A DNA stretch of 64,000 nucleotides from Candidatus Eiseniibacteriota bacterium (GTDB lineage Bacteria > Orphanbacterota > Orphanbacteria > Orphanbacterales > Orphanbacteraceae): positions 50,320-114,319 of the forward strand of contig JBDROZ010000111.1 of NCBI GenBank assembly GCA_043809585.1, in the 5' to 3' direction. A model generated the notes under the pieces. It ran no database searches and was not told the origin of the DNA. It was given only the letters and a program-made list of their open reading frames with translations. This document shows positions 1-64,000 of this stretch, piece after piece. The translations under genes and the position numbers were made by a program. Position 1 is the first letter of the stretch. Every line of letters begins with the position of its first letter.

Positions 1-642
1 TTCCGCCGGCTCTATTCGCGGCTCCGGTACAAGCTCGAAGGGAAACCCCTTTCTCCTCTCATGGTCACCAGCTCGAAGCACGAGGAGGGGAAAACGACCA
101 CCGCCGCGTTTCTCGCGGTCACCGTGGCCCGCCAGGAGGGGGGCCGGGTGCTGCTCGTCGACATGGACCTCCACCGGCCCCAGGTTCACCACATGTTCTC
201 CCTCCCTCTCGACCCGGGGGTGAGCGAGATCTTCCAGGGCAGGGAGACGATCGAGAGGGCGACCCGGGAGACGGGACTGCCCGGTCTTCATGTCGTCACG
301 AGCGGCAGTATGGTGCGCCACCCCTCCGCGCTCTTCGAACCGGAGCGGATCCGGGAATTCCTCCGGGAAGTCTCTTCCCGGTTCGACCTGGTCATCCTCG
401 ACGCGCCGCCCCTCCTGCCGGTGACGGACACCATGGTGCTCAGCATGGAAGTGGCGGCGGTGCTGTTCGTAATCATGGCGGGCAAGACGCCCCGGGACGT
501 GGTGACCCGGGGGAAGGAGATCCTGAGGGACGTGAACGCCCCCCTTGCGGGCGTGGTGATCAACAATTCGAAGGGCGTGCTCCCCTACTACTACAACTAC
601 AAGTATTACGGCTACGGCAAACCGAAACCGCCGAAGCCGTAA
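1..642 (+). CDS. BY-kinase (Wzc/EpsB-type tyrosine autokinase) C-terminal ATPase domain; 5' end lies outside the window
   Basis: Frame is open back to position 1. Walker A-like EEGKTT, Walker A' VLLVDMDLHRP, Walker B LVILDAPP and a C-terminal tyrosine cluster YYYNYKYYGYG are present. Confidence 0.8.
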   Translation, partial: FRRLYSRLRYKLEGKPLSPLMVTSSKHEEGKTTTAAFLAVTVARQEGGRVLLVDMDLHRPQVHHMFSLPLDPGVSEIFQGRETIERATRETGLPGLHVVTSGSMVRHPSALFEPERIREFLREVSSRFDLVILDAPPLLPVTDTMVLSMEVAAVLFVIMAGKTPRDVVTRGKEILRDVNAPLAGVVINNSKGVLPYYYNYKYYGYGKPKPPKP

Positions 643-660
643 TCGAACCAGGCGGGCGCC

Positions 661-1626
661 ATGAACCGAAGCGGCCGGCCCACGGTCGATCTCACTCTCG
701 TGATCCCCGTCCAAGACGAAGAGGGGAATGTGGATCTTCTCTACGAGCGAAGTCTCCCCGTCCTGGAGAGGCGGGGGGGAGGGACGTGGGAGATCATCTT
801 CGTCGACGACGGGAGCACGGACCGGACCTTCGCCCGCCTCGCCGAGATCCACCGCCGGGACCGGCGGGTGCGCGTCGTTCGCCTCCGGAGGAACTTCGGC
901 CAGACCGTGGCCCTCGCGGCGGGTTTCGACCACACCCGGGGCAGGCGCGTCGTCACCATGGACGGCGATCTCCAGAACGACCCGAGGGACATTCCGTCGA
1001 TTCTCGCCAAGATGGACGAGGGGTTCGCCGTCGTCAGCGGATGGCGCCGGGACCGGAAAGAACCGTTCCTTTCCCGCCGCCTCCCGTCGATCGTCGCGAA
1101 CCGGCTGATCTCGTGGCTCTCGGGCGTGGGCCTCCACGACTACGGGTGCACGCTGAAGGGATACGAGCGGAGCGTCGTCGACCGCCTCCACATCTACGCG
1201 GAGATGCACCGTTTCCTTCCCGCCTTCGCCGCCCTCACGGGCGCCCGGACCGCGGAGATCGAGGTCCGCCATCACCCCCGCCACTCGGGACGATCCAAGT
1301 ACGGGCTCTCCCGGGTGGGGAAGGTGATCGCCGATCTTCTGGCCCTGCAGATGCTGCTGCATTTCTCCAGCAAGCCCCGCTACTGGTTCAACTACATCGC
1401 CCTCCCCTTCGGTGCCCTCGGCATCCTGATCGGCGCGTGGGCGGCGTACTGGTACGTGCGGGAGCCGTTCGCCGGCCCCGAGATCGTTCTCCCGGGCACC
1501 ACGTTCCTTCTCTTTTTTCTCTGGTTCTATCTCGTCTCCCTCGGCTGGTTCGCCGAGCTGGTCTCCGCCACGGGGAACTACCGGCAGGGGAGGATGATCT
1601 CCGGTGCCGGCGGAGGGACGCCATGA
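661..1626 (+). CDS. GT2 glycosyltransferase, polyprenyl-phosphate sugar transferase-like (DPM1/ArnC/GtrB-like)
   Basis: GT2 motifs IFVDDGSTD and DGDLQND; C-terminal hydrophobic helices; 321 aa. Confidence 0.8.
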   Translation: MNRSGRPTVDLTLVIPVQDEEGNVDLLYERSLPVLERRGGGTWEIIFVDDGSTDRTFARLAEIHRRDRRVRVVRLRRNFGQTVALAAGFDHTRGRRVVTMDGDLQNDPRDIPSILAKMDEGFAVVSGWRRDRKEPFLSRRLPSIVANRLISWLSGVGLHDYGCTLKGYERSVVDRLHIYAEMHRFLPAFAALTGARTAEIEVRHHPRHSGRSKYGLSRVGKVIADLLALQMLLHFSSKPRYWFNYIALPFGALGILIGAWAAYWYVREPFAGPEIVLPGTTFLLFFLWFYLVSLGWFAELVSATGNYRQGRMISGAGGGTP

Positions 1627-2567
1627 CCCCGGGCGGCGCCCGCTACTCCGTTCTTCTCTATCTCCCCTGCGAGACGAATCGGATCGAGAAGATGGTGGAC
1701 GTGGTGGTCGAGGCGATGGACGGCCGATCCTACGAGATCGTCCTCCTCGACGACGGCGCGGGTGGGGGCCGGAGCTGGCGGGAGGCGCTCCGCACGAAAT
1801 GCCCGCGAATCAAGGTGGTGCGCTTCTCCAAGACCTTCGGCGAGTCGGCCGCCGTGGACGCCGCGCTCCCCCACGCGGAAGGGGAGGTCATCATGACCCT
1901 CCCCTCCCGGATCCCCTTCTCCGCCGAGGAGGTCCGTTCCCTCATCGACGGAGTGGAGGGGGGGGCGGACCTCGTCATCGGATTCCGCTCGGGAGACCCC
2001 GAGCGGGGCGTGGAACGGTTCCCGATCCGCATGTACCGGTACCTCACCCGCCGGGCCACGGGGGTCTCCTTCCGGGACCTGAACAGCGGGGTGCGCGCCT
2101 TCCGGCGCGAAGTGGCGGAAGAGATCTCCATCTACGGGGAGATGATCCGCTTCCTCCCGGTCCTCGCCGTCGGCCGGGGCTACCGGGTCGAACAGATCCC
2201 CCTCACCGGCTCGTGGCCGAAGTCGAAGGGCCGCGGCGGCCTGCCGAAACCGACGGTCTATCTGAACCGGATGATCGACGTGCTCACCCTCTACTTCCTC
2301 CTCCGGTTCACGAAGAAGCCGCTCCGCTTCTTCGGCCTCGTCGGCGCCTTTCTCCTCTTGCCCGGCGTGCTGATCAACCTGTACCTCTTCGTCGACCGCA
2401 TCGTCTTCTCCCACGGCATCGCCGGCCGGCCCCTCCTCCTCCTCGGGATCCTTCTCCTCGTTCTGGGGGTGCAGACGATCTCGATCGGCCTGATCGGCGA
2501 GATGATCATTTTCACCCACTCCCGGGAGACCCGGGACTACAGCATTCTCGAGGTGCTCGAGGAATGA
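1623..2567 (+). CDS. GT2 glycosyltransferase (second ArnC/DPM1-like paralog)
   Basis: Start ATG at 1623 overlaps the upstream stop (ATGA). LLDDGAGG and GFRSGD motifs; C-terminal TM helices. The ORF track shows a longer in-frame upstream extension, taken as a high-GC artefact. Confidence 0.7.
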   Translation: MTPGGARYSVLLYLPCETNRIEKMVDVVVEAMDGRSYEIVLLDDGAGGGRSWREALRTKCPRIKVVRFSKTFGESAAVDAALPHAEGEVIMTLPSRIPFSAEEVRSLIDGVEGGADLVIGFRSGDPERGVERFPIRMYRYLTRRATGVSFRDLNSGVRAFRREVAEEISIYGEMIRFLPVLAVGRGYRVEQIPLTGSWPKSKGRGGLPKPTVYLNRMIDVLTLYFLLRFTKKPLRFFGLVGAFLLLPGVLINLYLFVDRIVFSHGIAGRPLLLLGILLLVLGVQTISIGLIGEMIIFTHSRETRDYSILEVLEE

Positions 2568-3589
2568 ACGTGCGCCTCCTGGAACCGGGGGAGGAGGCGG
2601 CGTGGAACGCGTACGTCGAGGGCCGGCGGGAGAGCCTTCTCGGCCATCGGGCCGAATGGCTCTCCATTCTTCGAGACTCCCTCGGACACGACCCCCGCCC
2701 CCTCGTCGCCATGGACGGCGAGGAGATCCGGGGCGTGCTCCCCCAAGTGATCGTGCCCGGCCTGATCGGCGGCCGCGCCCTCGTCTCCCTCCCCTGGCTC
2801 GACGGGGCAGGCCCCCTCGGAGACGACGACGAGACGGTCCTCGCCCTGCTTCGGGCCTCCCGGGAGACGGGGATCCGCGAGCGCTGCGCCTATCTGGAAA
2901 TCCGGGCGCTCCGGGAGTGGCCCGAGCCCCGGCCGGTGAGGAAGGAAAAGGTCCTCATGGTGCTCCCCCTCCGGGAAGAGACCGCCCTCTGGAAATCCTT
3001 CTCCGCGAAGGTCCGGAATCAGGTCCGGAAGGCGGAGAAGGAGGGACTGACCGCCGGCGCCGGGGGCCCGGAGCTTCTCGGCGATTTCTACTCCGTCTTC
3101 TGCCGCAACATGCGTGACATCGGAGTCCCCGTCTGGGGGAAGGAGTTCTTCGCCGCCATGATGGACCGGCTCGGAGAGCGCTCCCGGATCGTCATCGTGC
3201 GGAGCGGAGGCAGGCCGGTGGGAGGGGGGATCCTTCTCTTCCACCGGGAGAGCGCGGTGGTGCCGAGCGCCTCGTCCCTCCGGAGCCACTTTTCCCTCTG
3301 CCCGAACCACCTGCTCTATTGGACCGCCCTCAAGGCGGCCGCCCATGGGGGGGCCCTCCGTTTCGACTTCGGCCGCTCCACGCCCGGGAGCGGAACGTGG
3401 CGCTTCAAGAAGCAGTGGGGGGCGGAGGAGGTGCCCTGCTTCTGGCACTACGCCCTCCTCCGGGGGGGAAGGATCCCGGAGAAGAGCACCGAGGGCCCGA
3501 AGCTCCGCCTCGCCGTCGCCGCCTGGAAGCGGATGCCCCTCTTCCTCGCGAACCGGATCGGTCCCGCGCTCGTGCGGAGGATCCCGTGA
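2564..3589 (+). CDS. FemAB-family / GNAT-fold acyltransferase (PEP-CTERM-locus FemAB-like)
   Basis: About 341 aa, start ATG 2564 in an ATGA overlap. The sequence pattern (MNVRLLEPGEEAAWNAYV... FDFGRSTPGSGTWRFKKQWGA) is typical of FemAB-like proteins found in EPS loci. Confidence 0.55.
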   Translation: MNVRLLEPGEEAAWNAYVEGRRESLLGHRAEWLSILRDSLGHDPRPLVAMDGEEIRGVLPQVIVPGLIGGRALVSLPWLDGAGPLGDDDETVLALLRASRETGIRERCAYLEIRALREWPEPRPVRKEKVLMVLPLREETALWKSFSAKVRNQVRKAEKEGLTAGAGGPELLGDFYSVFCRNMRDIGVPVWGKEFFAAMMDRLGERSRIVIVRSGGRPVGGGILLFHRESAVVPSASSLRSHFSLCPNHLLYWTALKAAAHGGALRFDFGRSTPGSGTWRFKKQWGAEEVPCFWHYALLRGGRIPEKSTEGPKLRLAVAAWKRMPLFLANRIGPALVRRIP

Positions 3590-4987
3590 TCGGGCCCGCG
3601 GGATCCCCCCGGGGGGACCGGCGCCTCCCCGGCGTTCTCCTCTTCGCCGCCGTGGTCGTCGCCGTCGGGATCGGCGCGGGCCTCGCGGTCATCTCCCTGC
3701 CGACCAAGGTCGGCTGGGCCGCCGCCGCCGCGCTCGTCCCCGTGGCGGCCCTCGCCATGATCGTCCTCCGGAACCCGTACGCGGGGCTTCTCCTGATCTA
3801 CACGCTCGAGTACTTCCGGCCCCAGGACCAGATCATGGCTCTCATGCCCCTCCGGCTCCCCTTTCTCGCCACGGTGGGGGTGTTTTTCGTCCTCGTCATC
3901 ACCATCATCCGGGACCCGAAGCGGGGGATCGTCTGGCCTCGTCAATCGTGGACCCTCGTGGTCCTCCTCGCCTTCATGGCGCTTTCCGTCATCACGTCGG
4001 TCAACAACTTCTACGCCTATAATTTCTTCCGGGGCATGATCCTGACGTTCATGCTCTACCTGCTCACGGTGAACCTCGTCGACTCCCCGCGCCGTCTCCG
4101 GATCCTGATCGGGCTCCTGGTGGCCGCCCATCTCTTCCTCTGTCTCAAGGGGATCAGGCAGTTCGTGGTGGGGAACAGGTGGGGCACCACGGGGTCGGTG
4201 GGGGGCAACTTCCTCGGCGACGAGAACGACTTCGCCATGGCCCTCATCGTCATCTTCCCGTACATCTACTTCGCCATCGAGAAGAGCGTCCGGGGGCGCT
4301 CGAAGTTCTTCTGGATCGTCGGCGCCCCTCGTCGTCCTCACGACGATCATGCTCACCATGTCGCGGGGGGGCTTCGTCGGGATCGCGGTCACCCTTTTCT
4401 ACTGCTGGGTCCGGAGCAAGAGAAAGCTGGCGAGCGCCCTCGGGGTGGTCTTCCTCGTCGCCATCGTGGCCTCCCTCGCGCCGGAATCCTATTTCGGGGA
4501 GATCGGCTCGATCAAGGAAACCGACTCGGGGACCGCCCACAAGCGGCGGGAGTACTGGCTGGCCGGGATGCGCATGTACGCCGAGAAACCCCTCATCGGA
4601 GTGGGACCGGGGAATTCCCCCCTCTACATGCCTCAGTACCTCGACATGCCCCACGCGTACACCCAGTGGGGCAGGGCCATGCACGGGACGCTGCCGCTCC
4701 TCGCGGCGGAGATGGGGACCGTGGGCCTCATGATCTACGCGGTTCTCTTCTTCCAATGCGCGGGCGATCTCCGCCGGATGAAGAGGTCCAAGATCGGGGC
4801 GAGGGACCCGGAGGGGGGACGATTCCTCGAGTACTTCGCCGACGCCACGTCGACTTCCATTCTCGGGTTTCTCACGGCGGCCACGTTCCTGTCGGCCCTG
4901 TATTATCCGCACATCTACGTGCTCGCGTCCTTCTGCGCCCTCGGACGGCGCCTCTCCGTCGGAAAGCTCGGAAGGGGGGAGGAATGA
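3586..4987 (+). CDS. O-antigen ligase / Wzy-like polymerase (Wzy_C), reading frame interrupted
   Basis: GTG 3586 in a GTGA overlap. The N-terminal 8 or so TM helices are in frame 1 up to about 4325. The C-terminal part, with the SRGGFVG Wzy_C signature, is in frame 2 (ORF 4349..4987). Together they give about 460 aa, the expected size of a single Wzy. Confidence 0.65.
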
Positions 4988-6159
4988 CGGGCCGGCTCCC
5001 GCCCGCGGGCCGCCCCCTCGGGGGAGACGCGTGGGGGGCGGCCCTCTCCGGATTCCTTCGGCCGCGGGAGGAAGGGGAGCGTTTCGCCGCCGCCCTCGGG
5101 GAGCGCTTCGGCGGCGCCGTGATCCGGCTCCATCCTTCGGGACGGGCGGCCCTCCGGTCGGTCCTGCTCGCCTGCCGCACCCTTCGCCCCGAAAGACCGG
5201 AGGTCGTCCTCGGGGCCTACACCTGTTGGTCCGTGCCCGCGGCGATCCGCCGGACCGGCCTCGTTCCCCGCCCGGTCGATCTCGATCCGGAGACCCTCGA
5301 TTTCGACGCCGCCGCCCTGGCCGGGGTGGACGGGGAGAAGGTCGCGGCGGTGGTGACCCATCACCTCTGCGGCCTTCCGAACGACACGGCCCGTCTCGAG
5401 GAGGCGGCCCGATCGTGGGGCGCCTTCCTCGTCGACGACGGCGCCCAGGCTTTCGGCGCCCGCTTCCGGGGGGGGGCGGTGGGAAGCGCCGGCGCGGCGG
5501 GCATCCTCTCCTTCGGACGGGGGAAGGGGCTGCCCGCCCTCGGAGGCGGAGCGGTGGTGATCCCGGGCGGTTCCCCCCTCGCCGGGGTCATTCCCGACGG
5601 CGCGCCGCCGGTCCGGGGAGGGGGGGGCGTGATCCTCGCGGTCCTCCACGGCCTCTTCTTCCGGCCCTCGCTGTACGGGATCCCCGCGGTCCTTCCCTTC
5701 CTCCACGTCGGCGAGACGAACTACGACGAGAACTTCGCGGAGGGACGCCCGTCGGGTTCCGAAGCGGCCCTCGGGGCGAGACTTCTTTCGTCGGAACCGG
5801 AGGACCGGGCCGGGAGGATCCGGATCGCCGCTGAATACCGGGAAGGGTTGGCGGGCGTGCCGGGCATCCGGATTCCCACCCCGATCGAAGGGGCCGAGCC
5901 GTCGTACATCCGCTTCCCGCTTCTCCTCCCGGCCCATGCGAAGGAGCGGTTCATCGCCCGGGCGGCCCCCCTCGGGGCGAGTCCCTACTACCCGGCCCCG
6001 GTGACGGCGATCCCCGCGGCGGCGCCGATCGAAACCGGCGGACCCTGGCCCGGCGCGGAATCGATCGCCGCCCGGCTCGTGACGCTTCCGGTCCATCCCC
6101 GGGTGGGGGAGAGGGAACGGCGGAGGCTGATGGAGATGGTGCGGGAGGCGGTCCGATGA
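4984..6159 (+). CDS. DegT/DnrJ/EryC1/StrS-family PLP-dependent sugar aminotransferase-like protein
   Basis: ATG 4984 in an ATGA overlap. An SFGRGKGL lysine region matches the DegT-family PLP site; 391 aa. Confidence 0.6.
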   Translation: MTGRLPPAGRPLGGDAWGAALSGFLRPREEGERFAAALGERFGGAVIRLHPSGRAALRSVLLACRTLRPERPEVVLGAYTCWSVPAAIRRTGLVPRPVDLDPETLDFDAAALAGVDGEKVAAVVTHHLCGLPNDTARLEEAARSWGAFLVDDGAQAFGARFRGGAVGSAGAAGILSFGRGKGLPALGGGAVVIPGGSPLAGVIPDGAPPVRGGGGVILAVLHGLFFRPSLYGIPAVLPFLHVGETNYDENFAEGRPSGSEAALGARLLSSEPEDRAGRIRIAAEYREGLAGVPGIRIPTPIEGAEPSYIRFPLLLPAHAKERFIARAAPLGASPYYPAPVTAIPAAAPIETGGPWPGAESIAARLVTLPVHPRVGERERRRLMEMVREAVR

Positions 6160-7277
6160 GTTTCGTCTTCTGGGCCTCCCTCGTCCTCGTCGCGTACGCC
6201 TACGCCGGCTACCCCGCCCTTCTTCTCCTTCTCGCCCGGAGGGCGGGGCGCCCGGCGCCGCGGGAGGAACGGACTCCGACCGTGACGGTCGTCGTGCCGG
6301 TTCACAATCAGCCGGAGGAGATCCGGATGAAGATCGAAAACCTGCTCCGCCTCGACTACCCCCGGGAGAGGCTGACCGTCGTGATCAGCTCCGACGGCTC
6401 CGACGACGGGACCGACGAGGTGGTGCGGGGGTATGAGGACCGGGGGATCCGGCTCGTCCGCTCCGGAGAGCGGCGGGGAAAGGTGCACGCCCAGAACCGG
6501 GCGATCGAGAGCCTCGGCGGCGACCGGGGAGAGGTCGTGGTATTCACCGACGCCTCCATTCTCCTGAACGAAGGGGCGCTCCGGGCGATCGTGCGGGCCT
6601 TCGCCGACCCCGAGGTCGGATGCGTTTCGAGCGACGACGACGTCCCCGGGGGGGGCGAGGGGCTCTACGTCCGCTACGAGATGTTCCTCCGCCGCCTCGA
6701 GGGGCGGATCAAGACCCTCGTCGGCGTGAGCGGCTCTTTCTACGCCGTGCGCGGGGACCTGGTCGCCCCGACCGACCCCCGGTTCACCCGGGACTTCCTC
6801 GTCCCCCTCTCGATCATCGGGAAGGGACTCCGCGTGCAGAGCGATCCGGAGGCGCGGGGGCGCTTTCTCCCCGCCCCCTCGTCGGGCTCCGAGTTCCGCA
6901 GGAAGGTCCGCACCGTCATGCGGGGGATGGACGTTCTCTTCCACAACGCCCGGCTCCTCGACCCCTTGCGAGACCCCTTCGTCGCGTGGGCCCTCCTCTC
7001 CCACAAGGTCGTCCGCTGGCTCGTCCCCTGGGCGATGCTCGCCCTCTTCCTCGCGAGCTTCGCCCTCGCCGGCCGGCCCTTCTACCGGGTCTTCTTCGCC
7101 CTGCAGGCCCTCTTCTATCTCTCCGCCGCCGCCGCCGCCCGCCCGGGATTCTGGGCCTCCTCCCTCCCCGGAAAGGCGTCCTTGTTCTTCACCGTCACCA
7201 ACGCCGCGATCCTGGTCGCTTGGATCCGCTACCTCCGGGGGGAACGGGCGGTGGTCTGGGAGCCGACGAAACGATGA
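6156..7277 (+). CDS. GT2 glycosyltransferase with N- and C-terminal TM segments (cellulose-synthase-like fold)
   Basis: ATGA overlap at 6156. VVVPVHNQ...SSDGSDDGT GT2 motifs with flanking hydrophobic helices. Confidence 0.75.
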   Translation: MSFVFWASLVLVAYAYAGYPALLLLLARRAGRPAPREERTPTVTVVVPVHNQPEEIRMKIENLLRLDYPRERLTVVISSDGSDDGTDEVVRGYEDRGIRLVRSGERRGKVHAQNRAIESLGGDRGEVVVFTDASILLNEGALRAIVRAFADPEVGCVSSDDDVPGGGEGLYVRYEMFLRRLEGRIKTLVGVSGSFYAVRGDLVAPTDPRFTRDFLVPLSIIGKGLRVQSDPEARGRFLPAPSSGSEFRRKVRTVMRGMDVLFHNARLLDPLRDPFVAWALLSHKVVRWLVPWAMLALFLASFALAGRPFYRVFFALQALFYLSAAAAARPGFWASSLPGKASLFFTVTNAAILVAWIRYLRGERAVVWEPTKR

Positions 7278-8245
7278 GCGGGTGGCGGGATCGGGCGCGG
7301 CGCATTCTCATCTTTACGGGCGAGCACCGCCGGAGCCTCCGGCGCAGGATGGCGGGGCGGGGGAACCGCCTCGTTCTCGTGCTCCACCGGGTCCTCCCCG
7401 GGGAAAGAGGGAACGACCACTCCCCCCCCGGCATGGTGGTGAGCACCGAGTCCTTCGAGAGGCTGCTCGATTTTCTCGGCAACGAGTTCGAACTCCCCGG
7501 CGTCACCCAGTTTCTCGACGGGCACCCGGCCCCCCGGGAGAAGCCGTCGGCGCTGGTCACCTTCGACGACGGCTGGCTCGACTCGGCGGAGAACGGAGGG
7601 GCCGCCCTTCACCGGCGGGGAATTCCCGGCGTTCTCTTCGCCTCCGTGGATCACGTGGAGCGGGGGGAGCTCTTCTGGCCCGAACGCCTCCTCATCTTGC
7701 TCCCGGCGGTAGACTCCGGGGAGTTCCGGCGCGTCACCGGCGAGGGCCGGCCCGACCCTGCCGACGCCGGCGGCGTGGAAGCCCTTCTGACCCGTTGGAA
7801 GGGGCGTTCCCGGGAGGAGAGGGAGGAGTGGATCCGGCGCCTCTCTCCGGGGGCGGGCGGGGCGCCCGAAGAGCGGAGGATCGCGACTTGGGAGGAGCTC
7901 CGCGTTCTTCGCTCCCGGGGAATCGAAATCGGGAGCCACGGCATGAGCCACCGCCTCCTCACCCGCCTACCCGGAGAAGAGGCGCTCGCCGAGCTCCGTC
8001 TCTCCCGGGAGCGGATCGGCGAAGCCCTCGGCGAAACGCCCCGTCTCTTCGCCTACCCGAACGGGGACCGGAACGAAGCGGTCCGGGCCGCCGCCCGTGA
8101 AGCGGGGTACGATTTCGCGTTTTCTTTGCGGGGAGACCCCCGGGACCCGTACGATCTTCCCCGCGTGAATCTCCACGAAGGGAAGATGGCGGAGGGGGGC
8201 GGGTGGAGCCCGGACCGCCTCGTCCTTGCCCTCGCCGCAGGATAA
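7274..8245 (+). CDS. Polysaccharide deacetylase (CE4, NodB homology domain)
   Basis: ATGA overlap at 7274. TFDDGW aspartate motif and SHGMSH histidine motif. Confidence 0.8.
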   Translation: MSGWRDRARRILIFTGEHRRSLRRRMAGRGNRLVLVLHRVLPGERGNDHSPPGMVVSTESFERLLDFLGNEFELPGVTQFLDGHPAPREKPSALVTFDDGWLDSAENGGAALHRRGIPGVLFASVDHVERGELFWPERLLILLPAVDSGEFRRVTGEGRPDPADAGGVEALLTRWKGRSREEREEWIRRLSPGAGGAPEERRIATWEELRVLRSRGIEIGSHGMSHRLLTRLPGEEALAELRLSRERIGEALGETPRLFAYPNGDRNEAVRAAAREAGYDFAFSLRGDPRDPYDLPRVNLHEGKMAEGGGWSPDRLVLALAAG

Positions 8246-8263
8246 GGGTCCGAAGGGAGCGAA

Positions 8264-9499
8264 ATGATCGACCTGATCGAACACCCCGGGAGAGTGGACG
8301 CCTTTCTCCGGAAGGTGAGGAGTTGGTCTCCCGCGCCGCCGCCGGCGGTGATTCTCGGCGGGTCGCCGAACGGGCTCTCCTTTGTCCGGAGCATCGGCCG
8401 CCGCGGAATTCCCGTGGCCGTACTCGAAGGGCCGAAGCCCCTTCCGGGGCTCTTTTCCCGGCTGGCGACGGGGCTCCTCCTTCCGGACCCGGTGGAAGAG
8501 GAGCCCCGCTGGCTCGCCCTTCTCGAGGCGATCGGCGCCGCCTCCCCGGCGAAGCCGGTGCTGATTCCGACGGGGGACGCGCACGTCCTTCTCGTCTCCC
8601 GGAACCGGGCGGCCCTCGGCCGGCGCTACGAGTTCCTTCTCCCCGACGAGGAGGTGCTCGAGAAGCTTCCGGACAAGCGGGAGCAGTACCGCCTCGCCGA
8701 GGCCCACGGCGTTCCGGTGCCGAAGACGTTCTATCCCGGGAACGAGACGGAGGCCTCCGCCGCGGGCCGCGCGGTCGGCTTCCCCTGCGTCGTGAAGCCT
8801 TTCGTGGCCCATCTCTGGAAGAGGAAGAAGGAGGGGAAGCTCGTCGAGGCCGGGGACGAGGAGACCCTCCTCCGCGTTTACCGGGAGGCCGAACGGATCG
8901 GCCAACCCGTCATGATCCAGGAGAAGATCCCCGGGGGGGACGACCAACTCTACGGACTTCTCGCCTACTACGACCGGGATTCGAAACCCCTCTGCCTCTT
9001 CACGAAACGGAAGCTCCGCCAATACCCGGTGGGGTACGGTGACGGCAGCTTCCAGATCACCGTGCGGGCGCCGGAGGTTCGCGACCTCGGCGACCGCTTC
9101 TTCCGCGAGATCCGATACCGGGGACTCGGCAGCATCGAGTTCAAACGGGACGGGAGGACCGGCGGGTTCCTGCTGATCGAGGTGAACCCCCGTTCCGTCT
9201 CGGGCCAGGGAATGACGACGGCCGCGGGCATGGACATTCCGTGGATCGCCTATCTCGACATCGGCCGGGTGCGGGCCGTGGAACCGACGGAGGAGTTCGA
9301 GGAGGGAGTGGTCTTCGTGAACCTCCGATGGGATTTCCTCTCGTTTCTCGAGAACCGGCGTCTCGGCCGTCTCACCTTCGCCGGGTGGGCGCGGGGCTTT
9401 TTCGGCCGCAAGGTCGGCCATGCGTTCTTCGATTGGAGGGACCCGGCCCCCGCCGGGCGGGTGCTCCTCACGGTCCTCCGGAACCGGCTGAAAGGCTGA
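8264..9499 (+). CDS. ATP-grasp domain protein (carboxylate-amine ligase-like)
   Basis: 411 aa; the central region (VGFPCVVKP... MIQEKIPGGDD... LIEVNPR) fits the ATP-grasp fold. Confidence 0.6.
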   Translation: MIDLIEHPGRVDAFLRKVRSWSPAPPPAVILGGSPNGLSFVRSIGRRGIPVAVLEGPKPLPGLFSRLATGLLLPDPVEEEPRWLALLEAIGAASPAKPVLIPTGDAHVLLVSRNRAALGRRYEFLLPDEEVLEKLPDKREQYRLAEAHGVPVPKTFYPGNETEASAAGRAVGFPCVVKPFVAHLWKRKKEGKLVEAGDEETLLRVYREAERIGQPVMIQEKIPGGDDQLYGLLAYYDRDSKPLCLFTKRKLRQYPVGYGDGSFQITVRAPEVRDLGDRFFREIRYRGLGSIEFKRDGRTGGFLLIEVNPRSVSGQGMTTAAGMDIPWIAYLDIGRVRAVEPTEEFEEGVVFVNLRWDFLSFLENRRLGRLTFAGWARGFFGRKVGHAFFDWRDPAPAGRVLLTVLRNRLKG

Positions 9500-9501
9500 T
9501 C

Positions 9502-11424
9502 ATGTGCGGCATCTGCGGCATCCTCGCGCGCCGGCCGTCGCCGGAGGAGAAGACCTTCCTCCGGGCGATGAACGAGACCCTGCTCCACCGGGGGCCGGAC
9601 GGAGCCGGTCTATTCGCCGATCCGGAGTCGGGCGCCTTCCTCGGCCACACACGCCTGGCCATCATCGACCTCTCCGACGCCGCGGCCCAGCCGATGAGCG
9701 ACGAGACGGGCGGGCTCCGCCTCGTCTGCAACGGGGAGATCTACAACCACCGGGAACTCAGGAGAGAACTCGAGGGAAGAGGCCACCGCTTCCGTTCGGG
9801 GAGCGATTCGGAGGTGATCCTTCATCTCTACGAGGAAGAGGGGCCGGACCTGACGAAGCGGCTCGACGGCATTTTCGCCTTCGCCCTCTGGGACCGCCGG
9901 GAAGGCCGGATGTTCCTCGCCCGGGACCCCCTCGGCGTCAAACCCCTCTACTACCTCGAGAAGAACGGGAGGTTCCTCTTCGGGTCCTCCCCCAAGGCGA
10001 TACTCGCCCATCCCGAGGTGACGGCGGAAGCGTCCGTCGAGGGGATCTGGCACTACCTCACCTTCAATTGCGCCCCGGCGCCGCACACTCTTTTCAAGGG
10101 GATCCGGAAGCTTCCCGCCGGTTCCCGCCTCGTGGCGAACGGGAAGGGAGCGGCTCGTGTGGAGCCGTACTGGGACCTTCCGTCGAAAGCCCCGGATCCC
10201 CCCGACGGAAACGATGTCCGGTCGCTCCGGGAGCTCTTCCGGCGGGCCACGGAGAAGAGGATGATGGCCGACGTTCCGGTCGGAGCGTTTCTCTCGGGGG
10301 GCGTCGACTCGACCATCAACGTGGGGGTCATGGTTCCTCTCTCCGGGCCGCGGCTCCGCACCTTCGCTCTCGGCTACGAACGGGCCGCCGTCAACGAGCT
10401 CCCCTTCGCCCGGCTCGCCGCCGACCGTTTCGGCACGGACCACGAAGAGCTCGTCGTGGGCGAGGGTGATCTCGAGGAGGCCCTCGACCCCTGGATGGAG
10501 CACATGGACGACCCGGTCGGCGCGCCGTCGGTCCTCTCCGGTTTCCTCCTCGCCCGCCGCGCCCGGGAGGCGGCCGTGCCGGTGGTGCAGGTGGGGGAGG
10601 GGGCGGACGAACTCTTCTTCGGCTACGGGCCGAACCGGCGCGCCCTCCGGGTCCACTCCCTCCTCTGGCGCCACTACGAGAGGCTCCCCCTCGTTCTCCG
10701 CCGTGCCGCCTACGCCGCGCTCCGCCGGCCCCTCGCGGGTCTCGGGGATCCGACGCTCGAGCACTCCCTCGACGGAACCTTCCGGGAGTGCCTCCGCCGG
10801 AGCGCCTCCGGGCGGCCGGTCGGGTGGGGATTCGCGAACGTCTTTTCCGACTCGGCGAAGGAGGGCCTCTTCTCGAACCCGGAACACCGCCGCGATTCGT
10901 TCACCCCCCTCGAGCCGTTCTTCGAGAGAATCGCCGCCGAAGGGTGGGACCTCGCCCGCTCCCTCACGTACCTCGACCTCAAGGTGGGCCTGGCCGAGCG
11001 GCTCCTCATGCGGGTGGACAAGACCAACATGGCCTTCGCCGTCGAGGCAAGGGTCCCCTTTCTCGACCGGGCCCTCGCCGAGTTCGCTTTTCATCTCCCC
11101 CTTGGGCGCTTGCTGCCCGGCGGAGGGAAGGCGATCCTCCGGGAGGCCTTCGGGGACCTGCTTCCGCCGGAAATCAGGGAGCGGAAGAAGATGGGGTTCC
11201 CCACGCCGGCGTCCGTCTTCCTCGGGCCCCGTCTCCTCCCTCTCGTGGAGGAGCGCGTTCGCCGGTCGAGCCTGATGGAGCGGGGTCTCCTGGTGAAGGA
11301 ACGGGTGGACGGACTTTTCCTTCGCTTCCGCGCGGGGGCGGAGGCGAACCTCTATCCGATCTGGACCCTCTTCGTTCTCGGCCTCTGGCACGATCGCTGG
11401 ATCGCGGGGAGGAGGGGGTCATGA
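9502..11424 (+). CDS. asnB: Asparagine synthase (glutamine-hydrolysing) family amidotransferase, EPS-locus type
   Basis: N-terminal MCGICGI class-II glutamine amidotransferase nucleophile; SGGVDS PP-loop; 640 aa. Confidence 0.85.
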   Translation: MCGICGILARRPSPEEKTFLRAMNETLLHRGPDGAGLFADPESGAFLGHTRLAIIDLSDAAAQPMSDETGGLRLVCNGEIYNHRELRRELEGRGHRFRSGSDSEVILHLYEEEGPDLTKRLDGIFAFALWDRREGRMFLARDPLGVKPLYYLEKNGRFLFGSSPKAILAHPEVTAEASVEGIWHYLTFNCAPAPHTLFKGIRKLPAGSRLVANGKGAARVEPYWDLPSKAPDPPDGNDVRSLRELFRRATEKRMMADVPVGAFLSGGVDSTINVGVMVPLSGPRLRTFALGYERAAVNELPFARLAADRFGTDHEELVVGEGDLEEALDPWMEHMDDPVGAPSVLSGFLLARRAREAAVPVVQVGEGADELFFGYGPNRRALRVHSLLWRHYERLPLVLRRAAYAALRRPLAGLGDPTLEHSLDGTFRECLRRSASGRPVGWGFANVFSDSAKEGLFSNPEHRRDSFTPLEPFFERIAAEGWDLARSLTYLDLKVGLAERLLMRVDKTNMAFAVEARVPFLDRALAEFAFHLPLGRLLPGGGKAILREAFGDLLPPEIRERKKMGFPTPASVFLGPRLLPLVEERVRRSSLMERGLLVKERVDGLFLRFRAGAEANLYPIWTLFVLGLWHDRWIAGRRGS

Positions 11425-12527
11425 GCGCCGGACATCCCACGGTTCTTCACTTCCTCTCCGGCGACCAGTGGGCGGGGGCCGAGGTCCAGGCGTGCCACCT
11501 CATGGCCGCCCTCGCCGCCCGCGGGCGCTACCGGCCCCGGGCCATCCTCCTCTGCGACGGCCTGCCCGCCCGGCGGCTCCGAGAGTCGGGTATCCCGGTC
11601 GCGGTGATCGACGAGGGGGGCCGTTCCTTTCTCTCCCTCGTCCGGGAGGCCCGGGCCCTCGTCCGGGATTGGTCCCCCTCCCTGGTCCACGGGCACGGCT
11701 ACAAGGAGAACCTCCTCGCCTGGCTCTCCAGCCGGGGCCTTCCGGTGAAGAGAGTCCGCACTCAGCACGGCACGCCCTATCCGGAAGGCTCCTTCCGTCA
11801 TCGCCTTCACTACCGTCTCGACCGGGCGGCGGCCCGGCGCGCCTTCGTCTTCACCATCGCCGTCTCCGAAGGGGTGGCCGCCGAAGTGGGGCGGTTTCTC
11901 CCCGCGGAGAAGATCGTTCTCGTCCGGAACGGAGTCCCCGCGCCCCCCGAAGAAGAGACGGCCCCGGAAGCTTCTCTTCCGCGGGGCGCCCCGGCGGTCG
12001 TCTCCGTGGGACGCCTCTCGGCGGAGAAGCGCTTCGACCGTCTGATCGACGCCGTCGCCCGCCTCACGGACGAGTTTCCGGAACTCCGGCTCGTTCTCGT
12101 CGGCGACGGACCGGAGAGGGCCCCCCTCGAGGACCGGGCCCGAGAACTCCTCGGCGGGCGGGCGACGTTCACGGGTTTTCAGGAATCGATAGGCCCTTGG
12201 ATCCGGAGGGGCACGGTGTACGCCCTCTCCTCCGACCGTGAGGGAATGCCCATGAGCGTTCTCGAAGCGCTTGCCCGGGGGGCCGCCGTCGCGGCGGTTC
12301 CGGTCGGCGGCGTTCCGGAGGTGGTGCGCACGGGGCGGACCGGAGTTCTCGCCGAAGCGGTGAGCGCCCCCGCCCTCGCCGACGCGATCGCGGTTCTGCT
12401 CCGGGATCCGGACCTCCGGGCCCGCGTCGGCGGCGAAGGCCGGGAGCTCGTCCGCCGCGAGTTTTCGATCGACCGGACCGCGGGGGAGACGGAGGCCGTG
12501 TACGCCCTCGCGGAGGGGGCGCGATGA
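11421..12527 (+). CDS. GT4 (GT-B fold) glycosyltransferase
   Basis: ATGA overlap at 11421. C-terminal EX7E-like region SDREGMPMSVLEALARG. Confidence 0.8.
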   Translation: MSAGHPTVLHFLSGDQWAGAEVQACHLMAALAARGRYRPRAILLCDGLPARRLRESGIPVAVIDEGGRSFLSLVREARALVRDWSPSLVHGHGYKENLLAWLSSRGLPVKRVRTQHGTPYPEGSFRHRLHYRLDRAAARRAFVFTIAVSEGVAAEVGRFLPAEKIVLVRNGVPAPPEEETAPEASLPRGAPAVVSVGRLSAEKRFDRLIDAVARLTDEFPELRLVLVGDGPERAPLEDRARELLGGRATFTGFQESIGPWIRRGTVYALSSDREGMPMSVLEALARGAAVAAVPVGGVPEVVRTGRTGVLAEAVSAPALADAIAVLLRDPDLRARVGGEGRELVRREFSIDRTAGETEAVYALAEGAR

Positions 12528-13771
12528 AGATCCTCTGGGTTTCTCACTTCGTGCCGTGGCCGCCGAAGGGGGGGAACCTCCAACGGTCGTACTATCTGAT
12601 GCGCGCCCTCGCCGAGGAGGCCACCGTCGACCTGATCTCTTTTCACCGCCGCGCCTCCCGGGCGGATGGCGATCTCCCCGGCGCCCGGGCGGCGCTCCGC
12701 GAGATCTGCCGGGACGTGGAGATCTTCCCCATCCCGAACGAGGCGTCCCGGCTCCGGTTCGCCGCCGGACTCGCCCGAAACCTGGCGGAGCGGGAGCCGT
12801 ACACGGTGATGGAACTCCGATCCCGCCCCTTCCGGCAGTCCCTCGCCCGGCGGCTCCGGGAAGGGGCGTACGACGCCGTTCATTTCGACACGATCGATCT
12901 CGCTCCCTACCGGCCTCTCGCCGGGGAGGGGCCCGCGGTCCTGAATCATCACAACATCGAGTCCCTCCTCTTTCGCCGCCGCGCCCCCTTCGAAAGGAAC
13001 CCCCTTGCGGGGAGGTACGTCGCGCTCCAGAGCCGCAGGCTCGCGCGGGCCGAGCGCCGCTGGTACCGCGCCTTCGACATGAACCTCTTCGTCTCCGAAG
13101 CGGACCGGGAGGCCGCGAGGGAGGAAGCGGGGCCCTTCGATGCCGAGGTCGTTCCGAACGGCGTCGACACCGAGTACTACCGGCCCGGGACGGAGGGGGA
13201 GGCCGACCGGATCGTTTGGGTCGGCGGGCTCGGTTGGTTCCCGAACCGGGACGCCGTGGCCCATCTCCTCGCCGACATCTGGCCCCGGATCCGCGCCGCC
13301 CGTCCCGAGGCGGAGCTCGACTTGGTCGGCGCGGCCCCCCGCCCCCTTCGCCCGGCGGGGTGGGATGGGCCGGGTGTCAAGGTCCACGGTTTCGTCGACG
13401 ACCTCCGTCCGCTCGTGGCGAGGGCCAAGGTCTTCGTCGTGCCGATCCGCGTGGGGGGGGGGACACGCCTCAAGATTCTCGACGCCATGGCGATGGGAAA
13501 GGCGATCGTCTCGACCACCATCGGCGCCGAGGGCCTCGACGGGAGCGGGGGAGAGGAGTGGATCACGGCCGATGCTCCGGAGGAGTTTGCCCGCGCCGTG
13601 GTCCGCCTTCTCGGCGACGGCGACGCGCGGCGCCGGGTCGGCGCCGCCGCCCGGAAGGGGGCGGAGCGGCGCTACGCCTGGAGAATCGTGGGGGAGAAGT
13701 TCAGGCGTGTATACCGGGATCTTGTCCGCGCGGGCGGGGAGGTCCGGGGGGAGGAAGAGAGAGGTGAGTGA
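12524..13771 (+). CDS. GT4 (GT-B fold) glycosyltransferase, EPS-locus sugar transferase type
   Basis: ATGA overlap at 12524; GT-B C-terminal domain; 415 aa. Confidence 0.75.
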   Translation: MKILWVSHFVPWPPKGGNLQRSYYLMRALAEEATVDLISFHRRASRADGDLPGARAALREICRDVEIFPIPNEASRLRFAAGLARNLAEREPYTVMELRSRPFRQSLARRLREGAYDAVHFDTIDLAPYRPLAGEGPAVLNHHNIESLLFRRRAPFERNPLAGRYVALQSRRLARAERRWYRAFDMNLFVSEADREAAREEAGPFDAEVVPNGVDTEYYRPGTEGEADRIVWVGGLGWFPNRDAVAHLLADIWPRIRAARPEAELDLVGAAPRPLRPAGWDGPGVKVHGFVDDLRPLVARAKVFVVPIRVGGGTRLKILDAMAMGKAIVSTTIGAEGLDGSGGEEWITADAPEEFARAVVRLLGDGDARRRVGAAARKGAERRYAWRIVGEKFRRVYRDLVRAGGEVRGEEERGE

Positions 13772-14861
13772 TCCCGTGCGCGTGACCGTCGTCTCCGGGG
13801 CCCGGCCGAATCTCATGAAAGTGGCCCCCGTGATCCGCGCCCTACGCGGGCGGCCGCGCTACCGCGTCCATCTACTCCACACGGGCCAGCACTATGACGA
13901 CGACATGTCGCTCCGTTTCTTTCGGGACCTGGGACTCGAGAGGCCCGACACGGATCTCGAGGTCGGCTCCCTCTCCCACGCCAGGCAGACCGCCGCGGTC
14001 ATGGAGCGCTTCGACGCTTTTCTCGACCGGGAACCGGCGGACCTCGTCCTCGTGGTGGGGGATGTGAACTCGACCATCGCCTGCGCTCTCACCGCGGTCA
14101 AACGGGGGATCCGGGTCGGCCACGTGGAGGCGGGGCTCCGAAGCTACGACCGGGAGATGCCGGAAGAGATCAACCGGGTTCTGACCGACGCGATCTCCCA
14201 TCTCCTCTTCATCACCGAGAAGAGCGCCGACGAGAACCTCCGCAAAGAGGGGGTCCCGGGGGACCGGATCCACTTCGTCGGCAACGTCATGGTCGACTCC
14301 CTCCTCGCCAACCGGGAGAAGGCGCTCCGGGCGGAGCGGGCGACGTCCCGAGGCGCGGGGGCCTACGGACTCGTCACCCTTCACCGTCCGTCCAACGTGG
14401 ACCGTCCCGAGGACCTCGAGAGGTTGACCTCGATCCTCATACGGGCGGCGGCGGAAATCCCCCTCGTCTTCCCGGTCCATCCGCGCACGAAAGAGCGTCT
14501 CGAACGTTTCGGCCTCCGGGATCGTCTCCACCGGGCGGAGGGGATCGATCTCCTCCCCCCCCAGGGGTACCTCTCCTTCCTTCGCCTCCTTGCGGAGTCG
14601 AAGGTGGTCCTCACCGATTCGGGGGGCATCCAGGAGGAGACCACCGCCCTCGGCATTCCCTGCGCCACGCTCCGTCAAAACACCGAGCGGCCGGTCACGG
14701 TCGAGTCGGGAACGAACACGGTGTGCGGATCCGATCCCGACCTCGTGCTCGGCGTGGTGAAGAACGCGATCGGGGGGAGGGGGAAGGCGGGACGGATCCC
14801 GGAGAAATGGGACGGCCGCGCGGCCGAGCGGATCGCCGACGTTCTCGACCGGGAAATCTAG
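13764..14861 (+). CDS. wecB: UDP-N-acetylglucosamine 2-epimerase (non-hydrolysing)
   Basis: N-terminal VTVVSGARPNLMKVAPV and HTGQHYD motifs, then GDVNSTIA and HVEAGLRS. The start is GTG at about 13764 or 13776. Confidence 0.85.
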   Translation: MSDPVRVTVVSGARPNLMKVAPVIRALRGRPRYRVHLLHTGQHYDDDMSLRFFRDLGLERPDTDLEVGSLSHARQTAAVMERFDAFLDREPADLVLVVGDVNSTIACALTAVKRGIRVGHVEAGLRSYDREMPEEINRVLTDAISHLLFITEKSADENLRKEGVPGDRIHFVGNVMVDSLLANREKALRAERATSRGAGAYGLVTLHRPSNVDRPEDLERLTSILIRAAAEIPLVFPVHPRTKERLERFGLRDRLHRAEGIDLLPPQGYLSFLRLLAESKVVLTDSGGIQEETTALGIPCATLRQNTERPVTVESGTNTVCGSDPDLVLGVVKNAIGGRGKAGRIPEKWDGRAAERIADVLDREI

Positions 14862-15051
14862 CCTTGATCCTCCACAAAATCTCGGCTCAAAACGCTGACG
14901 CTCGCATGATAGCACGCCATCTGCGACAGGGCGCGGCATTCACCAATGCTCACATATCGTTGGATATGCTCTGCTTGGTGAATTCCCCGCGCTGCCGCAT
15001 CTGGCGCACTCTCACGCGTTTGCTCTCGAGATTTTATGGAGAATCAAGGCT
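14860..15051. repeat. Imperfect inverted repeat with about 36-bp arms flanking a roughly 120-bp lower-GC core, between convergent genes; MITE-like element or bidirectional terminator
   Basis: Left arm agccttgatcctccacaaaatctcggctcaaaacgc; the right arm is its near reverse complement, gcgtttgctctcgagattttatggagaatcaaggct. The arms abut the wecB stop and overlap the last codons of the minus-strand GT4 gene. Confidence 0.6.
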
Positions 15052-16279
15052 GGCCGGAGGAGAGCTTCTCCCGGATCAGGTTCTCGATCCGGAGAACGAC
15101 ACGGTTCCAGTCGTGGAGGCGCGCCGTCTCGATCCGCCGTCGCCGGTCCTCTTCGGTTCCCGGTTCGACCGCCTCCCGGAGGGCCGCCACCCAATCGCCG
15201 GTCGTCAGCGCCGTGCGCACGGTCCCGGCGAATCCGGAGAAGCAGGGGAGGGGGACGGACACGACCGGGATGCCCGCCGCCTGGTACTCGTGGAGCTTCA
15301 GGGGATATCGGTGCACGCTCGCGTCGTCCACGCCGTAGGGGAGGATCCCCACGTCGAAGGAGGCGACGTAGGCGGGGAGATCATCCATCTCCTTCGCGCC
15401 GAGGATGTGCACGTTCGGTAGACCGGCCCACTCCTCGAAGAGATCCCGCGTTTCGCGGCTCACGACGAGAACGGGACCGATGAAGACGAATTGGGCGTGA
15501 GGCAGCCGGACCGCCGCCTCCCGGAGGATGTGAAAATCGAGCTTGTCGCAAATGCGGCCCAGGTAGCCGACCCGGGGACCGGGGGGGACCGCCGCGAGAT
15601 CGTCGGGGACGGGAAGATCACTCCCCGCCGCCGCCGAGAAGAGATCGAAATCGACTCCGTTCGGAACGAAGTGAACGGGCCGGCCGGGCCCGGACTTCCG
15701 CTCCGCCAGGGAGGGGGACGACGCGATCGCCACATCCGTCCTCGCGAGCAGGTCCCCCTCCTCCCTCTGCACGCGCTCCCGATTCGCCCCCGCATACCCC
15801 GAATACTCGTCGAGCATATGGTAGAGGACGAGCTTCTCCCCGAGTCCCCCGACATAGGGGGAGCGGAACTTCGGGTGGATGATGTAGAGGATCGGCCTCT
15901 TCCCGCCGAGGGAATCGACGGCGCGGCGAAGCGCCCGGAGACGCATCGATTCGATCGACCTCACGAGGCGCGGCGGCTTGTAGAAGTTGGGGAGCAGGCG
16001 GGAGAAACGGTAAATATAGAGGTGGTCCTCCCTGTGGCGGAGGCCCCGCCGCCCGAGCTCGGGGGCGAACCGGCTTCCGAAGACCTCGGTCCGCTCGAGG
16101 GGGGGGGGCACGTAGATCACACGGTTCCGGTAGGCGAGCCGCCGGAGCACCTGATTCCAGGTCTGGGTTCCCGGCGTCCATTCGGTCCAGCCGAAGCAGA
16201 CGATCGTCTCTCCCCGCATCCGGTCGGCGCGAGGATCCGGCGCCGAAGGAAGACCGTCGTCCCACGACGGGCCGCTCAT
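15044..16279 (-). CDS. GT4 (GT-B fold) glycosyltransferase
   Basis: Start ATG at 16279 overlaps the upstream stop (ATGA on the minus strand). C-terminal KLHEYQAAGIPVVS region; the ORF track's longer N-terminal extension is disregarded. Confidence 0.7.
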   Translation of the reverse strand: MSGPSWDDGLPSAPDPRADRMRGETIVCFGWTEWTPGTQTWNQVLRRLAYRNRVIYVPPPLERTEVFGSRFAPELGRRGLRHREDHLYIYRFSRLLPNFYKPPRLVRSIESMRLRALRRAVDSLGGKRPILYIIHPKFRSPYVGGLGEKLVLYHMLDEYSGYAGANRERVQREEGDLLARTDVAIASSPSLAERKSGPGRPVHFVPNGVDFDLFSAAAGSDLPVPDDLAAVPPGPRVGYLGRICDKLDFHILREAAVRLPHAQFVFIGPVLVVSRETRDLFEEWAGLPNVHILGAKEMDDLPAYVASFDVGILPYGVDDASVHRYPLKLHEYQAAGIPVVSVPLPCFSGFAGTVRTALTTGDWVAALREAVEPGTEEDRRRRIETARLHDWNRVVLRIENLIREKLSSGQP

Positions 16280-17568
16280 CTTCTCGCCTCCTCGAGGAGC
16301 GCCGCGAGCCGCTCGGTGAGCCGCCGGAAATCGAACCGCTCCGACCGCCGCGGGGGAGGAGGGAGAGACCGCCCGGCCGCGCGGCGGAGGAGTTCCTTCA
16401 CGCGCTCCGGTTCCCCCGGCCCCACGATCCAACCGAGACCCTCGCGGCGGACGATGCTCTCCGTGGCGCCGCCGCTCGTGAGGGCGAGGATCGGCCTGCC
16501 GACGGCGATGTACTCGTAGAGCTTCCGCGGAATCTGGAGGTCCGTTCCGGTTTGGATGAGCAGGAGAAGGTCGGAGGAGGCGAGGAGGCGGATCGCCTCG
16601 TCCCTCGGCACCTTCGCCTCGAACGTCACGATCCGGGAGAGCCGGTGTGATTGAAGAAACTCCTTGTAACGCTCTTCACCGGCCGCGCTCCCGATGAAGG
16701 TGAGCCGGACGTCGTCCTCGCCGATCGCCCCCTCCTCGATCAGCTCGGAGAGAGCCCGGAGAATCGGCGTCGGGTCTCTCCGCCCGTAGAGAGAGCCGGC
16801 GTGGAGGATCCGGACCGGGCCTCCGGTGCGAACCGGGGCTTCGGGCACGTCCTCCTCGGGGTCGTACCCGTTGGTGATGGTGACGAACTTCGACCGGTCC
16901 CCTTCGTAACGCCTCTCGAAGTCGCTCCGCAGTTCCTCCGTGTTGGCGATGATCCGGGTCGCCCCGTCCACCACCCGCGCCTCGAGCCACCGGTCGAGGG
17001 GATCGAGGAAGGGCGTGCTCCGAGCGGGGGAGAAGTCGTTGGAGATCCAGGGATCCCGGAAGTCGGCGACAAAGGGGAGGTCCCGGCACCGCGCGGCGAC
17101 GAGAGCGGCGACATGGGCGCTCGCGGGGGGGGATGAGCTGTAGACCACGTCGATGTTCTCCGCCCGGAGCGCCTCCATCGCCGCCGCGCCGATCCAGCCC
17201 ATCTGCCGGTCGGGTACGGCGAAGAAATCGGAGACCCAGTCCCTCCACGTCGCGCATTCCTCGGGCCCCCCGGCGGCCGCGAAGTCGCCGTTCGATCCCC
17301 GCCCTCTCCCCGCGAGACGGTTCCGGATCCGGAGGGCCGCCCGGAGCGGGTCCGCCGCCGCCGCCCGGAGGACGCGAGTCTCCGGGGGAAGGCCGAGGAG
17401 AGGCGCGTCATCGAGGACCCCCCCGTCGCCCGTCGAATCGGGGCGCACGGTGAGAACCACGGGACGCCATCCGAAGCGGGGGAGATACCGGGCGAACTGG
17501 AGGGACCGGTACATGCCGCTCGTCGTCAGCGGAGGAAAGTGGTACGCGATGAGAAGGAGGGTGCGCAT
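16276..17568 (-). CDS. GT4 (GT-B fold) glycosyltransferase
   Basis: Start MRTLLLIAYHFPP at 17568, 430 aa, preceded by an AGGAAG-type RBS. The ORF track merges it into an 1149-aa high-GC run-through. Confidence 0.75.
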   Translation of the reverse strand: MRTLLLIAYHFPPLTTSGMYRSLQFARYLPRFGWRPVVLTVRPDSTGDGGVLDDAPLLGLPPETRVLRAAAADPLRAALRIRNRLAGRGRGSNGDFAAAGGPEECATWRDWVSDFFAVPDRQMGWIGAAAMEALRAENIDVVYSSSPPASAHVAALVAARCRDLPFVADFRDPWISNDFSPARSTPFLDPLDRWLEARVVDGATRIIANTEELRSDFERRYEGDRSKFVTITNGYDPEEDVPEAPVRTGGPVRILHAGSLYGRRDPTPILRALSELIEEGAIGEDDVRLTFIGSAAGEERYKEFLQSHRLSRIVTFEAKVPRDEAIRLLASSDLLLLIQTGTDLQIPRKLYEYIAVGRPILALTSGGATESIVRREGLGWIVGPGEPERVKELLRRAAGRSLPPPPRRSERFDFRRLTERLAALLEEARR

Positions 17569-17751
17569 GGTCTTCCTGTTGGGAGATGATCTTCCCCGGG
17601 CGGGCCCTCTCCGGGCGACTGCCGTCCGTCCTTTCCTTCTGTAACTTATCCCCAATCCGAATCGACCGGAACAGGAAAATACCGGGGCCGGGCTTCTCGC
17701 CGCCGCCCGTCTCCTGTACACTCCGAAGGTTCGGGATTCCGGGGAGGGACC

Positions 17752-19764
17752 ATGAGGAAAGCTTTCGCGCTGCTCTTCGTTCTGATCGCGGCGGCCTACG
17801 CCGGGTCGTTCCGCGCCGGCTGGCACCTGGACGACAACCGCACCATCGTGAGGAACGAGGCGATCGACGACCTGCCCCGGGCCTTCTCCCGTCTCGTCAC
17901 GGCGAACCGCGGACTCGGCGATCTCACGTTCACCCTGAATCACCGGATCGCCGGAGACGATCCCTTCCTCTACCACGGGGTGAACCTGGCGATTCACTTC
18001 GCCTGCGGCATCTTGATCTACCTTCTCGTCTCCGGGCTTCGCCCGAAGGACCGGAGAACCCGCCGGGCCGCCTTCGCCGCGGCCGCCCTCTTCCTCGCCC
18101 ATCCTCTCGCCACCGGCTCGGTGACCTACGTGGTCCAGCGGTACACCTCCCTGGCCACGCTGTTCTATCTCCTGTCGGTGTGGCTCTACCGCCGGGGCGC
18201 GGTGCGGGGGGACCGGACGGCGGCGGTCCTTTCCGTCCTGGCCGCCCTCGCGGGCGCCCGGTCGAAAGAGATCGTCCTCACCCTGCCCGCCGCCCTCTTG
18301 CTCCTCGAGTGGCTCTTTCCGACCATGCGCACCCGGAGGCGCTACCTCCGCGCGCTTCCCCACGCCGCGGTCGTCGCCCTGATTCCGCTCACCCTCGTCA
18401 CCGCCCGGATCGGGCTCGGCGAATCGCTCGCCGACGCCATGACCCGGTCCAGCCGCGAGACCGGGGTCATCGGGCGCTCGTCTTATGCGATCACCGAGGT
18501 GCACGTGGTGACGGACTACCTCCGCCTCCTCTTCCTGCCCCGGGGACTCACCATCGATCATGACGTGCCGGTCCGGACCGACCCCTTCGAGGCGGCGACC
18601 CTTCTGAAGGGGATCTTTCTCGCCGCCTGCATCGGCGCGGGGTTCGCCCTCCGGAGGTGGCGACCCCTGGCGGCCTTCGGCATCCTCTGGTTCTTTCTCG
18701 CCCTCTCGGTCGAGTCGTCGCTCCTGCCGATCCGGGACGTCATGTTCGAGCACCGCACCTATCTCCCGTCCGTCGGATTCTTCTCGGCTCTCGCCGCGCT
18801 GCTCCCCGATCCCCGTGGGCGGCCCCGCCTCGCGGCCGGGGCGCTCGCCGCCGTTCTGGTTCTCCTCTCGGCCCTCACCTTCGAGCGAAACCGGGTTTGG
18901 AGGAGCGAGATCTCTCTCTGGAGCGACGCGGTCCGAAAGGCGCCTGCCAAGGCGAGGCCGTGGGCGAACCTCGGCTACGCCCGCCTCGAAGGGGGGGAGA
19001 GGGAGGGGGCCGCGGCCGCTCTCGAAGAGGCGGTTCGCCTCGGACCGGTCTTTCCCGAAGATCTGGTCACCCTGGCGGAAGCGAGATACGGCCTCGGACG
19101 CTACCGGGAGGCGGAGGAGGCCCTCCGCGAGGCGATTCGAATCCTCCCGCGTTATGCCCGGGCCCACCGGAACCTCGCCCTCCTTCTCCGGGAGACCGGG
19201 CGGCCCGACGAGGCCCTCCGGGAGGCGGAGCGGGCGGTGGAAGTCGATCCGGCCTATGAGGAGGGGAGACGATTCCTTGCGGTCCTTCGCGCCGAGCGGG
19301 AGGCGGGGGCCGGAAAGGGGATTCAGGAAGAGACCGGAGCCCTCGCCGCCGCCCTCGAGGGGGACGGAAAAGAGGCTCTCCGCCGAATGAAAACGTGGGA
19401 GGCCGACGAGGGCCCGAAAGGCCCGGATGACGCCGTTCGGATTGCCCGGGCACTCCATGAGGGAGGAATGCCGGAGGAGGCCCTCGAGGCCCTCCTGATC
19501 GCCGGCCGTATGTTTCCCGGCGATGCCCGGTTCCCCTACTACGCCGGGGCGATTCTCTATCAACGGGGTGATCCGGCGGAGGCCTTGCCGAGAATCGAAG
19601 AATCCCTCGAGCGGGACCCCTCGGACGGGGACGCCCGCCTCCTCCTCGCCCGCGCGCTGATCGACCTGAATCAGCCGGCCCGCGCCCGAATCGAACTCGA
19701 ACGAATTCTCGGGGAAACCCCTCAACTAACTGAAGCAAAAGAGCTTTTGAGTAGACTCCCCTGA
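17752..19764 (+). CDS. TMTC-like GT-C membrane protein (PMT-like N-terminal domain + DUF1736-like segment + C-terminal TPR repeats); putative protein O-glycosyltransferase
   Basis: About 9 N-terminal TM helices; a WHLDDNR acidic loop motif; a DUF1736-like EHRTYLPSVGFF segment; the C-terminal 300 or so aa form TPR-like helical repeats. Confidence 0.55.
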   Translation: MRKAFALLFVLIAAAYAGSFRAGWHLDDNRTIVRNEAIDDLPRAFSRLVTANRGLGDLTFTLNHRIAGDDPFLYHGVNLAIHFACGILIYLLVSGLRPKDRRTRRAAFAAAALFLAHPLATGSVTYVVQRYTSLATLFYLLSVWLYRRGAVRGDRTAAVLSVLAALAGARSKEIVLTLPAALLLLEWLFPTMRTRRRYLRALPHAAVVALIPLTLVTARIGLGESLADAMTRSSRETGVIGRSSYAITEVHVVTDYLRLLFLPRGLTIDHDVPVRTDPFEAATLLKGIFLAACIGAGFALRRWRPLAAFGILWFFLALSVESSLLPIRDVMFEHRTYLPSVGFFSALAALLPDPRGRPRLAAGALAAVLVLLSALTFERNRVWRSEISLWSDAVRKAPAKARPWANLGYARLEGGEREGAAAALEEAVRLGPVFPEDLVTLAEARYGLGRYREAEEALREAIRILPRYARAHRNLALLLRETGRPDEALREAERAVEVDPAYEEGRRFLAVLRAEREAGAGKGIQEETGALAAALEGDGKEALRRMKTWEADEGPKGPDDAVRIARALHEGGMPEEALEALLIAGRMFPGDARFPYYAGAILYQRGDPAEALPRIEESLERDPSDGDARLLLARALIDLNQPARARIELERILGETPQLTEAKELLSRLP

Positions 19765-19957
19765 TTTCGGCGAGGGGGGATGTCGATCGGGCCGAGCCGC
19801 CCCTCATCGGAGGGTGGCCCCCCCGATCGCGCGGCATGTTTCTGACCACCTGATCACAGATTGAACACCTCGAGCGCCCAACTATGAGGCACCTTCCCTC
19901 CTCCTCGGCGCGAGTATTATAACGCAGCCACTTGCACTATCTTGCAGCGGACGATTC

Positions 19958-22900
19958 ATGGTCCCCCCTGGGCATCGCGGCACGGCCTTTGCTGTTAGGC
20001 TGGGTCCGGGGGGGAGGTCCCCCGGTTTCGTCCCGAAACTCCATCACCCCAGACACGACGGGCCGCCCCCGCGGCCGGAACCGAGAGTGATCTTGAAGGT
20101 ACGGCCCATCGCCGGAACTCGTCTTCGTCTCCGCGGAGGGCCCGCGGGGATCCTGGTTCTTCTTCTCGCGGCGCCGGCGGCCCTCGGGGCCGACCTGACC
20201 CTTCTCTGGACCGCTCCCGCGGAGAACGGCGCGGCCGGGGGGCCCGCAACGGCCTACGATCTGCGCTATTCGAACGCGCCCGTCGGGGGGGACACGCTCG
20301 GGTGGTGGAACGGCGCCGTTCCCGTGCCGAACGAACCGGTCCCCGGCACGCCGGGGTCGCCCCAATCGCTCGTCGTGAGCGGCCTCGACCCGGCGACCAC
20401 CTACTACTTCGCCCTCCGCTCCGCCGACGAGGAGGCGAACGTCTCCCCCTTCTCCAACGTGTTCGAATTCGCCACCGGGGACACCACGGGCGGGGACCCG
20501 GGCGGGCTCGTCATCAGCGGCGTGACCGTGGACTCGATCGGCGGCGATTCGGCTTTCGTCGCGTGGTCGACGAATCGTGACGCACGGGGGTTGGTTCGGT
20601 ACGGACCGGACGGCGGATACGGGAGCGAGACCGAAACGGAGACCGATTCGACGATCCTCCACGGCGTCTGGATCGGCGGACTCGGAGAAGGAACCCTCGT
20701 CCACTACCAGGTCGTCTCCTTCGCGGGGGCCGACCGTGACTCCACCGCCGACGCCGCTTTCACCACCGCCGACCCGCCCCCGGCCCGGCCGGCCGGGTTC
20801 GACCACGTGGACGGGGAAGGGGAGGTGACACTTCTCTGGCAGGCGAACCAGGAGCCCGACCTCGACGGCTACCGGGTCTACTGGGAGGCGAGGGACCGCG
20901 CCGACGACGGCCGCCTTCTGGACGAGGACTTCGAGACGAGTCCCGTAGGGGCCCCGCCTTCCGGGTGGGCCATCGAGACGGACGCCGGGACCCCGGCGAG
21001 CGTCTTCTTCGTGCAGAGCGATCCGGGGCGGGGCCGCGCCGTGCGTGCGACCCCGAACGGAGCGGGCTACCGGGCCCGCTATGCCCCTTCGCCGTCCCCC
21101 GCCTGGGGGGACGTGGAGTGGCGCGGCGCCTTCCGTTTCTCCACCGGTGCCGGGGCGGACGTGGAGATCCGGAGGGGGGGAGGTGCCGCCTATCGGATCG
21201 GCTTCGCTCCGGACGGAGCCCCCCGGGCGGAGAAAGTCGGCGGCGGATCGCTCGTCTCCCTCGGCTCCCTCCCCACCTCGTGCGGCCCCGGCGGGTGGGT
21301 GCGATTCCGGATCAGCGCGTGGAACCGCCCCGAAGGCGTCCTTCTCCACGCCCTCTTCTGGCCCGAGGGAGAGGCCGAGCCGCTCCGCCCGACCCTGGCG
21401 GTTCTCGACACGGGGAGCCTCCCGGCCGCCTCCGTAGCCCTTCGCGCCTCCGGAACCGGGGAGGTCTGGTTCGACGATCTCGCGGTGACCGCCCTTCCCC
21501 CTTCCACGAACGAGGTCGATCGCTCCCTGTTCGTTCAATGGACCCACGGGGGCCTTTCCGCCGACTCCTCCTATCACTACCGATTGGAAGCGGTCGACGG
21601 CAACGGCTCCGCAGGCCTCCCCGCCGGGCCTCTCATCGGATACCCCGCCGGCGAAGAGGGGACGGACGTCACGCCCCCCGCGGCCATCGCCGATCTGGCG
21701 GCCCTTCCCGGAAACGGCTTCGGCGAGGCGCGGCTCACGTGGACCGCCACGGGGGACGACTCGACCTCGGGCCGGGCCCTCTCGTACGATCTCCGGTGGT
21801 CCCCCCAGCCGATCAATCCGGAGGTGTGGCCCGCGGGCACCACGAAGCTCTACACCGGAACCCCCCTTCCTGCCGGAGGAGGGGAGACCTACACCTTCGC
21901 CGGCCTGCCGGCGGGCTCTACGGTCTGGTTCGCCCTGACCGCCCAGGACGACGGGGGCAACGAATCGGATCTCTCGAACATCGTCCCCCTCGACCTTCCC
22001 GCCGACACGATCGCGCCGGTCCTCACGAACATCCGGACCGAGAACGTCACGGACGGAAGCGCCGAGGTCGCATGGACGACGAACGAGTCGTCGGACGGCG
22101 AGGTCCGGTACGGTCTGACCGACTCGTACGAGATCGGACTGGTGGGGGAGGAATCGGGAGGGACGTCTCACCGGGTCACGCTCTCCGGCCTCGCGCCGGT
22201 GACGCTCTATCACTACCGCGTCCGCTCCACCGACGGGGCGGGCAACGCATCCGAGTCGGGAGACAGGACCTTCGTCACCGCCGAGGAGGCGGTCGGCGTC
22301 CCCGTCATCTCTCATCTGAACATCGCCGCCGTCTCGGACACGGAAGCGGTGATCGAGTTCATCACCGACATCTCCGCCGTCGGATCGATCGACTACGGGG
22401 CGGACACGACCTACGGGGAGACGGTCTCCGAATCGGCGTACGGAACCGCCCACTCCCTCCGGCTCGCCCCGCTGACCGCGGGCGCGGACTACCACTTCCG
22501 GGCCCGGGCGACCGGCGAGGAAGGGGGGACGGCGGTCACGGAGGATCAGACGCTCACCACCTCGTTCGAGCAGGATCCTCCGCTCTTCAGCCAGATCGAG
22601 GCGACCGAGATCGGCCCGTCGGGGGTCACCATCCGGTGGCGCACGAACGAGGGGGCGACGGAGCGGGTCGAGTACGGGCCGACCGGGAGCTACGGAAGCT
22701 GGTCGGCCGGGGACACGACGTACACCTACGACCACGAGGAGCGCCTCGACGGCCTCGCGTCCTCCACCACGTTCCACTACCGCGTCCACGGGCGGGACCG
22801 GTACGGCAACCGCGCCTTCTCCGAGGACCGGACATTCACGACCGCCGCCGCGGGCGACCACCGGGCCCCGCTGCTCGCGGGGGTCGAAGCGGACAGCGTC

Positions 22901-25192
22901 TGGCCCGGGGGGGCGAGAATCGTCTGGACATCGGACGAGCCGGCGGACGGCCAGGTCGAGTACGGGCAGGATCTCCCCTACGACCGGGCGACTCCGCTCG
23001 ACGAGACCCTCGCCGAAGGGCACGCCGTCACGATCCGGGGCCTCGAACCGTCGACGACGTACCACTTCCGGGTCCTCTCCCGGGACGGGAGCGGAAATCT
23101 CGCGGGATCGGGGGACCGCACCTTCACGACGACGCCGCCGGACGACCTCGACTCCCCGGGAATCTACGGGATCGTCCTCGAGGGCCCGACGGCCTCGGGA
23201 ATCACGGTCGCGTGGCGAACCGACCGGGCGGCCTACGGCCAGGTCGAGTACGGCCCCGCCCCGGGGTTCGGCTCCCTTTCGGCGCCGGAGACGGCGGCCG
23301 ACACGCTCCATTCGATCCGCATCGAGGGACTGACCGCGGGGGTGACCTTCCGGCTGCGGGTGCTCGCATGGGCAGAGGGGGGACCGGTCGTCCTCTCGCC
23401 GGACACGATCTTCGTTCTCGACGGCGGAGGGGACGTCGACCCTCCGGGAATCGTGGCCATCGCCGTCACCGGGGTCGGCGAATCGTCGGCGACCATCGAA
23501 TGGACCACCGACGAGCCGGCGGAGGGGCAGATCGAATACGGGAGCGGCGACGGGAGCGGTTACGACCGGGCGACGCCGTGGGACGGTTCCCTCGGGACGG
23601 CCCACACGGCGCGCATCGAAGGACTCGCGCCCCGGACGACTTACCGATTTCGGCTCTTCGCGAGAGACGGCGCCGGCAACCCGGTCTATTCGGAAGAGCA
23701 CGGGTTCGCGACGACGGGCGCCGTGGACTCGCTCCCGCCGACGGTGAGCGGCCTGACCATCGCCGATCTCGGCGACGGCGTTCGTCTCGCCTGGAGCACC
23801 GACGAGGGGGCGTGGGGGCACGTGGACTACGGGCTCGACAGCACGCTCGGCCTCGAAACGGAGACCGGCCCGGGCCCCGGCGTGCTCCATCAATTCGACG
23901 TGATCGGCCTCGCGGCGGGCGTGCCGTTCTACTTCCGGGCCGCGGCCGAGGACGCCGCGGGCAACGCCGGATACTCGGAGATCCTCGCCCACACGGTGGG
24001 GGCGGCGCCGGACACGACGTCGCCGGTCTTCACCGGAGAGGTCGTCGTCCAACCGGGCGTCCGGGATGCGACAATCCTCTGGGCCACGGAGGGGCCTTGC
24101 CGGGGAACGCTGGAGTACGGCACCGACCCGCACGACCTCGATCACTCCGTCTCGGAGCCGGACTACACCCTCGTCCACCGGATCGTCGTCGGCGGCCTGG
24201 AGCCGGAGACCACTTATCACTTCCGCCTCCGCTGCGTCGACCTTTCGGGGTACGAGACGGTCCGGAGCGGCGAGTCCTTCACCACGGAAAGGGAGACATC
24301 GGCGTTCCCCCCCACGATCGTCTCGCTGACTCTCTCGAACCGGACCCCCGAGGGCCTCCACATCGCCTGGGAGACGGACCGGCAGGCGGTGGGACAGGTC
24401 GAGTTCGGGGAAGGGGAGCAGATGGCCCATGCCACGGCCATGTCCTCGGTCTTCACGAGGGAGCATATCGACCGGCTCGGCGGACTGACGCCGGGAAAGG
24501 CATACACGTACCGGATCCGGGGGATGTCTCCCGAGGGGCTCTTCTTCTTCTCCGCGCCCGACACGTTCCGCACGCCCGAGGACCGGACCGGGCCGCCACC
24601 GCCTCACATGAAGGAGGCGAGCGAGATCGACGAGGGGATTCAGATCGCCTGGCGGCCGGAGGAGGGGGAGGTCGCTCATTCGCTGGCCCTCCACCGGCGC
24701 TTCCTGCCGGGGGGGCAGTGGAAGACGATCTGGGTCGCCACGGGCCGGGAGACGACGTACGTGGACCCGGTCGCGCCCGTGGACCTCACGGGAGTCGAGA
24801 AGGCCCAATACTACCTGGAGGCTTTCGACGCCTACGGGAACGGCACGTCCGGGGACACGATCGACGTGTTGATCTTAATGCACGCGGCCGAAGGGGTCCC
24901 CCTCTTTCGACTGCTCCCGAACCGGCCGAATCCCTTCAACCCGACCACGACGATCCCCTTCGAGCTCCCTTCCTCCCCTTCCGAACCGCACCTGGTGACG
25001 ATCACGGTCTACAACGTGGCGGGGGAACGGCTGAAGGTGCTTCTCGACAAGATCCTCACGGCGGGAACCAAGAGCCAGACAACCTGGGACGGCACGGACT
25101 GGCGCGGAGAACCGGTCGCGTCGGGCGTCTACTACTACCGCTTCACCGCCGGCTCCTACTCCGAGACGAAACGGATGACCCTGATTCGGTAG
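19958..25192 (+). CDS. Giant secreted protein: signal peptide, about 14 tandem FN3-like beta-sandwich modules, lectin-like insert, C-terminal T9SS sorting domain
   Basis: Repeated modules of about 100 aa share the pattern W.T.E...G.VEYG....YG......H...L.GL.P.TTYH[FY]RV.S.DGAGN. The C-terminus (LLPNRPNPFNPTTTIPF...GVYYYRF...KRMTLIR) matches the T9SS Por_Secre_tail. The true start may be the GTG/TTG near 20087-20093, just before the signal peptide. Confidence 0.8.
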   Translation: MVPPGHRGTAFAVRLGPGGRSPGFVPKLHHPRHDGPPPRPEPRVILKVRPIAGTRLRLRGGPAGILVLLLAAPAALGADLTLLWTAPAENGAAGGPATAYDLRYSNAPVGGDTLGWWNGAVPVPNEPVPGTPGSPQSLVVSGLDPATTYYFALRSADEEANVSPFSNVFEFATGDTTGGDPGGLVISGVTVDSIGGDSAFVAWSTNRDARGLVRYGPDGGYGSETETETDSTILHGVWIGGLGEGTLVHYQVVSFAGADRDSTADAAFTTADPPPARPAGFDHVDGEGEVTLLWQANQEPDLDGYRVYWEARDRADDGRLLDEDFETSPVGAPPSGWAIETDAGTPASVFFVQSDPGRGRAVRATPNGAGYRARYAPSPSPAWGDVEWRGAFRFSTGAGADVEIRRGGGAAYRIGFAPDGAPRAEKVGGGSLVSLGSLPTSCGPGGWVRFRISAWNRPEGVLLHALFWPEGEAEPLRPTLAVLDTGSLPAASVALRASGTGEVWFDDLAVTALPPSTNEVDRSLFVQWTHGGLSADSSYHYRLEAVDGNGSAGLPAGPLIGYPAGEEGTDVTPPAAIADLAALPGNGFGEARLTWTATGDDSTSGRALSYDLRWSPQPINPEVWPAGTTKLYTGTPLPAGGGETYTFAGLPAGSTVWFALTAQDDGGNESDLSNIVPLDLPADTIAPVLTNIRTENVTDGSAEVAWTTNESSDGEVRYGLTDSYEIGLVGEESGGTSHRVTLSGLAPVTLYHYRVRSTDGAGNASESGDRTFVTAEEAVGVPVISHLNIAAVSDTEAVIEFITDISAVGSIDYGADTTYGETVSESAYGTAHSLRLAPLTAGADYHFRARATGEEGGTAVTEDQTLTTSFEQDPPLFSQIEATEIGPSGVTIRWRTNEGATERVEYGPTGSYGSWSAGDTTYTYDHEERLDGLASSTTFHYRVHGRDRYGNRAFSEDRTFTTAAAGDHRAPLLAGVEADSVWPGGARIVWTSDEPADGQVEYGQDLPYDRATPLDETLAEGHAVTIRGLEPSTTYHFRVLSRDGSGNLAGSGDRTFTTTPPDDLDSPGIYGIVLEGPTASGITVAWRTDRAAYGQVEYGPAPGFGSLSAPETAADTLHSIRIEGLTAGVTFRLRVLAWAEGGPVVLSPDTIFVLDGGGDVDPPGIVAIAVTGVGESSATIEWTTDEPAEGQIEYGSGDGSGYDRATPWDGSLGTAHTARIEGLAPRTTYRFRLFARDGAGNPVYSEEHGFATTGAVDSLPPTVSGLTIADLGDGVRLAWSTDEGAWGHVDYGLDSTLGLETETGPGPGVLHQFDVIGLAAGVPFYFRAAAEDAAGNAGYSEILAHTVGAAPDTTSPVFTGEVVVQPGVRDATILWATEGPCRGTLEYGTDPHDLDHSVSEPDYTLVHRIVVGGLEPETTYHFRLRCVDLSGYETVRSGESFTTERETSAFPPTIVSLTLSNRTPEGLHIAWETDRQAVGQVEFGEGEQMAHATAMSSVFTREHIDRLGGLTPGKAYTYRIRGMSPEGLFFFSAPDTFRTPEDRTGPPPPHMKEASEIDEGIQIAWRPEEGEVAHSLALHRRFLPGGQWKTIWVATGRETTYVDPVAPVDLTGVEKAQYYLEAFDAYGNGTSGDTIDVLILMHAAEGVPLFRLLPNRPNPFNPTTTIPFELPSSPSEPHLVTITVYNVAGERLKVLLDKILTAGTKSQTTWDGTDWRGEPVASGVYYYRFTAGSYSETKRMTLIR

Positions 25193-25367
25193 GGCGCACG
25201 ATCTTCGCCTCCGAACCCGGGGCGTCCCTCGGACGCACCCCCATGGTTCCTCTCGTCGTGCAGGTCACGGCCGGGGGCCGGAGCCACATCGGGAAACCGG
25301 CGCGTCCCGGTCGGCGAACGCGGTGGTCCCCGGAGCGCTCATGAGTGGAAGAGGAGGGGAAAAGAGA

Positions 25368-25441
25368 GTGAGCCGTGTAGGGCTCGAACCTACGACTTCC
25401 TGCTTAAAAGGCAGGTGCTCTACCGACTGAGCTAACGGCCC
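25368..25441 (-). tRNA. tRNA-Lys (anticodon UUU)
   Basis: The minus-strand cloverleaf has a 7-bp acceptor stem (GGGCCGU/ACGGCUC), a D-arm GCUCAGUCGGUAGAGC, the anticodon loop CUUUUAA and a T-arm GGUUCGAGCC. No CCA is encoded. Confidence 0.85.
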
Positions 25442-25493
25442 ACGCGTCTCGCCATTGTAGGGATCGAGGGGGGAGGATGCAAGGCTGGGGGTA

Positions 25494-26774
25494 CTACGGC
25501 CCGATAGACACCCGGAGCGTCCGGTCCCGTTCCGGCCCCGTCGAGAGAAGGACCACCGGCGCGCCCGTTCCCCGGGCGACGCGCCGAACGTAATCGGTCA
25601 CCCCCTCCGGCAAATCGGAGGGATCCCGGACGGTTTCCGGAATCTCCTTCCAACCAGGCCACTCCTCGTAGACCGGCCTTACCCGGCCGAGGGCGGCCGG
25701 CGAGGCCGGAGGGAGGTTCATCGTCTTCCCGCCCAGCTCGTAGGCGACGCAGACGGGAATCCGCTCGAGGCCGGAGAGCACGTCCAGTTTCGTGAGGGCG
25801 ATTCCCGTCACGCCGTTCCAGCGGACCGACGCCCGCAAGAGCGGAAGGTCGAGCCAGCCGCACCGGCGGGGGCGGCCGGTCGTCGTGCCCCACTCGGCCC
25901 CCCGTTCCCGGAGGCGCTCCCCCTCGGGCCCGACCTGTTCCGTCGGGAACGGCCCGGTGCCGACCCGGGTCGTGTACGCTTTCGTCACGCCGAAGACCCT
26001 CTCGATCCGACCCGGCCCGACGCCCGATCCCGCGCATGCGTTCCCGGCGAGGGTGCTCGACGAGGTGACGAAGGGAAAGGTCCCGGCATAGAGGTCGAGA
26101 TGGGTCCCCTGGGCTCCTTCGAAGAGCACTTCCTCCCCCCGGTCGAGCGCGTCGTTCACGGCGGCGGACACATCACCGACGAGAGGCCCCAGTTTCTCCC
26201 TCCACGACTTCCAGAGGGCCTCCACGCCTTCCCACGGGAGGGGATCGCCCCCCGCCTCGGCGATGCGCCGGTTCGCCCGCTCGTGGGCCCTCCGAAACCG
26301 CTCCTCGCCATCAGGCTCGATCAGATCGCCGAGAAGGAGCGCCCCCCGGGAGGCCCGGTCTTCGTAGGCGGGGCCGATCCCCCGCTTCGTGGTGCCCAAT
26401 CCCTCGCCCCCCCGCCCCGCCTCTTCGAGGCCGTCCCGGGCGATGTGGTGGGGGAGGAGGAGGGTTGCCCGCCCGCTCACGAGGAGGCGGTCCCGGACCG
26501 GAACGCCGCGCCCCTCGATCTCCTCGATCTCGGCGGTCAGCTTCTCGGGATCGATGACCATCCCCCATCCGAGAGCGCACCGCACTCCCGGACGCACGGC
26601 GCCCGAGGGGAGGAGATGAAGGGCGTACCGCTCGCCGCCGATGCGGATCGTGTGGCCCGCGTTCGCGCCCCCTTGGAAGCGGACGGTCCACGACGCCTCG
26701 CCGGCGAGGACGTCGATCACCTTCCCCTTCCCTTCGTCTCCCCACTGGGTGCCGATCAGGACGGTCCCCGGCAT
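25494..26774 (-). CDS. purA: Adenylosuccinate synthetase
   Basis: N-terminal GTQWGDEGKGK P-loop, GGANAGHT and conserved GTTKRGIGPAYEDR motifs; 426 aa. Confidence 0.95.
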   Translation of the reverse strand: MPGTVLIGTQWGDEGKGKVIDVLAGEASWTVRFQGGANAGHTIRIGGERYALHLLPSGAVRPGVRCALGWGMVIDPEKLTAEIEEIEGRGVPVRDRLLVSGRATLLLPHHIARDGLEEAGRGGEGLGTTKRGIGPAYEDRASRGALLLGDLIEPDGEERFRRAHERANRRIAEAGGDPLPWEGVEALWKSWREKLGPLVGDVSAAVNDALDRGEEVLFEGAQGTHLDLYAGTFPFVTSSSTLAGNACAGSGVGPGRIERVFGVTKAYTTRVGTGPFPTEQVGPEGERLRERGAEWGTTTGRPRRCGWLDLPLLRASVRWNGVTGIALTKLDVLSGLERIPVCVAYELGGKTMNLPPASPAALGRVRPVYEEWPGWKEIPETVRDPSDLPEGVTDYVRRVARGTGAPVVLLSTGPERDRTLRVSIGP

Positions 26775-26778
26775 GCGT

Positions 26779-27909
26779 CTACCCCCAAGCCTCCTGTGCG
26801 GCGGTCACCGCGCTCCCGAGGTCCACGGGCTTTCCCAAAGTCCGGAGCGCCGCCTCGAGAGCGCCGAGAACGGTGAGGATGTCGGATCGGTCGTAGTAGC
26901 CGAGGTGGCCGATCCGGAAGATCTTCCCCGTCAGGTCCCCCTGGGCGCCGGCCACCCGGATCCCATGCTCCTCGAGGAGGACCCGGCGGATCTCCTCCAC
27001 CTCGATCCCCTCGGGGGGCTCGATCGCCGTCACCGCGTTGTTCGGGTTCCGGCTGAAGAGGCGGAGTCCGAGGGCGGCCGCGCCGGCCCGGCAGGAAGCG
27101 CCGAGCCGGACGTGACGCCCGTGGATCGTCTCGAGGCCCTCCTCGCGAATCCGACCGAGAGAGACGGCGAGTCCCGCGACGAGTGTCGTGGCGATGGTGA
27201 ACCGGGGCTGGCTGGCCTTCTCGTAGGCCGCCCGATTCGCCCGGAAGTCGAAGTAGTACTTGGGAAGATCGGAACGGTCCGCCGCCTTCCACGCCTTTTC
27301 GGAGAGGGCCACCGTCGAAAGGCCGGGGGGGCACATGAGCGCTTTTTGGGAGCCGCAGACCACGGCATCGAGCCCCCAGGCGTCGGTCTTCACCTCGTGG
27401 ACGGCGAGGCTCGTCACCGCGTCGACCACGATCAACGTCTCGTCGCCCCGGACCCGCTCGGCGACGGCCTCGACGTCGTGGAAGGTGCCGGTCGAGGTCT
27501 CGCAATGGGTCAGGAAGACGCCCCGCACCCTTCCCTGTTTCTCCAGCCACTTCCGGAAATCGTCGGCGTCGGTCCCCTCCTCGGGCGGGATCTCGTAGGA
27601 GAGCACCTCGAGGCCGTAGGCGGCGCAGATCTCGCGCCAGCGCCGGCCGAACCATCCGGCCACCACCACGGCGACCCGGTCCCCCCGGCGGAAGAGGTTC
27701 GCCACGCACGACTCCATCGACCCGGAACCGGAGGCGTTGAAGAGGAGCGGCGTTCCGGAGGTTTGGTAGACGTAGCGGAGGTCGTCGGTGACGTTCTTGT
27801 ACAGTTCCCGGAACTCGGCCGACCGGTGATGCATCGGCGCCCGGCCCACCGCTTCGGTCACGTCGTCGGGCACCATGGTCGGTCCCGGGGCGAAGAGTCT
27901 TTCTTTCAT
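26779..27909 (-). CDS. Class V aminotransferase (AGXT / serine-glyoxylate aminotransferase family)
   Basis: Start MKERLFAPGPTMVPDDV at 27909, in an ATGA overlap with engB. An SGSQKAL lysine region is present; 376 aa. Confidence 0.75.
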   Translation of the reverse strand: MKERLFAPGPTMVPDDVTEAVGRAPMHHRSAEFRELYKNVTDDLRYVYQTSGTPLLFNASGSGSMESCVANLFRRGDRVAVVVAGWFGRRWREICAAYGLEVLSYEIPPEEGTDADDFRKWLEKQGRVRGVFLTHCETSTGTFHDVEAVAERVRGDETLIVVDAVTSLAVHEVKTDAWGLDAVVCGSQKALMCPPGLSTVALSEKAWKAADRSDLPKYYFDFRANRAAYEKASQPRFTIATTLVAGLAVSLGRIREEGLETIHGRHVRLGASCRAGAAALGLRLFSRNPNNAVTAIEPPEGIEVEEIRRVLLEEHGIRVAGAQGDLTGKIFRIGHLGYYDRSDILTVLGALEAALRTLGKPVDLGSAVTAAQEAWG

Positions 27910-28492
27910 GATTCGTTCAAGCTCCTGATCCAGCCGGTCAGGGGCTCCCTGCCGGCGCCGGTCTTCGCGGAAAAGAGGAGAATCTGCTCCGGGCGGAGTT
28001 CGAGCGTTTCCGTGATTCTGTCCACCGCCCCCCGGATCTCGCCCCGCTTCAGTTTGTCCGACTTGGTGAGCACCGCGAGCCAGGGGATTTCCCGGTCCAC
28101 GAGCCACCGGCTCATGATCCGGTCCATCTCGTTCGGCACCCGCCGGAGGTCGAGGACGAGCAATCCCGCCGCGAGGCTCTCCCTCTTCTGGAGATACCCC
28201 TCGACCAGCGCCCCCCATGCACGGCGCACGGAATCGGGGACATCGGCGAACCCGTACCCCGGGAGATCGACCAGATAGAGCCGGTCGCCCCGGTAGTAGT
28301 TGATCGCCCGGGTCCGTCCCGGGGTCCGGCTCGTCCGGGCCAGATCTTTCCGCCCCCCGAGGACGTTCAGGAGGGACGACTTTCCGACGTTCGATCGCCC
28401 GAGAAGGGCCACCTCCGGATGGTGCGGGCGGGGCAGGTCACCCAGCTTCGTCACCGACCGTTCGTATTCGAGGGACAGGGGTTTCTTCAAGT
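27906..28492 (-). CDS. engB: Ribosome biogenesis GTPase YsxC/EngB
   Basis: GRSNVGKSS G1 motif and DLPGYG G3 motif. Likely start TTG at 28492, 5 nt after a GGAGG RBS. Confidence 0.85.
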
Positions 28493-28619
28493 TCCTCCTA
28501 CCTCGCCGATTCCCGACCTCGAATTGTACCGATTCCGGGGCCCCAATCCAACAGGGAATGGAGGGAGGCATTACCCGTCCGCGCCCATCCGCTCCGCAAT
28601 GTGTGGGAGACCGGTTCCG

Positions 28620-28665
28620 CCCGGGCCCTTCGATACGGACCTTCGGTCCTACTCAGGACAGGCCT
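28620..28665. repeat. Repeat family A copy (ccttcgatacgg...cctactcaggac structured element)
   Basis: Shares about 40 bp with the elements at 54181-54245 (inverted) and 58504-58545. Confidence 0.6.
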
Positions 28666-28689
28666 CCGACCGTTGCCCACATCGGCGGG

Positions 28690-28860
28690 GCGTGGGAGCG
28701 GCTCCGGGAGGGATGAAGGGGCAGACTTGAACGCTCGTCGTGCTGCGGGAGTCAACCCTCCCATTCTCCGGGCTCGTAGAGGAGGCGCCCAGGAAGACGG
28801 CAACAACTCCCCGGTTATGCCCCCATCCCTCCCGGAGCCGCTCCCCCCGCCTCGCCGTCC
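28690..28860. repeat. Repeat family C copy (about 170 bp)
   Basis: About 85-90% identical to 42185-42350 (cggctccgggagggatg...gaacgctcgtcgtgctgcgggag...cctcccattctccgg...ctcgtagaggaggcg...). Confidence 0.65.
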
Positions 28861-28888
28861 TCCGGACGGATGCGGAATCCGTACCGCG

Positions 28889-29075
28889 CTCATGGCTTCG
28901 GAGTGAGCGGGGGACTGGTTCCGCCCGAGGCTCCGGCTCGGAAGACATCAGTCCGACTTCAGCGGACCCTGTCCCCCTCCGAGGGGGTACCGCACGCGAA
29001 GATCACCATTCCAGGGTGCAGAGGAGGAGTCGGAGGAGAACGGAACCCGCCGGCTCCGTCTACTCTGCAGGCACC
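28889..29075. repeat. Repeat family B copy (about 150-190 bp structured element)
   Basis: The core cttcggagtgagcgggggactggttccgcccgaggctccggctcggaagaca ... attccagggtgcagaggagga recurs at 55181-55335 (same orientation) and 41893-42075 (inverted). Confidence 0.65.
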
Positions 29076-30577
29076 AAGAACACCACCACCGTGTCGGCGG
29101 CGGTGGAGTGGGTGTCGTCGGTGACGGCGGCGACGATGTGGACGGCGAGGGTCCCGGAGGGGGACTCGGCGAATGTGTAGTAGGGCGAAGCCCACGCCGT
29201 GGAGTCGTCGAGGGCGACCGCGAAGAGGGAGTTGCCTACGGTGACGAAGACAGAGTCGGGAGCCGCGCGGCAGGAGGCGGCGACGGTCCCCCCCCGGATG
29301 GAGACGCTGTCGCCCGTCACGAAGTAGGAGCCTTCCGCGGGTGAATCGATCAGCACTTCGAGAGGGATGGACTTGAACTCGATGCTGTCCGCGGCCCCTC
29401 GAACGTAGAAGTCGTTCTTGAATTGGGCGTGGACGAAATAGGTTCCGGATGTGTCCCCAATTTCCCAGCTCTCGATTGACTTGTAGGGGACCCACTCTTC
29501 ATCGGCGAAGGACGTATCAGGAGAGAGCTTCATGTAGATCGCATCCGCGGTGATGGTCAGAGTGACCTCGCAATCGTACGCGATTTCGTTTCCTCCGTCG
29601 AGAACCAACGAGGCGAACGACAGATCGGCAGGCCATATCGAATCAGCGACCACCGTGTCGACACCGAACTCGGTGGAGAACTCGGCGAAGAGCACCTTCT
29701 TCATGAGGGTGCCATCCAGTAGCCACGAGACCAGGGTATCCACGCTCTTCGTTGAATCGATTTCAGGTATCAGATCCCCATCATCGCCGAAGTTCTCGTC
29801 GGCGCTGAGAATCAAGCGGGTGAGGTTGCTCCCTGAAACCTCCGCCTGGACCCAGCGCCGGGCGGTGGTTGAAGCGCCCCCGGCGAGGATCACCGTTCCA
29901 TTCGTCGCGGCAGTCGCGATGGTGTCGGACACGAAGGGAGACTCCTCCCCCCCCTCTCGCCGGACCTTCATGTAGATCCTCTTCGTCCCCTTCCCCTCGC
30001 TCAGGGTCCACGTTCTGGCCGAGTCGAAGGGTTCCCACGACACCCCCTCGAGAAGGGTGTCCTCGGCGAGGAGCATCTCGTCGGCGAAAGCGGCGCCCAC
30101 GAAGAGCGATACCTGGCGCACCGCCGTCTCCCCGGCGCCCCCCGCGATCTCGAGGAAGGGGGGGACCGAGACCGAGTCGAGTCCTCGCCCGGTGGTGTCC
30201 GCTTCCGATCCGTCCGCCCCGATCGGGGCGATCCGGTACCAGCTCTTCGCGAAGTAGACCGGGTGGGGCTCGACCCACGTCTTTGCGGTCCCGCCCGCCG
30301 TGTCGACCCGGGCGAAAAGAGAGTCGAACTGGCTTCTCCGGAAGATCGTGATTCCCTGAAGCCCCGGCACGCCGAAGGCGTTCCACTTCAGGCTGACCCT
30401 TCCCTCCGCATAGACGGCGTCCAGCCCGTAGTGGGGAGCCCCGCCGGTGTTCGGGTTGTCCGGGTCGAAGGGATTGACCGGTCCCTCCCGGCCCGGCTTC
30501 GAGTCGCACCGCGCCGCGGCGATCGCCAAGAAGAGCAGGATCGAAAGGAGAAGCCCGCGCCGCACCGATTCGCCCAT
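29060..30577 (-). CDS. Hypothetical secreted lipoprotein-like protein (505 aa)
   Basis: N-terminal signal peptide ending ...LAIAAARC; no recognisable catalytic motifs; GC3-rich coding signal. Confidence 0.5.
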   Translation of the reverse strand: MGESVRRGLLLSILLFLAIAAARCDSKPGREGPVNPFDPDNPNTGGAPHYGLDAVYAEGRVSLKWNAFGVPGLQGITIFRRSQFDSLFARVDTAGGTAKTWVEPHPVYFAKSWYRIAPIGADGSEADTTGRGLDSVSVPPFLEIAGGAGETAVRQVSLFVGAAFADEMLLAEDTLLEGVSWEPFDSARTWTLSEGKGTKRIYMKVRREGGEESPFVSDTIATAATNGTVILAGGASTTARRWVQAEVSGSNLTRLILSADENFGDDGDLIPEIDSTKSVDTLVSWLLDGTLMKKVLFAEFSTEFGVDTVVADSIWPADLSFASLVLDGGNEIAYDCEVTLTITADAIYMKLSPDTSFADEEWVPYKSIESWEIGDTSGTYFVHAQFKNDFYVRGAADSIEFKSIPLEVLIDSPAEGSYFVTGDSVSIRGGTVAASCRAAPDSVFVTVGNSLFAVALDDSTAWASPYYTFAESPSGTLAVHIVAAVTDDTHSTAADTVVVFLVPAE

Positions 30578-30579
30578 GA

Positions 30580-31290
30580 TCAGAACCTCACCTGGAGGAC
30601 GACCGCCGACCCCTCTCCCGGGGCGTACGCCGGTCCTATCGCGACGGGTCCCGCGTTCTCCAAGTCGCCAAAGGGAAAGGCGAACAGGGCGTCGAGCAGG
30701 GAGAGCCCGTACACCGCGGCGGCCGTCACCAGCGCGCCGTCCCGGTTCCTCTCGGCGTCCGACATCTCGTCGTACTTGGCGTCCCGCGCCGCGCGGTTCC
30801 GGGCGATCGCCTCTTCGGTGACCGCCGCCCGGTAGAGATCACTCATCTCCTCGAAATCATCCCGCCGGGCCTGAAAGGTCCCTTCCTGCCAAGCCGCGTA
30901 GCCCAAGACAACCGCCTCCGCGAGGAAGTAGAGGGCGCCTCGCATCGGGTTTTCGTTGTACGCCACGCCCCATCCGGGCACGACAAGGCCCCGCCAGAGA
31001 GCGTCCTGCCGTCGTTTCTTGTGAAGGTAGTGGATCCGGGTCTCCCCGCGGGATTCCAAGAGGTGAACCTCTTCGGTAATCCTCTCGTAGCCGCGCCGCT
31101 CGAGGATGATCTCGTGGAGTCCGGGGGCGAGACGGATCTCATTTTGCGGGAGGGGGCCGTATGATCGGCCGTCGACTCGGAGGTGGGCGCCCGGCGTTCC
31201 TTTCACGGTGAGTGCGCCTTCGTCGGCCCGGGCCGGTACGGCCGACAGGGCGATCCCCGACGAGAGCAGGAGCAGGGAGAGCTTGCGCAC
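30580..31290 (-). CDS. Secreted PEGA-domain protein
   Basis: Probable GTG start giving MRKLSLLLLSSGIALSAVPARA. PEGA-like segment ALTVKGTPGAHLRVDGRSYGPLPQNEIRLAPGLHEIILERRGYE. The ORF track start at 31356 is probably too long. Confidence 0.5.
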   Translation of the reverse strand: MRKLSLLLLSSGIALSAVPARADEGALTVKGTPGAHLRVDGRSYGPLPQNEIRLAPGLHEIILERRGYERITEEVHLLESRGETRIHYLHKKRRQDALWRGLVVPGWGVAYNENPMRGALYFLAEAVVLGYAAWQEGTFQARRDDFEEMSDLYRAAVTEEAIARNRAARDAKYDEMSDAERNRDGALVTAAAVYGLSLLDALFAFPFGDLENAGPVAIGPAYAPGEGSAVVLQVRF

Positions 31291-31602
31291 GATACGAATC
31301 CTCCGCCGGGCATACCGGCCGCCACGAATTGTACCAGTAGGGCCTTGAGGATACACGAATTTCCTACTGCGTCTTCGGTTCGCGGGATGGAAGGCCTCCT
31401 TTCCTTCGCCGCTTCCTCAACGGGGCTAGGGGCCCCGCCTCCGGGAGCGGCTCGTCCAAGTCGGCCTTTCACCACGCGAACCAAACCCTCGTGACGGAAG
31501 TTCATGTATCCTCCAGGCCCGGCCTCCCGGACAGCGGCGATGTGTTTTCCTACGTACAGGAACATGAGTCCACAATTGATGACAAGCCCGGACAGGAGTA
31601 AG

Positions 31603-33574
31603 ATGCGCTTCAAGAACGACTTCGACGGTTCGTTCCGGGCTTCCGCGCGGCGGGGCGGCGCGCGGCGCCTCTCTCGTCATGTTCTGCTCCGGAGGGGGGC
31701 TCCTCTGATCTTCCGAGTCATTCTCGGCTTCGCCGCCCTGGGGGCGATCGTGGGACTCGTCCGGGGGGGCATCGACGTGGCCGCCGAGCGGTATCTCTCC
31801 CTCGGCCTCGGGCGGAACGCCGCGCTCCTCCTCGAGGGGGAAGTGAACCGGGCCGCCGTCGGGGGGCTCGCCTTCGCCGTCCTTTCCTATCTCGTGGGGC
31901 GGATCGTCGGGCGCGTCTCACCTCGGCCCGTCCGCCACCCCCTCTCTCTCGGCATCTCCGTCACCCTGGGCGTGATCCTCCTCCTCCGGTTCGGGTGGAG
32001 CTACAACCGGTATTCCGTCTTGACCCTTTGGACTGAGAAGGCGGCCGTTCTCGGCGCCCACCTGCCGAAGGCTCTCGTCCACCCGAAGGCGCTCGCCGTG
32101 AACGGGGGGATCGTGGCCGTCGCGGTCGTGGCGGCCGTCGTTCTCTATCTTCCGATGCGGGCGTGGCTCGCCCGCCGGGGGGGGGGAGCGGTTCCCTCTC
32201 CGGCGGACGGTGACGGCGCTCACCATTCTGGGGACGCTCCTCATCGTCGCCGCGAACGCCGCGGATCCCCTGCTTTTTCGGGGTCGCCGCCCGGAAGGCC
32301 CGAACGTCCTTCTCGTCTCCCTCGACAACCTCCGGGCCGACGGTCTCGGATGCTACGGCGCCGAACGGCCGACGTCACCCGCCATCGATGCCTTTGCCCG
32401 GGAGTGCGTCCTCTTCGAGAACGCCCACAGCCAATCCCCCTACACGCTCCCTTCCCACGCTTCGTTCCTCTCCTCCCGCTACCCGTCGGTGAACCACGCG
32501 AGCATCCGAGGCAACCGCCTCCCGGCGGCGCGGGTCCTCGGGACCGAGCTCTTCCGCGAGGCGGGGTACCGCACCTTCGGGATCGTGGACACGCCCTTCC
32601 TCACCGACCGGTACGGGCTCGAGCAGGGGTACGATCATTTCGTCGGGTGGGGGCGGGGGGGGGCGCACATCGTCCCGGCGGCCCGGAGCCGGCTCGAAAA
32701 GACCGTCGGGACGCCCTTCTTCTTCTTTGTCCACATCTACGACATCCACGCGCCCTACGCCAAGGACCCGGAGTACCGGAAGATGTTCCTCGACTTCGAC
32801 TATGGGGGGAGCGTCTCCTCCGAGGGGCACGTCCTCGCCCGGTGGCAGAAGATGAAGAAGGAGGGGGAAGACCCGGGGTTCGAGATTGCCGAGGAGGACG
32901 GGCGCTATCTGGAGGCACTCTACGATGGGGGGATCCGGTCGACCGACGACCTTCTGGTCGGTCTTCTCGACGACATCTCGAAAGGACCCCTCGGCGAGAA
33001 CACGATCGTGATCATCACCGCCGACCACGGCGAGGAGTTCCTCGAGCACGGCCAGGTTCTTCACGACGACCTCTATCGCACGCTCACCCACGTTCCCCTG
33101 CTGATCCGGCTGCCCGGCGGCGTACGGGGGGGAACGAGGATTCCCGACCCCGTGGGGCTCATCGACCTTCTGCCGACTCTGATCGACCTGACCGGCATTC
33201 CGGCGCCGGTCCGCCTCGACGGGCGGTCCCTCGTCCCCCTGATCGAGGGGGGGGAGAGGCCGGACCGCCCGGTGTTCGGCGAGATGCCCCGGGGTGGGGG
33301 GAGGGTGGCGGTGGTCCGGGGCCGGTGGCACCTGGTCGGCCACCCGGACGGTGAACGATGGGAGCTCTATCGATACGGCGAGGACCCCTTCGAGCAGGTC
33401 GACCTTTCGGCGGACCGACCGGAGTTGGTCGATTCGCTTCGGGCGATCCTCGATGGGTGGCTCCTCGATCTGCAGGCGCAGAAGTTCGAGGAACCGCACC
33501 TCAAAGCGAAGGCGGCGGACGTGGATGAAGAGACCCGGGAGCGCCTGCGCGCCCTCGGCTACCTGGACGAGTGA
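31603..33574 (+). CDS. LtaS/EptA-like membrane-anchored sulfatase-family (alkaline phosphatase superfamily) enzyme, frame interrupted at a poly-G run
   Basis: The N-terminal domain of 4-5 TM helices is in frame 1 (good GC3 bias). The sulfatase domain (LVSLDNLRADGLGCYG, ITADHGEEF) is in frame 2 from about 32210. The join lies in a G homopolymer near 32175-32190. No CxPxR formylglycine motif. Confidence 0.6.
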
Positions 33575-33592
33575 TCTCCTCTCCGCCCGCGG

Positions 33593-35281
33593 CTAGTGCA
33601 CGAGCAGCATCTTGCGGGTCGCCGTTCCCTCATCCGTGACAAGGCGGTAGAAGTAGGTCCCGGAGGGGGCCGGAGCGCCGTTTCCGGCGCGGCCGTCCCA
33701 AACCGCCTCGTGTTCCCCCGCGCCCAGGGTGCCCCGGCGAAGCGTCCGGACGAGCCGTCCCGTCACGTCGTAGATCGAGAGATTCCCATCTCCGCGGCGA
33801 TCCAATGTGAAGCGGATCGTCGTCGCGGGGTTGAACGGGTTCGGCGTGTTCGGATAGAGGGCGTGCCGGGTCGGGATGTCACCGTCCCCCGCCGCCTCGG
33901 CGACGCTCGTGGAGACGAGGGGCTCCGCGAGCTCCCCGATCGTCGCGATCGACGCTTTCGTCACCTTCATGCCGAAGTTCCCGTCGTTCAGGTCCGTCCT
34001 GTCGCAGGAGCGGTGGTAGCACGGGTACTGCCCGTACTCGGTCTCGATGATCTCGATCGCCGGATACCCCTGCTCGATGAAGGAGACGTGGTCGGAGCCG
34101 GAGTAGCTGTAGGTGATCTGGGTGCCGAGATCGGTGTACTCGGCAGAGGCGTCGGCCCAGAGATTCCGGAGCCAGGAGTAGGAGCCGACGGACCCGATAT
34201 TCACCTGGTAGAGCTGGTCGTGCCACGCCACCATGTCGCAGTTTACGACTCCGATGATGTTCTCGCCCGCCGCCGCGGCCGCCTGGGCGTAGTTCCTCGA
34301 CCCCTTCAGGCCCTGCTCCTCGCCGGTCCAGGCGCAGAACTTGATGGTGGAGCGAAAACCGTAGTCCTTCATGATCTCGGCGGCGGTGAGCACCACGGAC
34401 GTGCCGCTCGCGTTGTCGTTCGCCCCCGGGGCATCGAGGGAGCCGTTGATATTGGTCGCGTCCATGTGGCCGCAGAGAATGACCACGTTCCCCGGCGTTT
34501 CCGTCCCCGGCAGGGTGGCGATGACATTCCTGGCGACGGTGTTGTTGAACGTGAAGGTGTCGAACTCCACTTCCGTGAATCCCATGGCGAGGAACTGTTC
34601 GTAAACGTAGCGCTCCGCCGTGTCGCAGTCGGCGTGGAAAGTGTTCCGCGAGAGAATCGTGTCCGGCACGCCCCCGATCAGGACGCCGTTGTTCCCGGCC
34701 AGGTTCCCGATCCATTCCATGAAGCCCGCCGAGTCGGCCCGGGCGACCATCTGGTCGATGAGGGGGCCGAAGGTCGTGACCGGCGCGCGGAGGTGCTCCG
34801 GCGGGCCATCGAGGACGGGGCGCCGGATCGGCTCGGAGCGCAATGTCCGTTTTTCGAGATCGACGTACGGCTCCCCTTCGGGCAGGAGGCCGGAGGCGGA
34901 CACGATCGAGTTCCACCCGTCGCTCCAGACCAGCTTCGAGACGGACCCCCCTTCGAGCCGGGCAGGATCGATCAGCCCGGGGATGGAGACCGGGCCCCGG
35001 CCGCGGACCATCCAGATCGCCTCTCCCTCGGGAGCGGAGAAGGGCCCTTCGACCCGGAAGCCTGCATCCTGGAGGAGGCCGGCGGAAAAACCCTCCCGGA
35101 GCACGAGAATCTCCGGCGTCATGCCGTAAACGTCCGCCCCCGAGTCCCACGCCCCTTCCAAAGTCCGGTCCCCGTCCAGGGGGACCACCCAGAGCGACGG
35201 GGCCGGGGTCGCGTCGCCCGCGTCGCCCGCGTGGGGGATGAAGAAGAGCAGGGCCACGATGAGCGGAATCCGGCGGTTCAT
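33593..35281 (-). CDS. M28-family zinc aminopeptidase with T9SS C-terminal sorting domain
   Basis: HMDATN...GANDNASG M28 metal-binding signature. C-terminal NTPNPFNPATTIRF...GTYFYRL...RKMLLVH. Signal peptide; AGGAG RBS. Confidence 0.85.
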   Translation of the reverse strand: MNRRIPLIVALLFFIPHAGDAGDATPAPSLWVVPLDGDRTLEGAWDSGADVYGMTPEILVLREGFSAGLLQDAGFRVEGPFSAPEGEAIWMVRGRGPVSIPGLIDPARLEGGSVSKLVWSDGWNSIVSASGLLPEGEPYVDLEKRTLRSEPIRRPVLDGPPEHLRAPVTTFGPLIDQMVARADSAGFMEWIGNLAGNNGVLIGGVPDTILSRNTFHADCDTAERYVYEQFLAMGFTEVEFDTFTFNNTVARNVIATLPGTETPGNVVILCGHMDATNINGSLDAPGANDNASGTSVVLTAAEIMKDYGFRSTIKFCAWTGEEQGLKGSRNYAQAAAAAGENIIGVVNCDMVAWHDQLYQVNIGSVGSYSWLRNLWADASAEYTDLGTQITYSYSGSDHVSFIEQGYPAIEIIETEYGQYPCYHRSCDRTDLNDGNFGMKVTKASIATIGELAEPLVSTSVAEAAGDGDIPTRHALYPNTPNPFNPATTIRFTLDRRGDGNLSIYDVTGRLVRTLRRGTLGAGEHEAVWDGRAGNGAPAPSGTYFYRLVTDEGTATRKMLLVH

Positions 35282-35409
35282 GTTTCGTCTCCTGTGCTCG
35301 TTCGGCCCCGGGAAGAACGCGCCTCGTCCCCCCGGCGACTTTCTTCGATCGTGCTGGCGGTGACCCTACTTTCCCCTCGAATCGCCGGTTCGCCAAGCCC
35401 CGCTCCGGA

Positions 35410-37065
35410 TCATCGGAGGAGGGTCATTTTTCGGGTCTCGCTCAGCTCCCCGGCGGCTACCCGGCAGAAGTAGACGCCCGACGGGGCTTCGGCGCCCTCT
35501 TCGTCCCGGCCGTCCCAGGGGATCTCGTGCAGCCCCGCTTCGAGGGGGCCGCGGTGAACCGTCCTCACCCGGCGCCCCGAGATGTCGAACACGGTGACCA
35601 GGGCGTCGGAAGGGCGGGCCAGGTCGAAGCGGATCGTGGTCGCCGGATTGAACGGATTCGGCCGGTTCTGGGCCACCCGGCCCGGCGCCGGCGCCCCTTC
35701 CTCCACGACGATGGTGGTCTCATCGATCGGCTCGGCGAGATGGGCCACCGTGGCGAGGCACGCCCGGACGATTTCGGCGCCGTAGACCCCCTTGTTCAGT
35801 CCCGTGGTGTCGCAGGTGGAGTGATAGCAGGGGTAGGTGTCCCAGTTCCGTTCGATGGCGAGGAAGCAGGGGAACCCCTCGTTCTGGAAGGGGACGTGAT
35901 CCGAGCCCCAGCTGTAGTAGTCGAGCCGGGTCCCGAGGGAGGTGTACTCCTGGCAGGCGTCGTTCATCAGCTGCATGAGCCACTCCCACGGATTCTCCCC
36001 CTCGATGATGAGTGCGTAGTGCGTTCCGTACCAGGCGACCATGTCGCAGATGACGACGCCGAGGATCGAGTCGCCCGCCGCCGCCGCCTGCTGGGCGTAG
36101 TGGGAGGAGCCGTGGAGCCCCTGTTCCTCGCCCGTGAAGGCGATCAGCTTGATGGTCGACTTGAACCGGTACTGGGAGAGCACCTCCGCCGCGGCGAGCA
36201 CCGCCGCCGTCCCGCTCGCGTTGTCATTCGCGCCGGGGGCGAGGGTATTGGGGATGGGCGAGGTCGAATCGAGGTGGCCGCCGAGGATGTAGATGCGATC
36301 CGGCGTCTCCTCGCCGACGATCGTGGCCACCACGTTACGTGCGCTCGTGCTCTGGAAGGTGTACGGATCGAATTCGACGCTGTCGATGCCCATGGCGAGG
36401 AACCGCTCGTAGACGTACCGCTCCGCCGTGTCGCACTGGGCGTTCTTGGTGTACCGGGTGGAGAAGGTGAAAGGCCCGCCGTCGATCGTGACCTGGTTCG
36501 CGCCGGCGAGGTCGCCGATCCACTGCATGATGTCCGTCGAGTCGATCTGGGCGGCCATCTCGTCCACCAGGGGCGGGAAGACCGTGGCGGCGCTCTTCTC
36601 GCGGGAAGGGGCCCGGTCGACCAGGGGCCGCCGGATCGGCCGCTCCCGGAGGACTTTCGCCGAGAGCCCATGCAGGTGGCCGGGCGCCTCTTCGGTGTGG
36701 ACGATCAGGTTCCGCCCGTCGGTCCAGAGAATGTGGAGATCCGGATCCGTCCTCTCCCCTCCGCGGGCGCCGAGGAACGCCGGGACCGACCGGCCTCGAG
36801 GCCGGAGCAGAGAGACGACGCCCCCTTGGGGCAGGTCGATGGGGCGGCTCACCCGGAAGCCGGCATCCTTCAGGCGGGCCGCGGAGGTCTCGTCGGCCAC
36901 GATCAGGGCGTCCGGGAAACGGTCGAGCACCGCGGCCCCGGCGCTCCACGCGTCCCGCACCGTGCGCTCCCCGCCGAGCGGGGCGACCCAGAGGGTGGAA
37001 GGCGCGGCGGCGGAGAAGCCGGGAAGAAGCGCGAGCGCGAGAAGAAGGCGGACACGAGCTTTCAT
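35410..37065 (-). CDS. M28-family zinc aminopeptidase with T9SS C-terminal sorting domain (tandem paralog)
   Basis: Start MKARVRLLLALALLPG at 37065. HLDSTS...GANDNASG signature; C-terminal NRPNPFNPATTIRFDL...GVYFCRV...RKMTLLR. Confidence 0.85.
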   Translation of the reverse strand: MKARVRLLLALALLPGFSAAAPSTLWVAPLGGERTVRDAWSAGAAVLDRFPDALIVADETSAARLKDAGFRVSRPIDLPQGGVVSLLRPRGRSVPAFLGARGGERTDPDLHILWTDGRNLIVHTEEAPGHLHGLSAKVLRERPIRRPLVDRAPSREKSAATVFPPLVDEMAAQIDSTDIMQWIGDLAGANQVTIDGGPFTFSTRYTKNAQCDTAERYVYERFLAMGIDSVEFDPYTFQSTSARNVVATIVGEETPDRIYILGGHLDSTSPIPNTLAPGANDNASGTAAVLAAAEVLSQYRFKSTIKLIAFTGEEQGLHGSSHYAQQAAAAGDSILGVVICDMVAWYGTHYALIIEGENPWEWLMQLMNDACQEYTSLGTRLDYYSWGSDHVPFQNEGFPCFLAIERNWDTYPCYHSTCDTTGLNKGVYGAEIVRACLATVAHLAEPIDETTIVVEEGAPAPGRVAQNRPNPFNPATTIRFDLARPSDALVTVFDISGRRVRTVHRGPLEAGLHEIPWDGRDEEGAEAPSGVYFCRVAAGELSETRKMTLLR

Positions 37066-37388
37066 CGTTCGTTCATCCTCTCTCCGGCCGAAACCGGCGC
37101 GAAACGGAGGCTCCCGGCCCGCGGTCCGGGACGACAGGGGAGTGCAAAGGCGAATTCCTTCACGGGAGACCGGACGGGGGGCAGTCATCTTCTCAGAGGG
37201 GCGGGCGCGCCCGGATTTGATAACTGCAATGATGATAACACTCTTTTGGGTCCCCCGTCAATCTTCGGGCGCTCCTTGCGGGCCCCTCGGCCCATCCGGT
37301 ATGATGAACGTCTCGCGTGCGACCCCCACGGGAGCGCGCGCTCCCCGAGGCAGAACCCACGGCCCATCGTCCGAGGAGAGGATCCACA

Positions 37389-40300
37389 ATGAAGAGAACC
37401 GCGCTCATCGTCATGGCCCTCGGGCTCGCCCTCACCGCCGCCGCGCGGGCGGACGAGGTACGTTTCGCCCGCTTCCCCGAACTGTCGCCCGACGGCCGGC
37501 GGATCGCCTTTTCGTACGACGGCGACATCTGGACGGTCCCTGTCGCCGGGGGGGACGCGAAGCGGGTGACGGACCATGTCGAGTGGGACGGCTACCCGGT
37601 CTGGTCGCCCGACGGCCGGCGGATCGCCTTCGCCTCGTCCCGCCACGGGGGGGGCGACGTCTTCGTCGTCGACGCCGAGGGGGGCGAAGCGGAGCGGCTC
37701 ACGTGGGATTCGAGCACCGACATCCCCTCGGACTGGACGCCCGACGGTTCGTCGATCCTCTTCTTCAGCCGCCGGCTCGGGGCGGAAGACCTCTTCGTCG
37801 TGCGGGTCTCCGGCGGGACGCCGATCCGGATCAGCGGCGTCGAGTTCGAGCGGGAGGCGTACGCCGACCTCTCCAATGACGGGACGAAGCTCGTCTACAA
37901 CAACAACCGGTGCACCTCCGGGTGGCACCGGCGCTTCTTCGACTCTTCCGACGCGGCGGACGTCTACGTCGCCGACTTCTCGGTGAGCGGTATCCGGTCC
38001 CGGCCCTTGACCGAGGATACCCACCACGATCTCTGGCCCCACTTCGGTCCGGGAGACAAGGAGGTCTTCTTCGTTTCCGGCCGGGCGGGGGCGCTCAACA
38101 TCTACCGGATGCCGGCGGGCCGGGGCGAAGGAGAGTCGCGACCGATGACGAGTTTCGAGACCGATGTGACCTGGCTCTCCGTTTCGGAGACCGGCCTTCT
38201 CGCCTTCCAGACAGGGTTCGACGTCTACACCATGCCCGGGGACGGCGGGACGCCGTCGAAGGTCACGATCCGCTGCCCCACGGAGTTCAAGGAGAACCCG
38301 GTGCGGGTGGAGACCTTCGCGGGGGACGTCACCGAGTTCCGGGTCTCGCCGGACGGGAAGAAGACGGCCGTCGTCGTGCATGGCGAGGTCTTCGTCGTCC
38401 CCTCGGAGAAGGGGGGCGCGGCGCGGCGCGTCACGCGGACCCCCTGGCGGGAGTCCGACGTGCGGTGGCTGGATGACTCGCGGCGCATCGTTTACACGTC
38501 CGACCGGAACGGGAACCTCGACCTCTTCACGGCGGACACGAAGACGGGGGAGGAGACGCTGCTCGTCGGAGGGTCGGAAAACGACTGCCGCCCCGCCCCG
38601 TCCCCCGACGGCGCGTGGATCGCCTTCTACCGGGGGAACCACGCGATCGGCCGGGTGAAGCCGGAGGGAGGGACGCCGGAGGTGCTGATCCGGGCGAAGT
38701 TCCTCGATCTCCGCCTCGAGAGCGAGGAGAGTTTCGCCTGGTCCCCCGACTCGAAGTGGATCGCCTACTCGTCCTACGCCGCCGATTTTCACACGGACAT
38801 CCGGGTCCGGAACCTGGAGGACGGAACCGACGAGCCGGTGAGTTACCTCGCCACCAACAACTACCGTCCCGTCTGGTCGCCCGACGGCAAGTACCTCTAC
38901 TTCACCTCCCAGTTCCAGGAGAACGGCGACACCTACCGGGTTCTCTTGAAGGAGGAGAAACCTGAGTTCGAAGAGGACGTCCTCGACAGCCTGTACGAAG
39001 ACGGGGAAAAAGGAGAGGGTGGGGAGGAGGAGAAGAAAGAGGAGGAGAAGAAGAAGGAGAAGAAGGAGGGAGGGGAAGAGAAGGAGGACGAGAAGAAGGC
39101 CCCCGAGCCGGTGGTGATCGACTTCGAGGACATCATGCAGCGGGTCCGGGCGTTTCCCGACCTCGCGAACGACGAGTCCGAGCCGGTATTCGTCGAGGGG
39201 GGGGACAAGGTCGTCTTCAGCGCGAACGTGATGGGCCCCGGAAGCCACGATCTGTGGTCCTACCCGGCGAAGACGGCCGAGGAGACGAAACTCGAGCAGC
39301 TCACCACCTCGGGCGCGGAGAAGAGCGGCCTCCAGGCGGTGAGTGACGCGGTCTGGTACCTCGAGAGCGGGCGGGTGAAGTGGTACGACGTGGGCAAGTC
39401 GAAGAGCGGCTCGCTGACGTTTCACGCGGACATGGAGATCGACGAGAGGGCGGACCGGGAGCAGATGTTCCAGGAGGCGTGGTCCCTCTTGGACGATCAG
39501 TTCTACGACCCGGCCTTTCACGGCGCCGACTGGGCGCGAATCAGGAAAGAGTACGCCGCCGTGGTCCCCCACGCCCGGAACAAGGCCGACTTCCACACGT
39601 TGATCCGGATGATGATCGGCGAGTTGTCGGCGTCGCACCTGGACATTTGGGACCCGAAGGCCCGTGTGCCCCGGGAGACGGGGTACCTCGGCGTCGAACT
39701 CGACTACCCGCTCACCGCCCGGGGCGTTTTCCGTGTCCGTTCGGTCCTGCCGGAAGGGCCGGCGACATTGGAAGAATCGAAGATCGAGACGGGCGAGTAC
39801 ATCCTTTCCGTGGACGGCGAGACCCTCGGCACGGACGTCAACTTCGACCGGCTCCTGGAGGGGAAGATCGGAAAGCGCGTCGAGCTGACGGTGGCGGAGG
39901 ACGAGGGGGGCAAGAACGGGCGGACCGTGCGGATCAAGCCGGTCTCCCGGGGCGAGTACGTCGGACTCGTGGAGGACGGATGGGAGCGGGAGCGCCGGCG
40001 TCTCGTGGACGAGTGGAGCGGCGGGCGGCTCGCCTATCTCTGGATCCGGGGGATGGGAGGGGGGGATCTCGAGCGCTTCCGGCGTGAACTGGTCAACATC
40101 GCGGAGGAAAAGGAGGGGGCGGTCATCGACGTCCGCTACAACGGCGGGGGCTGGATCTCGGTTCACCTGCTCGGCATTCTCGACCGGGAGCCCTTCCTGC
40201 TACGCAACTTCCGCGGGGAGCCGTTCACGAGGGAGGCGAAGATGCGTTCCTACGCCTATGGGAAGCCGACGGCCCTCCTCATTCACAACCACTCGTACTC

Positions 40301-40589
40301 GAACGCCGAAATCTTCGCCGAGGGGTGGCGGAAGCTCGGGCTCGGACCGATCGTCGGCACCCCGACGGCGGGCTCCGTGATCGGCACGGGCGGATGGACG
40401 CTGATCGACGGCACGGTGTTCCGGAAGCCGTCATGGGGCGCCTTCACCCTCGAAGGCGAGAACCTGGAAAACAACGGGCGGAAGCCCGACTACGAGGTCC
40501 ACAACGAGTACAACGACTGGATCGAGGGGCGCGATCCGCAGCTGAAGAAGGCCGTCGATCTGCTGATGGTGGATCTGGAGAAGAAGTAG
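37389..40589 (+). CDS. Tricorn-protease-like S41 peptidase (TolB-like beta-propellers + PDZ + S41 catalytic domain)
   Basis: Start MKRTALIVMALGLALTAAARA with a GGAGAGGA RBS. Repeated DGRRIAF/SPDG propeller blades, a PDZ segment and a C-terminal S41 region (VIDVRYNGGG...HNHSYSNAE). A KE-rich low-complexity insert lies at about aa 560-597. Confidence 0.8.
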   Translation: MKRTALIVMALGLALTAAARADEVRFARFPELSPDGRRIAFSYDGDIWTVPVAGGDAKRVTDHVEWDGYPVWSPDGRRIAFASSRHGGGDVFVVDAEGGEAERLTWDSSTDIPSDWTPDGSSILFFSRRLGAEDLFVVRVSGGTPIRISGVEFEREAYADLSNDGTKLVYNNNRCTSGWHRRFFDSSDAADVYVADFSVSGIRSRPLTEDTHHDLWPHFGPGDKEVFFVSGRAGALNIYRMPAGRGEGESRPMTSFETDVTWLSVSETGLLAFQTGFDVYTMPGDGGTPSKVTIRCPTEFKENPVRVETFAGDVTEFRVSPDGKKTAVVVHGEVFVVPSEKGGAARRVTRTPWRESDVRWLDDSRRIVYTSDRNGNLDLFTADTKTGEETLLVGGSENDCRPAPSPDGAWIAFYRGNHAIGRVKPEGGTPEVLIRAKFLDLRLESEESFAWSPDSKWIAYSSYAADFHTDIRVRNLEDGTDEPVSYLATNNYRPVWSPDGKYLYFTSQFQENGDTYRVLLKEEKPEFEEDVLDSLYEDGEKGEGGEEEKKEEEKKKEKKEGGEEKEDEKKAPEPVVIDFEDIMQRVRAFPDLANDESEPVFVEGGDKVVFSANVMGPGSHDLWSYPAKTAEETKLEQLTTSGAEKSGLQAVSDAVWYLESGRVKWYDVGKSKSGSLTFHADMEIDERADREQMFQEAWSLLDDQFYDPAFHGADWARIRKEYAAVVPHARNKADFHTLIRMMIGELSASHLDIWDPKARVPRETGYLGVELDYPLTARGVFRVRSVLPEGPATLEESKIETGEYILSVDGETLGTDVNFDRLLEGKIGKRVELTVAEDEGGKNGRTVRIKPVSRGEYVGLVEDGWERERRRLVDEWSGGRLAYLWIRGMGGGDLERFRRELVNIAEEKEGAVIDVRYNGGGWISVHLLGILDREPFLLRNFRGEPFTREAKMRSYAYGKPTALLIHNHSYSNAEIFAEGWRKLGLGPIVGTPTAGSVIGTGGWTLIDGTVFRKPSWGAFTLEGENLENNGRKPDYEVHNEYNDWIEGRDPQLKKAVDLLMVDLEKK

Positions 40590-40642
40590 GACGAGAGGGA
40601 TGAATGGACTCCAGAATCCGAGGCCGGGTCTTCTCTTCCCGC

Positions 40643-41860
40643 TCAGTCCCTGTTCGTTGGCGGCGCCAGGTCCGGCATCGGCACGCCGCGGAGCTCCATG
40701 ATCCGCTCGATGGCGTGGCCGACCACGGAGTCGGGCGTGGATGCGCCGCCGGTGACGCCGATCACCTGAGGCCCCGCCGGAAGCCAGCCGGTCTCGATGC
40801 ACGGCTCCCCTCCGAGCGGTTTCGTCCGGATCCGCTCTCCATCGAGGATACAGTCGGCCGACTCGATGTGATAGGAGGGGACCGTCCGGCTGGCGATCTC
40901 CACCAGGTGTCCGGTGTTCGAGCTGTTGTAACCGCCGATCACGATGATCCGGTCGAGCCCCTCCCGGATGAGATCGCGTACCGCCCTCTGGCGGTCCTCC
41001 GTGGCGCTACAAATCGTGTCGAAGGCCCGGAAGTGCTCGTCCGTCTCTTCGTCTCCGTAGCGCTCGGCGATCGCCTTCCGTAGCACTTCCTGGATCTCCC
41101 TCGATTCCGATTCGAGCATGGTGGTCTGGTTCGCGAGCCCGATCCGCCCGAGGTGCGCCTCCGGGTCGAAACCGTCGCTCGCCGCTTCGGCGAAACGGTC
41201 GCGGAAGCCGGCGAAATCATCCCGGGCGATCATGCGGGCGAGATGGTTCGTCTCTTCCAGATCCCGCACGACCAAGTATTTCCCGTCCGGATTTTCGGAG
41301 GCGACCTGGGAACAGGTGGCCCGAGTCTCCTCGTGGTCGTACTTGCCGTGGATGACCGACGTGAACCCGTCCCGGGCGTACTGGCGGACCCGCTTCCAGA
41401 CGTTCAAGACCGAACCGCATGTGGTGTCGACGAGCTCGTATCCCCGGTCGAGGAGCCACGCCATTTCCCGGGCGTCGGCGCCGAAGGCGGGGATGAGAAC
41501 GACGTCGCCCCGCGACAGCTCCCCGAACCGCTCCTCCCTGTTCTTCGATTCGGGGAGGAACCGGACCCCCATTTCATGGAGCCTCCGGTTCACGCGGGGA
41601 TTGTGGATGATCTCCCCGGTGATCCAGATCCGCCGGTCCGGGTAGCGGTGGCGAGCCGCGTAGGCGTACTCCACCGCCCGGTCGACGCCGTAGCAGAAGC
41701 CGAACTCCGCGGCGAGGGCGATGGTGGTGTCCCCGCCACGGAGGCGGTAGCTGTTTCGGCGGAGGTGGTCGATCAGGGGGGAGCGGAAAGCTTCTGTCAT
41801 CTCCCGCTCCGCCAGGGCACGGATCTCCGCCGAAGCCCGCCGATTTCGATCACCGGTCAT
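40643..41860 (-). CDS. ispH: 4-hydroxy-3-methylbut-2-enyl diphosphate reductase
   Basis: Conserved GFCYGVDRAV, IHNP and SSNTGHL LytB motifs. Start MTGDRNRR at 41860 with a GGAGG RBS. Confidence 0.9.
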   Translation of the reverse strand: MTGDRNRRASAEIRALAEREMTEAFRSPLIDHLRRNSYRLRGGDTTIALAAEFGFCYGVDRAVEYAYAARHRYPDRRIWITGEIIHNPRVNRRLHEMGVRFLPESKNREERFGELSRGDVVLIPAFGADAREMAWLLDRGYELVDTTCGSVLNVWKRVRQYARDGFTSVIHGKYDHEETRATCSQVASENPDGKYLVVRDLEETNHLARMIARDDFAGFRDRFAEAASDGFDPEAHLGRIGLANQTTMLESESREIQEVLRKAIAERYGDEETDEHFRAFDTICSATEDRQRAVRDLIREGLDRIIVIGGYNSSNTGHLVEIASRTVPSYHIESADCILDGERIRTKPLGGEPCIETGWLPAGPQVIGVTGGASTPDSVVGHAIERIMELRGVPMPDLAPPTNRD

Positions 41861-41892
41861 GGGGCACCTCCGCTTGTAAGGATAATCGAAAC

Positions 41893-42350
41893 TGGGTGTG
41901 GTGCTCACCCCGAAGTGGCTATCTTCCTCGGACTCCTCTTCTGCACCCTGGAATGGTGATCTTCGTGTGCGGTATCCCCCCTGAGGGGGACAGGGTCCGC
42001 TGAGGTCAGACCGATATCTTCCGAGCCGGAGGCTCGGGCGGAACCAGTCCCCCGCTCACTCCGAAGCTGGTGGGCGAGGTTAGATTCCGGATATCCCGAA
42101 GTGGCTATCTTCCTCGGGCTCCTTTTCTGCACCCTGGAGCAGTCGTGTTCGCGCTCAGTATCCGTCCGGAGGGCGGTGGGGCGGGGGGACGGCTCCGGGA
42201 GGGATGCGGGTTAGACTAGGACGCTCGTCGTGCTGCGGGAGCAAATCCTCCCATTCTCCGGCCTCGTAGAGGAGGCGTTTCGGAAGGCGGCAACAGCTCC
42301 CCGGTGATGACCCGATCCCTCCCGGAGCCGTCTCCCCGTCCCGCCGATGA
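41893..42350. repeat. Composite repeat locus: family B (inverted, plus a partial tandem duplicate) followed by family C
   Basis: 41930-42075 is the reverse complement of 28889-29020. 42085-42150 is a partial direct duplicate of 41893-41950. 42185-42350 matches 28690-28860. Confidence 0.65.
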
Positions 42351-43206
42351 TCGTGGCCGGGGCAGGGGTCCGCGTCTTGTTCCGGTTCGATGTGACTGAA
42401 GCGGTTTCCGCGGGTGCCCGCGGTTCGGGGATGGGGGCGTGGCGAGGGAGTGAGCCGGGTGGCGAGGGCCGCTCTCGACGAGGGTGCTCCCGGAGGCGGG
42501 GCCATGGCCCCGTCGAGGAAGCGCCCGAAGGAAGAGCGAGGCCGCAGCCCCCGGATCGCTTCCGGAGTAGGCCCCATCCCCGAATCGCGGGCAAAAAGAA
42601 ATCGGGGGACCCGAAGATCCCCCGATTATCCTCGGCTGACCGCCGTAACCTCACGCTCCCCCACTGAGGAAATCGACGGTACTGGCGCCGAGGAATCCCA
42701 AGGCCGGTCTCCCGTTCGGCCTTCGGTACATAACATAGAGCAACCTATGTGCCATCCCACAGAGCCTGCCCTTTTTAGCAGGAGCCGTTATTTTAACTCA
42801 TTTAATGACAGATAGATGTGATTCTCGAGGCCTGACCGTGAACAGTCTCCCCGGCCTCATAGAAGAGACAACGGAGGTTGGCATTTTGCGGGTTTTTCCC
42901 CTGGTCATCTGGTAACCGCCTACTAAACAGGAGGTTCCGGCCGTCAACCTGGGTCGGCAGGAGTGGTGTCGGATTGGCAAACATTGTTGACGGTTTTTCT
43001 GAAAACGTACGAAATGGTGCAACGAGCACCCTCATTTCGGCTCTCCGGGTGGGTTGCCCCGGGGGGTGGGGTAAATGGCGCGCGGGAGGCAACGAAGATG
43101 GCTCGCCTGGATCATGCATGATCCAGCCGAGGGCTTCGGCTTCGAGATGGAGAGGGGCTTCGTCATCTTCCCACTGAAGACCGGTGGCCTCCCCGCAGCG
43201 CTTCGA

Positions 43207-44265
43207 CTATTTCCGGATCGTGAACGAGTCGATGAGGGCACCGGACGTGTCGATCACGTCGGCGTGGAAAACCGGTCCGTCCACGGAGCAGCGGACGTAG
43301 AAGTGGCGGTCGTTCGTGCCGGCCGCGTAGGCGCCTTCGGGGACGCCTTCGGGGTGCGGGAAGGGAAGTCCGATCCGGGCGCCCCGCCCGATCCGGCCGC
43401 CTCCTCCTCCGACGGTGAGATAGACGGTCGAGCTGTCCGTTTCCGTCCAGAGCGCGCCGTTCCGGACCGGCGTGGTTCGCGTGTAGCAGTGTTGATCCCC
43501 GCTGAAGAAGACGTCCACGCCCGCGTCCTCGATGAGGCGGCAGATCGAACCCTCGCCGGACCGCTCCGAGTCGATGTTCTTCCGCCCGCTGTACTGCTCG
43601 GCGCCGTAATAGGCGCGGTGGCCGAAACCGAAGGTCCACACCGCCCCGGGCTCCCGCGACGCCAAATCCTCTTCGAGCCATGTCCGCTGGGCCGACCCGG
43701 GCGTGTTGATGCCACCGTTCGGGAGGCAGAAGCGATAGCCCATCATGTCGGAGTCGGGGGCGTCCGAGTTGTTCTCGACGAAGAAGAAATGGGATCCTCG
43801 ATGGTCGAAGGAATACCAGCCGTCGCCCAGCACGGGAAAGAAGGACCGAGCGTAGGAGTAGTCGACGTAGTCGCCCTCGTGGTTGCCGAGGACCGGGTAG
43901 AAGGCGATGGACGAGTCGAGGAGAGAAACGTAGTGGAGAAACGTGTCGGCCGTGGCCTGACCCGCGACGTCGTAGCTCGGGCCGATGATCCAGTCGCCGC
44001 AGTGGACGAGAAAGTCGGGACGGTCGGCGTTCACCTGCTCGATGATGCGGCGGAAGACCGCGCGGCCGGTATGAGGGGTGCCGCCCGTGTGGGTGTCGCT
44101 CACGACGGCAAAGGTGAATTGACTCGCGTGCGCCCTGTCGGTCGGCAGAAGGCAGCCGGCAAGAACGAGAGCGCCCACCAGGACAGAGGCGCCCTGCCTA
44201 CTCCGAACGAGATAGGATAGCGTCACTTCCCTGATCACTTCGAAACCGACTTCGAGCCGTGGCAT
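43207..44265 (-). CDS. Calcineurin-like metallophosphoesterase (secreted)
   Basis: AVVSDTHTG, HCGDWI and GNHE motifs; N-terminal hydrophobic signal. The start may be internal to the ORF. Confidence 0.75.
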   Translation of the reverse strand: MPRLEVGFEVIREVTLSYLVRSRQGASVLVGALVLAGCLLPTDRAHASQFTFAVVSDTHTGGTPHTGRAVFRRIIEQVNADRPDFLVHCGDWIIGPSYDVAGQATADTFLHYVSLLDSSIAFYPVLGNHEGDYVDYSYARSFFPVLGDGWYSFDHRGSHFFFVENNSDAPDSDMMGYRFCLPNGGINTPGSAQRTWLEEDLASREPGAVWTFGFGHRAYYGAEQYSGRKNIDSERSGEGSICRLIEDAGVDVFFSGDQHCYTRTTPVRNGALWTETDSSTVYLTVGGGGGRIGRGARIGLPFPHPEGVPEGAYAAGTNDRHFYVRCSVDGPVFHADVIDTSGALIDSFTIRK

Positions 44266-44466
44266 GGCAGGCCCTCACTAGAAAAGCCCGAGTCCTTCGA
44301 TCCACTCCGGTCCCCATCTCGCGAACGAACTCCCATTCGAGAGGATATCCGAATCTGGCGGATTGGGAAAGAGGGGAGAGGCTTTGGGCGCCCGTGTGGG
44401 TGTCGAGGGCCCACCCGCCGCATGGCGAAGAACCCCCCGTCTCGGGAGCGCGGAGAACGCTATTCC

Positions 44467-46197
44467 TCATGGATCGCTCGAGGGGGGAGCGGCCGCGGAT
44501 CCGTGGGGAACGCGGAACACCTCGTGGGTGGTGCCGCGGGCGATCGGAGTGACTCCACGGCCGCCCAGGAACCGGGACAGGACGTCGTTCGTCATTCGGG
44601 AGCCATGGGGTACGGCGATCCATCCGACGTTCCACTTCCCGAGCTCCTCGATCCGGTGCGACCCGAGCTCCGGCGGAACGGGATCGCGGAGAAGCATGCC
44701 CAGAACTCGGTCCTTGCCGAACCGCGGAAAACGATCGTAATCGACTCGGGTCACCGTGGAAATCGGAATGGGGCGGTCCATGACGACTTGCCCCAACCTC
44801 TGCGGGACGATGTCCGAATATTGGACCGCCGGCAGAATGAGAACACTCCCGACCTGTTCTCCATCCCGCCGAATCCGCTCGAACATCGGATCGACACCCA
44901 CGGATTTCATGCGAATCGTCCCTTGGTAGAAATCGGGAAGGACGGCGATGCCGGCGAGCAGGATCAGCGCCCTTCCACACGATCTCGAAGCGCCGGACAT
45001 CGATCGAACCCGGTCGGCGGCGTACCGGATGCCCAGCGCGGAGAGAACCGAGATCGCCAGGTAAGCCATGTGCATGAACCGGTAGGGTGTTCGAAAGAGA
45101 CTGAGCGGCGGTCCGAGATCTCGGAAGTAGGCGTACGGCAGCTTCACCGCCCGTTCCGCTCCGCCGAACCGAATCGACCATTCCGGGCCGAGGGCGAGAA
45201 CCAAGCTGATCAGCAGCAGGAGGAAGAACCCCCCGTGCAGGCGCGAGGATGCTCGTGGCGCGGCCAGCAAACACAGGGCGAGGCAGGACCAGCCGACGTA
45301 GAAGGGATTGAGTGGGTGATCCCTTCTGTCTCCCGAGTACCGTTGAATCTGCCCTCGGTCGCTCCTCTGGAAGAACTCCGCCGGGGAAGCGGAGAGCTTC
45401 TGGGAAACTCGGGCTTCCGGCGCTCGGAACGGCTGCTGTGTGAACGTGCTGCGGGGGGCGCTCGCGAGCATGATGAGGGCGAGGCAGAGAACGGGAACGG
45501 CCGCCCAGAGCCAGAACCTGACTTCTCGTCCGACGGGCCTCACCGCGGCGGGCCGAGCCCACCGGAAGGCGATCGAGAACGGGACGAGGAGGACGAGGAA
45601 GAAGAGAGCGGTGAGGGAAGTCAAGAACGCTCCCACGAGGCAAAGACCCGCGAGAAGGCCCCTTCGGGGAGCGGGCCCGTCTCGCTCCCCCCGTGCCGGC
45701 AGGCCCGCGAGGAGAAAGAGCGGGAGCCAGTAGGTGCTGGCGACGTTGATCGACGTGAGCACGGCCATTCGAAGGGGCATGAAGCCGAACAGGAACCCGC
45801 CCACCAAGGAGGCGGAGGCGCTCCCCGTGATTCGGCGGCAGAGCAAATAGCAGCACCACGCGGAGAGCGGAAACGTGAGGAAAAGCCAAGAATTCGCCAG
45901 AGCGATGAGAACGGGGAGAGAGGGCGGTCGCCAGAGGACCGGGGCGCTCACGATGCCGTACAGGGGAATGGGGTTGGAGAAGAGGAGAGATATTCCCTCC
46001 GGATGGAGTTGATAGTCGCACCAGTAGGGGGTTTGGTGGAGCTGGAAGACACTCTTGGAAAGCCACCAGAATTTCCAGACGTTTTCGGTGGAATCCTGGC
46101 CGACGGGGAGTGAGTCGCTCATACGCCCGGAAAGGGGCCATGTCCAGACAATGGAAATCGCGAAATAGAGCAACAACGGCAGGACGACTCTTCTCAT
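44467..46197 (-). CDS. Polytopic integral membrane protein, function unknown (possible GT-C-like glycosyltransferase)
   Basis: 576 aa with at least 10 predicted TM helices. Its start abuts the stop of the upstream sulfatase gene. Confidence 0.4.
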   Translation of the reverse strand: MRRVVLPLLLYFAISIVWTWPLSGRMSDSLPVGQDSTENVWKFWWLSKSVFQLHQTPYWCDYQLHPEGISLLFSNPIPLYGIVSAPVLWRPPSLPVLIALANSWLFLTFPLSAWCCYLLCRRITGSASASLVGGFLFGFMPLRMAVLTSINVASTYWLPLFLLAGLPARGERDGPAPRRGLLAGLCLVGAFLTSLTALFFLVLLVPFSIAFRWARPAAVRPVGREVRFWLWAAVPVLCLALIMLASAPRSTFTQQPFRAPEARVSQKLSASPAEFFQRSDRGQIQRYSGDRRDHPLNPFYVGWSCLALCLLAAPRASSRLHGGFFLLLLISLVLALGPEWSIRFGGAERAVKLPYAYFRDLGPPLSLFRTPYRFMHMAYLAISVLSALGIRYAADRVRSMSGASRSCGRALILLAGIAVLPDFYQGTIRMKSVGVDPMFERIRRDGEQVGSVLILPAVQYSDIVPQRLGQVVMDRPIPISTVTRVDYDRFPRFGKDRVLGMLLRDPVPPELGSHRIEELGKWNVGWIAVPHGSRMTNDVLSRFLGGRGVTPIARGTTHEVFRVPHGSAAAPPSSDP

Positions 46198-47625
46198 CTA
46201 CTCGTCCACGTAACCGAGTGATCGAAGCTTGTCGATGATCTCCTGGTCGGCCGCCGAGCCGAAGGATTCGGCCACCCACCCGCCGAACTCGTCGAGGATT
46301 CCGAGGAGGCTGTCGGCGATCGCCGGTTCTTCCGCGTATCGATTGATCAACTCGTCCGGATCCTCGGCGAGGTTGTACAGCTCGCTCTCTCCGGGGCTGT
46401 TGGGGCGATGGATGAGTTTCCAATCACCCAGGATCGTCGAGTAGAGCAGGCCGAATTCCGGGCGATTGATGCGCACGGCGGCGTTCAGGTCAAACTGATT
46501 CAGGGCCTCCGCATATGCCGTGCGAGGCGGATCCGACCGTCCACGAAGAATGGGCAGCAGACTTCGGCCGTCCACCGCCTCGGGGGGATCCACTCCCAGC
46601 ATCTCCAGAAGAGTCGGGTAGAGGTCGATGGTCCTGACGAGATTGTCGATGGTCTTCCCGCCGTCAATCCCGGGTCCCTTCAGAAGGAGGGGCACCCGGA
46701 TCTGCTCCTGGTAGAGAATCCGATGTCCCCACCAACCGTGGTCCCCCAGGCCCTGGCCGTGGTCCGCGACAATCACGACGATCGTGCGGTCGAGGTCCCC
46801 CTTCTCTTCGAGGGTCTCGAAGATCCGGCGGATCGATCGGTCCACCCAGAAGATCTCCGCCTCGTAGACCTCTCTCATCCAATCTTCCGTTTCCTCCTCA
46901 GAAGTGACGAACCGACCGAGAACGCTGTCGGGGGGAAGCAGTGCCAGGTCATGAGGATCCCAAAAATGCACCCAGGCGAGATAGGGACCCTCTTGCTCTT
47001 TCAGCCACCGGATCGCCTCTTCGGCGGTTTTGTCGGCCCTCCGCTGATTGGCGGGGACGGGCCAGCTCCAGATACCGTTGTCCTTAAGAACGAAGGACCG
47101 GTCCGCGGGCACGAGGAGGCCGCTGTCGTACACGTCGAATCCTCGATCAAAGCCGTAGAACTCCGACACCGTGAAGGAACTGAGAAACGCCCCCGTGCTC
47201 CAGCCCTCCGATTGCAATACGCCGGCCAAAGTCGGAATGGAATTGCTGAGGACACATCCCCTTTCCGCATAGATCACTCGAAGGCCGTGGTTGTAGGGGT
47301 ACAGGCCCGTGAGGATCGATGCATGAGAAGCGGGCGTCATCGCGGAAGGGGAGAGGGCATGAAGGAAGCGAACCGATGTGGCCGCGACGGAGTCCAAGAA
47401 CGGGCTCGTATCCTCCGCGAAGCCGTAGCATCCCAGGCGATCCGCGCGGACCGTGTCGAGCGTGATGAGCAGGATATTCCGGGGAGATTCACGTTCCGCG
47501 CAGCTCCCCGAGAGCGCCGCGGCCACCAAACCGACAGAGACACACGCGGCGCCCCATCGGGCGCGGACGGAAGGCGCCCGTCGTCCGGCCCGGACCCATC
47601 GATCGACGTACCTGCCGGTTCGCAT
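46198..47625 (-). CDS. Sulfatase-family (alkaline phosphatase superfamily) secreted enzyme, paralog of the 31603-33574 catalytic domain
   Basis: LITLDTVRADRLGCYG and VADHGQGLGDHG motifs. The C-terminus DKLRSLGYVDE parallels ERLRALGYLDE of the other paralog. GGAGGGAGG RBS. Confidence 0.75.
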   Translation of the reverse strand: MRTGRYVDRWVRAGRRAPSVRARWGAACVSVGLVAAALSGSCAERESPRNILLITLDTVRADRLGCYGFAEDTSPFLDSVAATSVRFLHALSPSAMTPASHASILTGLYPYNHGLRVIYAERGCVLSNSIPTLAGVLQSEGWSTGAFLSSFTVSEFYGFDRGFDVYDSGLLVPADRSFVLKDNGIWSWPVPANQRRADKTAEEAIRWLKEQEGPYLAWVHFWDPHDLALLPPDSVLGRFVTSEEETEDWMREVYEAEIFWVDRSIRRIFETLEEKGDLDRTIVVIVADHGQGLGDHGWWGHRILYQEQIRVPLLLKGPGIDGGKTIDNLVRTIDLYPTLLEMLGVDPPEAVDGRSLLPILRGRSDPPRTAYAEALNQFDLNAAVRINRPEFGLLYSTILGDWKLIHRPNSPGESELYNLAEDPDELINRYAEEPAIADSLLGILDEFGGWVAESFGSAADQEIIDKLRSLGYVDE

Positions 47626-47626
47626 T

Positions 47627-49255
47627 CTACCTCCCTCCGCCCGGGACGGGCGACGAATCGTCTTCCCGGGTCGCCGATGGATCTCTGAGGCTCACCCGGA
47701 GCATGGAGCCGACAGGCTCGACCAGGTACCGTCTCTGCATCTCCGAACTCGCCGATTCGACGAAGAGAGGTTCCTTGCCCGCCCAAAGATCCGCCGCGGC
47801 CAAGTACATGGCTCTCCCCAACGGGTGAACATGAACGTCCGGCCGGATCCCTTCGACCACTTGAAGATACCTCAGCACCGTCGCCCTGCCCCAGGGTACG
47901 CACACATGAGAACCGACCGGGAGTTCTTGGCCGAGCAGCGCCCGCTCGCGGGGGACGATCGGCGGGCCATGTCGATAGCCGACCACCCGCCGTGCCTCAT
48001 GAACGACCTGCGAGCCGCTCCATATGCCCAGGAGCAGCACGAGCGCCGAGGCGAGAATCCCGCCGAACCGGGAACGGTCGAATCGCCCCTGGAGATCGCC
48101 GAGGAACACGGCCGCCACCGTGGCGAGGAGTAGAATCACGGGCACGAGAAAGTCGTCCCAATCGTAGGACCGGAAGCAAGCGATCGCCAAGAGGTTCGCC
48201 AAGGCGCTCCCCGTGAGGAGGAGTATCGGGAGACGAGGCCCCGACAGAACGCCCCATACGATTCCCGCGGCCGTGACGATCAGCAGCGGGAACCCCATGG
48301 AGTTTCGGAGGTAGGCCCACGCGAGGCGCAGGTTGTCGGTGATCAGTTCGCGGTCCGCGGCGAATTTCCTCATCGGTCCGCCCCCGAGAAGTTTCCGCTT
48401 CAGGACTTCCGCGGTTCCGGAGCCGCCGCCGTGCTCCCGGACGATGCCGAGGACCTCATTGGTGCCTTCGTTTCCCATCGTCACCGGCTCGGAACCGAAG
48501 TGCGTCCGAATGGGCAGATACCCCTGAACGGACAGACCGACGAAGACGAGAAGAAGGAGAAGGAGTACATTCCGAACGCCAAACCCTGCACCTGCATGGA
48601 CCAGCACGAAGATCACGTAGATCGGCACCAGAAAGACCGTGGAACCATGGTGAGAGAGGTCCAAGGCCGCGAAGTACGCGGCAAGCGCCAAGAAACGGAA
48701 GTTCCCGCGCCGCCACCAAATGAACAAGAACAGGATCGTCAGGGCGACGAACAGGTGATGGAGGGCGTAGACCTCGGCGACCGTCGTGACAAACCAATGG
48801 GGCCGGGCGAGCGCGACGATCGCGAGGGGGATCGTGGCGGGGAACCGCCGGCCCGCCAGCTGTTCGGCGGCAAGTACCAGGGAGACCAGGGCGGCCCATC
48901 CGAAGAGGACCGAAAGTAGATTCATCGTTCTTGGAGGGGGCAGGGGGGAGATCGAAAGGGCGACATGCCCGATGCAGGTGTAAAGGGAGTAACCGGTGCC
49001 GTGGGCGATTCCGAGCGAGTAAGAGGTTGTGACCAACTCCGCGGAATCGCTCCCCTCGAGATCGGCCCTGCATGTGATGACGAGGAAGAAGAGCAAAACG
49101 AGAAGCACGGCCCACGCGCCCATTCGGAGGGGGAGGGGTTCTCTTTTCAGAGCGCCGATCTGCGCGTCAAGTCCAACCATGGCTTCCTGATCCCACGAGC
49201 CCCCGGAAGGAGAGACGAGGGCCGCCACCCGGATTCCTCGATAGGGCAACACCAT
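47627..49255 (-). CDS. Polytopic membrane protein, GT-C-like (ArnT/PMT/DUF2723-like) putative glycosyltransferase
   Basis: 542 aa with 11 or more TM helices. The stop overlaps the region of the downstream sulfatase start. Confidence 0.45.
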   Translation of the reverse strand: MVLPYRGIRVAALVSPSGGSWDQEAMVGLDAQIGALKREPLPLRMGAWAVLLVLLFFLVITCRADLEGSDSAELVTTSYSLGIAHGTGYSLYTCIGHVALSISPLPPPRTMNLLSVLFGWAALVSLVLAAEQLAGRRFPATIPLAIVALARPHWFVTTVAEVYALHHLFVALTILFLFIWWRRGNFRFLALAAYFAALDLSHHGSTVFLVPIYVIFVLVHAGAGFGVRNVLLLLLLVFVGLSVQGYLPIRTHFGSEPVTMGNEGTNEVLGIVREHGGGSGTAEVLKRKLLGGGPMRKFAADRELITDNLRLAWAYLRNSMGFPLLIVTAAGIVWGVLSGPRLPILLLTGSALANLLAIACFRSYDWDDFLVPVILLLATVAAVFLGDLQGRFDRSRFGGILASALVLLLGIWSGSQVVHEARRVVGYRHGPPIVPRERALLGQELPVGSHVCVPWGRATVLRYLQVVEGIRPDVHVHPLGRAMYLAAADLWAGKEPLFVESASSEMQRRYLVEPVGSMLRVSLRDPSATREDDSSPVPGGGR

Positions 49256-49416
49256 GCGATCTTACAACTTCTCGCCGTCGCGGGGAAGGAATGATGCTTG
49301 GCTCTGGGCGCATGGAGGCAAAACAGGCCTTCATATGGAGCGCGTTCTCGAATATACTGCGGAAAAACCCGGCGATTCCACACCCCTGTCTCCATTCCGT
49401 CCAGGGAGGACATAGA

Positions 49417-50550
49417 ATGATCGATCCGAGATACGTGAAGCTCGCGGACCTGCTCATCACCCACTCGACGAGCCTGAAGAAAGGGGAGGCGGTCCTGATC
49501 GAGGCGACCGACATCCCCCGGGAGATGGTCGGCGCCCTCATCCAACGGGCCGTGCGGGCGGGGGGGATCCCGCTCGTTCTTTGGAAAGACAATCAGGTGA
49601 TGCGTGAGATGTACCAGACCGGGGCCCTGGCGGACGTGACGGCCCGCATGGAGCTGATGGGCAAGGTCGAGCGCTTCCAGATGGAGCAGGTGCAGGCGTA
49701 CATCGGCCTCCGGGGGCAGCACAACTCTTCGGAGTACGCCTCCATCGCGCCGGACAAGATGAAGGCGTACCAGGCGAAACTCTTCCACCACGTCCACGGC
49801 ACCTACCGCGTCCAGAACACCAAGTGGGTCGTTCTCCGCTGGCCCCACCCCGGCATGGCCCAACTCGCCGGCAAGGGGACGGACGTCTTCGAGGACTACT
49901 ATTTCGACGTCTGCCTCGTCGACTATGGCCACATGGCGAAGGCGGTGAAGCCCCTCGAGAAACTGATGGCATCGACCGACAAGGTGCGCATCCTCGGGCC
50001 CGGCGAGACGGACCTCCGTTTCTCGATCAAGGACATCGGCGTCATCCCTTGCGTGGGGGAGCGGAACATCCCCGACGGCGAGTGCTACTCCTGCCCGGTG
50101 AAGGAGAGCGTGAGCGGCGTGATCCACTACAACGCCAAGACGATCTACCAGGGCGTTGTCTTCGAGAACATCCGCCTCGAGTTCAAGGAGGGCAAGATCG
50201 CCGACGCCACGGGCTCCGACACGGAAGCCCTCAATCATATCCTCGACACCGACGCCGGCTCGCGGTACCTCGGTGAGTTCGCCCTCGGCATCAACCCGAA
50301 GATCACGGACCCGATGTGCGACATCCTTTTCGACGAAAAGATCGGCGGGAGCATCCACCTCGCCGCAGGGAAATCGTACGAGGACGCCTCGAACGGGAAC
50401 GACTCGGCGGTCCACTGGGACATGGTGCTGATCCAGACCGAGAAGTATGGCGGCGGCGAAATCTACTTCGACGACAAGCTGATCCGGAAGAACGGCCTCT
50501 TCGTCATCGACGAGCTGAAGGGGCTGAATCCGGAGAACTTCGGGAAGTAA
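49417..50550 (+). CDS. M29-family aminopeptidase (AmpS / aminopeptidase T-like)
   Basis: Start MIDPRYVKLADLL after a GGAGGA RBS; 377 aa. Similar in pattern to thermophilic aminopeptidases. Confidence 0.75.
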   Translation: MIDPRYVKLADLLITHSTSLKKGEAVLIEATDIPREMVGALIQRAVRAGGIPLVLWKDNQVMREMYQTGALADVTARMELMGKVERFQMEQVQAYIGLRGQHNSSEYASIAPDKMKAYQAKLFHHVHGTYRVQNTKWVVLRWPHPGMAQLAGKGTDVFEDYYFDVCLVDYGHMAKAVKPLEKLMASTDKVRILGPGETDLRFSIKDIGVIPCVGERNIPDGECYSCPVKESVSGVIHYNAKTIYQGVVFENIRLEFKEGKIADATGSDTEALNHILDTDAGSRYLGEFALGINPKITDPMCDILFDEKIGGSIHLAAGKSYEDASNGNDSAVHWDMVLIQTEKYGGGEIYFDDKLIRKNGLFVIDELKGLNPENFGK

Positions 50551-50571
50551 CCCTTTCGGAGACGGTGGGAG

Positions 50572-51579
50572 ATGGCTTCTCAACCGGCGCGAAAAGTGAA
50601 GGAGCTTTGCGAGTTCCTCTCTCCGTCCGACCGGGTCCTGGTGCTCATGAAACCGGACCCGGACGCCCTTTCGTCGGCGTGGGCGCTGAAGCGGCTTCTC
50701 ACCGGCCGCGTGCAGACCTGCCAGGTGGCCCACGTCGGAGAGATCGTCCGGCTCGAGAACAAGGCGATGGTCCGGATCCTCCGGATTCGTTCGGAGCGTC
50801 TCGACAAGGTCGATCTCTCGACCTTCACTAAGTTCGCCCTCGTGGACGGCCAGCCGGACCAGTTCGGCGAGATGACGCTCCCCAGGTTCGACATCGTCAT
50901 CGACCACCACCCGGTGGTGACCGCTTTCGACGCCCCCTACCAGGACCTCCGGCCGGAGGAGGGGGCGACGGCGACGATTCTGACCGAGTATCTCCAGCGG
51001 GCGAAGGCGAGGATCCCGAAGGCCCTCGCCACGGCCCTCTGTTTCGGGATCAAGACGGACACGAACGGTCTCACCCGGGGGGCGAGCCCCCGGGATGTGA
51101 AGGCGTACGCATTCCTCCTCCCCAAGGCGCACCTGACCCATCTCCGGCAGATCGAGCAGGAGAGGGTCTCCCGGACCGATCTGGACCTGCTTGCCCGGGC
51201 GATCGGCAAGGTCGAAATGAGGCGGAAGTTCCTCTTCGTCTTTCTCGAGGGGCCGGTGCCGCCGGACAGTCTGGTGATCCTGGCGGACACGTTCGTCGGG
51301 GTCGCCGGTGCTTCGGTGGTCGCCGTGGCCGGCACGTACCGGAGCCGGGCCGTCGTGATCCTCAGGGGGAAGGGCCCGCGGGTCGACGTGGGGAGGATTG
51401 CCCGGAGCGCCTTCGGCGAGTTCGGGAACGCCGGCGGCCACCAGGTGGCGGCCCGGGCGGAGGTCCTTCTCTCCCGCCTCCCGGAGGGGGTGGCGGGGGA
51501 CGACCCGGAGGGGATCGGCGCCTGGGCGAAGAAGCAGATCCAGGGGAACCTCTCGTCCCGGAAGAAGAAGACCCCGTGA
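50572..51579 (+). CDS. DHH-family phosphoesterase (NrnA-like nanoRNase / pAp phosphatase)
   Basis: DHH motif IVIDHHP, a C-terminal DHHA1-like segment and a GNAGGH region. Confidence 0.8.
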   Translation: MASQPARKVKELCEFLSPSDRVLVLMKPDPDALSSAWALKRLLTGRVQTCQVAHVGEIVRLENKAMVRILRIRSERLDKVDLSTFTKFALVDGQPDQFGEMTLPRFDIVIDHHPVVTAFDAPYQDLRPEEGATATILTEYLQRAKARIPKALATALCFGIKTDTNGLTRGASPRDVKAYAFLLPKAHLTHLRQIEQERVSRTDLDLLARAIGKVEMRRKFLFVFLEGPVPPDSLVILADTFVGVAGASVVAVAGTYRSRAVVILRGKGPRVDVGRIARSAFGEFGNAGGHQVAARAEVLLSRLPEGVAGDDPEGIGAWAKKQIQGNLSSRKKKTP

Positions 51580-51586
51580 GCCGGCC

Positions 51587-52168
51587 GTGAGAAAGATCGT
51601 CCTCGCATCCACCTCCCGTTATCGGCGCATGCTGATGGACCGTCTCGGTCTCCCATACGAAGCGATGGCCCCCGCCTCGGACGAGGAGGGAGTCGATCAC
51701 CTGCCGGCGGAGGAGCGGGCCCTCGCCCTCGCCGAGCGAAAAGCCCGGTCCGTCGCGGCCTTTCGCCCCGATGCCGTCATCATCGGCTCGGACCAGATCG
51801 CCGAGCTGGAGGGTTTCACGCTCAGGAAGCCGGGGGGCTTCGAGATGGCCGGGGAGTCGCTCCGGCGGCTGCGGGGGCGGGAGCACCGGCTCGTCACGGG
51901 CGTGGCGGTCGTCGACGCCCGGGACGGTCGGATGGAGACCGCCCTCGACGTCGCGGTCCTCCGCATGCGGGACCTCGGCGACGATGAGATCGAGAACTAC
52001 CTCCGCCGGGAGGAGCCGTATGACTGCGCCGGCGCCTATCGGATCGAGGGGCTCGGCGCGGCCCTCTTCGAGTCGATGGAGACCGGGGACCCGACGGGCA
52101 TCATCGGTCTTCCGCTCACCCGGGTGACCGCCCTTCTCTCGCGCTTCGGCGTCGAGGTGCTCCGGTGA
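51587..52168 (+). CDS. maf: Maf-like nucleoside triphosphate pyrophosphatase
   Basis: GTG start. N-terminal IVLASTSRYRR and the Maf fold motifs SDQI...LVTGV. Confidence 0.85.
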   Translation: MRKIVLASTSRYRRMLMDRLGLPYEAMAPASDEEGVDHLPAEERALALAERKARSVAAFRPDAVIIGSDQIAELEGFTLRKPGGFEMAGESLRRLRGREHRLVTGVAVVDARDGRMETALDVAVLRMRDLGDDEIENYLRREEPYDCAGAYRIEGLGAALFESMETGDPTGIIGLPLTRVTALLSRFGVEVLR

Positions 52169-54159
52169 GGGGGGGGGCGAAGCCCGTCACGGTCGCGGTT
52201 CTTCTCCTTCTCTCCCTCCTCGTCTTCCTCTCCGCCTTCTTCCGGATCAACGCCCCCGACTTCGGCTGGCACCTCATGAACGGGAAATGGATGGCGGAAC
52301 ACCGGATGATCCGCTTCGCCGATCCGTTCTCCTACACGAGCGAGGGGCGGTCGTACCCGCCGACCCAGTGGGCTTTCGAGATCGTGTCGTGGATGATCTA
52401 CCGCAAAGCGGGCGTGGCGGGGATCATCGCCGCGAAGGCGCTGCTCCTCTCCCTGCTCTTCTTCGTCCTCGGCCGGCTCCTGATTCGCGAGGGGGCGGGG
52501 CTGCCTTCGGTGGCCCTCCTCCTTCTCGCCGGGCTCCATCTCATCCGGTTCCGGTTCATCGTGCGCCCCGATCTCGTGACCTTTCTCGGGATCGCGCTCA
52601 CGCTGTCGATCCTGTACGACTACCGGCGGGGGAGGAGGGACCGCCTTCGCCGGCTCCCGCCGCTTTTCCTGCTCTGGGTTCAGTTCCACTCGGGGGCGCT
52701 CTTCGGTCTTCTCCTGCTCGGATCGACCTGGCTCACCGAGGAGATCCTCGACCGGGCGTGGCCGGCGGGATCGAGGCTCGATCGGAAGGCGCGAAACCGG
52801 CTTCTTCTGTGGACCGTGATCGCCGGGCTCGCCACGCTCGTCAACCCGAACCACGTCCGGTATGCGACGTTCGCCCTCGGCCACGTGGAGGACTACGCCA
52901 AGTACGCGATCCGGGAGCTCCGGCCTCTCTCGTGGGAGCTCGACCGGAGCCTGGTGCTCTATCTCGGGGCGGCCGCGGCGATCGGTCTCGCCCGGATCCG
53001 CCGGGACGCTGCCGCGCTCCCCGCGCTCTTCGCGGTCGGGCTCATGGCGGCGAGGTCGGTCCGTCTCTTCCCTCTCTATCTGATTCTCTCGCTCCCGATC
53101 CTCGCCGGGGCGCTCCGCTTCGACAGGGGATTCGTGCGGACTTTCTGGACGGGCGCGGCGACGGCGGCGGCCCTCTTGCTCGCGGTTTTCGCGGCTCGGG
53201 AGACGGGGGTGTTCGGGACGCGGGACGATCTCTACCGGTTCGGCATCGGCGTGAACGACAGGCTCCTTCCGGCGGCCGGGGCGGACGCGCTGGAGCGCCT
53301 GAATCCCGAGGGCAACCTCTTCAACTCGAACCTGTACGGCGGGTATCTGATCTGGCGCTTTGAAGGGCGGCGGAAGGTCTTCACCGACGGCCGGAGCCAG
53401 CTCCACGAGCGGACTCTCGAGTTCGTGCGGGATCACGACTGGGAGGAGATCTTGGGCCGGTACGGGATCGGGCACGCGCTGATCGATCACCGATGGGGGA
53501 AGCCGCGGCTGCCGTCGAACGATCGGATGCGGCTCGTCTGGTGGGACGATCTCTCGATGCTCTTCGTGAGCCGGGAGGAGGCGGAGCGGCGGGGACTCCC
53601 GGGCTACGAGTACCGCTACCCGGTGGAGGAGTGGCCGGACATGTTCCGCCTCGATCCGGCCCGGGTGGAGAGGGAGCTGACGCGGGCGGTGGAGGAGGCA
53701 CCGGGGGCGGTGCTCCCCCGGTTCCTGCTGGCGTTTCTCTACAGCGCGGCGGGGGACTGGGCGAGGGCGGAGCCGCTCCTGGCGGGGGCGCTCGAGATCG
53801 CGCCGTGGCGGAAGGATCTCCGGATCGACCACGGAATCGCCCTCGCCCGGACGGGACGGGAGAAGGAAGCGATCGTGCAGCTCCGGCGGGGACTGAAGGG
53901 GGACGACAGGAACGCGCACGGGTACGGCTGGCTCGGGAATCTGCTCCAGCGGGCGGGGGATGGCAAAGGTGCGGAGAGGGCGTTCCGCCGGGCGATCGAC
54001 ATCGAGCCGGAGAACCCGTCGTACCCGCTCGCCCTCGGGCGGTTCTACGAACGGGAAGGGGAGAGGGAGAAGGCGCTCGCGACCTACCGTGATTTAGGGA
54101 GGCGCTTTCCGGACAGTCCGGAGGTGCAGAAGAGGCTGGAGGAGTCGGGAGTACGATAG
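52165..54159 (+). CDS. Polytopic membrane protein with C-terminal TPR repeats (second GT-C/TPR-like protein)
   Basis: GTG start in a GTGA overlap. About 10 N-terminal TM helices (GWHLMNGKWMAEH loop); the C-terminal 200 or so aa are TPR-like. Confidence 0.5.
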   Translation: MRGGAKPVTVAVLLLLSLLVFLSAFFRINAPDFGWHLMNGKWMAEHRMIRFADPFSYTSEGRSYPPTQWAFEIVSWMIYRKAGVAGIIAAKALLLSLLFFVLGRLLIREGAGLPSVALLLLAGLHLIRFRFIVRPDLVTFLGIALTLSILYDYRRGRRDRLRRLPPLFLLWVQFHSGALFGLLLLGSTWLTEEILDRAWPAGSRLDRKARNRLLLWTVIAGLATLVNPNHVRYATFALGHVEDYAKYAIRELRPLSWELDRSLVLYLGAAAAIGLARIRRDAAALPALFAVGLMAARSVRLFPLYLILSLPILAGALRFDRGFVRTFWTGAATAAALLLAVFAARETGVFGTRDDLYRFGIGVNDRLLPAAGADALERLNPEGNLFNSNLYGGYLIWRFEGRRKVFTDGRSQLHERTLEFVRDHDWEEILGRYGIGHALIDHRWGKPRLPSNDRMRLVWWDDLSMLFVSREEAERRGLPGYEYRYPVEEWPDMFRLDPARVERELTRAVEEAPGAVLPRFLLAFLYSAAGDWARAEPLLAGALEIAPWRKDLRIDHGIALARTGREKEAIVQLRRGLKGDDRNAHGYGWLGNLLQRAGDGKGAERAFRRAIDIEPENPSYPLALGRFYEREGEREKALATYRDLGRRFPDSPEVQKRLEESGVR

Positions 54160-54180
54160 GCTAATAGTCGTACGGGCGGG

Positions 54181-54245
54181 TCCTTCGATACACGGCTCCC
54201 GGAGCCTGTCTTGAGTAGGACCGAAGGTCCGTATCGAAGGGGCCA
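54181..54245. repeat. Repeat family A copy (about 65-nt hairpin element closed by ccttcgatac / gtatcgaagg)
   Basis: Nested stems ggctcc/ggagcc and ggacc/ggtcc sit inside a 10-bp terminal inverted repeat, immediately 3' of the gene ending at 54159. Confidence 0.6.
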
Positions 54246-54567
54246 CGGCACTCAGGACGAACGGGGAGAATGTCGCGCGGCACGAACGGAGCATACGACC
54301 AAAGACCCGGGAAGGCGAACGCCATTCCCTCCCCTCCGAGCGGCAGTCCTTGTTGATCATTCACCACAACGGGCGGGTGGCCGGGGCAGGGGTCCGGGAG
54401 AAGCGCAGCCACCAGCGCATGAGGAATCCGAATAGGATAGACCAGAAACAGCAGTACGGACGGACCGGCTCGGCATTCACGCAGAGCCATGACGATGGTG
54501 GCGAGCATTGCACCGGACAGCCCCGGACAGGACCCGCCCGTACTACCACCCGGCAGAGGATGCCGTG

Positions 54568-55113
54568 CTACCGACCTCCTAACAGCAGCCCGATGGTAAT
54601 GACGTAGAAATTGGCGTCCGTGTCGCCCGAACCGGGGAACTCCTCGAACTCGTAGTCGAGGAAGACGTACCGGATGTCCGCGACGATCAGGGCCGACTGA
54701 CCCAACGGAAGCTCCACGCCCCCGCCGAAGTGATAGCCGAACTGGTTGTCCGTCTGGCTCTCGAGCACGAGGTCCTCGTCGTAGTCGATGGTGACGTTGT
54801 ACCAGCCGCCGCCGGCGAGGCCGTACACCACAGGCAGCGGATAGACGAGGGCGGTCGCCATGACCGGCCAGCTCTTCACCGTCACCTGATCATCGGCGTA
54901 CTTCTCCTGCCGGTAGTTGATCGAGCCCTCGACGCCGAAAAACTTCGAGAGATGGATCCGGAGGGCGCCGCCGAACATGAACTCTCCTTCGTCCGCGTCG
55001 GTCGCCTTGTAGTAACCGACCTGCGGGCCGACTCCTGTGGCCTCCGAGGCCTGAGGAACGAGGAGGAGGGTGAGCAGAGGGAGCAAGGCGACGCGGGAGA
55101 CTCTCCGAGACAT
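54568..55113 (-). CDS. OmpA-like / porin-family outer-membrane beta-barrel protein
   Basis: Start MSRRVSRVALLPLLTLLLVPQASEA at 55113 with an AAGGAGG RBS. Alternating amphipathic strands; C-terminal aromatic-rich strands. Confidence 0.6.
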   Translation of the reverse strand: MSRRVSRVALLPLLTLLLVPQASEATGVGPQVGYYKATDADEGEFMFGGALRIHLSKFFGVEGSINYRQEKYADDQVTVKSWPVMATALVYPLPVVYGLAGGGWYNVTIDYDEDLVLESQTDNQFGYHFGGGVELPLGQSALIVADIRYVFLDYEFEEFPGSGDTDANFYVITIGLLLGGR

Positions 55114-55180
55114 CGGTACCTCCTTCGATGTGAATACCCGCCCGCAGTGTAGGGCGGGATCCTGAGCAGAACAACGGAAA

Positions 55181-55335
55181 TTGCACCGATCGCAGAACTT
55201 CGGAGTGAGCGGGGGACTGGTCCCGCCCGAGCCTCCGGCTCGGAAGACAACGGACACGCCTCGGCGGGCCCTGTCCCCCGAATGTGATTCCGCGACCCCG
55301 CGGGCCATTACCTGCATTCCAGGGTGCAGAAGAGG
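55181..55335. repeat. Repeat family B copy
   Basis: cttcggagtgagcgggggactggtcccgcccgagcctccggctcggaagaca ... attccagggtgcagaagagga, co-oriented with the 28889 copy. Confidence 0.65.
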
Positions 55336-55489
55336 ACTTCAAGGAAGACTTCACCTTGGAAAGAGTAGACCCACTCCAGAGTGCAGATAAGGGGTTCGAG
55401 GACCGCGGCCACGCGCCGAGGAAGATACCTCTTCGCGGATCGAGGCCCCTGCATTACACTCGGGGGCGGTTCGTTCATGGAGGTTTGCC

Positions 55490-58474
55490 ATGCGGCCGTC
55501 CTTCAATCGTATCTGCTACCTTGCTCTTTGCGTTCTCGTCTCGATCTCCCCGGCCATCGGCCAAGTAAAACAAGACCCCAAGTTCCTTTTCGCCGACCCC
55601 TTCATCGGCACCGGCGGCCACGGACACACCTATCCGGGCGCGACAATGCCCTTCGGCATGGTCCAGGTCTCTCCCGACACGCGGCTCACCGGCTGGGACG
55701 GATGCTCGGCCTATCACTTCACCGATTCGGTCGTCTACGGCTTCAGCCACACTCATCTGTCAGGAACGGGATGCTCCGACTATGGGGACATTCTCTTGAT
55801 GCCGGGGACGGGGAGGATCTTCCTGAACAACGGCGCGGAGACGGGACCCGACTCGGGCTACGCATCCCGATTCACCCACGGTTATCCGGCGGAAGGAGCG
55901 GGGCCCGGCTACTACATGGTCCATCTCGACGACTACGATACCGACGTGGAACTGACCTGCACGGACCGCGCGGCGATGCACCGGTACAGTTTCTACGACG
56001 CCGACTCGGCGTGGGTCGTGCTCGATCTGGAGCACAGGGACGAGCTGGTCGGCTGGGACCTTCGGACGAACAGAAGAGGGGAAGTCGAAGGGTTTAGGCA
56101 ATCGAGAGCTTGGGCGAAGGACCAGTACGTCTACTTCGTCATCCAGTTCTCTAGGCCGTTCGATCTCTGGGGGCCTTTGACCCGGAAGATCGACAAGCCA
56201 ACGCCCGTCTCGACGCCCGGAATAAACGAGAAGTTTGGCCCAAAGGCTTGGTTCCTCATTCCTCAAGGCGGCGAGTTGCTCGTGAAAGTCGGAATCTCCG
56301 CCGTCGACGTGGAGGGGGCGAGGAAGAACCTCGAAGCGGAGCTTCCGGGCTGGGACTTTCAAGGGACCCGGGAGGCGGCCGAGCGTCGCTGGAACGACGC
56401 GCTGAAGCGGATCGAGATCACGGGCGGCGCGGCGGAGGAAGACAAGACCGTCTTCTACACCGCCCTCTACCACGCCCTCCTCTGCCCGAACCTCTGGTCC
56501 GACGTGGACGGGCGGTACCGGGGAATGGATAACCAGATCCATCAGGCCGAAGGCCACGACGTCTACACGGTTTTCTCCCTCTGGGACACGTACCGCGCCT
56601 CCCATCCGCTCTTTGCGATCCTGGAACCCACGCGGACCCTCGATTTCATGCAGACCTTCCTCCGCATGTACGAAGAGGGAGGGCACCTGCCGGTCTGGGA
56701 GCTCGCGGCGAACGAGACGTGGACCATGATCGGCTATCACGCGGTGCCGGCCATCGTCGACGCCTACGCGAAGGGGATCCGCGGCTTCGACACGGAGAAG
56801 ATGTGGAAGGCGATCTTGGAGAGCGCCGAGTCGGACCGGGAAGGGCTCGCCGCCTACCGGGCGAACGGCTACCTCCCTTCCGACGAGGAGGGGGAATCGG
56901 TCTCCCGCACGCTCGAGTACGCCTACGACGACTGGTGCGTCGCCCGCATGGCCGACATGCTCGGCAAGGGATACTTCCGGGAGAAGTACCTCCGCCGCGC
57001 CCAGTACTGGAAGAACCTCTTCGATCCGTCGACGAAGTTCTTCCGGGGGAAGGCGGGCGGCCGGTGGCACGAGCCGTTCGACCCGACCGAGGTGAACTTC
57101 CTCTACACCGAGGCGAACGCCTGGCAGTACCGTTTCTGCGTCCCCCAGGATGTCTCCGGTCTGATCGAGAGGATGGGGGGGGACGAGGCGTTCATCCATG
57201 AGCTCGACCTCATGTTCGACTCCTCCTCGGAGATGGCGGGGCGGGAGCAGTCGGACATCTCCGGCATGATCGGCCAGTACGCCCACGGCAACGAGCCGAG
57301 CCACCACATGGCGTACCTGTATTCGTATGCCGGCGCGCCGTGGAAGACCCAGCGCCGGGTCAGGACCATCATGGACTCCCTCTACACCACCGGCCCCGAG
57401 GGTCTCTCAGGCAACGAGGACTGCGGTCAGATGTCGGCGTGGTACGTCTTCAGCGCCCTCGGCTTCTATCCCGTGACGCCGGGGAGCACGATCTACGTCA
57501 TCGGCTCCCCCCTCTTCCCGGAGGCGACGGTCCGCCTCCCGAACGGGAACCGGATCACGATCCGCGCCGAGGGGGTCTCGGAGGAGAATGTATACATTCA
57601 ATCGGCGACACTTCAGGGCGAGCCGTACACGAAGGCATATCTGACTCACGAAGACCTGATGGCGGGAGGCGACCTTGAGTTCGTCATGGGACCGGCTCCG
57701 AACGAGTCGTGGGGGACGGGGGGCGGCGACCGGCCTGTGCAGTCGATCGATCTCTTCCCGATCACGCCGGTCCCCTACGTCGCCGAAGGGGACCTCGCCT
57801 TCGCGGACTCGACGAAGATCGTCCTTGCCGCGCCCGAGCCGGAGGCGGCCGTCTACTACACTCTCGACGGCCGCGAGCCGAACGCCTTCTCGAAGAGATA
57901 CGAGAAGCCGATCGTTCTCCGCGAATCGGCCACGCTGAAGTCGGCGGCGTGGATGGAGGGACGTCCCCAGAGCAAGACCGTGACCGCCCGTTTCGCGAAG
58001 ATCCCCGGCGGGCGAACGATCGAGCTCGGCGCGGAGTACAGCCCCCAGTACACGGGAGGAGGCGCCCTCGCGCTCATCGACGGTGTCCGGGGGAAGCCGA
58101 ACTTCCGGACCGGCGCCTGGCAGGGGTACGAAGGGGTCGACGTGGAGGCGACGGTCACCCTCGGCGGCGTCTATCCGATCCGCCGGGTCGCCGTCTCGTT
58201 CCTCGAGGACGTGGGGGCCTGGATCCTCTTCCCGAAGCGGGTGGAGATCGAGATCTCCACCAACGGGACAACGTGGGAGACCCTGTTGGACGACACGATC
58301 GAGACGGAGGAGGATTATCCCGAACCGAACATCCGGGAGTTCGCCGTGGACGGGCTCGGCGCCGAGGCGGCCTACGTCCGGCTCCGGGCGAAGAGCATGG
58401 GCGACCTTCCCCAGTGGCACCGGGGCGCGGGCGGGAAGGCGTGGGTATTCGTCGACGAGATCGCGATCGAGTAG
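55490..58474 (+). CDS. GH92 family alpha-mannosidase with C-terminal F5/8-type-C (discoidin) carbohydrate-binding domains
   Basis: Signal peptide. GH92 N-terminal and catalytic regions (GTGGHGHTYPGATMPFGMVQ, ...NEDCGQMSAWYVFSALGFYP), then a discoidin-like C-terminal 250 or so aa. Confidence 0.85.
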   Translation: MRPSFNRICYLALCVLVSISPAIGQVKQDPKFLFADPFIGTGGHGHTYPGATMPFGMVQVSPDTRLTGWDGCSAYHFTDSVVYGFSHTHLSGTGCSDYGDILLMPGTGRIFLNNGAETGPDSGYASRFTHGYPAEGAGPGYYMVHLDDYDTDVELTCTDRAAMHRYSFYDADSAWVVLDLEHRDELVGWDLRTNRRGEVEGFRQSRAWAKDQYVYFVIQFSRPFDLWGPLTRKIDKPTPVSTPGINEKFGPKAWFLIPQGGELLVKVGISAVDVEGARKNLEAELPGWDFQGTREAAERRWNDALKRIEITGGAAEEDKTVFYTALYHALLCPNLWSDVDGRYRGMDNQIHQAEGHDVYTVFSLWDTYRASHPLFAILEPTRTLDFMQTFLRMYEEGGHLPVWELAANETWTMIGYHAVPAIVDAYAKGIRGFDTEKMWKAILESAESDREGLAAYRANGYLPSDEEGESVSRTLEYAYDDWCVARMADMLGKGYFREKYLRRAQYWKNLFDPSTKFFRGKAGGRWHEPFDPTEVNFLYTEANAWQYRFCVPQDVSGLIERMGGDEAFIHELDLMFDSSSEMAGREQSDISGMIGQYAHGNEPSHHMAYLYSYAGAPWKTQRRVRTIMDSLYTTGPEGLSGNEDCGQMSAWYVFSALGFYPVTPGSTIYVIGSPLFPEATVRLPNGNRITIRAEGVSEENVYIQSATLQGEPYTKAYLTHEDLMAGGDLEFVMGPAPNESWGTGGGDRPVQSIDLFPITPVPYVAEGDLAFADSTKIVLAAPEPEAAVYYTLDGREPNAFSKRYEKPIVLRESATLKSAAWMEGRPQSKTVTARFAKIPGGRTIELGAEYSPQYTGGGALALIDGVRGKPNFRTGAWQGYEGVDVEATVTLGGVYPIRRVAVSFLEDVGAWILFPKRVEIEISTNGTTWETLLDDTIETEEDYPEPNIREFAVDGLGAEAAYVRLRAKSMGDLPQWHRGAGGKAWVFVDEIAIE

Positions 58475-58503
58475 GAGAGTGTTGATGGCTCTTCCACCCG
58501 GCG

Positions 58504-58840
58504 CCCTTCGATACGGATTCCGCTTCGCGGATCCTACTCAGGACGAACGGGTGGGGGGAACAGGACAAGACAACCGTTCGCCCTGAGTAGACTCGACCGT
58601 TCGACCCCGCGCCCCGGCGGGTCGAAGGAAGAGGCGTATCGAAGGGCCGTCCGCACCATCCGGTCCCGTATTCCTCGGGCTTGGGAGATCGTGCCCGGGG
58701 CGCATTCCTCGGGCTTGGAAGGTGGCGGGACGAACGGGTGGGGGGAACAGGACAAGACAACCGTTCGCCCTGAGTAGACTCGACCGTTCGACCCCGCGCC
58801 CCGGCGGGTCGAAGGAAGAGGCGTATCGAAGGGCCGTCCT
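58504..58840. repeat. Tandem perfect direct repeat (2 x about 112 bp, 75-bp spacer) plus a family-A-like 5' flank; highly structured
   Basis: 58541-58652 and 58728-58839 are identical. Nested stems: cccttcgatacg/cgtatcgaaggg, ctactcagg/cctgagtag, gaacgg/ccgttc, gaccc/gggtc. Confidence 0.7.
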
Positions 58841-58873
58841 CGTCATTCGGTCCGACTCACCGACGGAGGGAGT

Positions 58874-60463
58874 ATGGAGAGACCGCTCGTCGTTTTCGAG
58901 TTCCTGGACTGGTTCTGGCTCGTCGCCTTCGTGGCGCTGATGGCGGGGAGCGGGTTCCTCTTCTATCGCCTCGGCAAGCGCTCGGAGTCGGACTTCTTCC
59001 TCGCGGGCCGGGGTCTTCCCTGGTGGCTCCCCGCGTCGTCGGTCTACGCCACCCACACGGCGACGGACACGCCCATGTGGATGTCGGGCGTCATCTACCG
59101 CCACGGACTCGCCGGCCTCTGGTACAGCTTCTTCGCGGCGTGGTGCGCGGTGAGCGCCTTCGTCTCGACCAAGGTTTTCCGCCGCTCCCTCGCCTACACC
59201 CAGGCGGAGTGGCAGTCGATCCGCTTCGGCGGGCTCTCCGGCGAACTCCTCCGCGGATGGGTCGCCGGGTGGCAGGTCTTCCTCAACATGTTCATCCTCG
59301 GTTGGGTGGGCATCGCCATGGGGAAGGTGTGCGGCCTCCTCTTCGGCTGGCCCCCCTGGATCGGCCTCGTGGTCTTCTCGTCGATCTGCGCCGTCTACGT
59401 TCTCGCCGCCGGCTACTGGGGCGTGGTGATGGCGGACTTCCAGCAGGGGATCATCGCCTTCGTCGTGATCGTCATCGTCTCCTTCTGGGGGATTCACGCG
59501 GCCGGGGGGGCGGGGGCGATCGTCGACAAGCTCGGCGCCCTCGGCGAGGCGGGGAAGATGAATCCCTTCGCCTTCACGGGGGTCTTTTCGGGGGATTTCC
59601 CGCTCGCCTGGTTCGTCACCATGCTGGTGATCGGCATTCTCGGCGGCCTAGGCATGGCGACGGCGATCGACTGGTTTCCCGAAGCCCAGAGGATCCAGTC
59701 GGCCCGGACCGTCAAGGACGCGTCGTGGTGCATCTGGGCCGGCTCGGCCCTCGTCCTCGTCCGGAACGGGCTCTGGGGGGCGGCCGTACTCGGCTTCTTC
59801 GTGCTCTACCCGGAGATGACGGAGGTGAAGGAGTACGAGATGGCGTGGTTCCGCCTCGGTTTCGAGAACTTGCCGGTCGGAATGATCGGGTTCTTCTTCG
59901 CCGCCCTCGTGGCGATCCACATCTCGACCATCTCGAGCCACCTGAACCTCGGCGCCGTCTACGTCACCCGGGATCTCTACCACCACTACCTCGACCCGAA
60001 GGCAACGGAGCGAAGCCTCGTCCGGGTCGGGCGCCTCGCGACCCTCGTCCTCCTTCTCGGGTCGTTCGTCTTCGGCTCGATCATGGAGAACATCACCGAG
60101 TGGCTCATCTTCGCCCTCTGGATCATGGCGGCCGGCGTCTGGCTCCCGGGCATCCTCCAGGTGATCTGGTGGCGCTTCAACGGGTGGGGCTATCTCTCGG
60201 CGTGGATGGTGAACCTCGTCTTCTCGTGGCTCGTGGTCTGGGTGCTCCCCGCCTTCGGGGTGATCCCGAAGCTCGCCGACTACCAGCAGTTCTGGATGCT
60301 CATGATCCTCGGCGCCCTCGTCTTCATCCCCGTGACCTTCGCCACGAAGCCGGAGAGCATGGACCGGCTCGTAAAGTTCTACGTCATGTCCCGCCCCGTC
60401 GGGTGGTGGGGACCGGTCCGGCGCGAGGCGATCGCCCGGGGCCTGATCGAGGAGGTGGGATGA
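58874..60463 (+). CDS. Sodium:solute symporter family (SSF) transporter
   Basis: 529 aa, about 13 TM helices, GGAGGG RBS. SSF-like conserved region in TM1-2 (FFLAGRGLPWW). Confidence 0.85.
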   Translation: MERPLVVFEFLDWFWLVAFVALMAGSGFLFYRLGKRSESDFFLAGRGLPWWLPASSVYATHTATDTPMWMSGVIYRHGLAGLWYSFFAAWCAVSAFVSTKVFRRSLAYTQAEWQSIRFGGLSGELLRGWVAGWQVFLNMFILGWVGIAMGKVCGLLFGWPPWIGLVVFSSICAVYVLAAGYWGVVMADFQQGIIAFVVIVIVSFWGIHAAGGAGAIVDKLGALGEAGKMNPFAFTGVFSGDFPLAWFVTMLVIGILGGLGMATAIDWFPEAQRIQSARTVKDASWCIWAGSALVLVRNGLWGAAVLGFFVLYPEMTEVKEYEMAWFRLGFENLPVGMIGFFFAALVAIHISTISSHLNLGAVYVTRDLYHHYLDPKATERSLVRVGRLATLVLLLGSFVFGSIMENITEWLIFALWIMAAGVWLPGILQVIWWRFNGWGYLSAWMVNLVFSWLVVWVLPAFGVIPKLADYQQFWMLMILGALVFIPVTFATKPESMDRLVKFYVMSRPVGWWGPVRREAIARGLIEEVG

Positions 60464-60753
60464 TGGGATTCATTCGGAGATCGTGGACGCCCGCGGACGC
60501 CGAGGGATGGTCGAAGGAGGACACCATCGCCGTCGTCGTCTCGCCGCTCATTTACATGCTCCTTCTCGTCGGCGTCGCCCTCGCCGCCCTCGCCCGGCCC
60601 GCGGGTTACATCCTCACCGGGCTCGCGGTGGTTCTCATCCTGCTCCTCGTCTTCGTGATCAATCCGAAACTTTCGGCCGTTTCCGAGGAGTACGAGAAGA
60701 AGCAGAAGGAGTATCTCGAATCTCTCGACCGCAAGATGAAGTGGGAGGAGTGA
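60460..60753 (+). CDS. Small two-TM membrane protein co-transcribed with the SSF transporter (possible symporter small subunit)
   Basis: ATGA overlap with the SSF stop. 97 aa, two hydrophobic helices, KE-rich C-tail, strong GC3 bias. Confidence 0.55.
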   Translation: MMGFIRRSWTPADAEGWSKEDTIAVVVSPLIYMLLLVGVALAALARPAGYILTGLAVVLILLLVFVINPKLSAVSEEYEKKQKEYLESLDRKMKWEE

Positions 60754-60754
60754 C

Positions 60755-60886
60755 GTGAGCAACGAACTGAAGATGGTAATCGGCATGTCCCTCGCGTACG
60801 TCACTTCCTTCGCGGGGCTCCTCCTCGCGTATTGGTCGTGGAAGAAACACCACGGGAAGGGAGGTACGGAACGTGATGAACGCTGA
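60755..60886 (+). CDS. Candidate single-TM micro-protein (about 37-43 aa)
   Basis: GTG 60755 (a GGGAGGAG RBS lies 4 nt upstream) or ATG 60773. Sequence MVIGMSLAYVTSFAGLLLAYWSWKKHHGKGG; GC3-rich codons. Confidence 0.3.
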   Translation: MSNELKMVIGMSLAYVTSFAGLLLAYWSWKKHHGKGGTERDER

Positions 60887-60980
60887 CACCTTTTTCGGCA
60901 TCATCGTTCCCGGCGCCGTGTTCGTGATCTCCTTCGTCGCCACCTGGGCGCTCTACCGGCACTTTTCGGCCAAGAAATAG
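60876..60980 (+). CDS. Candidate single-TM micro-protein (34 aa)
   Basis: ATG preceded by a GGGAGGT RBS. Sequence MMNADTFFGIIVPGAVFVISFVATWALYRHFSAKK; strongly GC3-biased codons; overlaps the previous small ORF by about 11 nt. Confidence 0.3.
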   Translation: MNADTFFGIIVPGAVFVISFVATWALYRHFSAKK

Positions 60981-61007
60981 AAACAGGTGATGGATTGGGG
61001 GCTCCGG

Positions 61008-61140
61008 AGAATAGAGGGGACACAATACCGAATAGAGAATAGAGGGGACACAATACCGAATAGCGGGTTCGGTATTGTGTCCCCCGAACGGCAGGTTGGG
61101 TATTGTGTCCCCCGAATTACCTTGTGTCCCCCGAATTACC
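61008..61140. promoter_or_regulatory. Array of six copies of a 13-17-bp motif (GGGGACACAATACCGAA / TTCGGTATTGTGTCCCC), including a perfect 14-bp-arm palindrome; candidate operator or upstream activating region
   Basis: Two direct copies of agaatagaggggacacaataccgaatag, then the palindrome gacacaataccgaa-tagcggg-ttcggtattgtgtc, then ggtattgtgtcccccgaa x2 and cttgtgtcccccgaattacc x2. The region is low in GC. Confidence 0.5.
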
Positions 61141-61285
61141 CCAAGTGTTCCAATAGTCGGACAAAGGATTGCAATAAAATAGGTTAATCCGCGGCCCCCT
61201 CCGTGGCTGCCGGATTAGGCCCCGGAGTTCCCCGAATCTGCTCTCGACTTGTCGGTTGTTCGAGGCCGGGAGCTTCGGAGCGAAC

Positions 61286-61296
61286 GTGATATAATC
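61286..61296 (+). promoter_or_regulatory. Extended -10 promoter element (TGaTATAAT) for the downstream T9SS hydrolase gene
   Basis: A perfect TATAAT preceded by TGn sits about 33 nt upstream of ATG 61328, in an AT-rich leader. An AAGAGG RBS lies 6 nt before the ATG. Confidence 0.4.
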
Positions 61297-61327
61297 ATAT
61301 CTGCCGCCCCCCGAGAAAGAGGTTCAC

Positions 61328-63397
61328 ATGAGAGTGTCGGTCCGGGGGACTTTGGTCCTCCTTCTCCTGTTCGCCGCGGGGCATGCCTCCGGCGACGAGC
61401 CCCGTTCCCCCCGGGAGGTCGCTCCCCTCTCTCTTTCACGAATTCACGAACTCGACGGCCGGCCCGGGGCGCCCCCGGCGGGAGCCGTGCGGTGGCGCCA
61501 GGCCCTTCATGAGGTCCGGCTCGGCGCGGGGGAGGGGAGCGGGCTTCCTGCGGTTTCGGATGTGCGGCGAAGGGGGGAAGAGCGCGCGCGGCAGGGTGTC
61601 GTCCCGATCGCCGTCCTGGACGTTCGGGTCGAGCGAGAGGGGGGGGAGGAGCCTGTCTTCGCGGCGGCGGCGATGGTGGAGCACACCTACCGGGGGGAGG
61701 ACGTCCGCTTCGTCCTCGACCGGGAGCGGTACCTGTCGGCCGGCGATGGGCCGGGGAGAATCTCCATCGATTTCGACGACGGACGGGGCTTCCGGATGAT
61801 CGCTCCGGACGAGCCGGTCGCCGTTTATTATGGAAGCGCCGGGCGAAAGACGGTCCGCCTGATGGCGCGAAGCGCGGACGGCCTCTACAGGCACGGGTCG
61901 TTCCCCTTCGTCGTGAAGGCGCTCCAGGCGCCCCTCCCCGACGACACGCTCCAGGTCACGGCGACGGAGCCGTACCTCGGCCAGTTCGGAACGGGGGAGG
62001 CGTACGTCTACCTCAGCGACATCCACTCGACGCTGACCGATCCGGTCGTCGTTGTCGAGGGATTCGATCTCGATAACACGCTGAATTGGGACGAGCTGTA
62101 CGAGCTCCTGAACCAGCAGAACCTTGTCGAGGATCTGCGGGCCGAGGGGTACGACGCGGTGGTCCTGAACTTCACCGAGGCGACCGATTACATGCAGCGG
62201 AACGCCTTCGTGATCACCTCCCTGCTCGAGCAGGTACAGGGGATGATCGCGCCGGACCGGGACTACGCTCTGGCCGGCGCGAGCATGGGCGGTCTCGCCT
62301 CCCGGTACGCCCTCACCTGGATGGAAAACCAGGGGATCCCCCACCGGGCGCGCACGGTCCTCTCCTTCGACGCCCCCCACAAAGGGGCGAACATTCCCCT
62401 CGGCGTGCAGTACTGGGTCTCTTTCTTCTCGGGGCTGTCGGCGGAGGCGGAGTACCTGCTCTCCCGCCTCGACAGCCCGGCGGCGCGGCAGCTGCTCGTC
62501 TACCACCACACGGATCCGCCCGGCCCGTCGGGTGAGACCGACCCCCTCCGGACCGCGTTCGATGCCGAACTCGCCTCGCTGGGCGATTGGCCGGCTGCGC
62601 CCCGCAGGGTGTCGATCGTGAACGGGAGCGGATCGGGGATGAACCAAGGTTACGGAGCGGGCGCCCAGATCGTCGACTACGAGTACAGTTCGCTCTTCAT
62701 CGCGATCACGGGAAATGTCTGGGCCGTTCCGGACGGCGGCCCTTCGACGATCTTCGACGGCTACATACGGATCATCATCCCTACCGGCGATCTGACGGTC
62801 ACCGTGAGCGGCACGAAGCCGTACGACAACGCGCCGGGGGGCTTCCGGAACACCATGGCGGACATGGACTCGGTGACGGCGCCCTACGGCGACATCGTCG
62901 CCCTTCACCCGGCCCATGCATTCATCCCGACCGTGAGCGCCCTCGCTCTGGACACGGAGGATCTCTTCTATGACATCGCGGGCGATCCGAACCTGCTCTC
63001 GATGACGCCTTTCGACGCGGTCTACTTCCCGGTGGAAAACCAGGAGCACGTGACGATCACGCCGGAGAGCGCCGAGTGGTTCTTGGACGAGATCCGGCGC
63101 GACGTGTCGACGGATCTCGCCGGCTCGGCCCCGGGGCGGACGGTGCTCATGCCGAACCGGCCGAACCCGTTCAACCCGTCGACCCTGATCCGGTTCGATC
63201 TCCGGGAGCCGTCACGGGTGACGCTGAAAGTGTACGACGCTGTGGGCCGGGAGGTGTCGACCCTCGTAAGCGGCGACCGGCCCGCGGGCGCCCACGAAGC
63301 GCGCTTCGACGGGGGAAACGTCGCGAGCGGCGTCTACTTCGTCCGCCTCGAAGCGGGAGAGGATCGCTCCGTCCGGAAGATCGTTCTGGTACGATGA
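61328..63397 (+). CDS. Secreted alpha/beta-hydrolase (lipase/esterase-like, GASMGG nucleophile elbow) with T9SS C-terminal sorting domain
   Basis: Signal peptide MRVSVRGTLVLLLLFAAGHASG. GxSxG motif GASMGG. C-terminus LMPNRPNPFNPSTLIRFDL...GVYFVRL...RKIVLVR. Confidence 0.7.
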   Translation: MRVSVRGTLVLLLLFAAGHASGDEPRSPREVAPLSLSRIHELDGRPGAPPAGAVRWRQALHEVRLGAGEGSGLPAVSDVRRRGEERARQGVVPIAVLDVRVEREGGEEPVFAAAAMVEHTYRGEDVRFVLDRERYLSAGDGPGRISIDFDDGRGFRMIAPDEPVAVYYGSAGRKTVRLMARSADGLYRHGSFPFVVKALQAPLPDDTLQVTATEPYLGQFGTGEAYVYLSDIHSTLTDPVVVVEGFDLDNTLNWDELYELLNQQNLVEDLRAEGYDAVVLNFTEATDYMQRNAFVITSLLEQVQGMIAPDRDYALAGASMGGLASRYALTWMENQGIPHRARTVLSFDAPHKGANIPLGVQYWVSFFSGLSAEAEYLLSRLDSPAARQLLVYHHTDPPGPSGETDPLRTAFDAELASLGDWPAAPRRVSIVNGSGSGMNQGYGAGAQIVDYEYSSLFIAITGNVWAVPDGGPSTIFDGYIRIIIPTGDLTVTVSGTKPYDNAPGGFRNTMADMDSVTAPYGDIVALHPAHAFIPTVSALALDTEDLFYDIAGDPNLLSMTPFDAVYFPVENQEHVTITPESAEWFLDEIRRDVSTDLAGSAPGRTVLMPNRPNPFNPSTLIRFDLREPSRVTLKVYDAVGREVSTLVSGDRPAGAHEARFDGGNVASGVYFVRLEAGEDRSVRKIVLVR

Positions 63398-63579
63398 GAT
63401 TGCCTTGCGTTTCCAGTTGATTCCGGGGCTAGGTTGAGCCAACGCCCGGCGGACCTGAACTCGCGCGCGGCGGAATCCAATGGGGCGTGCCTTTATAGAA
63501 GTGAGCGTGTTTCACGATTGCCGATTGGGCAAGTCGGGTGAAGACGAAGAGACAATACTAAGGAGCGGTCTTTCCAACT

Positions 63580-64000
63580 CTAGAAGAAGTGCGCCCGAAG
63601 CCCGAGGCGGAAGTTGAACCCGCTAAGGTCGATTTCAATCGGCCTGTCGGGATCTGCGACCCAAGATCCGAGCATCTCTCCTGGTGGGGTCCAATCATCC
63701 CACACGGTAGCAACGCCCCCCGTCTCGTCCCAACCGCTGATGGGCGCCCCACCGCTTTCTTCCTTGGCGGCGAAGGCGGCAAGGCTCGCGTCGGTCCACT
63801 TCAGGTTGTCGAATACGAGGGTCGACCACCCGATTTCCCAAGAGAGGGAGATCCACTGCGAAAAGAACTCCTCTCCCCCTATGGCGGCGTGGAAGCTCCG
63901 AGTCCACTGGTCTGCTTCGACGACCAGCAATTCGCCTACCCCTTGAAAGTCGAAGGGGGGATGGAAGATCTCAATCCCGTGCCTCCCCCTCGCCATGCCT
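63580..64000 (-). CDS. C-terminal part of an outer-membrane beta-barrel-like protein (gene start beyond the window end)
   Basis: Minus-strand ORF open to the window edge. It ends ...GFNFRLGLRAHFF with a terminal Phe, typical of OMP C-terminal strands. Trp/Gly-rich strands. Confidence 0.4.
   Translation of the reverse strand, partial: GMARGRHGIEIFHPPFDFQGVGELLVVEADQWTRSFHAAIGGEEFFSQWISLSWEIGWSTLVFDNLKWTDASLAAFAAKEESGGAPISGWDETGGVATVWDDWTPPGEMLGSWVADPDRPIEIDLSGFNFRLGLRAHFF

Follow-up and report, generated by a model that had tools for sequence, protein, structure and literature searches.

In the window (the whole 64-kb stretch of DNA that was analysed), a gene on the plus strand at 17752..19764 encodes a 670-aa GT-C/TPR membrane protein that is very probably a TMTC-family GT-C enzyme. 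In Eisenbacteria this gene lies between a glycan biosynthesis cluster and the gene of a giant FN3-repeat protein of the T9SS type. We tentatively propose that the protein is a periplasm-facing, polyprenyl-phosphate-sugar-dependent enzyme of the TMTC lineage, and that its best candidate acceptor in Eisenbacteria is the adjacent giant. A first-pass annotation of this DNA had already suggested the two as an enzyme-substrate pair. The gene order conserved in the lineage supports the suggestion, but the giant has a sigma-54-type promoter of its own, T9SS cargo is frequent, and an equally conserved glycan cluster offers another reason for the adjacency; we regard the two as a testable candidate pair that is only partly supported.

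Open reading frames for both proteins were found on the plus strand where they had been annotated. The GT-C catalytic membrane domain of the TMTC-like protein (residues 1-398, 17752..18945) has about 11 transmembrane helices with the characteristic GT-C transmembrane fold, and it leads into a C-terminal TPR solenoid of about eight repeats (residues ~395-669, 18934..19761). This long TPR array, noted earlier, was recovered both by Pfam TPR families (TPR_19 with 86 bits, TPR_2, TPR_14 and others) and by the AF2 model of the 670-aa protein, which has a mean pLDDT of 92.9 and about eight TPR helix pairs. From the topology of TMTCs (PMC7801869), the TPR domain is predicted to be periplasmic. The acidic loop motif WHLDDNR picked out in the first-pass annotation occupies residues 24-30 and its DD pair is conserved across the family, while the segment EHRTYLPSVGFF occupies residues 333-344; both fall within the best-conserved columns of the family alignments. 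D27, E333, H334, R335, L338 and P339 are invariant in the two family alignments (A1 and A2), and D28 is invariant in the 28-sequence A2 alignment and at least 90% conserved in the 65-sequence A1 alignment.

When the membrane domain of the family (A2) was compared with human and Drosophila TMTC1-4, using human and fly sequences from the supplement of PMC7801869, hhalign gave a probability of 99.96% and an E value of 5.9e-39 over 382 columns, spanning positions 8-409 of 426 in the query and 5-432 of 432 in the template. The family motifs map onto the TMTC motifs M1, M4, M5 and M7 (definitions of PMC7801869). The acidic pair D27-D28 in the first periplasmic loop (M1; codons 17830..17835, plus strand) aligns with FVxDD of TMTC1-4, and K172-E173...T177 (M4), D269 (M5) and E333-H-R335-x-Y337 (M7) are invariant or at least 90% conserved at aligned TMTC positions. 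E333-H-R-T-Y337 (codons 18748..18762, plus strand) corresponds to the ERxxY motif, a putative phosphate-binding loop, and aligns with AERVLY of the TMTCs. In TMTC models, the DD pair, KExxxT, the loop-4 Asp and ERxxY serve in binding the metal ion and the lipid-phosphate donor (PMC7801869). The residues EHRTYLPS, which had been read as a DUF1736-like segment, thus belong to M7 in the TM9-10 loop, and DUF1736 is the TM7-8 loop. The blocks common to TMTC1-4 and the bacterial family are FxFDD, RxxxLTFxLNY, GYHxxNxxxH, HPxxTxAV...R, KExxxT, the loop-4 Asp and E(R/H)RxYxPSxG.

Unlike TMTC1-4, the bacterial family lacks the SHKSY part of M2: of this motif (SHKSYRP, in loop 1) nothing but the Arg (R53) is retained, together with the LTFxLN block after it, the NDFWG...SHKSY segment being deleted. 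The Asp of M3 is also not conserved in the alignment to TMTC1-4, and Pfam does not detect DUF1736. Zero Pfam matches to DUF1736, PMT or PMT_2 were obtained even at E<=10, with the whole protein or with the N-terminal domain alone, and PF08409 (TMTC_DUF1736) was found on 0 of the 120 homologues listed. PF02366, PF13231 and MIR likewise had no Pfam match in the protein, no PDB chain matched at the sequence level in the family profile search, and the sole Pfam match on the membrane part was GtrII (22 bits, under its cutoff of 30). The Pfam test for DUF1736 and PMT_2 is therefore negative despite true homology to TMTCs.

Metazoan TMTC1-4 (CAZy GT105), which are ER protein O-mannosyltransferases for cadherin EC domains, share the full-length architecture, with the TPR array placed after an 11-TM GT-C domain. 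They differ from the bacterial protein in location (the ER versus, as predicted, the bacterial inner membrane and periplasm) and in donor, which is Dol-P-Man for TMTC1-4 and would necessarily be some bacterial polyprenyl phosphate sugar here. Fungal and actinobacterial PMT/POMT enzymes (GT39) have a MIR domain, whereas in this protein the TPR array is the likely acceptor module. TMEM260 (GT117), an O-mannosyltransferase for IPT (Ig-like) domains, also combines a GT-C domain with a TPR domain, which is luminal in TMEM260, but it belongs to a different family and has an extra Rossmann-like domain with the catalytic base. In TMEM260 the acceptor peptide is recruited by the TPR domain, which is both necessary and sufficient for this step and clasps an unfolded beta-strand of the beta-sandwich domain (bioRxiv 10.64898/2026.03.17.711096). 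TMEM260 offers a mechanistic model of the way in which FN3 modules could be handled by an enzyme with TPR and GT-C domains.

In bacteria, GT-C/TPR proteins of the TMTC type make up a very large family of wide phylogenetic range, with about 106,000 representatives at 50% identity clustering; Thermodesulfobacteriota and other delta-type bacteria contribute many members. Most representatives come from phyla and contexts in which no FN3 gene is adjacent, and in other phyla there are tandem arrays of up to eight paralogues, which fit a family with diversifying acceptor specificity. Family members are labelled in databases only as 'TPR repeat protein'; the protein of the window is 100% identical to an NCBI Eisenbacteria MAG entry named 'tetratricopeptide repeat protein', and the KO-derived JGI name of relatives is 'protein O-mannosyl-transferase'. 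The enzyme family is common, and its occurrence in bacteria is already in print: Eisenhaber et al. 2021 reported full-length prokaryotic TMTC homologues, such as AMJ42_05695 of Deltaproteobacteria bacterium DG_8, in which a sugar-transferase domain is followed by TPRs and which was found with human TMTC3 at an E value of 3e-47 (PMC7801869). That report is a remark only, without context analysis, substrate proposal or experiments, and what is new here is the lineage-specific conserved neighbour and the candidate donor synthases. We found no demonstrated function for any bacterial TMTC-type member in the literature, which agrees with the first-pass view that such proteins are experimentally uncharacterised.

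The FN3 giant turned out to be shorter than first annotated. The mechanical open reading frame starts at 19958, from which 1744 aa and a gap of about 190 bp had been derived. The codon score instead places the start at a GTG at about 20087, which is followed by a clear Sec signal peptide (20087..20191, plus strand; read from the sequence as VILKVRPIAGTRLRLRGGPAGILVLLLAAPAALGA, cut before DL), and the promoter described below lies inside the 19958 reading frame, so that the giant (20087..25192, plus strand) has about 1,701 aa and the spacer is about 320 nt. The tandem Ig/FN3-like modules, first put at about 14, are real: a self-HMM counts 13 of them, ten strong and three weak. Pfam finds Pur_ac_phosph_N seven times (226 bits) as well as fn3 (158 bits). 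Nine tandem PAP-N-type FN3 modules were delimited by self-HMM and module alignment at residues 642-1498 (22010..24580, plus strand), and in the module alignment they are joined by short T/S/P-rich linkers. The C-terminal sorting domain (24920..25189, plus strand) is of the T9SS type-A / FlgD-Ig-like kind. It scores exactly at the cutoff for TIGR04183 (23.0 bits, cutoff 23) and under the cutoff for FlgD_ig (23.2 bits, cutoff 27), and it is 38-47% identical to the C-terminal domains of three further proteins in the window, which pass the Por_Secre_tail or FlgD_ig thresholds. The giant thus has both the C-terminal sorting domain and the N-terminal Sec signal peptide of T9SS type-A cargo, as annotated at first. 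At least four T9SS-type cargo proteins occur among the approximately 40 genes of the window, and no core T9SS machinery gene was identified within its 64 kb. Since such cargo is common in the genome, adjacency to one protein of this type is not rare.

A sigma-54-type promoter element (GGCAC-N5-TTGC, 19979..19992, plus strand) emerged 5' of the giant only when the orthologous spacers, which measure 320-580 nt across loci, were aligned. The GG, the TTGC and the N5 spacing are invariant across five orthologous loci, L084 having GGCAT, and the exact pattern occurs twice in 64 kb compared to 0.10 expected. A sigma-70 promoter scan of 17400-20300 found nothing, and the interval separating the TMTC-like gene from the giant showed no intrinsic terminator. 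The sigma-54 element suggests separate transcription of the giant, which makes the enzyme and its candidate substrate neighbours and not an obligate operon.

The order of glycan cluster, TMTC-like gene and FN3 giant was found in 7/7 Eisenbacteria contigs, at 47-72% identity, with giant orthologues of 1,383-1,782 aa directly 3' of the TMTC-like gene. Among the 78 family loci from other phyla there is no giant orthologue, and no FN3 family occurs in a census of 72 downstream neighbours of such loci; the synteny expected by the first-pass annotation therefore holds within Eisenbacteria and not beyond. An FN3/Ig neighbour was rejected as a family-wide feature, the one other-phylum case (L007) being a different SBBP/HYR/CARDB giant. 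These results could mean that the adjacency is functionally meaningless, a gene order inherited within one family-level Eisenbacteria clade. That single clade does supply all the positive synteny, co-occurrence is absent from the 78 other loci, and the giant has a separate promoter. A search with the non-repetitive region of the giant found essentially no homologues outside the clade, giving only four weak or partial matches, but it did not recover the known orthologues either. However, the pair has stayed intact through at least two rearrangements of its right flank, which differs three ways among the contigs (purA, a beta-helix protein, or DUF4412/BrnT), and its junction with the cluster is retained while the gene content of the cluster varies (ATP-grasp, AsnB, GT4s and DAO come and go). 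We consider mere inheritance very unlikely.

The glycan cluster is opened by a BY-kinase-like gene. It contains two ArnC/PgfS/AglJ-like GT2 genes (661..2567, plus strand; 661-1626 and 1623-2567), a glycan biosynthesis operon of the Vim/Wbp and PEP-CTERM types by Pfam and NCBIfam (2564..14861, plus strand), and two GT4 genes identified by Pfam that are divergent from the TMTC-like gene (15044..17568, minus strand; start 17568 read from the sequence). These two divergent GT4 genes are present in 6/7 Eisenbacteria contigs, and L085 has a single GT4. The best NCBIfam match of the GT2 pair is ArnC (147.6 and 90.7 bits), followed by PgfS, AglJ and Dol-P-hexose transferase, all under their equivalog cutoffs; the two are candidate polyprenyl-phosphate-sugar synthases, and either could supply a polyprenyl-phosphate sugar donor. 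An ArnC-like GT2 also lies within 10 kb of the family member in eight of the 78 loci from other phyla. The operon encodes FemAB/VimA-like, ligase-like+DegT, GT2, CE4 deacetylase, ATP-grasp and AsnB-type amidotransferase proteins, two GT4s and a 2-epimerase. Its first protein (2564-3589) passes TIGR03019, the FemAB family that includes VimA (285.7 bits versus a cutoff of 260.35), and the other best matches are under cutoff: TIGR03108 (425 vs 817 bits), stp1 (219 vs 317) and stp2 (119 vs 409), which the GT4s resemble, and O-ligase-like (44.8 vs 188).

Judged by these genes, the cluster resembles Wbp/Vim and PEP-CTERM-type loci, in which the anchors of sorted surface proteins are made. It shares with the Porphyromonas/Tannerella Wbp/Vim pathway and with PEP-CTERM-type EPS loci a VimA-type FemAB protein, a CE4 deacetylase, an AsnB-type amidotransferase, DegT, GT4s and a ligase-like protein; it differs in that those loci are described without a TMTC-like component and that none of the Wbp core enzymes WbpA, WbpB and WbpD was identified in the window. 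The Wbp/Vim enzyme set builds the linking sugar of T9SS cargo, and vimA-vimE-asnB clusters travel with protein-sorting systems (Veith et al., PMC7468200). The giant might accordingly be T9SS cargo that sits beside the locus making its surface anchor glycan. The TMTC-like enzyme would in that case not be a dedicated partner of the giant: it would either glycosylate periplasmic proteins in general, with other or many substrates, or assist the glycan pathway. The TIGR03019 result is consistent with this explanation, as are the VimE-like CE4 deacetylase, the TIGR03108-like amidotransferase, the PorR/WbpE-like DegT protein, the GT4s, the 2-epimerase and the O-antigen-ligase-like domain of the cluster; the giant shares its type of C-terminal domain with other cargo in the window, and more than 100,000 family representatives mostly lack an FN3 neighbour. 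We nevertheless find it improbable. Besides the missing Wbp enzymes and the TIGR03108, stp1 and stp2 scores under cutoff, it leaves the constant wedging of the TMTC-like gene between cluster and giant unexplained, and the other T9SS cargo genes in the window are far from the cluster.

The acceptor could also be a glycan or glycolipid. The TMTC-like enzyme would then act like ArnT or GtrC and add a periplasmic branch sugar from an Und-P-sugar onto the polysaccharide or LPS-like polymer of the cluster. Its TPR domain would dock it to machinery of the envelope or of export, with the giant a mere neighbour. The gene indeed borders a large glycan operon, divergent from GT4 genes, and this position is conserved across the Eisenbacteria contigs; within the lineage, conservation extends equally to the entire block with its glycan cluster, so synteny cannot separate a protein acceptor from a glycan acceptor. 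Furthermore, the usual partners of ArnC-like GT2 genes are glycan- or lipid A-modifying enzymes, a BY-kinase-like gene at the start of a cluster is typical of exported polysaccharide loci, and PEP-CTERM-type EPS loci normally have a large TPR protein, PrsT, which is the best NCBIfam match of the TPR half (70.8 bits, far under the cutoff of 312). In contrast, the relatives nearest in sequence whose function has been established, the TMTCs, are protein O-mannosyltransferases, and GT-fused TPR arrays (TMTC, TMEM260, OGT) bind polypeptide acceptors. Among the 78 loci from other phyla, none has Vim-like cluster genes; a Vim-like cluster was thus rejected as a family-wide neighbour, and the family has no fixed link to this glycan. 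We consider a glycan acceptor unlikely and a protein acceptor more likely than not; that the FN3 giant is the physiological acceptor is a possibility we hold with some doubt.

If the pairing is correct, one of the two ArnC/PgfS-like GT2 enzymes encoded at the head of the neighbouring operon would load a monosaccharide onto undecaprenyl phosphate at the cytoplasmic face, and the lipid-linked sugar would be flipped to the periplasmic side. There the TMTC-like enzyme would move the sugar to Ser/Thr of a Sec-exported polypeptide, which the periplasmic TPR domain would hold extended, as TPR domains do in TMEM260. Modification of the FN3 giant would take place in the periplasm and precede its export by T9SS. 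Streptococcal Pgf and GtrB/PgtC2 systems similarly pair a GT-A polyprenyl-P-sugar synthase with a GT-C transferase and O-glycosylate extracytoplasmic Ser/Thr-rich segments, and the Pgf pathway glycosylates adhesins encoded within its own cluster (PMC12041528). PgfM1 and PgtC2, from Gram-positive bacteria, differ in being YfhO-type GT-Cs without TPRs, and their acceptors are disordered regions and not beta-sandwich repeats. A broader and more speculative reading, which we think rather unlikely, is that TMTC homologues in bacteria O-glycosylate proteins in the periplasm, each being specific for its acceptor and using its TPR arm to catch beta-sandwich modules while they are unfolded. In Eisenbacteria, on this reading, such an enzyme would attach sugars to the giant, on its FN3 modules or on the linkers, before this sigma-54-regulated protein is exported by T9SS.

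Animal TMTCs are disease genes and O-mannosylate cadherins. A single-copy bacterial homologue accompanied by a pair of candidate donor synthases and by one candidate acceptor that is conserved makes a compact system for heterologous reconstitution. If true, the pairing would show the role of the family in bacteria and how TPR/GT-C enzymes choose beta-sandwich substrates, would give a first enzyme-substrate handle on an uncharacterised family of more than 100,000 members, and would represent a prokaryotic counterpart, possibly an evolutionary antecedent, of animal cadherin O-mannosylation. If false, the locus still connects an enzyme of the TMTC type with a surface-glycan pathway resembling Vim/PEP-CTERM, in a phylum that bears T9SS.

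Other genes in the window had been drawn into the first proposal. The GH92 gene (55490-58474) was confirmed, but it lies 30 kb away beside a solute symporter, and the ArnC/PgfS-like candidate donor synthases have no mannose-specific match; the mannose theme was therefore dropped. The product of 52165-54159, annotated as a second membrane and TPR protein, is unrelated to the TMTC-like family (profile E>10; hhalign probability 0.2%) and was rejected as a paralogue. The protein at 47627-49255 (minus strand), rejected as a paralogue as well (hhalign probability <1%), is GT-C-like as annotated: it matches PF11028 with 53.6 bits and is TMEM260-like.

The gene map, for which a codon-usage gene call was combined with Pfam and NCBIfam, covers a contig stretch of about 68% GC from a Candidatus Eisenbacteria MAG. 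The TMTC-like gene (17752-19764, +) is followed by the FN3 giant (20087-25192, +). Both ORFs reported by the first-pass annotation are real, and the start of the giant, previously set at 19958, lies near 20087. From 25494 onward, purA, a class-V aminotransferase gene and EngB occupy the minus strand. To the left lie two GT4 genes (15044-17568, -) and a tightly packed operon (1-14861, +), the glycan cluster, which encodes a BY-kinase-like P-loop protein, two ArnC/PgfS-like GT2s, a VimA-type FemAB protein, an O-antigen-ligase-like protein fused to DegT, a further GT2, a CE4 deacetylase, an ATP-grasp protein, an AsnB-type amidotransferase, two GT4s and a UDP-GlcNAc 2-epimerase. Its first gene (1-642, +), a partial AAA_31/ParA-type one, points to a Wzc-type polysaccharide export/chain-length system just upstream of the window. 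At 3586-6159 (+), an 857-aa ORF joins an O-antigen-ligase/Wzy_C-like membrane half (TIGR03097-like, residues 53-230) to a DegT aminotransferase half; in the homologous loci L083 and L003 these parts are two overlapping genes (463-468 and 393 aa), and the ORF is either a real fusion or the product of a 1-nt assembly indel.

At 100% identity, the 670-aa protein matches an NCBI entry that bears no more specific name than "tetratricopeptide repeat protein". Its C-terminal TPR array is clear in Pfam, as had been described, while DUF1736, PMT and PMT_2 all gave no match. The membrane half carried no Pfam domain in 120 of 120 homologues among the matches listed, and a family profile search of PDB sequences matched none. 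When the bacterial family was compared by hhalign with the published alignment of TMTC1-4 (supplement to Eisenhaber et al. 2021, PMC7801869), 382 columns covering all 11 TM segments were aligned (probability 99.96%, E 5.9e-39), which bears out the TMTC-like diagnosis overall. In this alignment, motif M1 corresponds to D27/D28, M4 to K172-E173-x3-T177, the Asp of M5 to D269 and M7 to E333-H-R335-x-Y337; the bacterial family has lost the SHKSY part of M2 and does not retain the M3 Asp. Conservation across the family is highest at the two motifs singled out earlier (residues 24-30 and 333-344), and the label "DUF1736-like" for EHRTYLPS was wrong because this is M7, in the TM9-10 loop. These results show TMTC-family homology, a GT-C fold, conserved catalytic/donor-binding motifs and a TPR array, and the enzyme is a further member of an already-noted kind of protein.

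The bacterial TMTC-like family is not rare. A genome scan found members in at least 600 genome stretches, with Nitrospirota, Thermodesulfobacteriota, Omnitrophota, Bacteroidota, Planctomycetota, Geobacter, Anaeromyxobacter and others among the matches listed, and by an exhaustive profile search the family numbers 106,069 cluster representatives when the limit is set at E<=1e-3 and 27,264 when it is set at E<=1e-30. As the first-pass annotation supposed, our literature search found no paper characterising a bacterial member. Head-to-tail tandem paralogues occur in several phyla (8 copies in the Omnitrophota locus L016, 6 in L008, and 3 each in L018, L066 and L077), which suggests diversified acceptor specificity reminiscent of animal TMTC1-4.

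Orthologues (47-72% identity) were found in seven distinct Eisenbacteria contigs, and all seven keep the order glycan cluster, divergent GT4 gene(s), TMTC-like gene, giant orthologue. Since the right flank differs (4/7 contigs have purA there, like the window, L002 a beta-helix protein and L084 DUF4412/BrnT) and the gene content of the cluster also varies, this order is more than simple collinearity. The adjacency with a Sec/T9SS-type giant is thus conserved at clade level, but the predicted synteny stops there: in other phyla, all 78 loci lack a homologue of the giant. When 72 downstream neighbours from other phyla were typed by Pfam, no FN3 family was among them; paralogues (9) and GT2 genes (4) recurred. 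An FN3-module match occurred in one of the 78 loci, the Nitrospirae MAG locus L007, where an ORF of >1,680 aa (6605-11650, +) about 190 nt downstream of a family member encodes SBBP beta-propeller, HYR, CARDB and FN3-like domains; it is an unrelated giant beta-rich surface protein, not a counterpart of the one in the window. A search started from the giant was uninformative on co-occurrence.

A GGCAC-N5-TTGC element (sigma-54 -24/-12 consensus; 19979-19992, +) precedes the GTG at 20087 by about 95 nt and is conserved in all five aligned orthologous spacers (the window, L001, L002, L003 and L084); the exact pattern occurs twice in the 64 kb against 0.10 expected. The giant therefore has a promoter of its own, probably an activator-dependent one. 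No intrinsic terminator was found between the two genes, so the giant may also be reached by read-through; the pair does not form an obligate operon. A partly conserved TTATAAC/TTGTAAC-like block upstream of the element is a possible activator or IHF site, and a GAF-PAS sigma-54 activator gene lies a few genes downstream in L003 and L004. The second match, a perfect one (TGGCAC-N5-TTGC, 42740-42754, -), faces the upstream side of the LytB/IspH gene (40643-41860, -), and no gene was assigned at 41900-42700.

The giant has a Sec signal peptide and tandem FN3 modules of the purple-acid-phosphatase-N type, 13 (10 strong, 3 weaker) rather than about 14. Its TIGR04183 score is exactly the cutoff, and its last 90 residues are 38-47% identical to three other C-terminal domains of the window that pass Por_Secre_tail or FlgD_ig thresholds. 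This genome is rich in T9SS-type cargo (at least four such proteins among about 40 genes of the window). The same NxPNPFNP...SGxY...R domain ends two tandem M28 peptidases (33593-35281 and 35410-37065, both -) and a 681-aa protein (61352-63397, +). The general O-glycosylation sequon of Bacteroidota is D-[ST]-[AILVMT], which occurs 17 times in the giant against 7.4 ± 2.6 in shuffled sequence, and the inter-module linkers are short and T-, S- and P-rich (e.g. FTTTPPDDLDSPG). The sequons or linkers could be targets of a different, PglL/Wzy_C-type glycosylation system.

For the GT2s at 661-2567, the best NCBIfam matches were ArnC, PgfS, AglJ and Dol-P-hexose transferase, a class of polyprenyl-phosphate monosaccharide synthases that feed GT-C enzymes; an ArnC-like GT2 lies within 10 kb of a family member in 8 of the 78 other-phyla loci. 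By homology to TMTCs, the enzyme would be N-in with its active site and TPR domain in the periplasm. It would take an Und-P-sugar as donor (no feature of the locus marks mannose) and, by analogy with TMEM260, would capture an extended Ser/Thr-containing polypeptide with its TPR domain, the putative acceptor being the giant. In streptococcal Pgf, a GT-A lipid-sugar synthase and a GT-C protein O-glycosyltransferase are encoded alongside their substrates (PMC12041528). The rest of the glycan cluster resembles the Wbp/Vim pathway, which in Porphyromonas and Tannerella makes the linking sugar by which T9SS cargo is anchored, and related PEP-CTERM EPS loci (PMC7468200): a TIGR03019 match is above cutoff, and CE4, AsnB-type, DegT, GT4 and ligase-like members occur. 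This gives the giant an independent reason to adjoin the cluster, and a competing explanation is that it is mere cargo beside its anchor-glycan locus. The same likeness raises the possibility that the enzyme acts on glycan, not protein. The first observation is largely confirmed with corrections and its enzyme-substrate interpretation partly supported; we regard the enzyme-giant pairing as a reasonable, lineage-specific and testable hypothesis, though a tentative one that is rather doubtful.

The second membrane and TPR protein noted earlier (52165-54159, +; 664 aa) does begin with a multi-TM half and end in TPRs, with a soluble region between them, but is not a paralogue: its membrane half gave no match to the TMTC-like family or to any Pfam model, and it is another uncharacterised architecture. 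The protein at 47627-49255 (-), adjoining a sulfatase (46198-47526), was correctly called GT-C-like and is TMEM260-like (PF11028/DUF2723); of the three families of metazoan protein O-mannosyltransferases, two (TMTC and TMEM260) thus have a bacterial homologue in the window.

Follow-up and report, generated by a model that had tools for sequence, protein, structure and literature searches.

What are the short, hairpin-forming repeats, here called B and C, that recur in the spacers of an uncultured bacterium? The window that we analyzed, a stretch of 64 kb, comes from a metagenome-assembled genome (MAG) of “Candidatus Eisenbacteria,” an uncultured phylum represented by MAGs only. Such repeats could be genes for a structured RNA, leaders of the genes next to them, or mobile or recombinogenic DNA, and a first-pass annotation made from the sequence alone had favored the last of these. 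Our analysis indicates that B and C are most likely interspersed repeats like REP/BIME, BOX, or Correia elements and not a new housekeeping RNA.

Organization of the B and C units

Repeat and motif searches bear out the placement of B and C at three intergenic loci, in the orientations first given for them. The 20-mer GGAGTGAGCGGGGGACTGGT of the B core occurs exactly three times in the window, at 28900 (+), 42062 (-), and 55202 (+), against a shuffle expectation of 0.00. A second motif, the box TCCAGGGTGCAGAAGAGGA, occurs four times with at most one mismatch, at 29010 (+), 41952 (-), 42138 (-), and 55318 (+), against an expectation of 0.01; both counts are far above those of shuffles. A weaker fifth box at 55375 is the second box of the third B copy (B3). 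Locus 1 lies between the stop codon of a gene for a 505-aa protein (29060, minus strand) and engB (minus strand), locus 2 lies upstream of ispH (minus strand), and the third locus separates two divergent genes. Every copy of B or C is located between open reading frames (ORFs), and the adjoining genes, namely, engB, ispH, an outer-membrane-protein (OMP) gene, and a GH92 gene, are functionally unrelated. B1 and B2 share 92% identity over 143 nt, and B3 is 79 to 87% identical to either of them. The repeat features of the three loci, together with those of two further families (A and D), are as follows.

28591-28682, plus strand: degenerate B-like core (GTGGGAGACCGGTTCCGCCCGGGCC) around a family A unit (28623-28665), found by repeat search and nhmmer
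28683-28857, plus strand: C1, hairpin head of about 175 nt, 85% identical to C2 over 175 nt
28858-28895, plus strand: tail after C1 and leader of B1, TCCTCCGGACGGAT, then GCGGAATCC..., with CCTCCGGACGGAT in common with the C2 flank
28896-29041, plus strand: B1, found by repeat and motif searches
Within B1, plus strand: B1 5' repeat, CTTCGGAGTGAGC
28909-28977, plus strand: B1 core hairpin
29008-29029, plus strand: B1 box
29029-29041, plus strand: B1 3' repeat, degenerate, GTCGGAGGAGAAC
31393-31448, plus strand: second copy of module D, upstream of a PEGA-domain gene
41903-42066, minus strand: B2, full unit directly upstream of ispH
41915-41903, minus strand: B2 3' repeat, CTTCGGGGTGAGC
41954-41933, minus strand: B2 box
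42066-42054, minus strand: B2 5' repeat
42067-42101, minus strand: leader between the C2-tail unit and B2, CTTCGGGATATCCGGAATCTAACCTCGCCCACCAG
42095-42173, minus strand: B-type tail with box (one mismatch) on C2
42174-42346, plus strand: C2, hairpin head, interior in the same absolute orientation as that of C1
42486-42543, minus strand: module D in the ispH spacer, 86% identical to its second copy over 59 nt
55198-55445, plus strand: B3, between the divergent OMP and GH92 genes
55211-55279, plus strand: B3 core hairpin
55316-55337, plus strand: B3 box 1
55373-55394, plus strand: B3 box 2
55418-55429, plus strand: B3 late motif, GAGGAAGATACC
End of B3, plus strand: degenerate, CTTCGCGGATCGAGG

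A B unit consists, in order, of a weakly conserved leader, CTTCGGAGTGAGC, the core hairpin, and a tail of about 80 nt; in all three leaders, CGGAAT stands at a fixed distance from CTTCGG. The three B cores align without gaps over 84 columns. Their first 52 nt, already recognized as a conserved core in the first-pass annotation, are invariant except for a Y, an S, and one C/T near the end, and the 20 nt that follow are variable. The core hairpin (about 70 nt) has a 14-bp stem, P1 (GGGGGAC.GG.YCCGC / GCGGR.CC.GUCCCCC), which encloses an inner hairpin of 7 bp, P2 (CCGAGCC/GGCUCGG), and the variable 20-nt loop. The tail holds the box (ATTCCAGGGTGCAGARGAGGAG) and a small hairpin, CCGAGGAAGATAGCCACTTCGGG. 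Although B had been described as self-complementary and consistent with a stable structure, the z scores of the entire unit against shuffles range from +0.5 to -2.2, and the core hairpin, which at -1.6 to -3.2 is only slightly better than shuffles, is the one part that forms. P1 contains a single compensatory pair, at the Y/R position (U-A in B1 and B2, C-G in B3), which is not significant for three sequences (159 of 500 shuffles equal it). At the third locus, previously thought to carry B alone, B is indeed found, but it reaches to about 55445 and has two boxes.

Direct repeats of 11 to 13 nt, similar to CTTCGGRGTGAGC, bracket B and have the same sequence at every copy: B1 stands between TTCGGAGTGAG and GTCGGAG-GAG, the latter followed by AAC, and B2 stands between CTTCGGAGTGAGC and CTTCGGGGTGAGC. 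The repeat is missing at one empty orthologous site. These repeats look like a part of the element and not like a duplicated target, so that B is bracketed but has no clean target-site duplication, and C has none at either copy (C1 is flanked by ...CACAT and TCCTC..., and C2 is flanked by ...GGAGGG and ATGATC...). Terminal inverted repeats are absent from B.

Of the two, C is the one with strong structure. Its near-perfect closing stem of about 40 bp, a terminal inverted repeat with arms of 33 to 40 nt that are 88 to 89% complementary, surrounds a nonpalindromic interior of about 95 nt. The minimum free energy of C1 is -113.6 kcal/mol, with z scores of -7.2 on the plus strand and -6.9 on the minus strand, and z is about -7 for C on either strand. 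Between the stems of the two C sequences there are two compensatory pairs and five one-sided differences, all five of which give G.U on the plus strand and none of which gives A.C. This wobble asymmetry hints at an RNA-level constraint, with a two-sided P value of about 0.06 (not significant), and is confounded by an overall excess of C<->T over G<->A differences (10 versus 5). Assignment of C to a strand from its wobble pairs was dropped in view of the C<->T excess and of a GC skew whose sign differs between the loci. Over the window, GC skew is weak and changes sign near 32 kb (from -0.03 to +0.04), a change to which gene orientation may contribute.

B and C had been taken for two independent families placed side by side, with a partial duplicate of B at locus 2. 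The tails lead to a different picture. On the minus strand, locus 2 reads C2, tail, leader, B2, and ispH. The supposed duplicate (42173-42095) matches the B2 tail at 81% identity over 79 nt and belongs, as a B-type tail, to a unit headed by C. This B2-like tail extends as far as the C arm, which puts C in the place of the B core hairpin, in front of the same tail. At locus 1, the first 13 nt of the tail (CCTCCGGACGGAT) come directly after C1 and are followed by B1. So B (about 70 nt) and C (about 175 nt) are alternative hairpin heads on one type of tail. The C arms also resemble P1 of B (GCGGGGGAC.GG.TCCG), a short similarity that may serve as a lead only. CCTCCGGACGGAT is found on the 3' side of C1 and on the 5' side of C2. 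Since the two interiors are in direct orientation while this tail sequence lies on opposite sides, the C interior has opposite orientations with respect to the tail at the two loci; arm and flank are inverted between them. Box modules number 0, 1, or 2 per unit and are doubled in B3 and at the start of one contig of a close relative (L028; see below).

The B-like core upstream of C1 gave an nhmmer E value of 0.015 with the B core and 9.5e-11 with family A, which it surrounds. Family A has the form CCCTTCGATACG, a variable hairpin, and CTACTCAGGRC, and is REP/REPIN-like in having CTAC/GTAG beside the hairpin. It occurs at 58501-58653 and 58758-58840, as singlets at 28623-28665 (+) and 54248-54199 (-), and at positions 3146-3298 of a relative's contig (L029). 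The inverted doublet of this family folds into a three-arm cloverleaf with a 12-bp closing stem (z, -6.2). It is kept in a relative's spacer between GH92 and the sodium:solute symporter gene (SSF) downstream of it, where the third arm is changed in sequence yet paired (z, -5.2); in another relative, family A is absent and the GH92-SSF spacer measures 10 nt. The family A region of the window includes a 126-nt tandem duplicate (58541-58666 and 58728-58853; 97% identity, 187 nt apart). Between a TPR-protein gene and the OMP gene, a spacer of about 400 nt (54160-54568) has no convincing ORF; it holds a family A unit closed by CCUUCGAUAC/GUAUCGAAGG, as well as a palindrome, GGCTCCGGGAGCC, that echoes the C-arm core. 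Module D contains GGGGCC(N2)GGCCCC and CCTCCGGGAGC.

Twenty other ORFs of the window, which were scanned with Pfam, are ordinary (glycosyltransferases, peptidases, sulfatases, TPR proteins, and purA), and among them there is no transposase, no RAYT (IS200/IS605-type Y1 transposase), and no recombinase. A 1,744-aa ORF (19958-25192) has eight tandem units with a period of 288 nt (about 96 aa, 62 to 80% identity) at 22060-24409, which are presumably repeated domains of the Ig or fibronectin type. Two M28 peptidase genes that lie side by side (33645-34832 and 35462-36640), paralogs with FlgD_ig tails, share 66% DNA identity over 1.2 kb, and their C-terminal sorting-domain sequence recurs at 24916-24999 and 63152-63203.

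Distribution in relatives and sequence collections

Relatives were reached via protein homologues and contig look-ups, and about 60 kb of their contigs was read (L001, L002, and L026 to L029). For the window itself, IspH, GH92, and the 505-aa protein each have a single NCBI match at 100%, on a 127-kb contig. The closest relative comes from sample SRR16297628, with identities of 90% for IspH, 80% for GH92, and 65% for the 505-aa protein. In nhmmer searches, copies of B and C were confined to the window and this relative, with none in the more distant relatives, whose IspH proteins are 84% (L002) and 73% (L023) identical. In the 64 kb of the MAG and these 60 kb, we saw three to five copies of B and two of C. 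Copies outside the window exist on two contigs of the close relative, at the start of L001 and at both ends of L028.

The spacer upstream of ispH, first given as 460 bp, is in fact longer: about 1.35 kb separates ispH from the next protein gene. The contig of the close relative that carries ispH (L001) begins inside a B3-type tail, with the box 53 to 74 nt upstream of the ATG; in the window, the tail at this position is of the B1/B2 type. In the two more distant relatives (L002 and L023), only about 50 to 170 nt, without B or C, lie between the terminator of an sRNA-like sequence and ispH, versus about 730 nt in the window, filled by D, C, the tail, and B.

Besides module D, the same spacer holds the window's version of this sRNA-like sequence (42754-42595, minus strand). 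It starts with an exact sigma-54 consensus, TGGCACATAGGTTGC (42754-42740), continues with about 125 nt of conserved noncoding sequence, and ends in a canonical terminator with a G+C stem and a U run (42627-42600). Conservation of the stretch is 83 to 90% in L002 (191-312) and L023 (9821-9956, with TTGGCACGCATGTTGCG before it); the 5' hairpin GAAGGCCGAACGGGAGACCGGCCUU is invariant, and Rfam has no match. We regard it as a candidate for an sRNA that depends on sigma-54 and is conserved in Eisenbacteria in front of ispH. The region between the metallophosphoesterase gene and this candidate (42600-43207) is gene free, with a G+C content of 50 to 58% (versus about 67%), no convincing ORF, and no Rfam hit.

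Downstream of the ortholog of the 505-aa gene, the close relative (L026) has CCTCCGGACGGAT, 10 nt, GCTTCGGAGTGAG followed by AAC, and the stop codon. The body of B1 is absent there, a single copy of the flanking repeat is kept, and a short C-like hairpin lacks the 95-nt interior. The AAC after GCTTCGGAGTGAG is the same as that after the 3' repeat of B1 in the window. This pattern fits either a deletion between the 11- to 13-nt direct repeats or an insertion that brought them along, as read from the two sequences.

The GH92 contig of the close relative (L028) begins at a double box, as in B3, and ends 46 nt into a B core that starts 6 nt past the stop codon of a Por_Secre_tail gene. The window ortholog of that gene (61328-63397) has no B after it; a decayed copy considered there (GCGGAATCC ... 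AGTGAGCG) was discarded, its local alignment being no better than those of shuffles. At the orthologous positions upstream of ispH and GH92, 21 of the 22 box positions are kept in this second species, although its proteins are only 80 to 90% identical. Such retention across species could reflect selection for function and not selfish spread. Tails abut the putative promoters of ispH and GH92. In three species, GTACACTCGGG occurs about 25 to 35 nt upstream of the GH92 start (window, 55456-55466; L028, 163-173; L029, 135-146); GTGACTGTC, common to L028 and L029, lies 16 nt further upstream, where the 3' end of B3 sits in the window. It is possible that the core promoter of GH92 was partly replaced by B3.

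Thus, presence and absence vary at orthologous sites (L002, L023, L026, and the end of L028), and the units are gained and lost at the DNA level between close relatives. Orthologous spacers that are empty or occupied by different elements speak for the mobile or recombinogenic DNA proposed at first. Because copies were found in the window and the close relative and not in the distant relatives, the B/C family is young and narrow, its sites gained and lost independently.

In the sequence collections scanned, B and C have no match beyond chance. At the gathering threshold, Rfam recovers only tRNA-Lys from the whole 64-kb window, and in E-value mode, the three loci give, on both strands, only subthreshold matches of the microRNA type and other chance matches; the microRNA-precursor matches mean a long hairpin and nothing more. 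The first comparison with RNase P RNA, tmRNA, and SRP RNA, which had found no housekeeping RNA, therefore stands. A scan of 185,579 species genomes (GTDB) with a degenerate B core returned 16 single chance hits in unrelated taxa of high G+C content (nhmmer E values of at least 0.0045). Scans for the box in JGI metagenomes and IMG/VR and for the C arm in IMG/VR gave chance matches or none, and no match in 596 Gb of GTDB species genomes, JGI metagenomes, and IMG/VR rose above chance. BLASTn of locus 1 against plasmid and phage records gave no hits. A spurious ORF of 99 aa, which spans the B core and C1 in reverse, was compared with 1.84 billion protein representatives in case other copies had been translated by gene callers; one marginal low-complexity hit resulted.

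Interpretation of the units

We consider it probable that B and C are head variants of a lineage-specific, non-autonomous, noncoding mosaic repeat that is interspersed between genes. Spread would be non-autonomous, by a transposase or recombinase acting in trans or by recombination or gene conversion between copies, and the bracketing direct repeats of B may allow deletion between them. Recognition by that machinery, or homogenization, might keep the 52-nt 5' part of B invariant and the cores of the C arms perfect. Effects on the host would be secondary, with hairpins in mRNAs acting, perhaps, as processing or stability elements.

A less probable explanation, unlikely but the strongest of the alternatives, is that B, C, or both are multicopy genes for structured small RNAs that act in trans or in cis, with the hairpin as a scaffold and the box as a functional single-stranded region. 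The reverse strand of the box, CUCCUCUUCUGCACCCUGGAAU, is anti-Shine-Dalgarno-like. An RNA would account for a 52-nt core that is invariant while the enclosed loop varies, for the U-A to C-G change in P1, for the two compensatory and five G.U-only changes (plus strand) in the C stem, and for the conservation of the box at orthologous sites in a second species; orientation independent of the neighbors is also what free-standing sRNA genes show. However, no promoter of the sigma-54 or sigma-70 type and no intrinsic terminator were found at any copy of B or C, yet the sRNA candidate in the ispH spacer has both. Furthermore, the folding energy of B is not clearly beyond that of shuffles, its covariation is not significant, the copies are absent from relatives at 73 to 84% IspH identity, B1 is convergent to the neighboring gene, and Rfam has no match. 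A role of B as a CsrA sponge was also considered and rejected: its roughly five GGA motifs are not clearly above expectation at this G+C content.

It is quite improbable that C is an inverton, in which a recombinase acting on the 33- to 40-bp inverted repeats would flip the 95-nt interior and so switch its content. Size and repeat geometry match those of known invertons, and the interior has opposite orientations relative to the flanking tail CCTCCGGACGGAT at the two loci, with the arms in place. However, the interior contains no promoter-like site on either strand, and the scanned ORFs include no recombinase gene. The close relative has a hairpin without the interior at the same place, and the interior is therefore not a conserved switch. 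Moreover, opposite states in a pair of paralogous copies do not amount to active switching, as independent insertion in either orientation would give the same data.

Equally improbable in our estimation is a broader reading of the conserved stem (GGGGGAC.GG.YCCG / CGGR.CC.GUCCCCC) as a scaffold whose loop accepts different cargo. The cargoes seen are the 20-nt loop of B, the 95-nt interior of C in either direction, and the REP-like unit at 28591-28682, and the close relative keeps the stem without cargo. If true, this would imply either a recombinase or mobile element by which DNA is inserted or flipped specifically inside hairpin loops or a scaffolded RNA family with exchangeable loops; to our knowledge, there is no account of either in this phylum.

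That B serves the downstream gene as a cis-regulatory leader, riboswitch, or attenuator has a very small probability. B2 and B3 do point toward ispH and GH92, with tails that end 40 to 60 nt before the start codons, and in B1 and B2 a hairpin, CCCCCUC(N)GGGGG, competes with P1 in the manner of an attenuator. However, the competing hairpin is missing in B3, B1 converges with its neighbor, B follows a stop codon in L028, and the downstream genes have unrelated functions. Moreover, L002 and L023 have no such element in front of ispH. Orientation and absence from orthologous spacers largely refute this reading, in agreement with the first-pass annotation, which had argued against a cis-regulatory leader from orientation.

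Finally, an artifact of assembly or binning is hardly credible: MAG contigs can be chimeric at repeats, but these copies differ by 8 to 21%, are embedded in syntenic gene order, and have related copies in independent assemblies from another sample.

These readings overlap to some extent, given that, by analogy, transcription of REP, BOX, and Correia elements and effects of theirs on expression are known. As an interspersed repeat, B/C is a new family of a well-known type of element, an ordinary genome feature in a new lineage that calls for no new mechanism. A full-text literature search returned no paper on interspersed repeats in Eisenbacteria, and B/C is their first description in this phylum. 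Logan contigs of the close relative stop inside B at three ends (the start of L001 and both ends of L028), as expected of a multicopy sequence, and the units probably break short-read assemblies. They also inflate spacers beside the essential genes engB and ispH. The units may be of use for strain typing, for improving MAG contiguity, and for finding the mobilizing enzyme. If they are transcribed, the 40-bp stem of C and the hairpins of B would act next to housekeeping genes as strong signals for processing or stability.

Comparison with known repeat systems

Invertons, such as the invertible promoters of Bacteroides, resemble C in having inverted repeats of 30 to 40 bp around a segment of about 100 bp and in the two orientations of that segment relative to a fixed flank. 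C differs in lacking a promoter and an adjacent recombinase, and its interior is absent in a close relative. Invertons switch within a population; for C, the opposite orientations are those of two paralogous copies relative to a shared flank.

REPINs, which are mobilized by RAYT transposases in Pseudomonas, are likewise hairpin units that appear to be mobile entities, with a lineage-specific distribution and rapid turnover. Unlike B and C, they consist of two inverted REPs of about 25 nt and a short spacer; nothing in them corresponds to the B/C tail, and the 20 window ORFs scanned include no RAYT.

C comes close to the miniature elements (MITEs) of bacteria, such as the Correia elements (NEMIS) of Neisseria: it is noncoding, measures 175 bp, occurs in spacers in either orientation, and could fold into a long hairpin once transcribed. 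Its long terminal inverted repeats are a MITE trait. However, neither copy of C has a target-site duplication, we saw C only twice, its arms are similar to the stem of the neighboring B family, and a relative has arms without an interior.

The BIME/REP clusters of Escherichia coli and other Enterobacteria are short, G+C-rich, imperfect palindromes between genes that form mosaics with other motifs, occur in both orientations, and vary between related genomes, all of which applies here; family A of the window, with GTAG/CTAC beside the hairpin and inverted doublets, adds to the likeness. They are not similar to B and C in sequence, and none of the ORFs scanned is a RAYT gene. With 70 nt (B) and 175 nt (C), the heads exceed the palindromes of these clusters (about 35 nt). 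B and C do not have the GTAG-headed palindrome of about 20 to 40 nt of REPs and REPINs, and their long nonpalindromic tail, with its conserved box of 22 nt, sets them apart.

BOX elements of Streptococcus pneumoniae (boxA-boxB(n)-boxC) are unrelated in sequence and belong to a different phylum, and they have terminal inverted repeats, formed by boxA and boxC, in contrast to the short direct repeats on either side of B. Both systems are noncoding, modular, and intergenic, have predicted stem-loops, lie near promoters, and have no known dedicated transposase; modules of BOX can be repeated or missing, and here the box module occurs 0, 1, or 2 times and the head is exchangeable. B/C units stand singly or head to tail, in either orientation, mixed with families A and D. 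Hence, they share with the BIME/BOX type an intergenic location, exchangeable and repeatable modules, and both orientations. Four short repeat families (A, B, C, and D) lie within the 64 kb, and such a density of short, modular, palindromic repeats is a hallmark of BIME/BOX-type mosaics.

Follow-up and report, generated by a model that had tools for sequence, protein, structure and literature searches.

A sulfatase-fold membrane protein gene split by a one-base frameshift at or beside a run of ten G in a Candidatus Eisenbacteria genome

Results and discussion

A gene divided between two reading frames

The window analysed here is a 64,000-nucleotide stretch (67% GC) of a metagenome-assembled genome (MAG) from Candidatus Eiseniibacteriota. 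One of its envelope genes is distributed over two reading frames, and has the following parts and features.

31603..32190, + strand: 5' part of the gene in frame mod3=1 (residues 1-196), encoding a disordered basic N-terminus, transmembrane (TM) helices TM1-TM4 and a conserved, predicted periplasmic hairpin loop
Residues G131, N135, R136, W143, G151 and P155 of the 5' part: conserved positions of the hairpin loop, from an alignment to the N-termini of homologues
32177-32186, + strand: homopolymer of 10 G, codons CGG GGG GGG GGA (R-G-G-G), in the TM4-TM5 loop
32190..32191, + strand: GG dinucleotide at which the extra base is most parsimoniously placed (GCG/G/TTC)
32192..33574, + strand: 3' part of the gene in frame mod3=2, encoding TM5 (196-224), a sulfatase-fold domain and an SGSH_C-like C-terminal subdomain
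32210-33574, + strand: deposited coding sequence inside the 3' part (MFH1279740.1, 454 amino acids, GTG start)
32444..32458, + strand: active-site motif T-L-P-S-H, in which T281 replaces the formylglycine Cys/Ser and H285 replaces Arg

Reading-frame analysis of the deposited sequence shows that a one-base frameshift is genuinely present between 31603-32190 and 32192-33574. The 5' part starts with the ATG at 31603 (another ATG lies upstream in the same phase, at 31504), and a codon-position scan finds high GC3 in its frame (0.78-0.90) from ~31550 to ~32150. After ~32150 the GC3 signal is that of frame mod3=2 (0.82-0.98), and it continues up to the stop codon at 33572-33574. Frame mod3=1 stays open to 33352, 1.2 kb beyond the break, where its translation is Arg/Pro-rich nonsense. 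Frame mod3=2 is closed by a stop at 32099, and a scan for start codons after this stop found no ATG, GTG or TTG ahead of the GTG at 32210. In a crude six-state periodicity scan of the window, the frame changes 23 times on the same strand (16 times on the + strand and 7 on the - strand), and only two of these transitions, at ~32190 and ~4320-4330, have no old-frame stop near the switch. Such a pattern is characteristic of a frameshift by one base rather than of a boundary between genes. An earlier reading of the region from its sequence only had described a membrane-anchor ORF in frame 1 and a sulfatase ORF in frame 2 that are split by a frameshift, and both the GC3 switch and the arrangement of stops and starts agree with that description.

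The deposited protein (P0002, MFH1279740.1) is 100% identical to the product of the 3' part from the GTG at 32210, and is named "MAG: sulfatase [Candidatus Eisenbacteria bacterium]". For the 5' part, a search of the protein collection found no protein on record. A promoter and terminator scan of 31200-33800 found no promoter-like site, and the sole terminator-like hairpin in this interval (32113-32138) is GC-rich coding sequence at chance level.

Relatives carry both halves in one chain

Removing one base joins the two parts into a protein of 656 amino acids, and its closest homologue in the protein collection is also 656 amino acids long (P0001; 76% identity, 100% coverage). Ten others (P0003-P0008 and P0010-P0013) are 34-60% identical to the repaired protein, with 80-96% coverage. 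Ten of these 11 intact homologues span 621-665 amino acids and the other, P0013, has 567. The TM domain and the catalytic domain occupy a single chain in all 11, and the alignment has invariant residues in both halves. In the N-terminal domain, the conserved loop positions listed above are invariant, or nearly so in the case of G151. Gene order is retained as well. The contig encoding P0001 (L001) is syntenic with the window, since upstream of P0001, on the other strand, it has a 504-amino-acid gene and a PEGA/DUF5683 gene with counterparts at 29060-31356 (a gene of 504/505 amino acids and a second PEGA/DUF5683 gene). The DUF5683 neighbour is also kept on the P0003 contig.

The AlphaFold2 (AF2) model of the repaired protein has a mean pLDDT of 91.4 and a pTM of 0.88, so the modelling proposed along with the sequence-only reading yields a confident fold for the fused ORF. 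Five helices (35-62, 70-105, 113-138, 161-191 and 196-224), with a beta hairpin in the TM3-TM4 loop, are followed by an alpha/beta catalytic domain. The break is located in a four-residue Arg-rich loop between TM4 (161-191) and TM5 (196-224), and therefore the deposited 454-amino-acid ORF begins at TM5. The Arg-rich N-terminus and the Arg-rich TM4-TM5 loop suggest a topology in which the N-terminus is inside, the TM4-TM5 loop is cytoplasmic and the catalytic domain is periplasmic.

The two ORFs are halves of one gene that is broken by one base. The possibility that they are separate genes in relatives, which had been left open when the break was first noticed, is not borne out, as they are fused in 11 of 11 homologues, including the syntenic 656-amino-acid orthologue. 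The explanation that they are two separate genes in this genome is rejected because of these fusions and of the 1.2 kb over which the upstream frame has no stop.

Compared with the orthologue on L001, the gene has no other lesion. The ratio dN/dS relative to this orthologue is ~0.18 in the catalytic half and ~0.6 in the TM half, which indicates that the TM domain is evolving faster; these values average over the whole divergence, and the age of the lesion is outside their reach.

No other assembly of the species is represented in the protein collection, where nothing apart from the deposited fragment exceeds 76% identity, and the best JGI protein has 53% identity. Scanning genome contigs retrieved only relatives of at most 46% identity, with full-length matches of at most 37%, and searching for contigs that encode exactly P0002 or P0005 yielded none.

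Position of the extra base

In the deposited sequence, the 10 G are followed by AGCGGTTC. We tried every single-base deletion between 32140 and 32224 and scored each product globally against the orthologue (L001/P0001). The highest score (2611) is obtained when G32190 or G32191 is deleted, giving RRGGGAFPLRRTVT, the same as P0001 (RRGGGAF); all nucleotide differences from L001 in the 14 codons 191-204 are then synonymous third positions. Deleting a G of the run also restores an open frame of 656 amino acids, and gives RRGGERF with 5 nucleotide differences in 2 codons and a score of 2598. A MAFFT alignment of the DNA likewise places the gap 3' of the G run. L001 reads CGC CGG GGG GGG GGC GCC TTT (R R G G G A F), and thus has an identical 10-G run in frame. 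In the DNA alignment with a more distant homologue of 60% identity (L002), no long run is present at the corresponding site.

The sequence-only reading had put the shift inside a G run of 9-11 nucleotides. The length of the run is within that range, although the string quoted for it had 9 G and the actual run (32177-32186) has exactly 10; the best repair lies 4-5 nucleotides 3' of the run and not within it. On codon differences alone, we estimate that a repair outside the run would be favoured by about two orders of magnitude. However, a G10 run slips or is miscalled more readily than a GG dinucleotide by at least an equal factor (about two orders), which offsets the codon evidence, so that the extra base may lie either in the run or at the GG. 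From the coordinates, we estimate the chance of finding a frameshift within 5 nucleotides of one of the six runs of at least 9 G in the 64 kb at roughly 0.2-0.4%. Because this proximity exceeds chance, the G run was probably involved in the origin of the indel, in the cell or in the sequencer.

Long G runs are common in this genome

The window contains 44 G or C runs of at least 7 nucleotides (36 G and 8 C), and only six runs of at least 9 G, three of which are G10. Besides the run at the break, these are the following.

5468: G9 run, in frame
13453: G10 run, in frame, in a group-1 glycosyltransferase gene (12242-13771)
16099: G10 run, in frame and read CCC CCC CCC, in a glycosyltransferase gene on the - strand (15044-16432)
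32655..32663, + strand: G9 run in the same gene as the break, in frame (G-W-G-R-G-G-A-H)
52169: G9 run at a stop/start overlap (gene boundary)

Runs of this kind are at the level expected from composition. Words of nine G occur 9 times in the window; shuffling with dinucleotides preserved gives 8.4±3.7, and 47 of the 100 shuffled sequences contain at least 9. Gly makes up 10.6% of residues, GGG accounts for 39% of Gly codons, and CGG for 50% of Arg codons. The G9 run at 32655 shows that such runs are nothing unusual within genes of this genome. Systematic miscalling of homopolymers is also unsupported as a general explanation, given that the five other runs of at least 9 G are without a frameshift.

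A second frameshift in an O-antigen-ligase-family gene

The other frame transition without an old-frame stop nearby belongs to an O-antigen-ligase-family gene, which passes from frame mod3=1 (N-terminal TM helices) to mod3=2 at ~4320-4330. The mod3=2 portion extends from an ATG at 4349 to 4987, begins MLTMSRGGFVG and matches Wzy_C with an E-value of 7e-17. When one C of the C4 run at 4325-4328 is deleted, the alignment across the join is free of gaps, and the repaired ligase matches intact homologues of 436-477 amino acids (P0121-P0134) with 48-67% identity and 91-100% coverage. The gene is intact in more than 15 homologues.

The two frameshift sites are 28 kb apart, and each consists of one surplus base. 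The C4 site has no long repeat, and because a frameshift has occurred there independently of one, indels in this assembly are not specific to a tract that could act as a switch. Both frameshifts are better accounted for by indels left in the consensus, or by a background level of recent pseudogenes, than by a dedicated switch.

A sulfatase-fold enzyme with a threonine at the formylglycine position

In the repaired protein, the Pfam Sulfatase model (PF00884) matches residues 233-532 with an E-value of 2.3e-37, spanning model positions 1-301, and SGSH_C (PF16347) matches with an E-value of 1e-10. A profile search of the PDB retrieves type I sulfatases and phosphonate monoester hydrolases, among them 4upi (E 8e-58), 4upl, choline sulfatase and GALNS-like enzymes. 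The top Foldseek matches to the AF2 model are type I sulfatases (6ust, 6g5z, 7stt and 4uph; E-values of 1e-19 to 1e-20, the best being 8e-21), and their target-normalised TM-scores are 0.62-0.71. Type I (S1) sulfatases such as 6g5z, 4upi/4upl (SpAS1/2) and 6ust thus have in common with this protein the fold, the SGSH_C-like subdomain, and acidic and His residues (D241, D474 and H475). However, they are soluble and carry C/S-x-P-x-R, whereas the protein described here has T-L-P-S-H and a five-TM N-terminal domain.

An HMM alignment to 4upl puts T281 opposite the Cys of C-G-S-S-R, within the context S-Q-S-P-Y-T-L-P-S-H-A-S-F-L-S-S-R-Y-P. Across 69 homologues from many phyla, T281 never varies, and neither do D241, D474 and H475, which resemble metal-site residues. 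The sequence-only reading was correct that CxPxR is missing; the formylglycine motif C/S-x-P-x-R is absent, and T-L-P-S-H occurs at the aligned position. Since formylglycine cannot form without this motif, canonical sulfate-ester hydrolysis is unlikely. In the alkaline-phosphatase (AP) superfamily, a Thr nucleophile is typical of phosphoryl-transfer enzymes, such as NPP, EptA and LtaS. Because the Thr nucleophile characterises these enzymes, phosphoryl-transfer chemistry is predicted, and the protein may be a phospho-ester hydrolase or transferase rather than a sulfatase.

A closer relationship to LtaS, EptA or MdoB had also been proposed, and here the architecture agrees but the details do not. 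Like LtaS, EptA (MCR) and OpgB, the protein has a five-TM N-terminal bundle, an extracytoplasmic AP-superfamily domain and a Thr nucleophile. However, the NCBIfam models of EptA, LtaS, CptA and MCR score only 15-24 bits over partial stretches, far under their cut-offs of 404-1250 (EptA 23.9 bits with a cut-off of 561, LtaS 17.5 with a cut-off of 970), and the nearest relatives in sequence and structure lie elsewhere. HMM scans of the N-terminal 194 residues found no Pfam family, including EptA_B_N, and nothing in NCBIfam. The AF2 model of the TM domain (pLDDT 80.5) has no match in the PDB with an E-value below 0.5 by Foldseek; its comparison with full-length MCR-1 (9nww_B) gives an E-value of 2.4 and a TM-score of 0.13, so that there is no structural match to MCR-1/EptA. 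The surroundings of the nucleophile, T-L-P-S-H-x-S-x-L-[ST]-S-x-Y-P, are sulfatase-like or NPP-like and unlike those of LtaS and EptA; the motif of NPP enzymes, for comparison with T-L-P-S-H, is T-F-P-N-H. Membership of the LtaS/EptA families is therefore unsupported, and the likeness is one of architecture only. No paper on sulfatase-like AP-superfamily enzymes that combine a Thr nucleophile with a TM anchor came up in a literature search.

The clade with this Thr is widespread, and occurs in Eisenbacteria, Planctomycetota, Acidobacteriota, Myxococcota and other phyla, where its members are annotated as "arylsulfatase A-like" and carry T-L-P-S-H. Some of them are fused to a five-TM domain that has neither a Pfam family nor a structural match. 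Many are 440-490 amino acids long and consist of a signal peptide or lipoprotein signal and the catalytic domain alone. The deposited 454-amino-acid fragment resembles such a normal short relative, which is probably why it was annotated as a protein. Another family member, P0005 (MFH1279219.1), is intact, with 641 amino acids, and its accession is 521 numbers from MFH1279740.1. It is probably a paralogue in what would be the same MAG, and may be able to cover the function.

Causes of the frameshift

We consider an indel in the consensus or assembly to be the most likely cause of the frameshift, and hold this explanation with moderate confidence. The locus would then be one gene for a 656-amino-acid inner-membrane enzyme in which five TM helices precede a periplasmic domain of sulfatase fold that carries T281. 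One surplus base, at the 10-G run or no more than 5 nucleotides from it, would have arisen in the MAG consensus sequence at or beside the long homopolymer and would put the catalytic half out of frame, whereas the organism itself would make the full-length protein. Support comes from the full-length alignment to homologues, the synteny, the confident AF2 model, the lack of any other lesion and the second frameshift in the window. Homopolymers are a weak point of long-read consensus sequences, where leftover indels frequently shift the frame and break up the genes called in MAGs, and runs of at least 10 are still problematic even with R10.4 (PMC9262707). As in such cases, a one-base indel at or beside a run of at least 10 bases splits a conserved gene here, and the window has another one-base indel at a short homopolymer. 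Unlike in typical cases, the five other runs of at least 9 G are free of frameshifts, so homopolymers, including the other G10 and G9 runs that are read in frame, have mostly been called correctly, and the best repair is 4-5 nucleotides outside the run, which is less typical of a pure error in homopolymer length. Moreover, two frameshifts in ~55 genes could equal a normal load of pseudogenes. Assembly error, which the sequence-only reading had listed as a candidate, remains the leading option.

Less probable, and in our judgement rather unlikely, is that the frameshift is real and non-adaptive, the gene being dispensable and either recently inactivated by mutation or polymorphic at the strain level. 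The cell would then make a four-TM stub with a nonsense tail, and may also make the 454-amino-acid product from the GTG at 32210, with TM5 serving as a signal anchor, as in the short relatives. Dispensability is consistent with the probable paralogue P0005 (641 amino acids), which could cover the function, with the many homologues of 440-490 amino acids that have only a signal and the catalytic domain, and with the faster change of the TM domain (dN/dS ~0.6 compared with 0.18); the second frameshifted envelope gene in the window also fits. However, the TM domain is fused in every one of the closest relatives, the syntenic P0001 among them, and secondary lesions are absent. Because the gene has no other lesion, any real inactivation would be very recent. 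Sequence alone gives no distinction between an inactivation of this kind and a consensus error.

That the gene is a phase-variable contingency locus, as originally suggested, now appears improbable. In this explanation, slipped-strand mispairing in the G10 run would switch the gene between the full-length protein, at 9 or 12 G with the flank as it stands, and a state that is OFF or truncated, at 10 G. Tracts of 10 G are intrinsically hypermutable in Neisseria, Haemophilus and Campylobacter, and a tract of this type does lie inside the coding region. The frameshift is within 5 nucleotides of it, a coincidence with the probability given above if the two were unrelated; the product faces the envelope and is an enzyme of the kind that such switches usually target; and one G fewer in the tract restores the open 656-amino-acid frame. 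The contingency loci of these three genera resemble the present case in having a G tract of at least 7 in the reading frame of an envelope enzyme, and the length present here, with its flank, is out of frame. They differ in several respects, since such tracts show no over-representation in this genome of 67% GC, and the tract considered here falls in a loop in the middle of the gene and not near the 5' end, and belongs to an uncultured environmental lineage (Candidatus Eisenbacteria).

Several observations count against a switch. Words of at least 9 G occur at the level expected from composition (9 compared with 8.4±3.7), and the other long runs, including the other G10 runs, are in frame. The 44 G/C runs of at least 7 nucleotides in these 64 kb can be compared with 29 polyG/C loci of at least 7 in the whole genome of C. 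jejuni NCTC11168, which constitute its phase-variable set (PMC4965091). The single comparator available among relatives, the 76% identical orthologue, has a tract of 10 that is in frame, and shortening the tract here would bring 5 nucleotide differences into 2 codons. The homologue with 60% identity (L002) lacks the tract, and the second frameshift in the window, at C4, needs no repeat. A variant, in which reversible slippage at G10 would switch localisation between the full-length five-TM anchored form and a truncated, signal-anchored or secreted form starting from TM5, seems to us highly improbable.

It is very unlikely that the split is decoded or intended, through slippage of the RNA polymerase, or of the ribosome by +1, along the G run or as two genes by design: a tRNA-Gly or the nascent RNA may re-pair perfectly after a one-base slip on 10 G, and the downstream ORF begins with a GTG of its own and a hydrophobic leader, but known transcriptional slippage sites are mostly A/T runs whereas this run is G, the upstream ORF lacks a stop for 1.2 kb, no relative needing a shift at the same site was found, and all 11 close homologues, including the orthologue with the same G10, encode the fusion in one frame, so a requirement for recoding is not conserved.

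Conclusions

As a frameshift, this finding is an ordinary event of a known kind. If the tract proved heterogeneous in length, phase variation in an uncultured lineage from the environment would gain a rare candidate, and if slippage switched localisation, this would extend phase variation beyond ON/OFF control and outside host-adapted pathogens. With two broken envelope genes in the window, gene calls from the source MAG need to be checked for indels before splits are read as biology, and corrected models for both genes are a useful by-product of this analysis, as is the observation that this "sulfatase" clade does not belong to the formylglycine sulfatases. The deposited 454-amino-acid "sulfatase" (MFH1279740.1) is the 3' two-thirds of a 656-amino-acid membrane protein, and it is probably not a sulfatase, as an invariant Thr replaces the formylglycine motif.

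A second frameshifted gene and homopolymeric runs

A second gene in the window split by a one-base frameshift, in addition to that for the sulfatase-like enzyme, belongs to the O-antigen-ligase (Wzy_C) family. It lies in a glycan-biosynthesis cluster that also includes two group-1 glycosyltransferase genes, each carrying an in-frame G10 run.

3580-4987, +, frameshifted O-antigen-ligase-family (Wzy_C) gene; break at about 4320-4330, at a C4 run (4325-4328)
12242-13771, +, group-1 glycosyltransferase gene; G10 run at 13453-13462
15044-16432, -, group-1 glycosyltransferase gene; G10 run at 16099-16108
52165-52177, GTGA stop/start overlap with a G9 run directly 3' of it

The N-terminal half of the Wzy_C gene is read in frame mod3=1, and the other half is an ORF in frame mod3=2 that extends from an ATG at 4349 to 4987. 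When one C is deleted, the resulting protein aligns without gaps to intact homologues of 436 to 477 amino acids (48-67% identity). Neither half has an entry among the deposited proteins.

Coding homopolymers near the 5' end of a gene occupy a classic switch position. If the GTG at 52165 is the true start of ORF 52165-54159, the G9 run would form codons 2 to 4 (R-G-G) of this ORF.

Runs of at least seven nucleotides show a strong strand asymmetry across the window (36 of G versus 8 of C), and all six runs of at least nine are G on the + strand. This asymmetry is partly explained by an excess of coding on the + strand, which carries about 77% of confidently coding codons, and by heavy use of GGG and CGG codons. 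However, codon usage does not account for it fully, because the run at 16099 encodes poly-Pro (CCC) within a minus-strand gene.

Relatives and neighbours of the sulfatase-like gene

An intact 641-amino-acid protein encoded outside the window (P0005, MFH1279219.1) shares 50% identity with the sulfatase-like enzyme and belongs to the same family, with five transmembrane segments and a Thr-sulfatase-like domain. Its GenBank accession is only 521 numbers from that of the sulfatase-like gene's product and, judging by this proximity, it is probably a paralogue within the same MAG.

A PEGA/DUF5683 membrane protein gene is transcribed divergently from the sulfatase-like gene, and the pair is conserved in all three loci examined: the window, the locus of the intact syntenic orthologue (L001) and that of a 60%-identity homologue (L002). 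A tandem pair of paralogous M28 peptidase genes also occurs in the window.

30580-31356, -, PEGA/DUF5683 gene in the window
1727-2437, PEGA/DUF5683 gene in L001
347-1063, PEGA/DUF5683 gene in L002
33593-35281, -, M28 peptidase
35410-37188, -, M28 peptidase

Both peptidases have a FlgD_ig / Por_Secre_tail-like C-terminal domain, and ORF 61328-63397 ends in an apparently similar tail, which suggests that the three proteins share a common secretion or sorting signal.

Follow-up and report, generated by a model that had tools for sequence, protein, structure and literature searches.

The window, by which we mean the whole 64-kb stretch of DNA that was analysed, contains two co-oriented genes, encoding a GH92 alpha-mannosidase-like protein and a sodium:solute symporter, that are separated by a gap of 399 nt. 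The gap holds a complete palindromic element, a spacer and a second, incomplete copy of the element, laid out as follows.

55490–58474, + strand: upstream gene, GH92 alpha-mannosidase-like protein of 994 aa (Pfam Glyco_hydro_92, E = 1e-190; Glyco_hydro_92N, E = 2e-70)
58503–58647, both strands: complete nested-palindrome element of 145 nt, defined from inverted repeats and folds
58653–58727, + strand: 75-nt spacer containing a 34-nt doubling (boxes at 58667–58687 and 58701–58721)
58728–58839, + strand: second copy, 5'-truncated, 100% identical to 58541–58652
58865–58870, + strand: GGAGGG ribosome-binding site of the symporter gene, read from the sequence and lying outside the repeats
58874–60463, + strand: downstream gene, sodium:solute symporter (SSF) of 529 aa (Pfam SSF, E = 1e-25)

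The GH92 protein also carries CHB_HEX_C and F5/8 type C domains. The Pfam matches to both proteins bear out the description, in an earlier note on this DNA, of an SSF transporter next to a GH92 mannosidase. The distance of the repeats from the ribosome-binding site given there needs correction: 34 nt is the distance from the last repeat to the ATG of the symporter gene (58874), while 25 nt separate the repeat from the GGAGGG.

The nearest relatives of the symporter, at 82–85% identity, come from MAGs labelled Krumholzibacteriota, Latescibacteria or KSB1. The gene order GH92, SSF, small ORF (96 aa) is common to three relatives (contigs L121–L124), in which the GH92–SSF spacer is 76, 58 and 31 nt long, as against 399 nt in the window, and none of the motifs of the repeat family described below is present in these GH92–SSF loci. 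The repeat cluster is a lineage-specific insertion between the two genes. As the genes are co-oriented and nearly abutting (31–76 nt) in the relatives, we regard the gap in the window as intercistronic rather than as a demonstrated 5' leader. The earlier note had interpreted the region as a structured 5' leader of the symporter operon and had proposed a comparison with related genomes; this comparison goes against the interpretation, as three relatives keep the transporter behind a short spacer without the motifs, the very arrangement that the note had said would speak against a leader.

Searches for signals of expression in and around the gap gave little. A scan of 58200–59100, which may not cover the promoter types of the host phylum, detected neither a sigma-70-like promoter nor a terminator-like site, and a search for the Bacteroidota-type promoter TANNTTTG, to which the same reservation applies, gave no match. 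With Rfam 15 at the gathering score, the sole match in the window is a tRNA at 25369–25441. Relaxing the threshold to E ≤ 10 for 58400–58950 produced two chance-level matches only, both to eukaryotic families and on the − strand, so that the Rfam scan suggested earlier as a way of recognising a leader family returned nothing relevant.

The complete element is built from seven parts in the order A, hairpin 1, B, loop, B', hairpin 2, A'.

58505–58516, + strand: module A, CCTTCGATACGG, 5' half of the outer stem; an exact match to the family signature
58517–58532, + strand: hairpin 1, ATTCCGCTTCGCGGAT, closed by flanking GG/CC; the variable hairpin between A and B, from folds
58533–58550, + strand: module B, CCTACTCAGGACGAACGG, 5' half of the central stem, from the sequence
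58551–58573, + strand: central loop, 23 nt, G-rich, from the sequence and the fold
58574–58590, + strand: module B', CCGTTCGCCCTGAGTAG, with the GTAG tag; one A·C mismatch to B on the + strand
58591–58634, + strand: hairpin 2 region, stem TTCGACCC/GGGTCGAA around CGCGCCCCGGC, from folds
58635–58647, + strand: module A', CGTATCGAAGGGC (also given as CGTATCGAAGG), 3' half of the outer stem, from complementarity

The sequence GCCCTTCGATACG at 58503–58515 pairs with 58635–58647 at 13 of 13 positions, and two arms of 20 nt each (58534–58553 and 58571–58590) are 90% complementary, which confirms the long-range pairings pointed out in the earlier note. The G-rich loop is 23 nt rather than the 24 nt stated there, and it is copy-specific, differing in every family member. 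The stem of the window copy has just one mismatch, which reads A·C on the + strand and would be G·U only on the − strand. Folded as RNA, the complete element gives a four-way junction of −82.7 kcal/mol. Folded as single-stranded DNA it has z = −6.85 for the + strand and z = −6.54 for the − strand, and the same four-way junction is formed on both. GTAG tags lie beside both hairpins: CTGA-GTAG is followed by hairpin 2 (58587–58634) and hairpin 1 is followed by CTAC (58515–58537). The element is a dimer of two halves joined tail to tail, their GTAG tags turned inward, and the half-module, comprising CTGA-GTAG, a hairpin and CGTATCGAAGG, fits the GTAG-tagged type of REP. A hammerhead or other self-cleaving ribozyme was also considered for CUGAGUAG and was rejected, since the sequence lacks the fit to its core motifs and Rfam gives no match for it.

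The second copy repeats 58541–58652 at 58728–58839 without a difference over 112 nt, in agreement with the perfect 112-bp duplication reported earlier, and the match ends exactly at these coordinates on both sides. The right flanks are still alike over the following 14 nt (10 of 14 bases), and a repeat finder thus gives 126 nt at 97% identity. The duplicated unit starts inside B, at GGACGAACGG (58541), and ends five bases beyond A'. In the second copy B is reduced to its 3' part, its first half, CCTACTCA, being absent together with A and hairpin 1; the loop, B', hairpin 2, A' and CGTCC are all there. The two copies are one complete element and a truncated copy of its right two-thirds. When the 112-nt unit is folded alone as single-stranded DNA, the z-scores are −0.85 and +0.02, no better than shuffles. 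The nested stems that had been ascribed to each unit hold for the first copy, which lies inside the full palindrome, but the duplicated unit by itself folds like shuffled sequence. The whole region folded as + strand RNA reaches −189 kcal/mol (z = −3.4), and in the centroid structure the duplication makes mutually exclusive pairings of A and B with either downstream copy.

The copies stand in series, as the earlier description of a tandem arrangement requires, but they are not head-to-tail, for an unrelated spacer of 75 nt lies between them. The arrangement is U-S-U and not U-S-U-S, Tandem Repeats Finder detects no head-to-tail array here, and a simple head-to-tail tandem duplication was accordingly discarded as a model. 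The doubled box reported within the spacer is present, as two boxes of 21 nt that are 90% identical and have a 34-nt period; the box core ATTCCTCGGGCTTGG has no other occurrence in the window. This 34-nt doubling within the spacer shows the gap to be prone to slippage.

Because the two copies are perfectly identical, the copy-specific loop included, we infer a recent local event, either a duplication or conversion between adjacent copies. One of these two events most likely gave rise to the second copy, and very recently. As the right flanks are partly alike, gene conversion is favoured, or else a duplication of greater age that has since been homogenised. A transposition burst is a less likely source, and the perfect identity may reflect a local event only. 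The other family copies in the window share only stretches of 15–16 nt with the GH92–SSF locus. In a scan of metagenomes a window-specific 24-mer had 0 matches and no other copy of the exact subfamily was found, and a 29-mer common to the two other window copies occurred in one short metagenome contig (L125). The earlier note had offered three possibilities for the array, of which a recent duplication of an element derived from its repeat family A is the one that holds.

The connection that had been drawn to a repeat family elsewhere in the window is also upheld. Allowing at most one mismatch, CCTTCGATACG has 8 matches in the window compared with 1.8 expected, a number reached in 0 of 100 shuffles. 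Three of the matches are within the GH92–SSF locus and others are at 28627 (+), 54182 (+) and 54240 (−); those at 23612 and 41015 look fortuitous. At 28627 (+) and 54240 (−) the A-hairpin-B signature is present again, both times with the hairpin ACCTTCGGT, and the copies outside the GH92–SSF gap are the following.

28625–28660, + strand: solo left half (A, hairpin ACCTTCGGT, B), intergenic
54178–54242, − strand: short family element (A, ACCTTCGGT, CCTACTCAAGAC, hairpin, A'), between convergent genes
54250–54265, + strand: B fragment ACTCAGGACGAACGGG beside the short element, the whole site being 54178–54265

There are, then, 3 family sites within the 64-kb window, all of them intergenic and downstream of genes: one is the GH92–SSF gap, and the other two gaps separate convergent ORFs.

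A scan with the pattern CCTTCGATACGG-N5-25-CCTACTCA, using one genome per species, found the family in at least 120 genome stretches, where about 16–23 would be expected by chance. The taxa listed include Sphingomonadales, Herbaspirillum and Herminiimonas (Betaproteobacteria), Gallionellales, Thiobacillaceae, deltaproteobacterial MAGs, Chloroflexi (Anaerolineales, Caldilineaceae, Kouleothrix), Binatia, Nitrospinota, Armatimonadetes and the Actinobacteria Microbacterium and Nocardioides. In the 130 matches listed the sequence continues with GG[AG][CT]G in 82% and with GG[AG][CT]GA[AG][CG]G in 60%, a continuation that the pattern does not require. The gap between A and B is 5–23 nt long in the family, and in 35% of the copies it can form a stem with 5 pairs or more, compared with 5% of shuffled gaps. 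Complete A...A' elements number 31 among the matches listed; they are 94–175 nt long, keep the same part order and, in most cases, have GTAG or GGAG at the equivalent place. An alignment of 31 sequences, made up of 30 elements of at most 135 nt and the window copy, gave a consensus fold in which the outer and central stems are kept and compensatory changes affect 6 pairs, for the most part ATGAGC/GCTCAT against ACGAAC/GTTCGT, the conservation being partly forced by the search pattern.

The family is modular. Half-modules are found in both tail-to-tail and head-to-head arrangements and also back to back, A'-N5-A junctions being common, and extra, variable outer stems are seen in two loci (L113 and L056). 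An isolate genome of Microbacterium (L014) has a tandem array in which a unit of 84 nt is present in 3.2 copies at 97% identity. The contexts are unrelated intergenic gaps, for example that between cysD and cysNC in a Caldilineaceae genome. One locus (L052) was considered as a composite element, but the 2.2 kb framed by its two modules are simply cysNC. When ORFs of at least 100 aa were clustered across the 120 loci listed, no recurrent neighbour gene emerged, the largest cluster having 7 members of 120. A blastn search of the element against the PLSDB plasmids gave no match, and full-text literature searches with the family's DNA strings and encoded peptide strings returned unrelated primers only. 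By its modules and their arrangement, the window element is a member of a dispersed repeat family that crosses phyla, and we did not find this particular family described in Rfam or in the full-text literature.

Among the known repeats of comparable build are the REP/BIME and REPIN elements of E. coli, Pseudomonas and Stenotrophomonas. They are short extragenic imperfect palindromes with a GTAG tag next to the hairpin; they form inverted dimers 20–100 bp apart, which are reiterated in tandem together with flanking DNA, and they occur mostly between co-directional or convergent genes (PMC3733652). The family shares with them the inverted pairs that form a longer hairpin, the mosaic or tandem arrays in operon gaps and between convergent genes, the lack of coding capacity and, as far as can be inferred for the window family, servicing in trans (PMC3733652). 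As the GTAG tag by the hairpin, the inverted dimers and the clusters reiterated in tandem match the published description of REPs, we read the element as REP/BIME-like, and the U-S-U arrangement in the window fits published REP clusters. Very probably, what fills the gap between GH92 and SSF is a dispersed palindromic DNA repeat of REP/BIME-like type, non-autonomous and present as a small cluster that recent local duplication or conversion has enlarged. The likeness has its limits. In the family it is the sequences flanking the hairpin (CCTTCGATACGG and CTCAGGAYGARCGG) that are conserved across phyla while the hairpin varies, the opposite of classical REPs; the complete unit is a four-way junction and not a simple hairpin; and hairpin 2 of the window, at 44 nt, is longer than typical REPs of 20–40 bp (Di Nocera 2013).

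The classical partner of such repeats is a RAYT, a Y1 HUH transposase whose single-copy gene is flanked, in REPIN–RAYT systems, by those repeats. With one RAYT sequence as the query, no RAYT-like gene was found in the 64-kb window or in 119 of the 120 loci listed. The single RAYT-like gene (L059) has a different REP palindrome around it. A different type of gene is framed by the modules. In four sphingomonad loci (L049, L064, L082 and L108) a GIY-YIG gene encoding about 90 aa lies exactly between inverted half-modules, and a matching neighbourhood without the GIY-YIG gene (L006) has a single module. GIY-YIG homologues were also retrieved by protein similarity alone from plasmids and assemblies, giving 9 distinct loci, all in Proteobacteria, of which 5 have inverted modules of the family type on both sides, 2 on one side and 2 on neither. 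One of the loci (L139) has a perfect 29-nt module pair, CCGTTCGGTTCGAGCCTGTCGAGAACCGG. The GIY-YIG gene often overlaps the 3' module with its last codons. The GIY-YIG loci are partly orthologous (L049, L064, L082 and L108; L126 and L139; perhaps L127 and L129), and their genes are found in varied operon gaps, namely nrdR/spoU, parA/parB, pilD/coaE and TPP-enzyme/aldehyde dehydrogenase. In S. parapaucimobilis, related modules number up to 12 per 50 kb. In a module-rich Sphingomonas replicon about 13% of gaps have modules, from which the chance of flanking on both sides is about 2% per gene. The loci in which the association is seen are all proteobacterial (Sphingomonas, Methylobacterium and others), none being from the phylum of the window, and the 64-kb window itself has no GIY-YIG gene.

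A partnership of this type has been described for SsnA, a GIY-YIG single-strand DNA nuclease flanked by the NTS/dRS3 hairpin repeats (Chenal et al. 2025, PMC11893778). These repeats are SRMs, CGTC-tagged REP repeats with the consensus HGTCWYN(0-2)YYVSBRHN(0-5)WNVSBRGN(0-2)RNCYNB (PMC11893778). Our loci include one textbook example of the Ssn case (L013), in which the GIY-YIG gene is flanked by CGTC-type repeats. The proteobacterial loci of the present family resemble the Ssn/NTS system in that a small single-domain GIY-YIG gene is framed by an inverted hairpin repeat that is also scattered through the genome. They differ from it in the repeat, the modules CCGYTCRTCCTGAG...TCGAAGG having no HGTCW head and, by inspection, departing from the SRM consensus. 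They also differ in the protein: the flanked protein (90–130 aa) has as its closest solved relatives members of UPF0213, of unknown function (PDB 1ZG2 and 1YWL), and is only 38% identical to the Ssn-like protein of L013. A search of the full-text literature for records joining GIY-YIG with REP or MITE found none. We put forward, tentatively and as a proposal that we would not yet back against its negation, that the window element may belong to a cross-phylum superfamily of nested-palindrome repeats, with the core TCGA...CTCAGG-RY-GARCGG and with or without an inserted hairpin, and that these repeats may be the DNA partners of UPF0213/YhbQ-type GIY-YIG nucleases, whose recognition of a single-stranded four-way junction or hairpin would drive the spread or processing of the repeats.

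Other explanations of the gap have to be weighed against a REP/BIME-like cluster. The element might be a classical MITE, a deletion derivative of a DDE-transposase IS whose TIRs form the palindrome and which is mobilised in trans by the parent IS. It is like MITEs such as Correia/NEMIS, RPE and ERIC in being small (about 100–150 nt), non-coding, palindromic, dispersed, intergenic and patchy across phyla, and its presence at GH92–SSF is a lineage-specific insertion; the ability of MITEs to alter the expression of neighbouring genes we also count as shared. We nevertheless consider this origin unlikely. The 120 loci listed have no recurrent transposase-like neighbour or parent IS, and neither a target-site duplication, in the form of direct repeats at the element ends, nor an empty-site pair close enough to define those ends was found. 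The conserved parts are the internal modules, the outer stems being variable in L113 and L056, and the modular, mosaic organisation, with tail-to-tail and head-to-head modules and tandem arrays, is the behaviour of REP/BIME and not of a fixed TIR-to-TIR unit. Modules were found to frame one kind of gene only, that of the 90–130 aa GIY-YIG nuclease.

Selection might instead act on the RNA, the element acting as an intercistronic stabiliser of mRNA, as a site of processing by RNase or as a small RNA, and the duplication tuning the ratio of GH92 to SSF expression. In E. coli, REP stem-loops between the malE and malF cistrons set their differential expression. The occurrence of G-T pairs in REP stems and the preference of REPs for positions downstream of genes (PMC3733652) are in keeping with a function of this type, as is the position of all three window copies downstream of genes. 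The relatives, however, run the equivalent operon without the repeat, and the single stem mismatch is A·C on the + strand, which is the one transcribed, and could pair as G·U only on the − strand. We judge an RNA-level element to be distinctly improbable.

That the second copy is an assembly artefact, arising from a wrong path through the repeat in the assembly graph, was considered because of the perfect 112-nt identity and the 187-nt period, which is close to short-read length; the source is, moreover, apparently an uncultured lineage whose nearest proteins come from MAGs. Against this, each of the four junctions of the two copies has a sequence of its own, and the right flanks agree at 10 of 14 bases, a partial likeness that an assembler would not create. 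Similar tandem arrays are found in the isolate genome of Microbacterium as well, and an artefact seems to us very improbable.

Least credible of all is a tandem riboswitch-like or other cis-regulatory RNA leader that senses a signal and controls the symporter, for although the region is strongly structured as + strand RNA, lies directly upstream of the symporter ribosome-binding site, offers alternative A/B pairings with either downstream copy and resembles the glycine riboswitch and the tandem TPP and SAM riboswitches in placing two similar structured units in series before a transporter gene, it has no match to an aptamer family even at E ≤ 10, is missing at the orthologous loci of three relatives, which have retained the transporter, shares its motifs with unrelated gene gaps across phyla, folds equally well on the − strand, has a second unit that is truncated and not self-folding, and possesses no expression platform, with no terminator-like site and a ribosome-binding site outside the repeats.

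Returning to the REP/BIME-like cluster, we envisage that the repeat has spread and is kept at the level of DNA, through single-stranded hairpin intermediates. These hairpin forms would be handled by a trans-acting nuclease or transposase encoded elsewhere, for which the best candidate, by analogy with SsnA/NTS, would be a UPF0213-type GIY-YIG nuclease, and a RAYT the classical alternative. Any effect on the transcript would, to judge from REPs, be incidental and would come from the presence of very stable stem-loops between two cistrons, which could shield the message of the upstream GH92 gene and make expression of the symporter lower or uncoupled from it.

For the locus itself, an odd gap of 399 nt within a mannoside-utilisation operon is explained as selfish or domesticated repeat DNA, and a false riboswitch candidate is removed. 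As an object the element is of an ordinary kind, a REP/BIME-like cluster, of a family that we have not found described. The family is unusual in its flanking modules, which are conserved across phyla and link genomes from at least eight of them, in its four-way-junction unit and in its candidate UPF0213 GIY-YIG partner. If this last association is true, it would constitute a second GIY-YIG/hairpin-repeat partnership besides Ssn/NTS, with another clade of nucleases and another class of repeats. The large uncharacterised UPF0213 family would gain a function, and the repeat class, to which no enzyme has been assigned, a partner; new site- or structure-specific single-strand DNA nucleases would be on offer. 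It would also account for many spurious small ORFs and for the odd C-terminal extensions of annotated GIY-YIG proteins.

Inverted half-modules of the A-hairpin-B family, a dispersed REP/BIME-like palindromic repeat, frame small UPF0213-type GIY-YIG nuclease genes of 90–130 aa in loci from other genomes:

L049:7424-7805, framed GIY-YIG gene
L064:5957-6349, framed GIY-YIG gene
L082:489-950, framed GIY-YIG gene
L108:980-1492, framed GIY-YIG gene
L126, L127, L129, L136 and L139, further loci listed for framed GIY-YIG genes

The last codons of these genes are often overlapped by the 3' module, and the operon gaps which hold them differ (nrdR|spoU, parA|parB, pilD|coaE and rnc|era). A GIY-YIG gene of another kind (L013:4371-4820), 600 nt away from a module pair of the A-hairpin-B family, has classic CGTC-tagged REPs (CCGTCATGCTGAACTCGTTTCAGCATCCA) on its flanks, which is the Ssn/SRM arrangement (Chenal et al. 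2025). In a Caldilineaceae genome, a RAYT-like (Y1 HUH) gene (L059:6465-6881) is flanked by its own palindrome, AAAACCCGTTTTCTTAAAGAAAACGGGTTTCT, unrelated to the A-hairpin-B family.

The window holds other repeats. A second non-coding family of about 130–160 nt (28690-28850 and 42180-42340, 85% identical) has palindromic ends GGGAGCGGCTCCGGGAGGGATG ... CATCCCTCCCGGAGCCGCTCCCC, and one of its copies directly adjoins the solo A-hairpin-B module at 28625. Two intergenic stretches of 79 nt (41909-41987 and 42095-42173, 81% identical) form a direct repeat with a period of 186 nt, nearly equal to that of the 112-nt copies in the GH92|SSF gap (187 nt), and a TCTTCCTCGGGCTCC-like box is common to this repeat and the spacer box of that gap, ATTCCTCGGGCTTGG; this likeness in period and box may be coincidence. 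The eight copies of a ~288-nt period repeat at 22060-24409, 60–80% identical, do not look like non-coding repeats but like domains repeated within a large coding region.

After the symporter gene, the window and every relative examined carry a conserved small ORF of about 91–96 aa:

window 60483-60758, small ORF
L121:5578-5868, small ORF in a relative
L122:5604-5894, small ORF in a relative
L123:5686-5976, small ORF in a relative

In Pfam, these four ORFs were without a match.

The modules also occur in tandem. In a Microbacterium sp. (L014:6415-6683), the A-hairpin-B module and its flanking DNA form a direct array of 3.2 copies of an 84-nt unit at 97% identity. An array downstream of a GIY-YIG gene in a Lysobacteraceae contig (L131:1107-1290) consists of hairpin-less modules, CCGYTCGTCCTGAGGTATCGAAGG, and because these join A directly to CTCAGG, their sequence suggests that the window-type module arose from a simpler, hairpin-less form by insertion of the hairpin (GG...CCTA).
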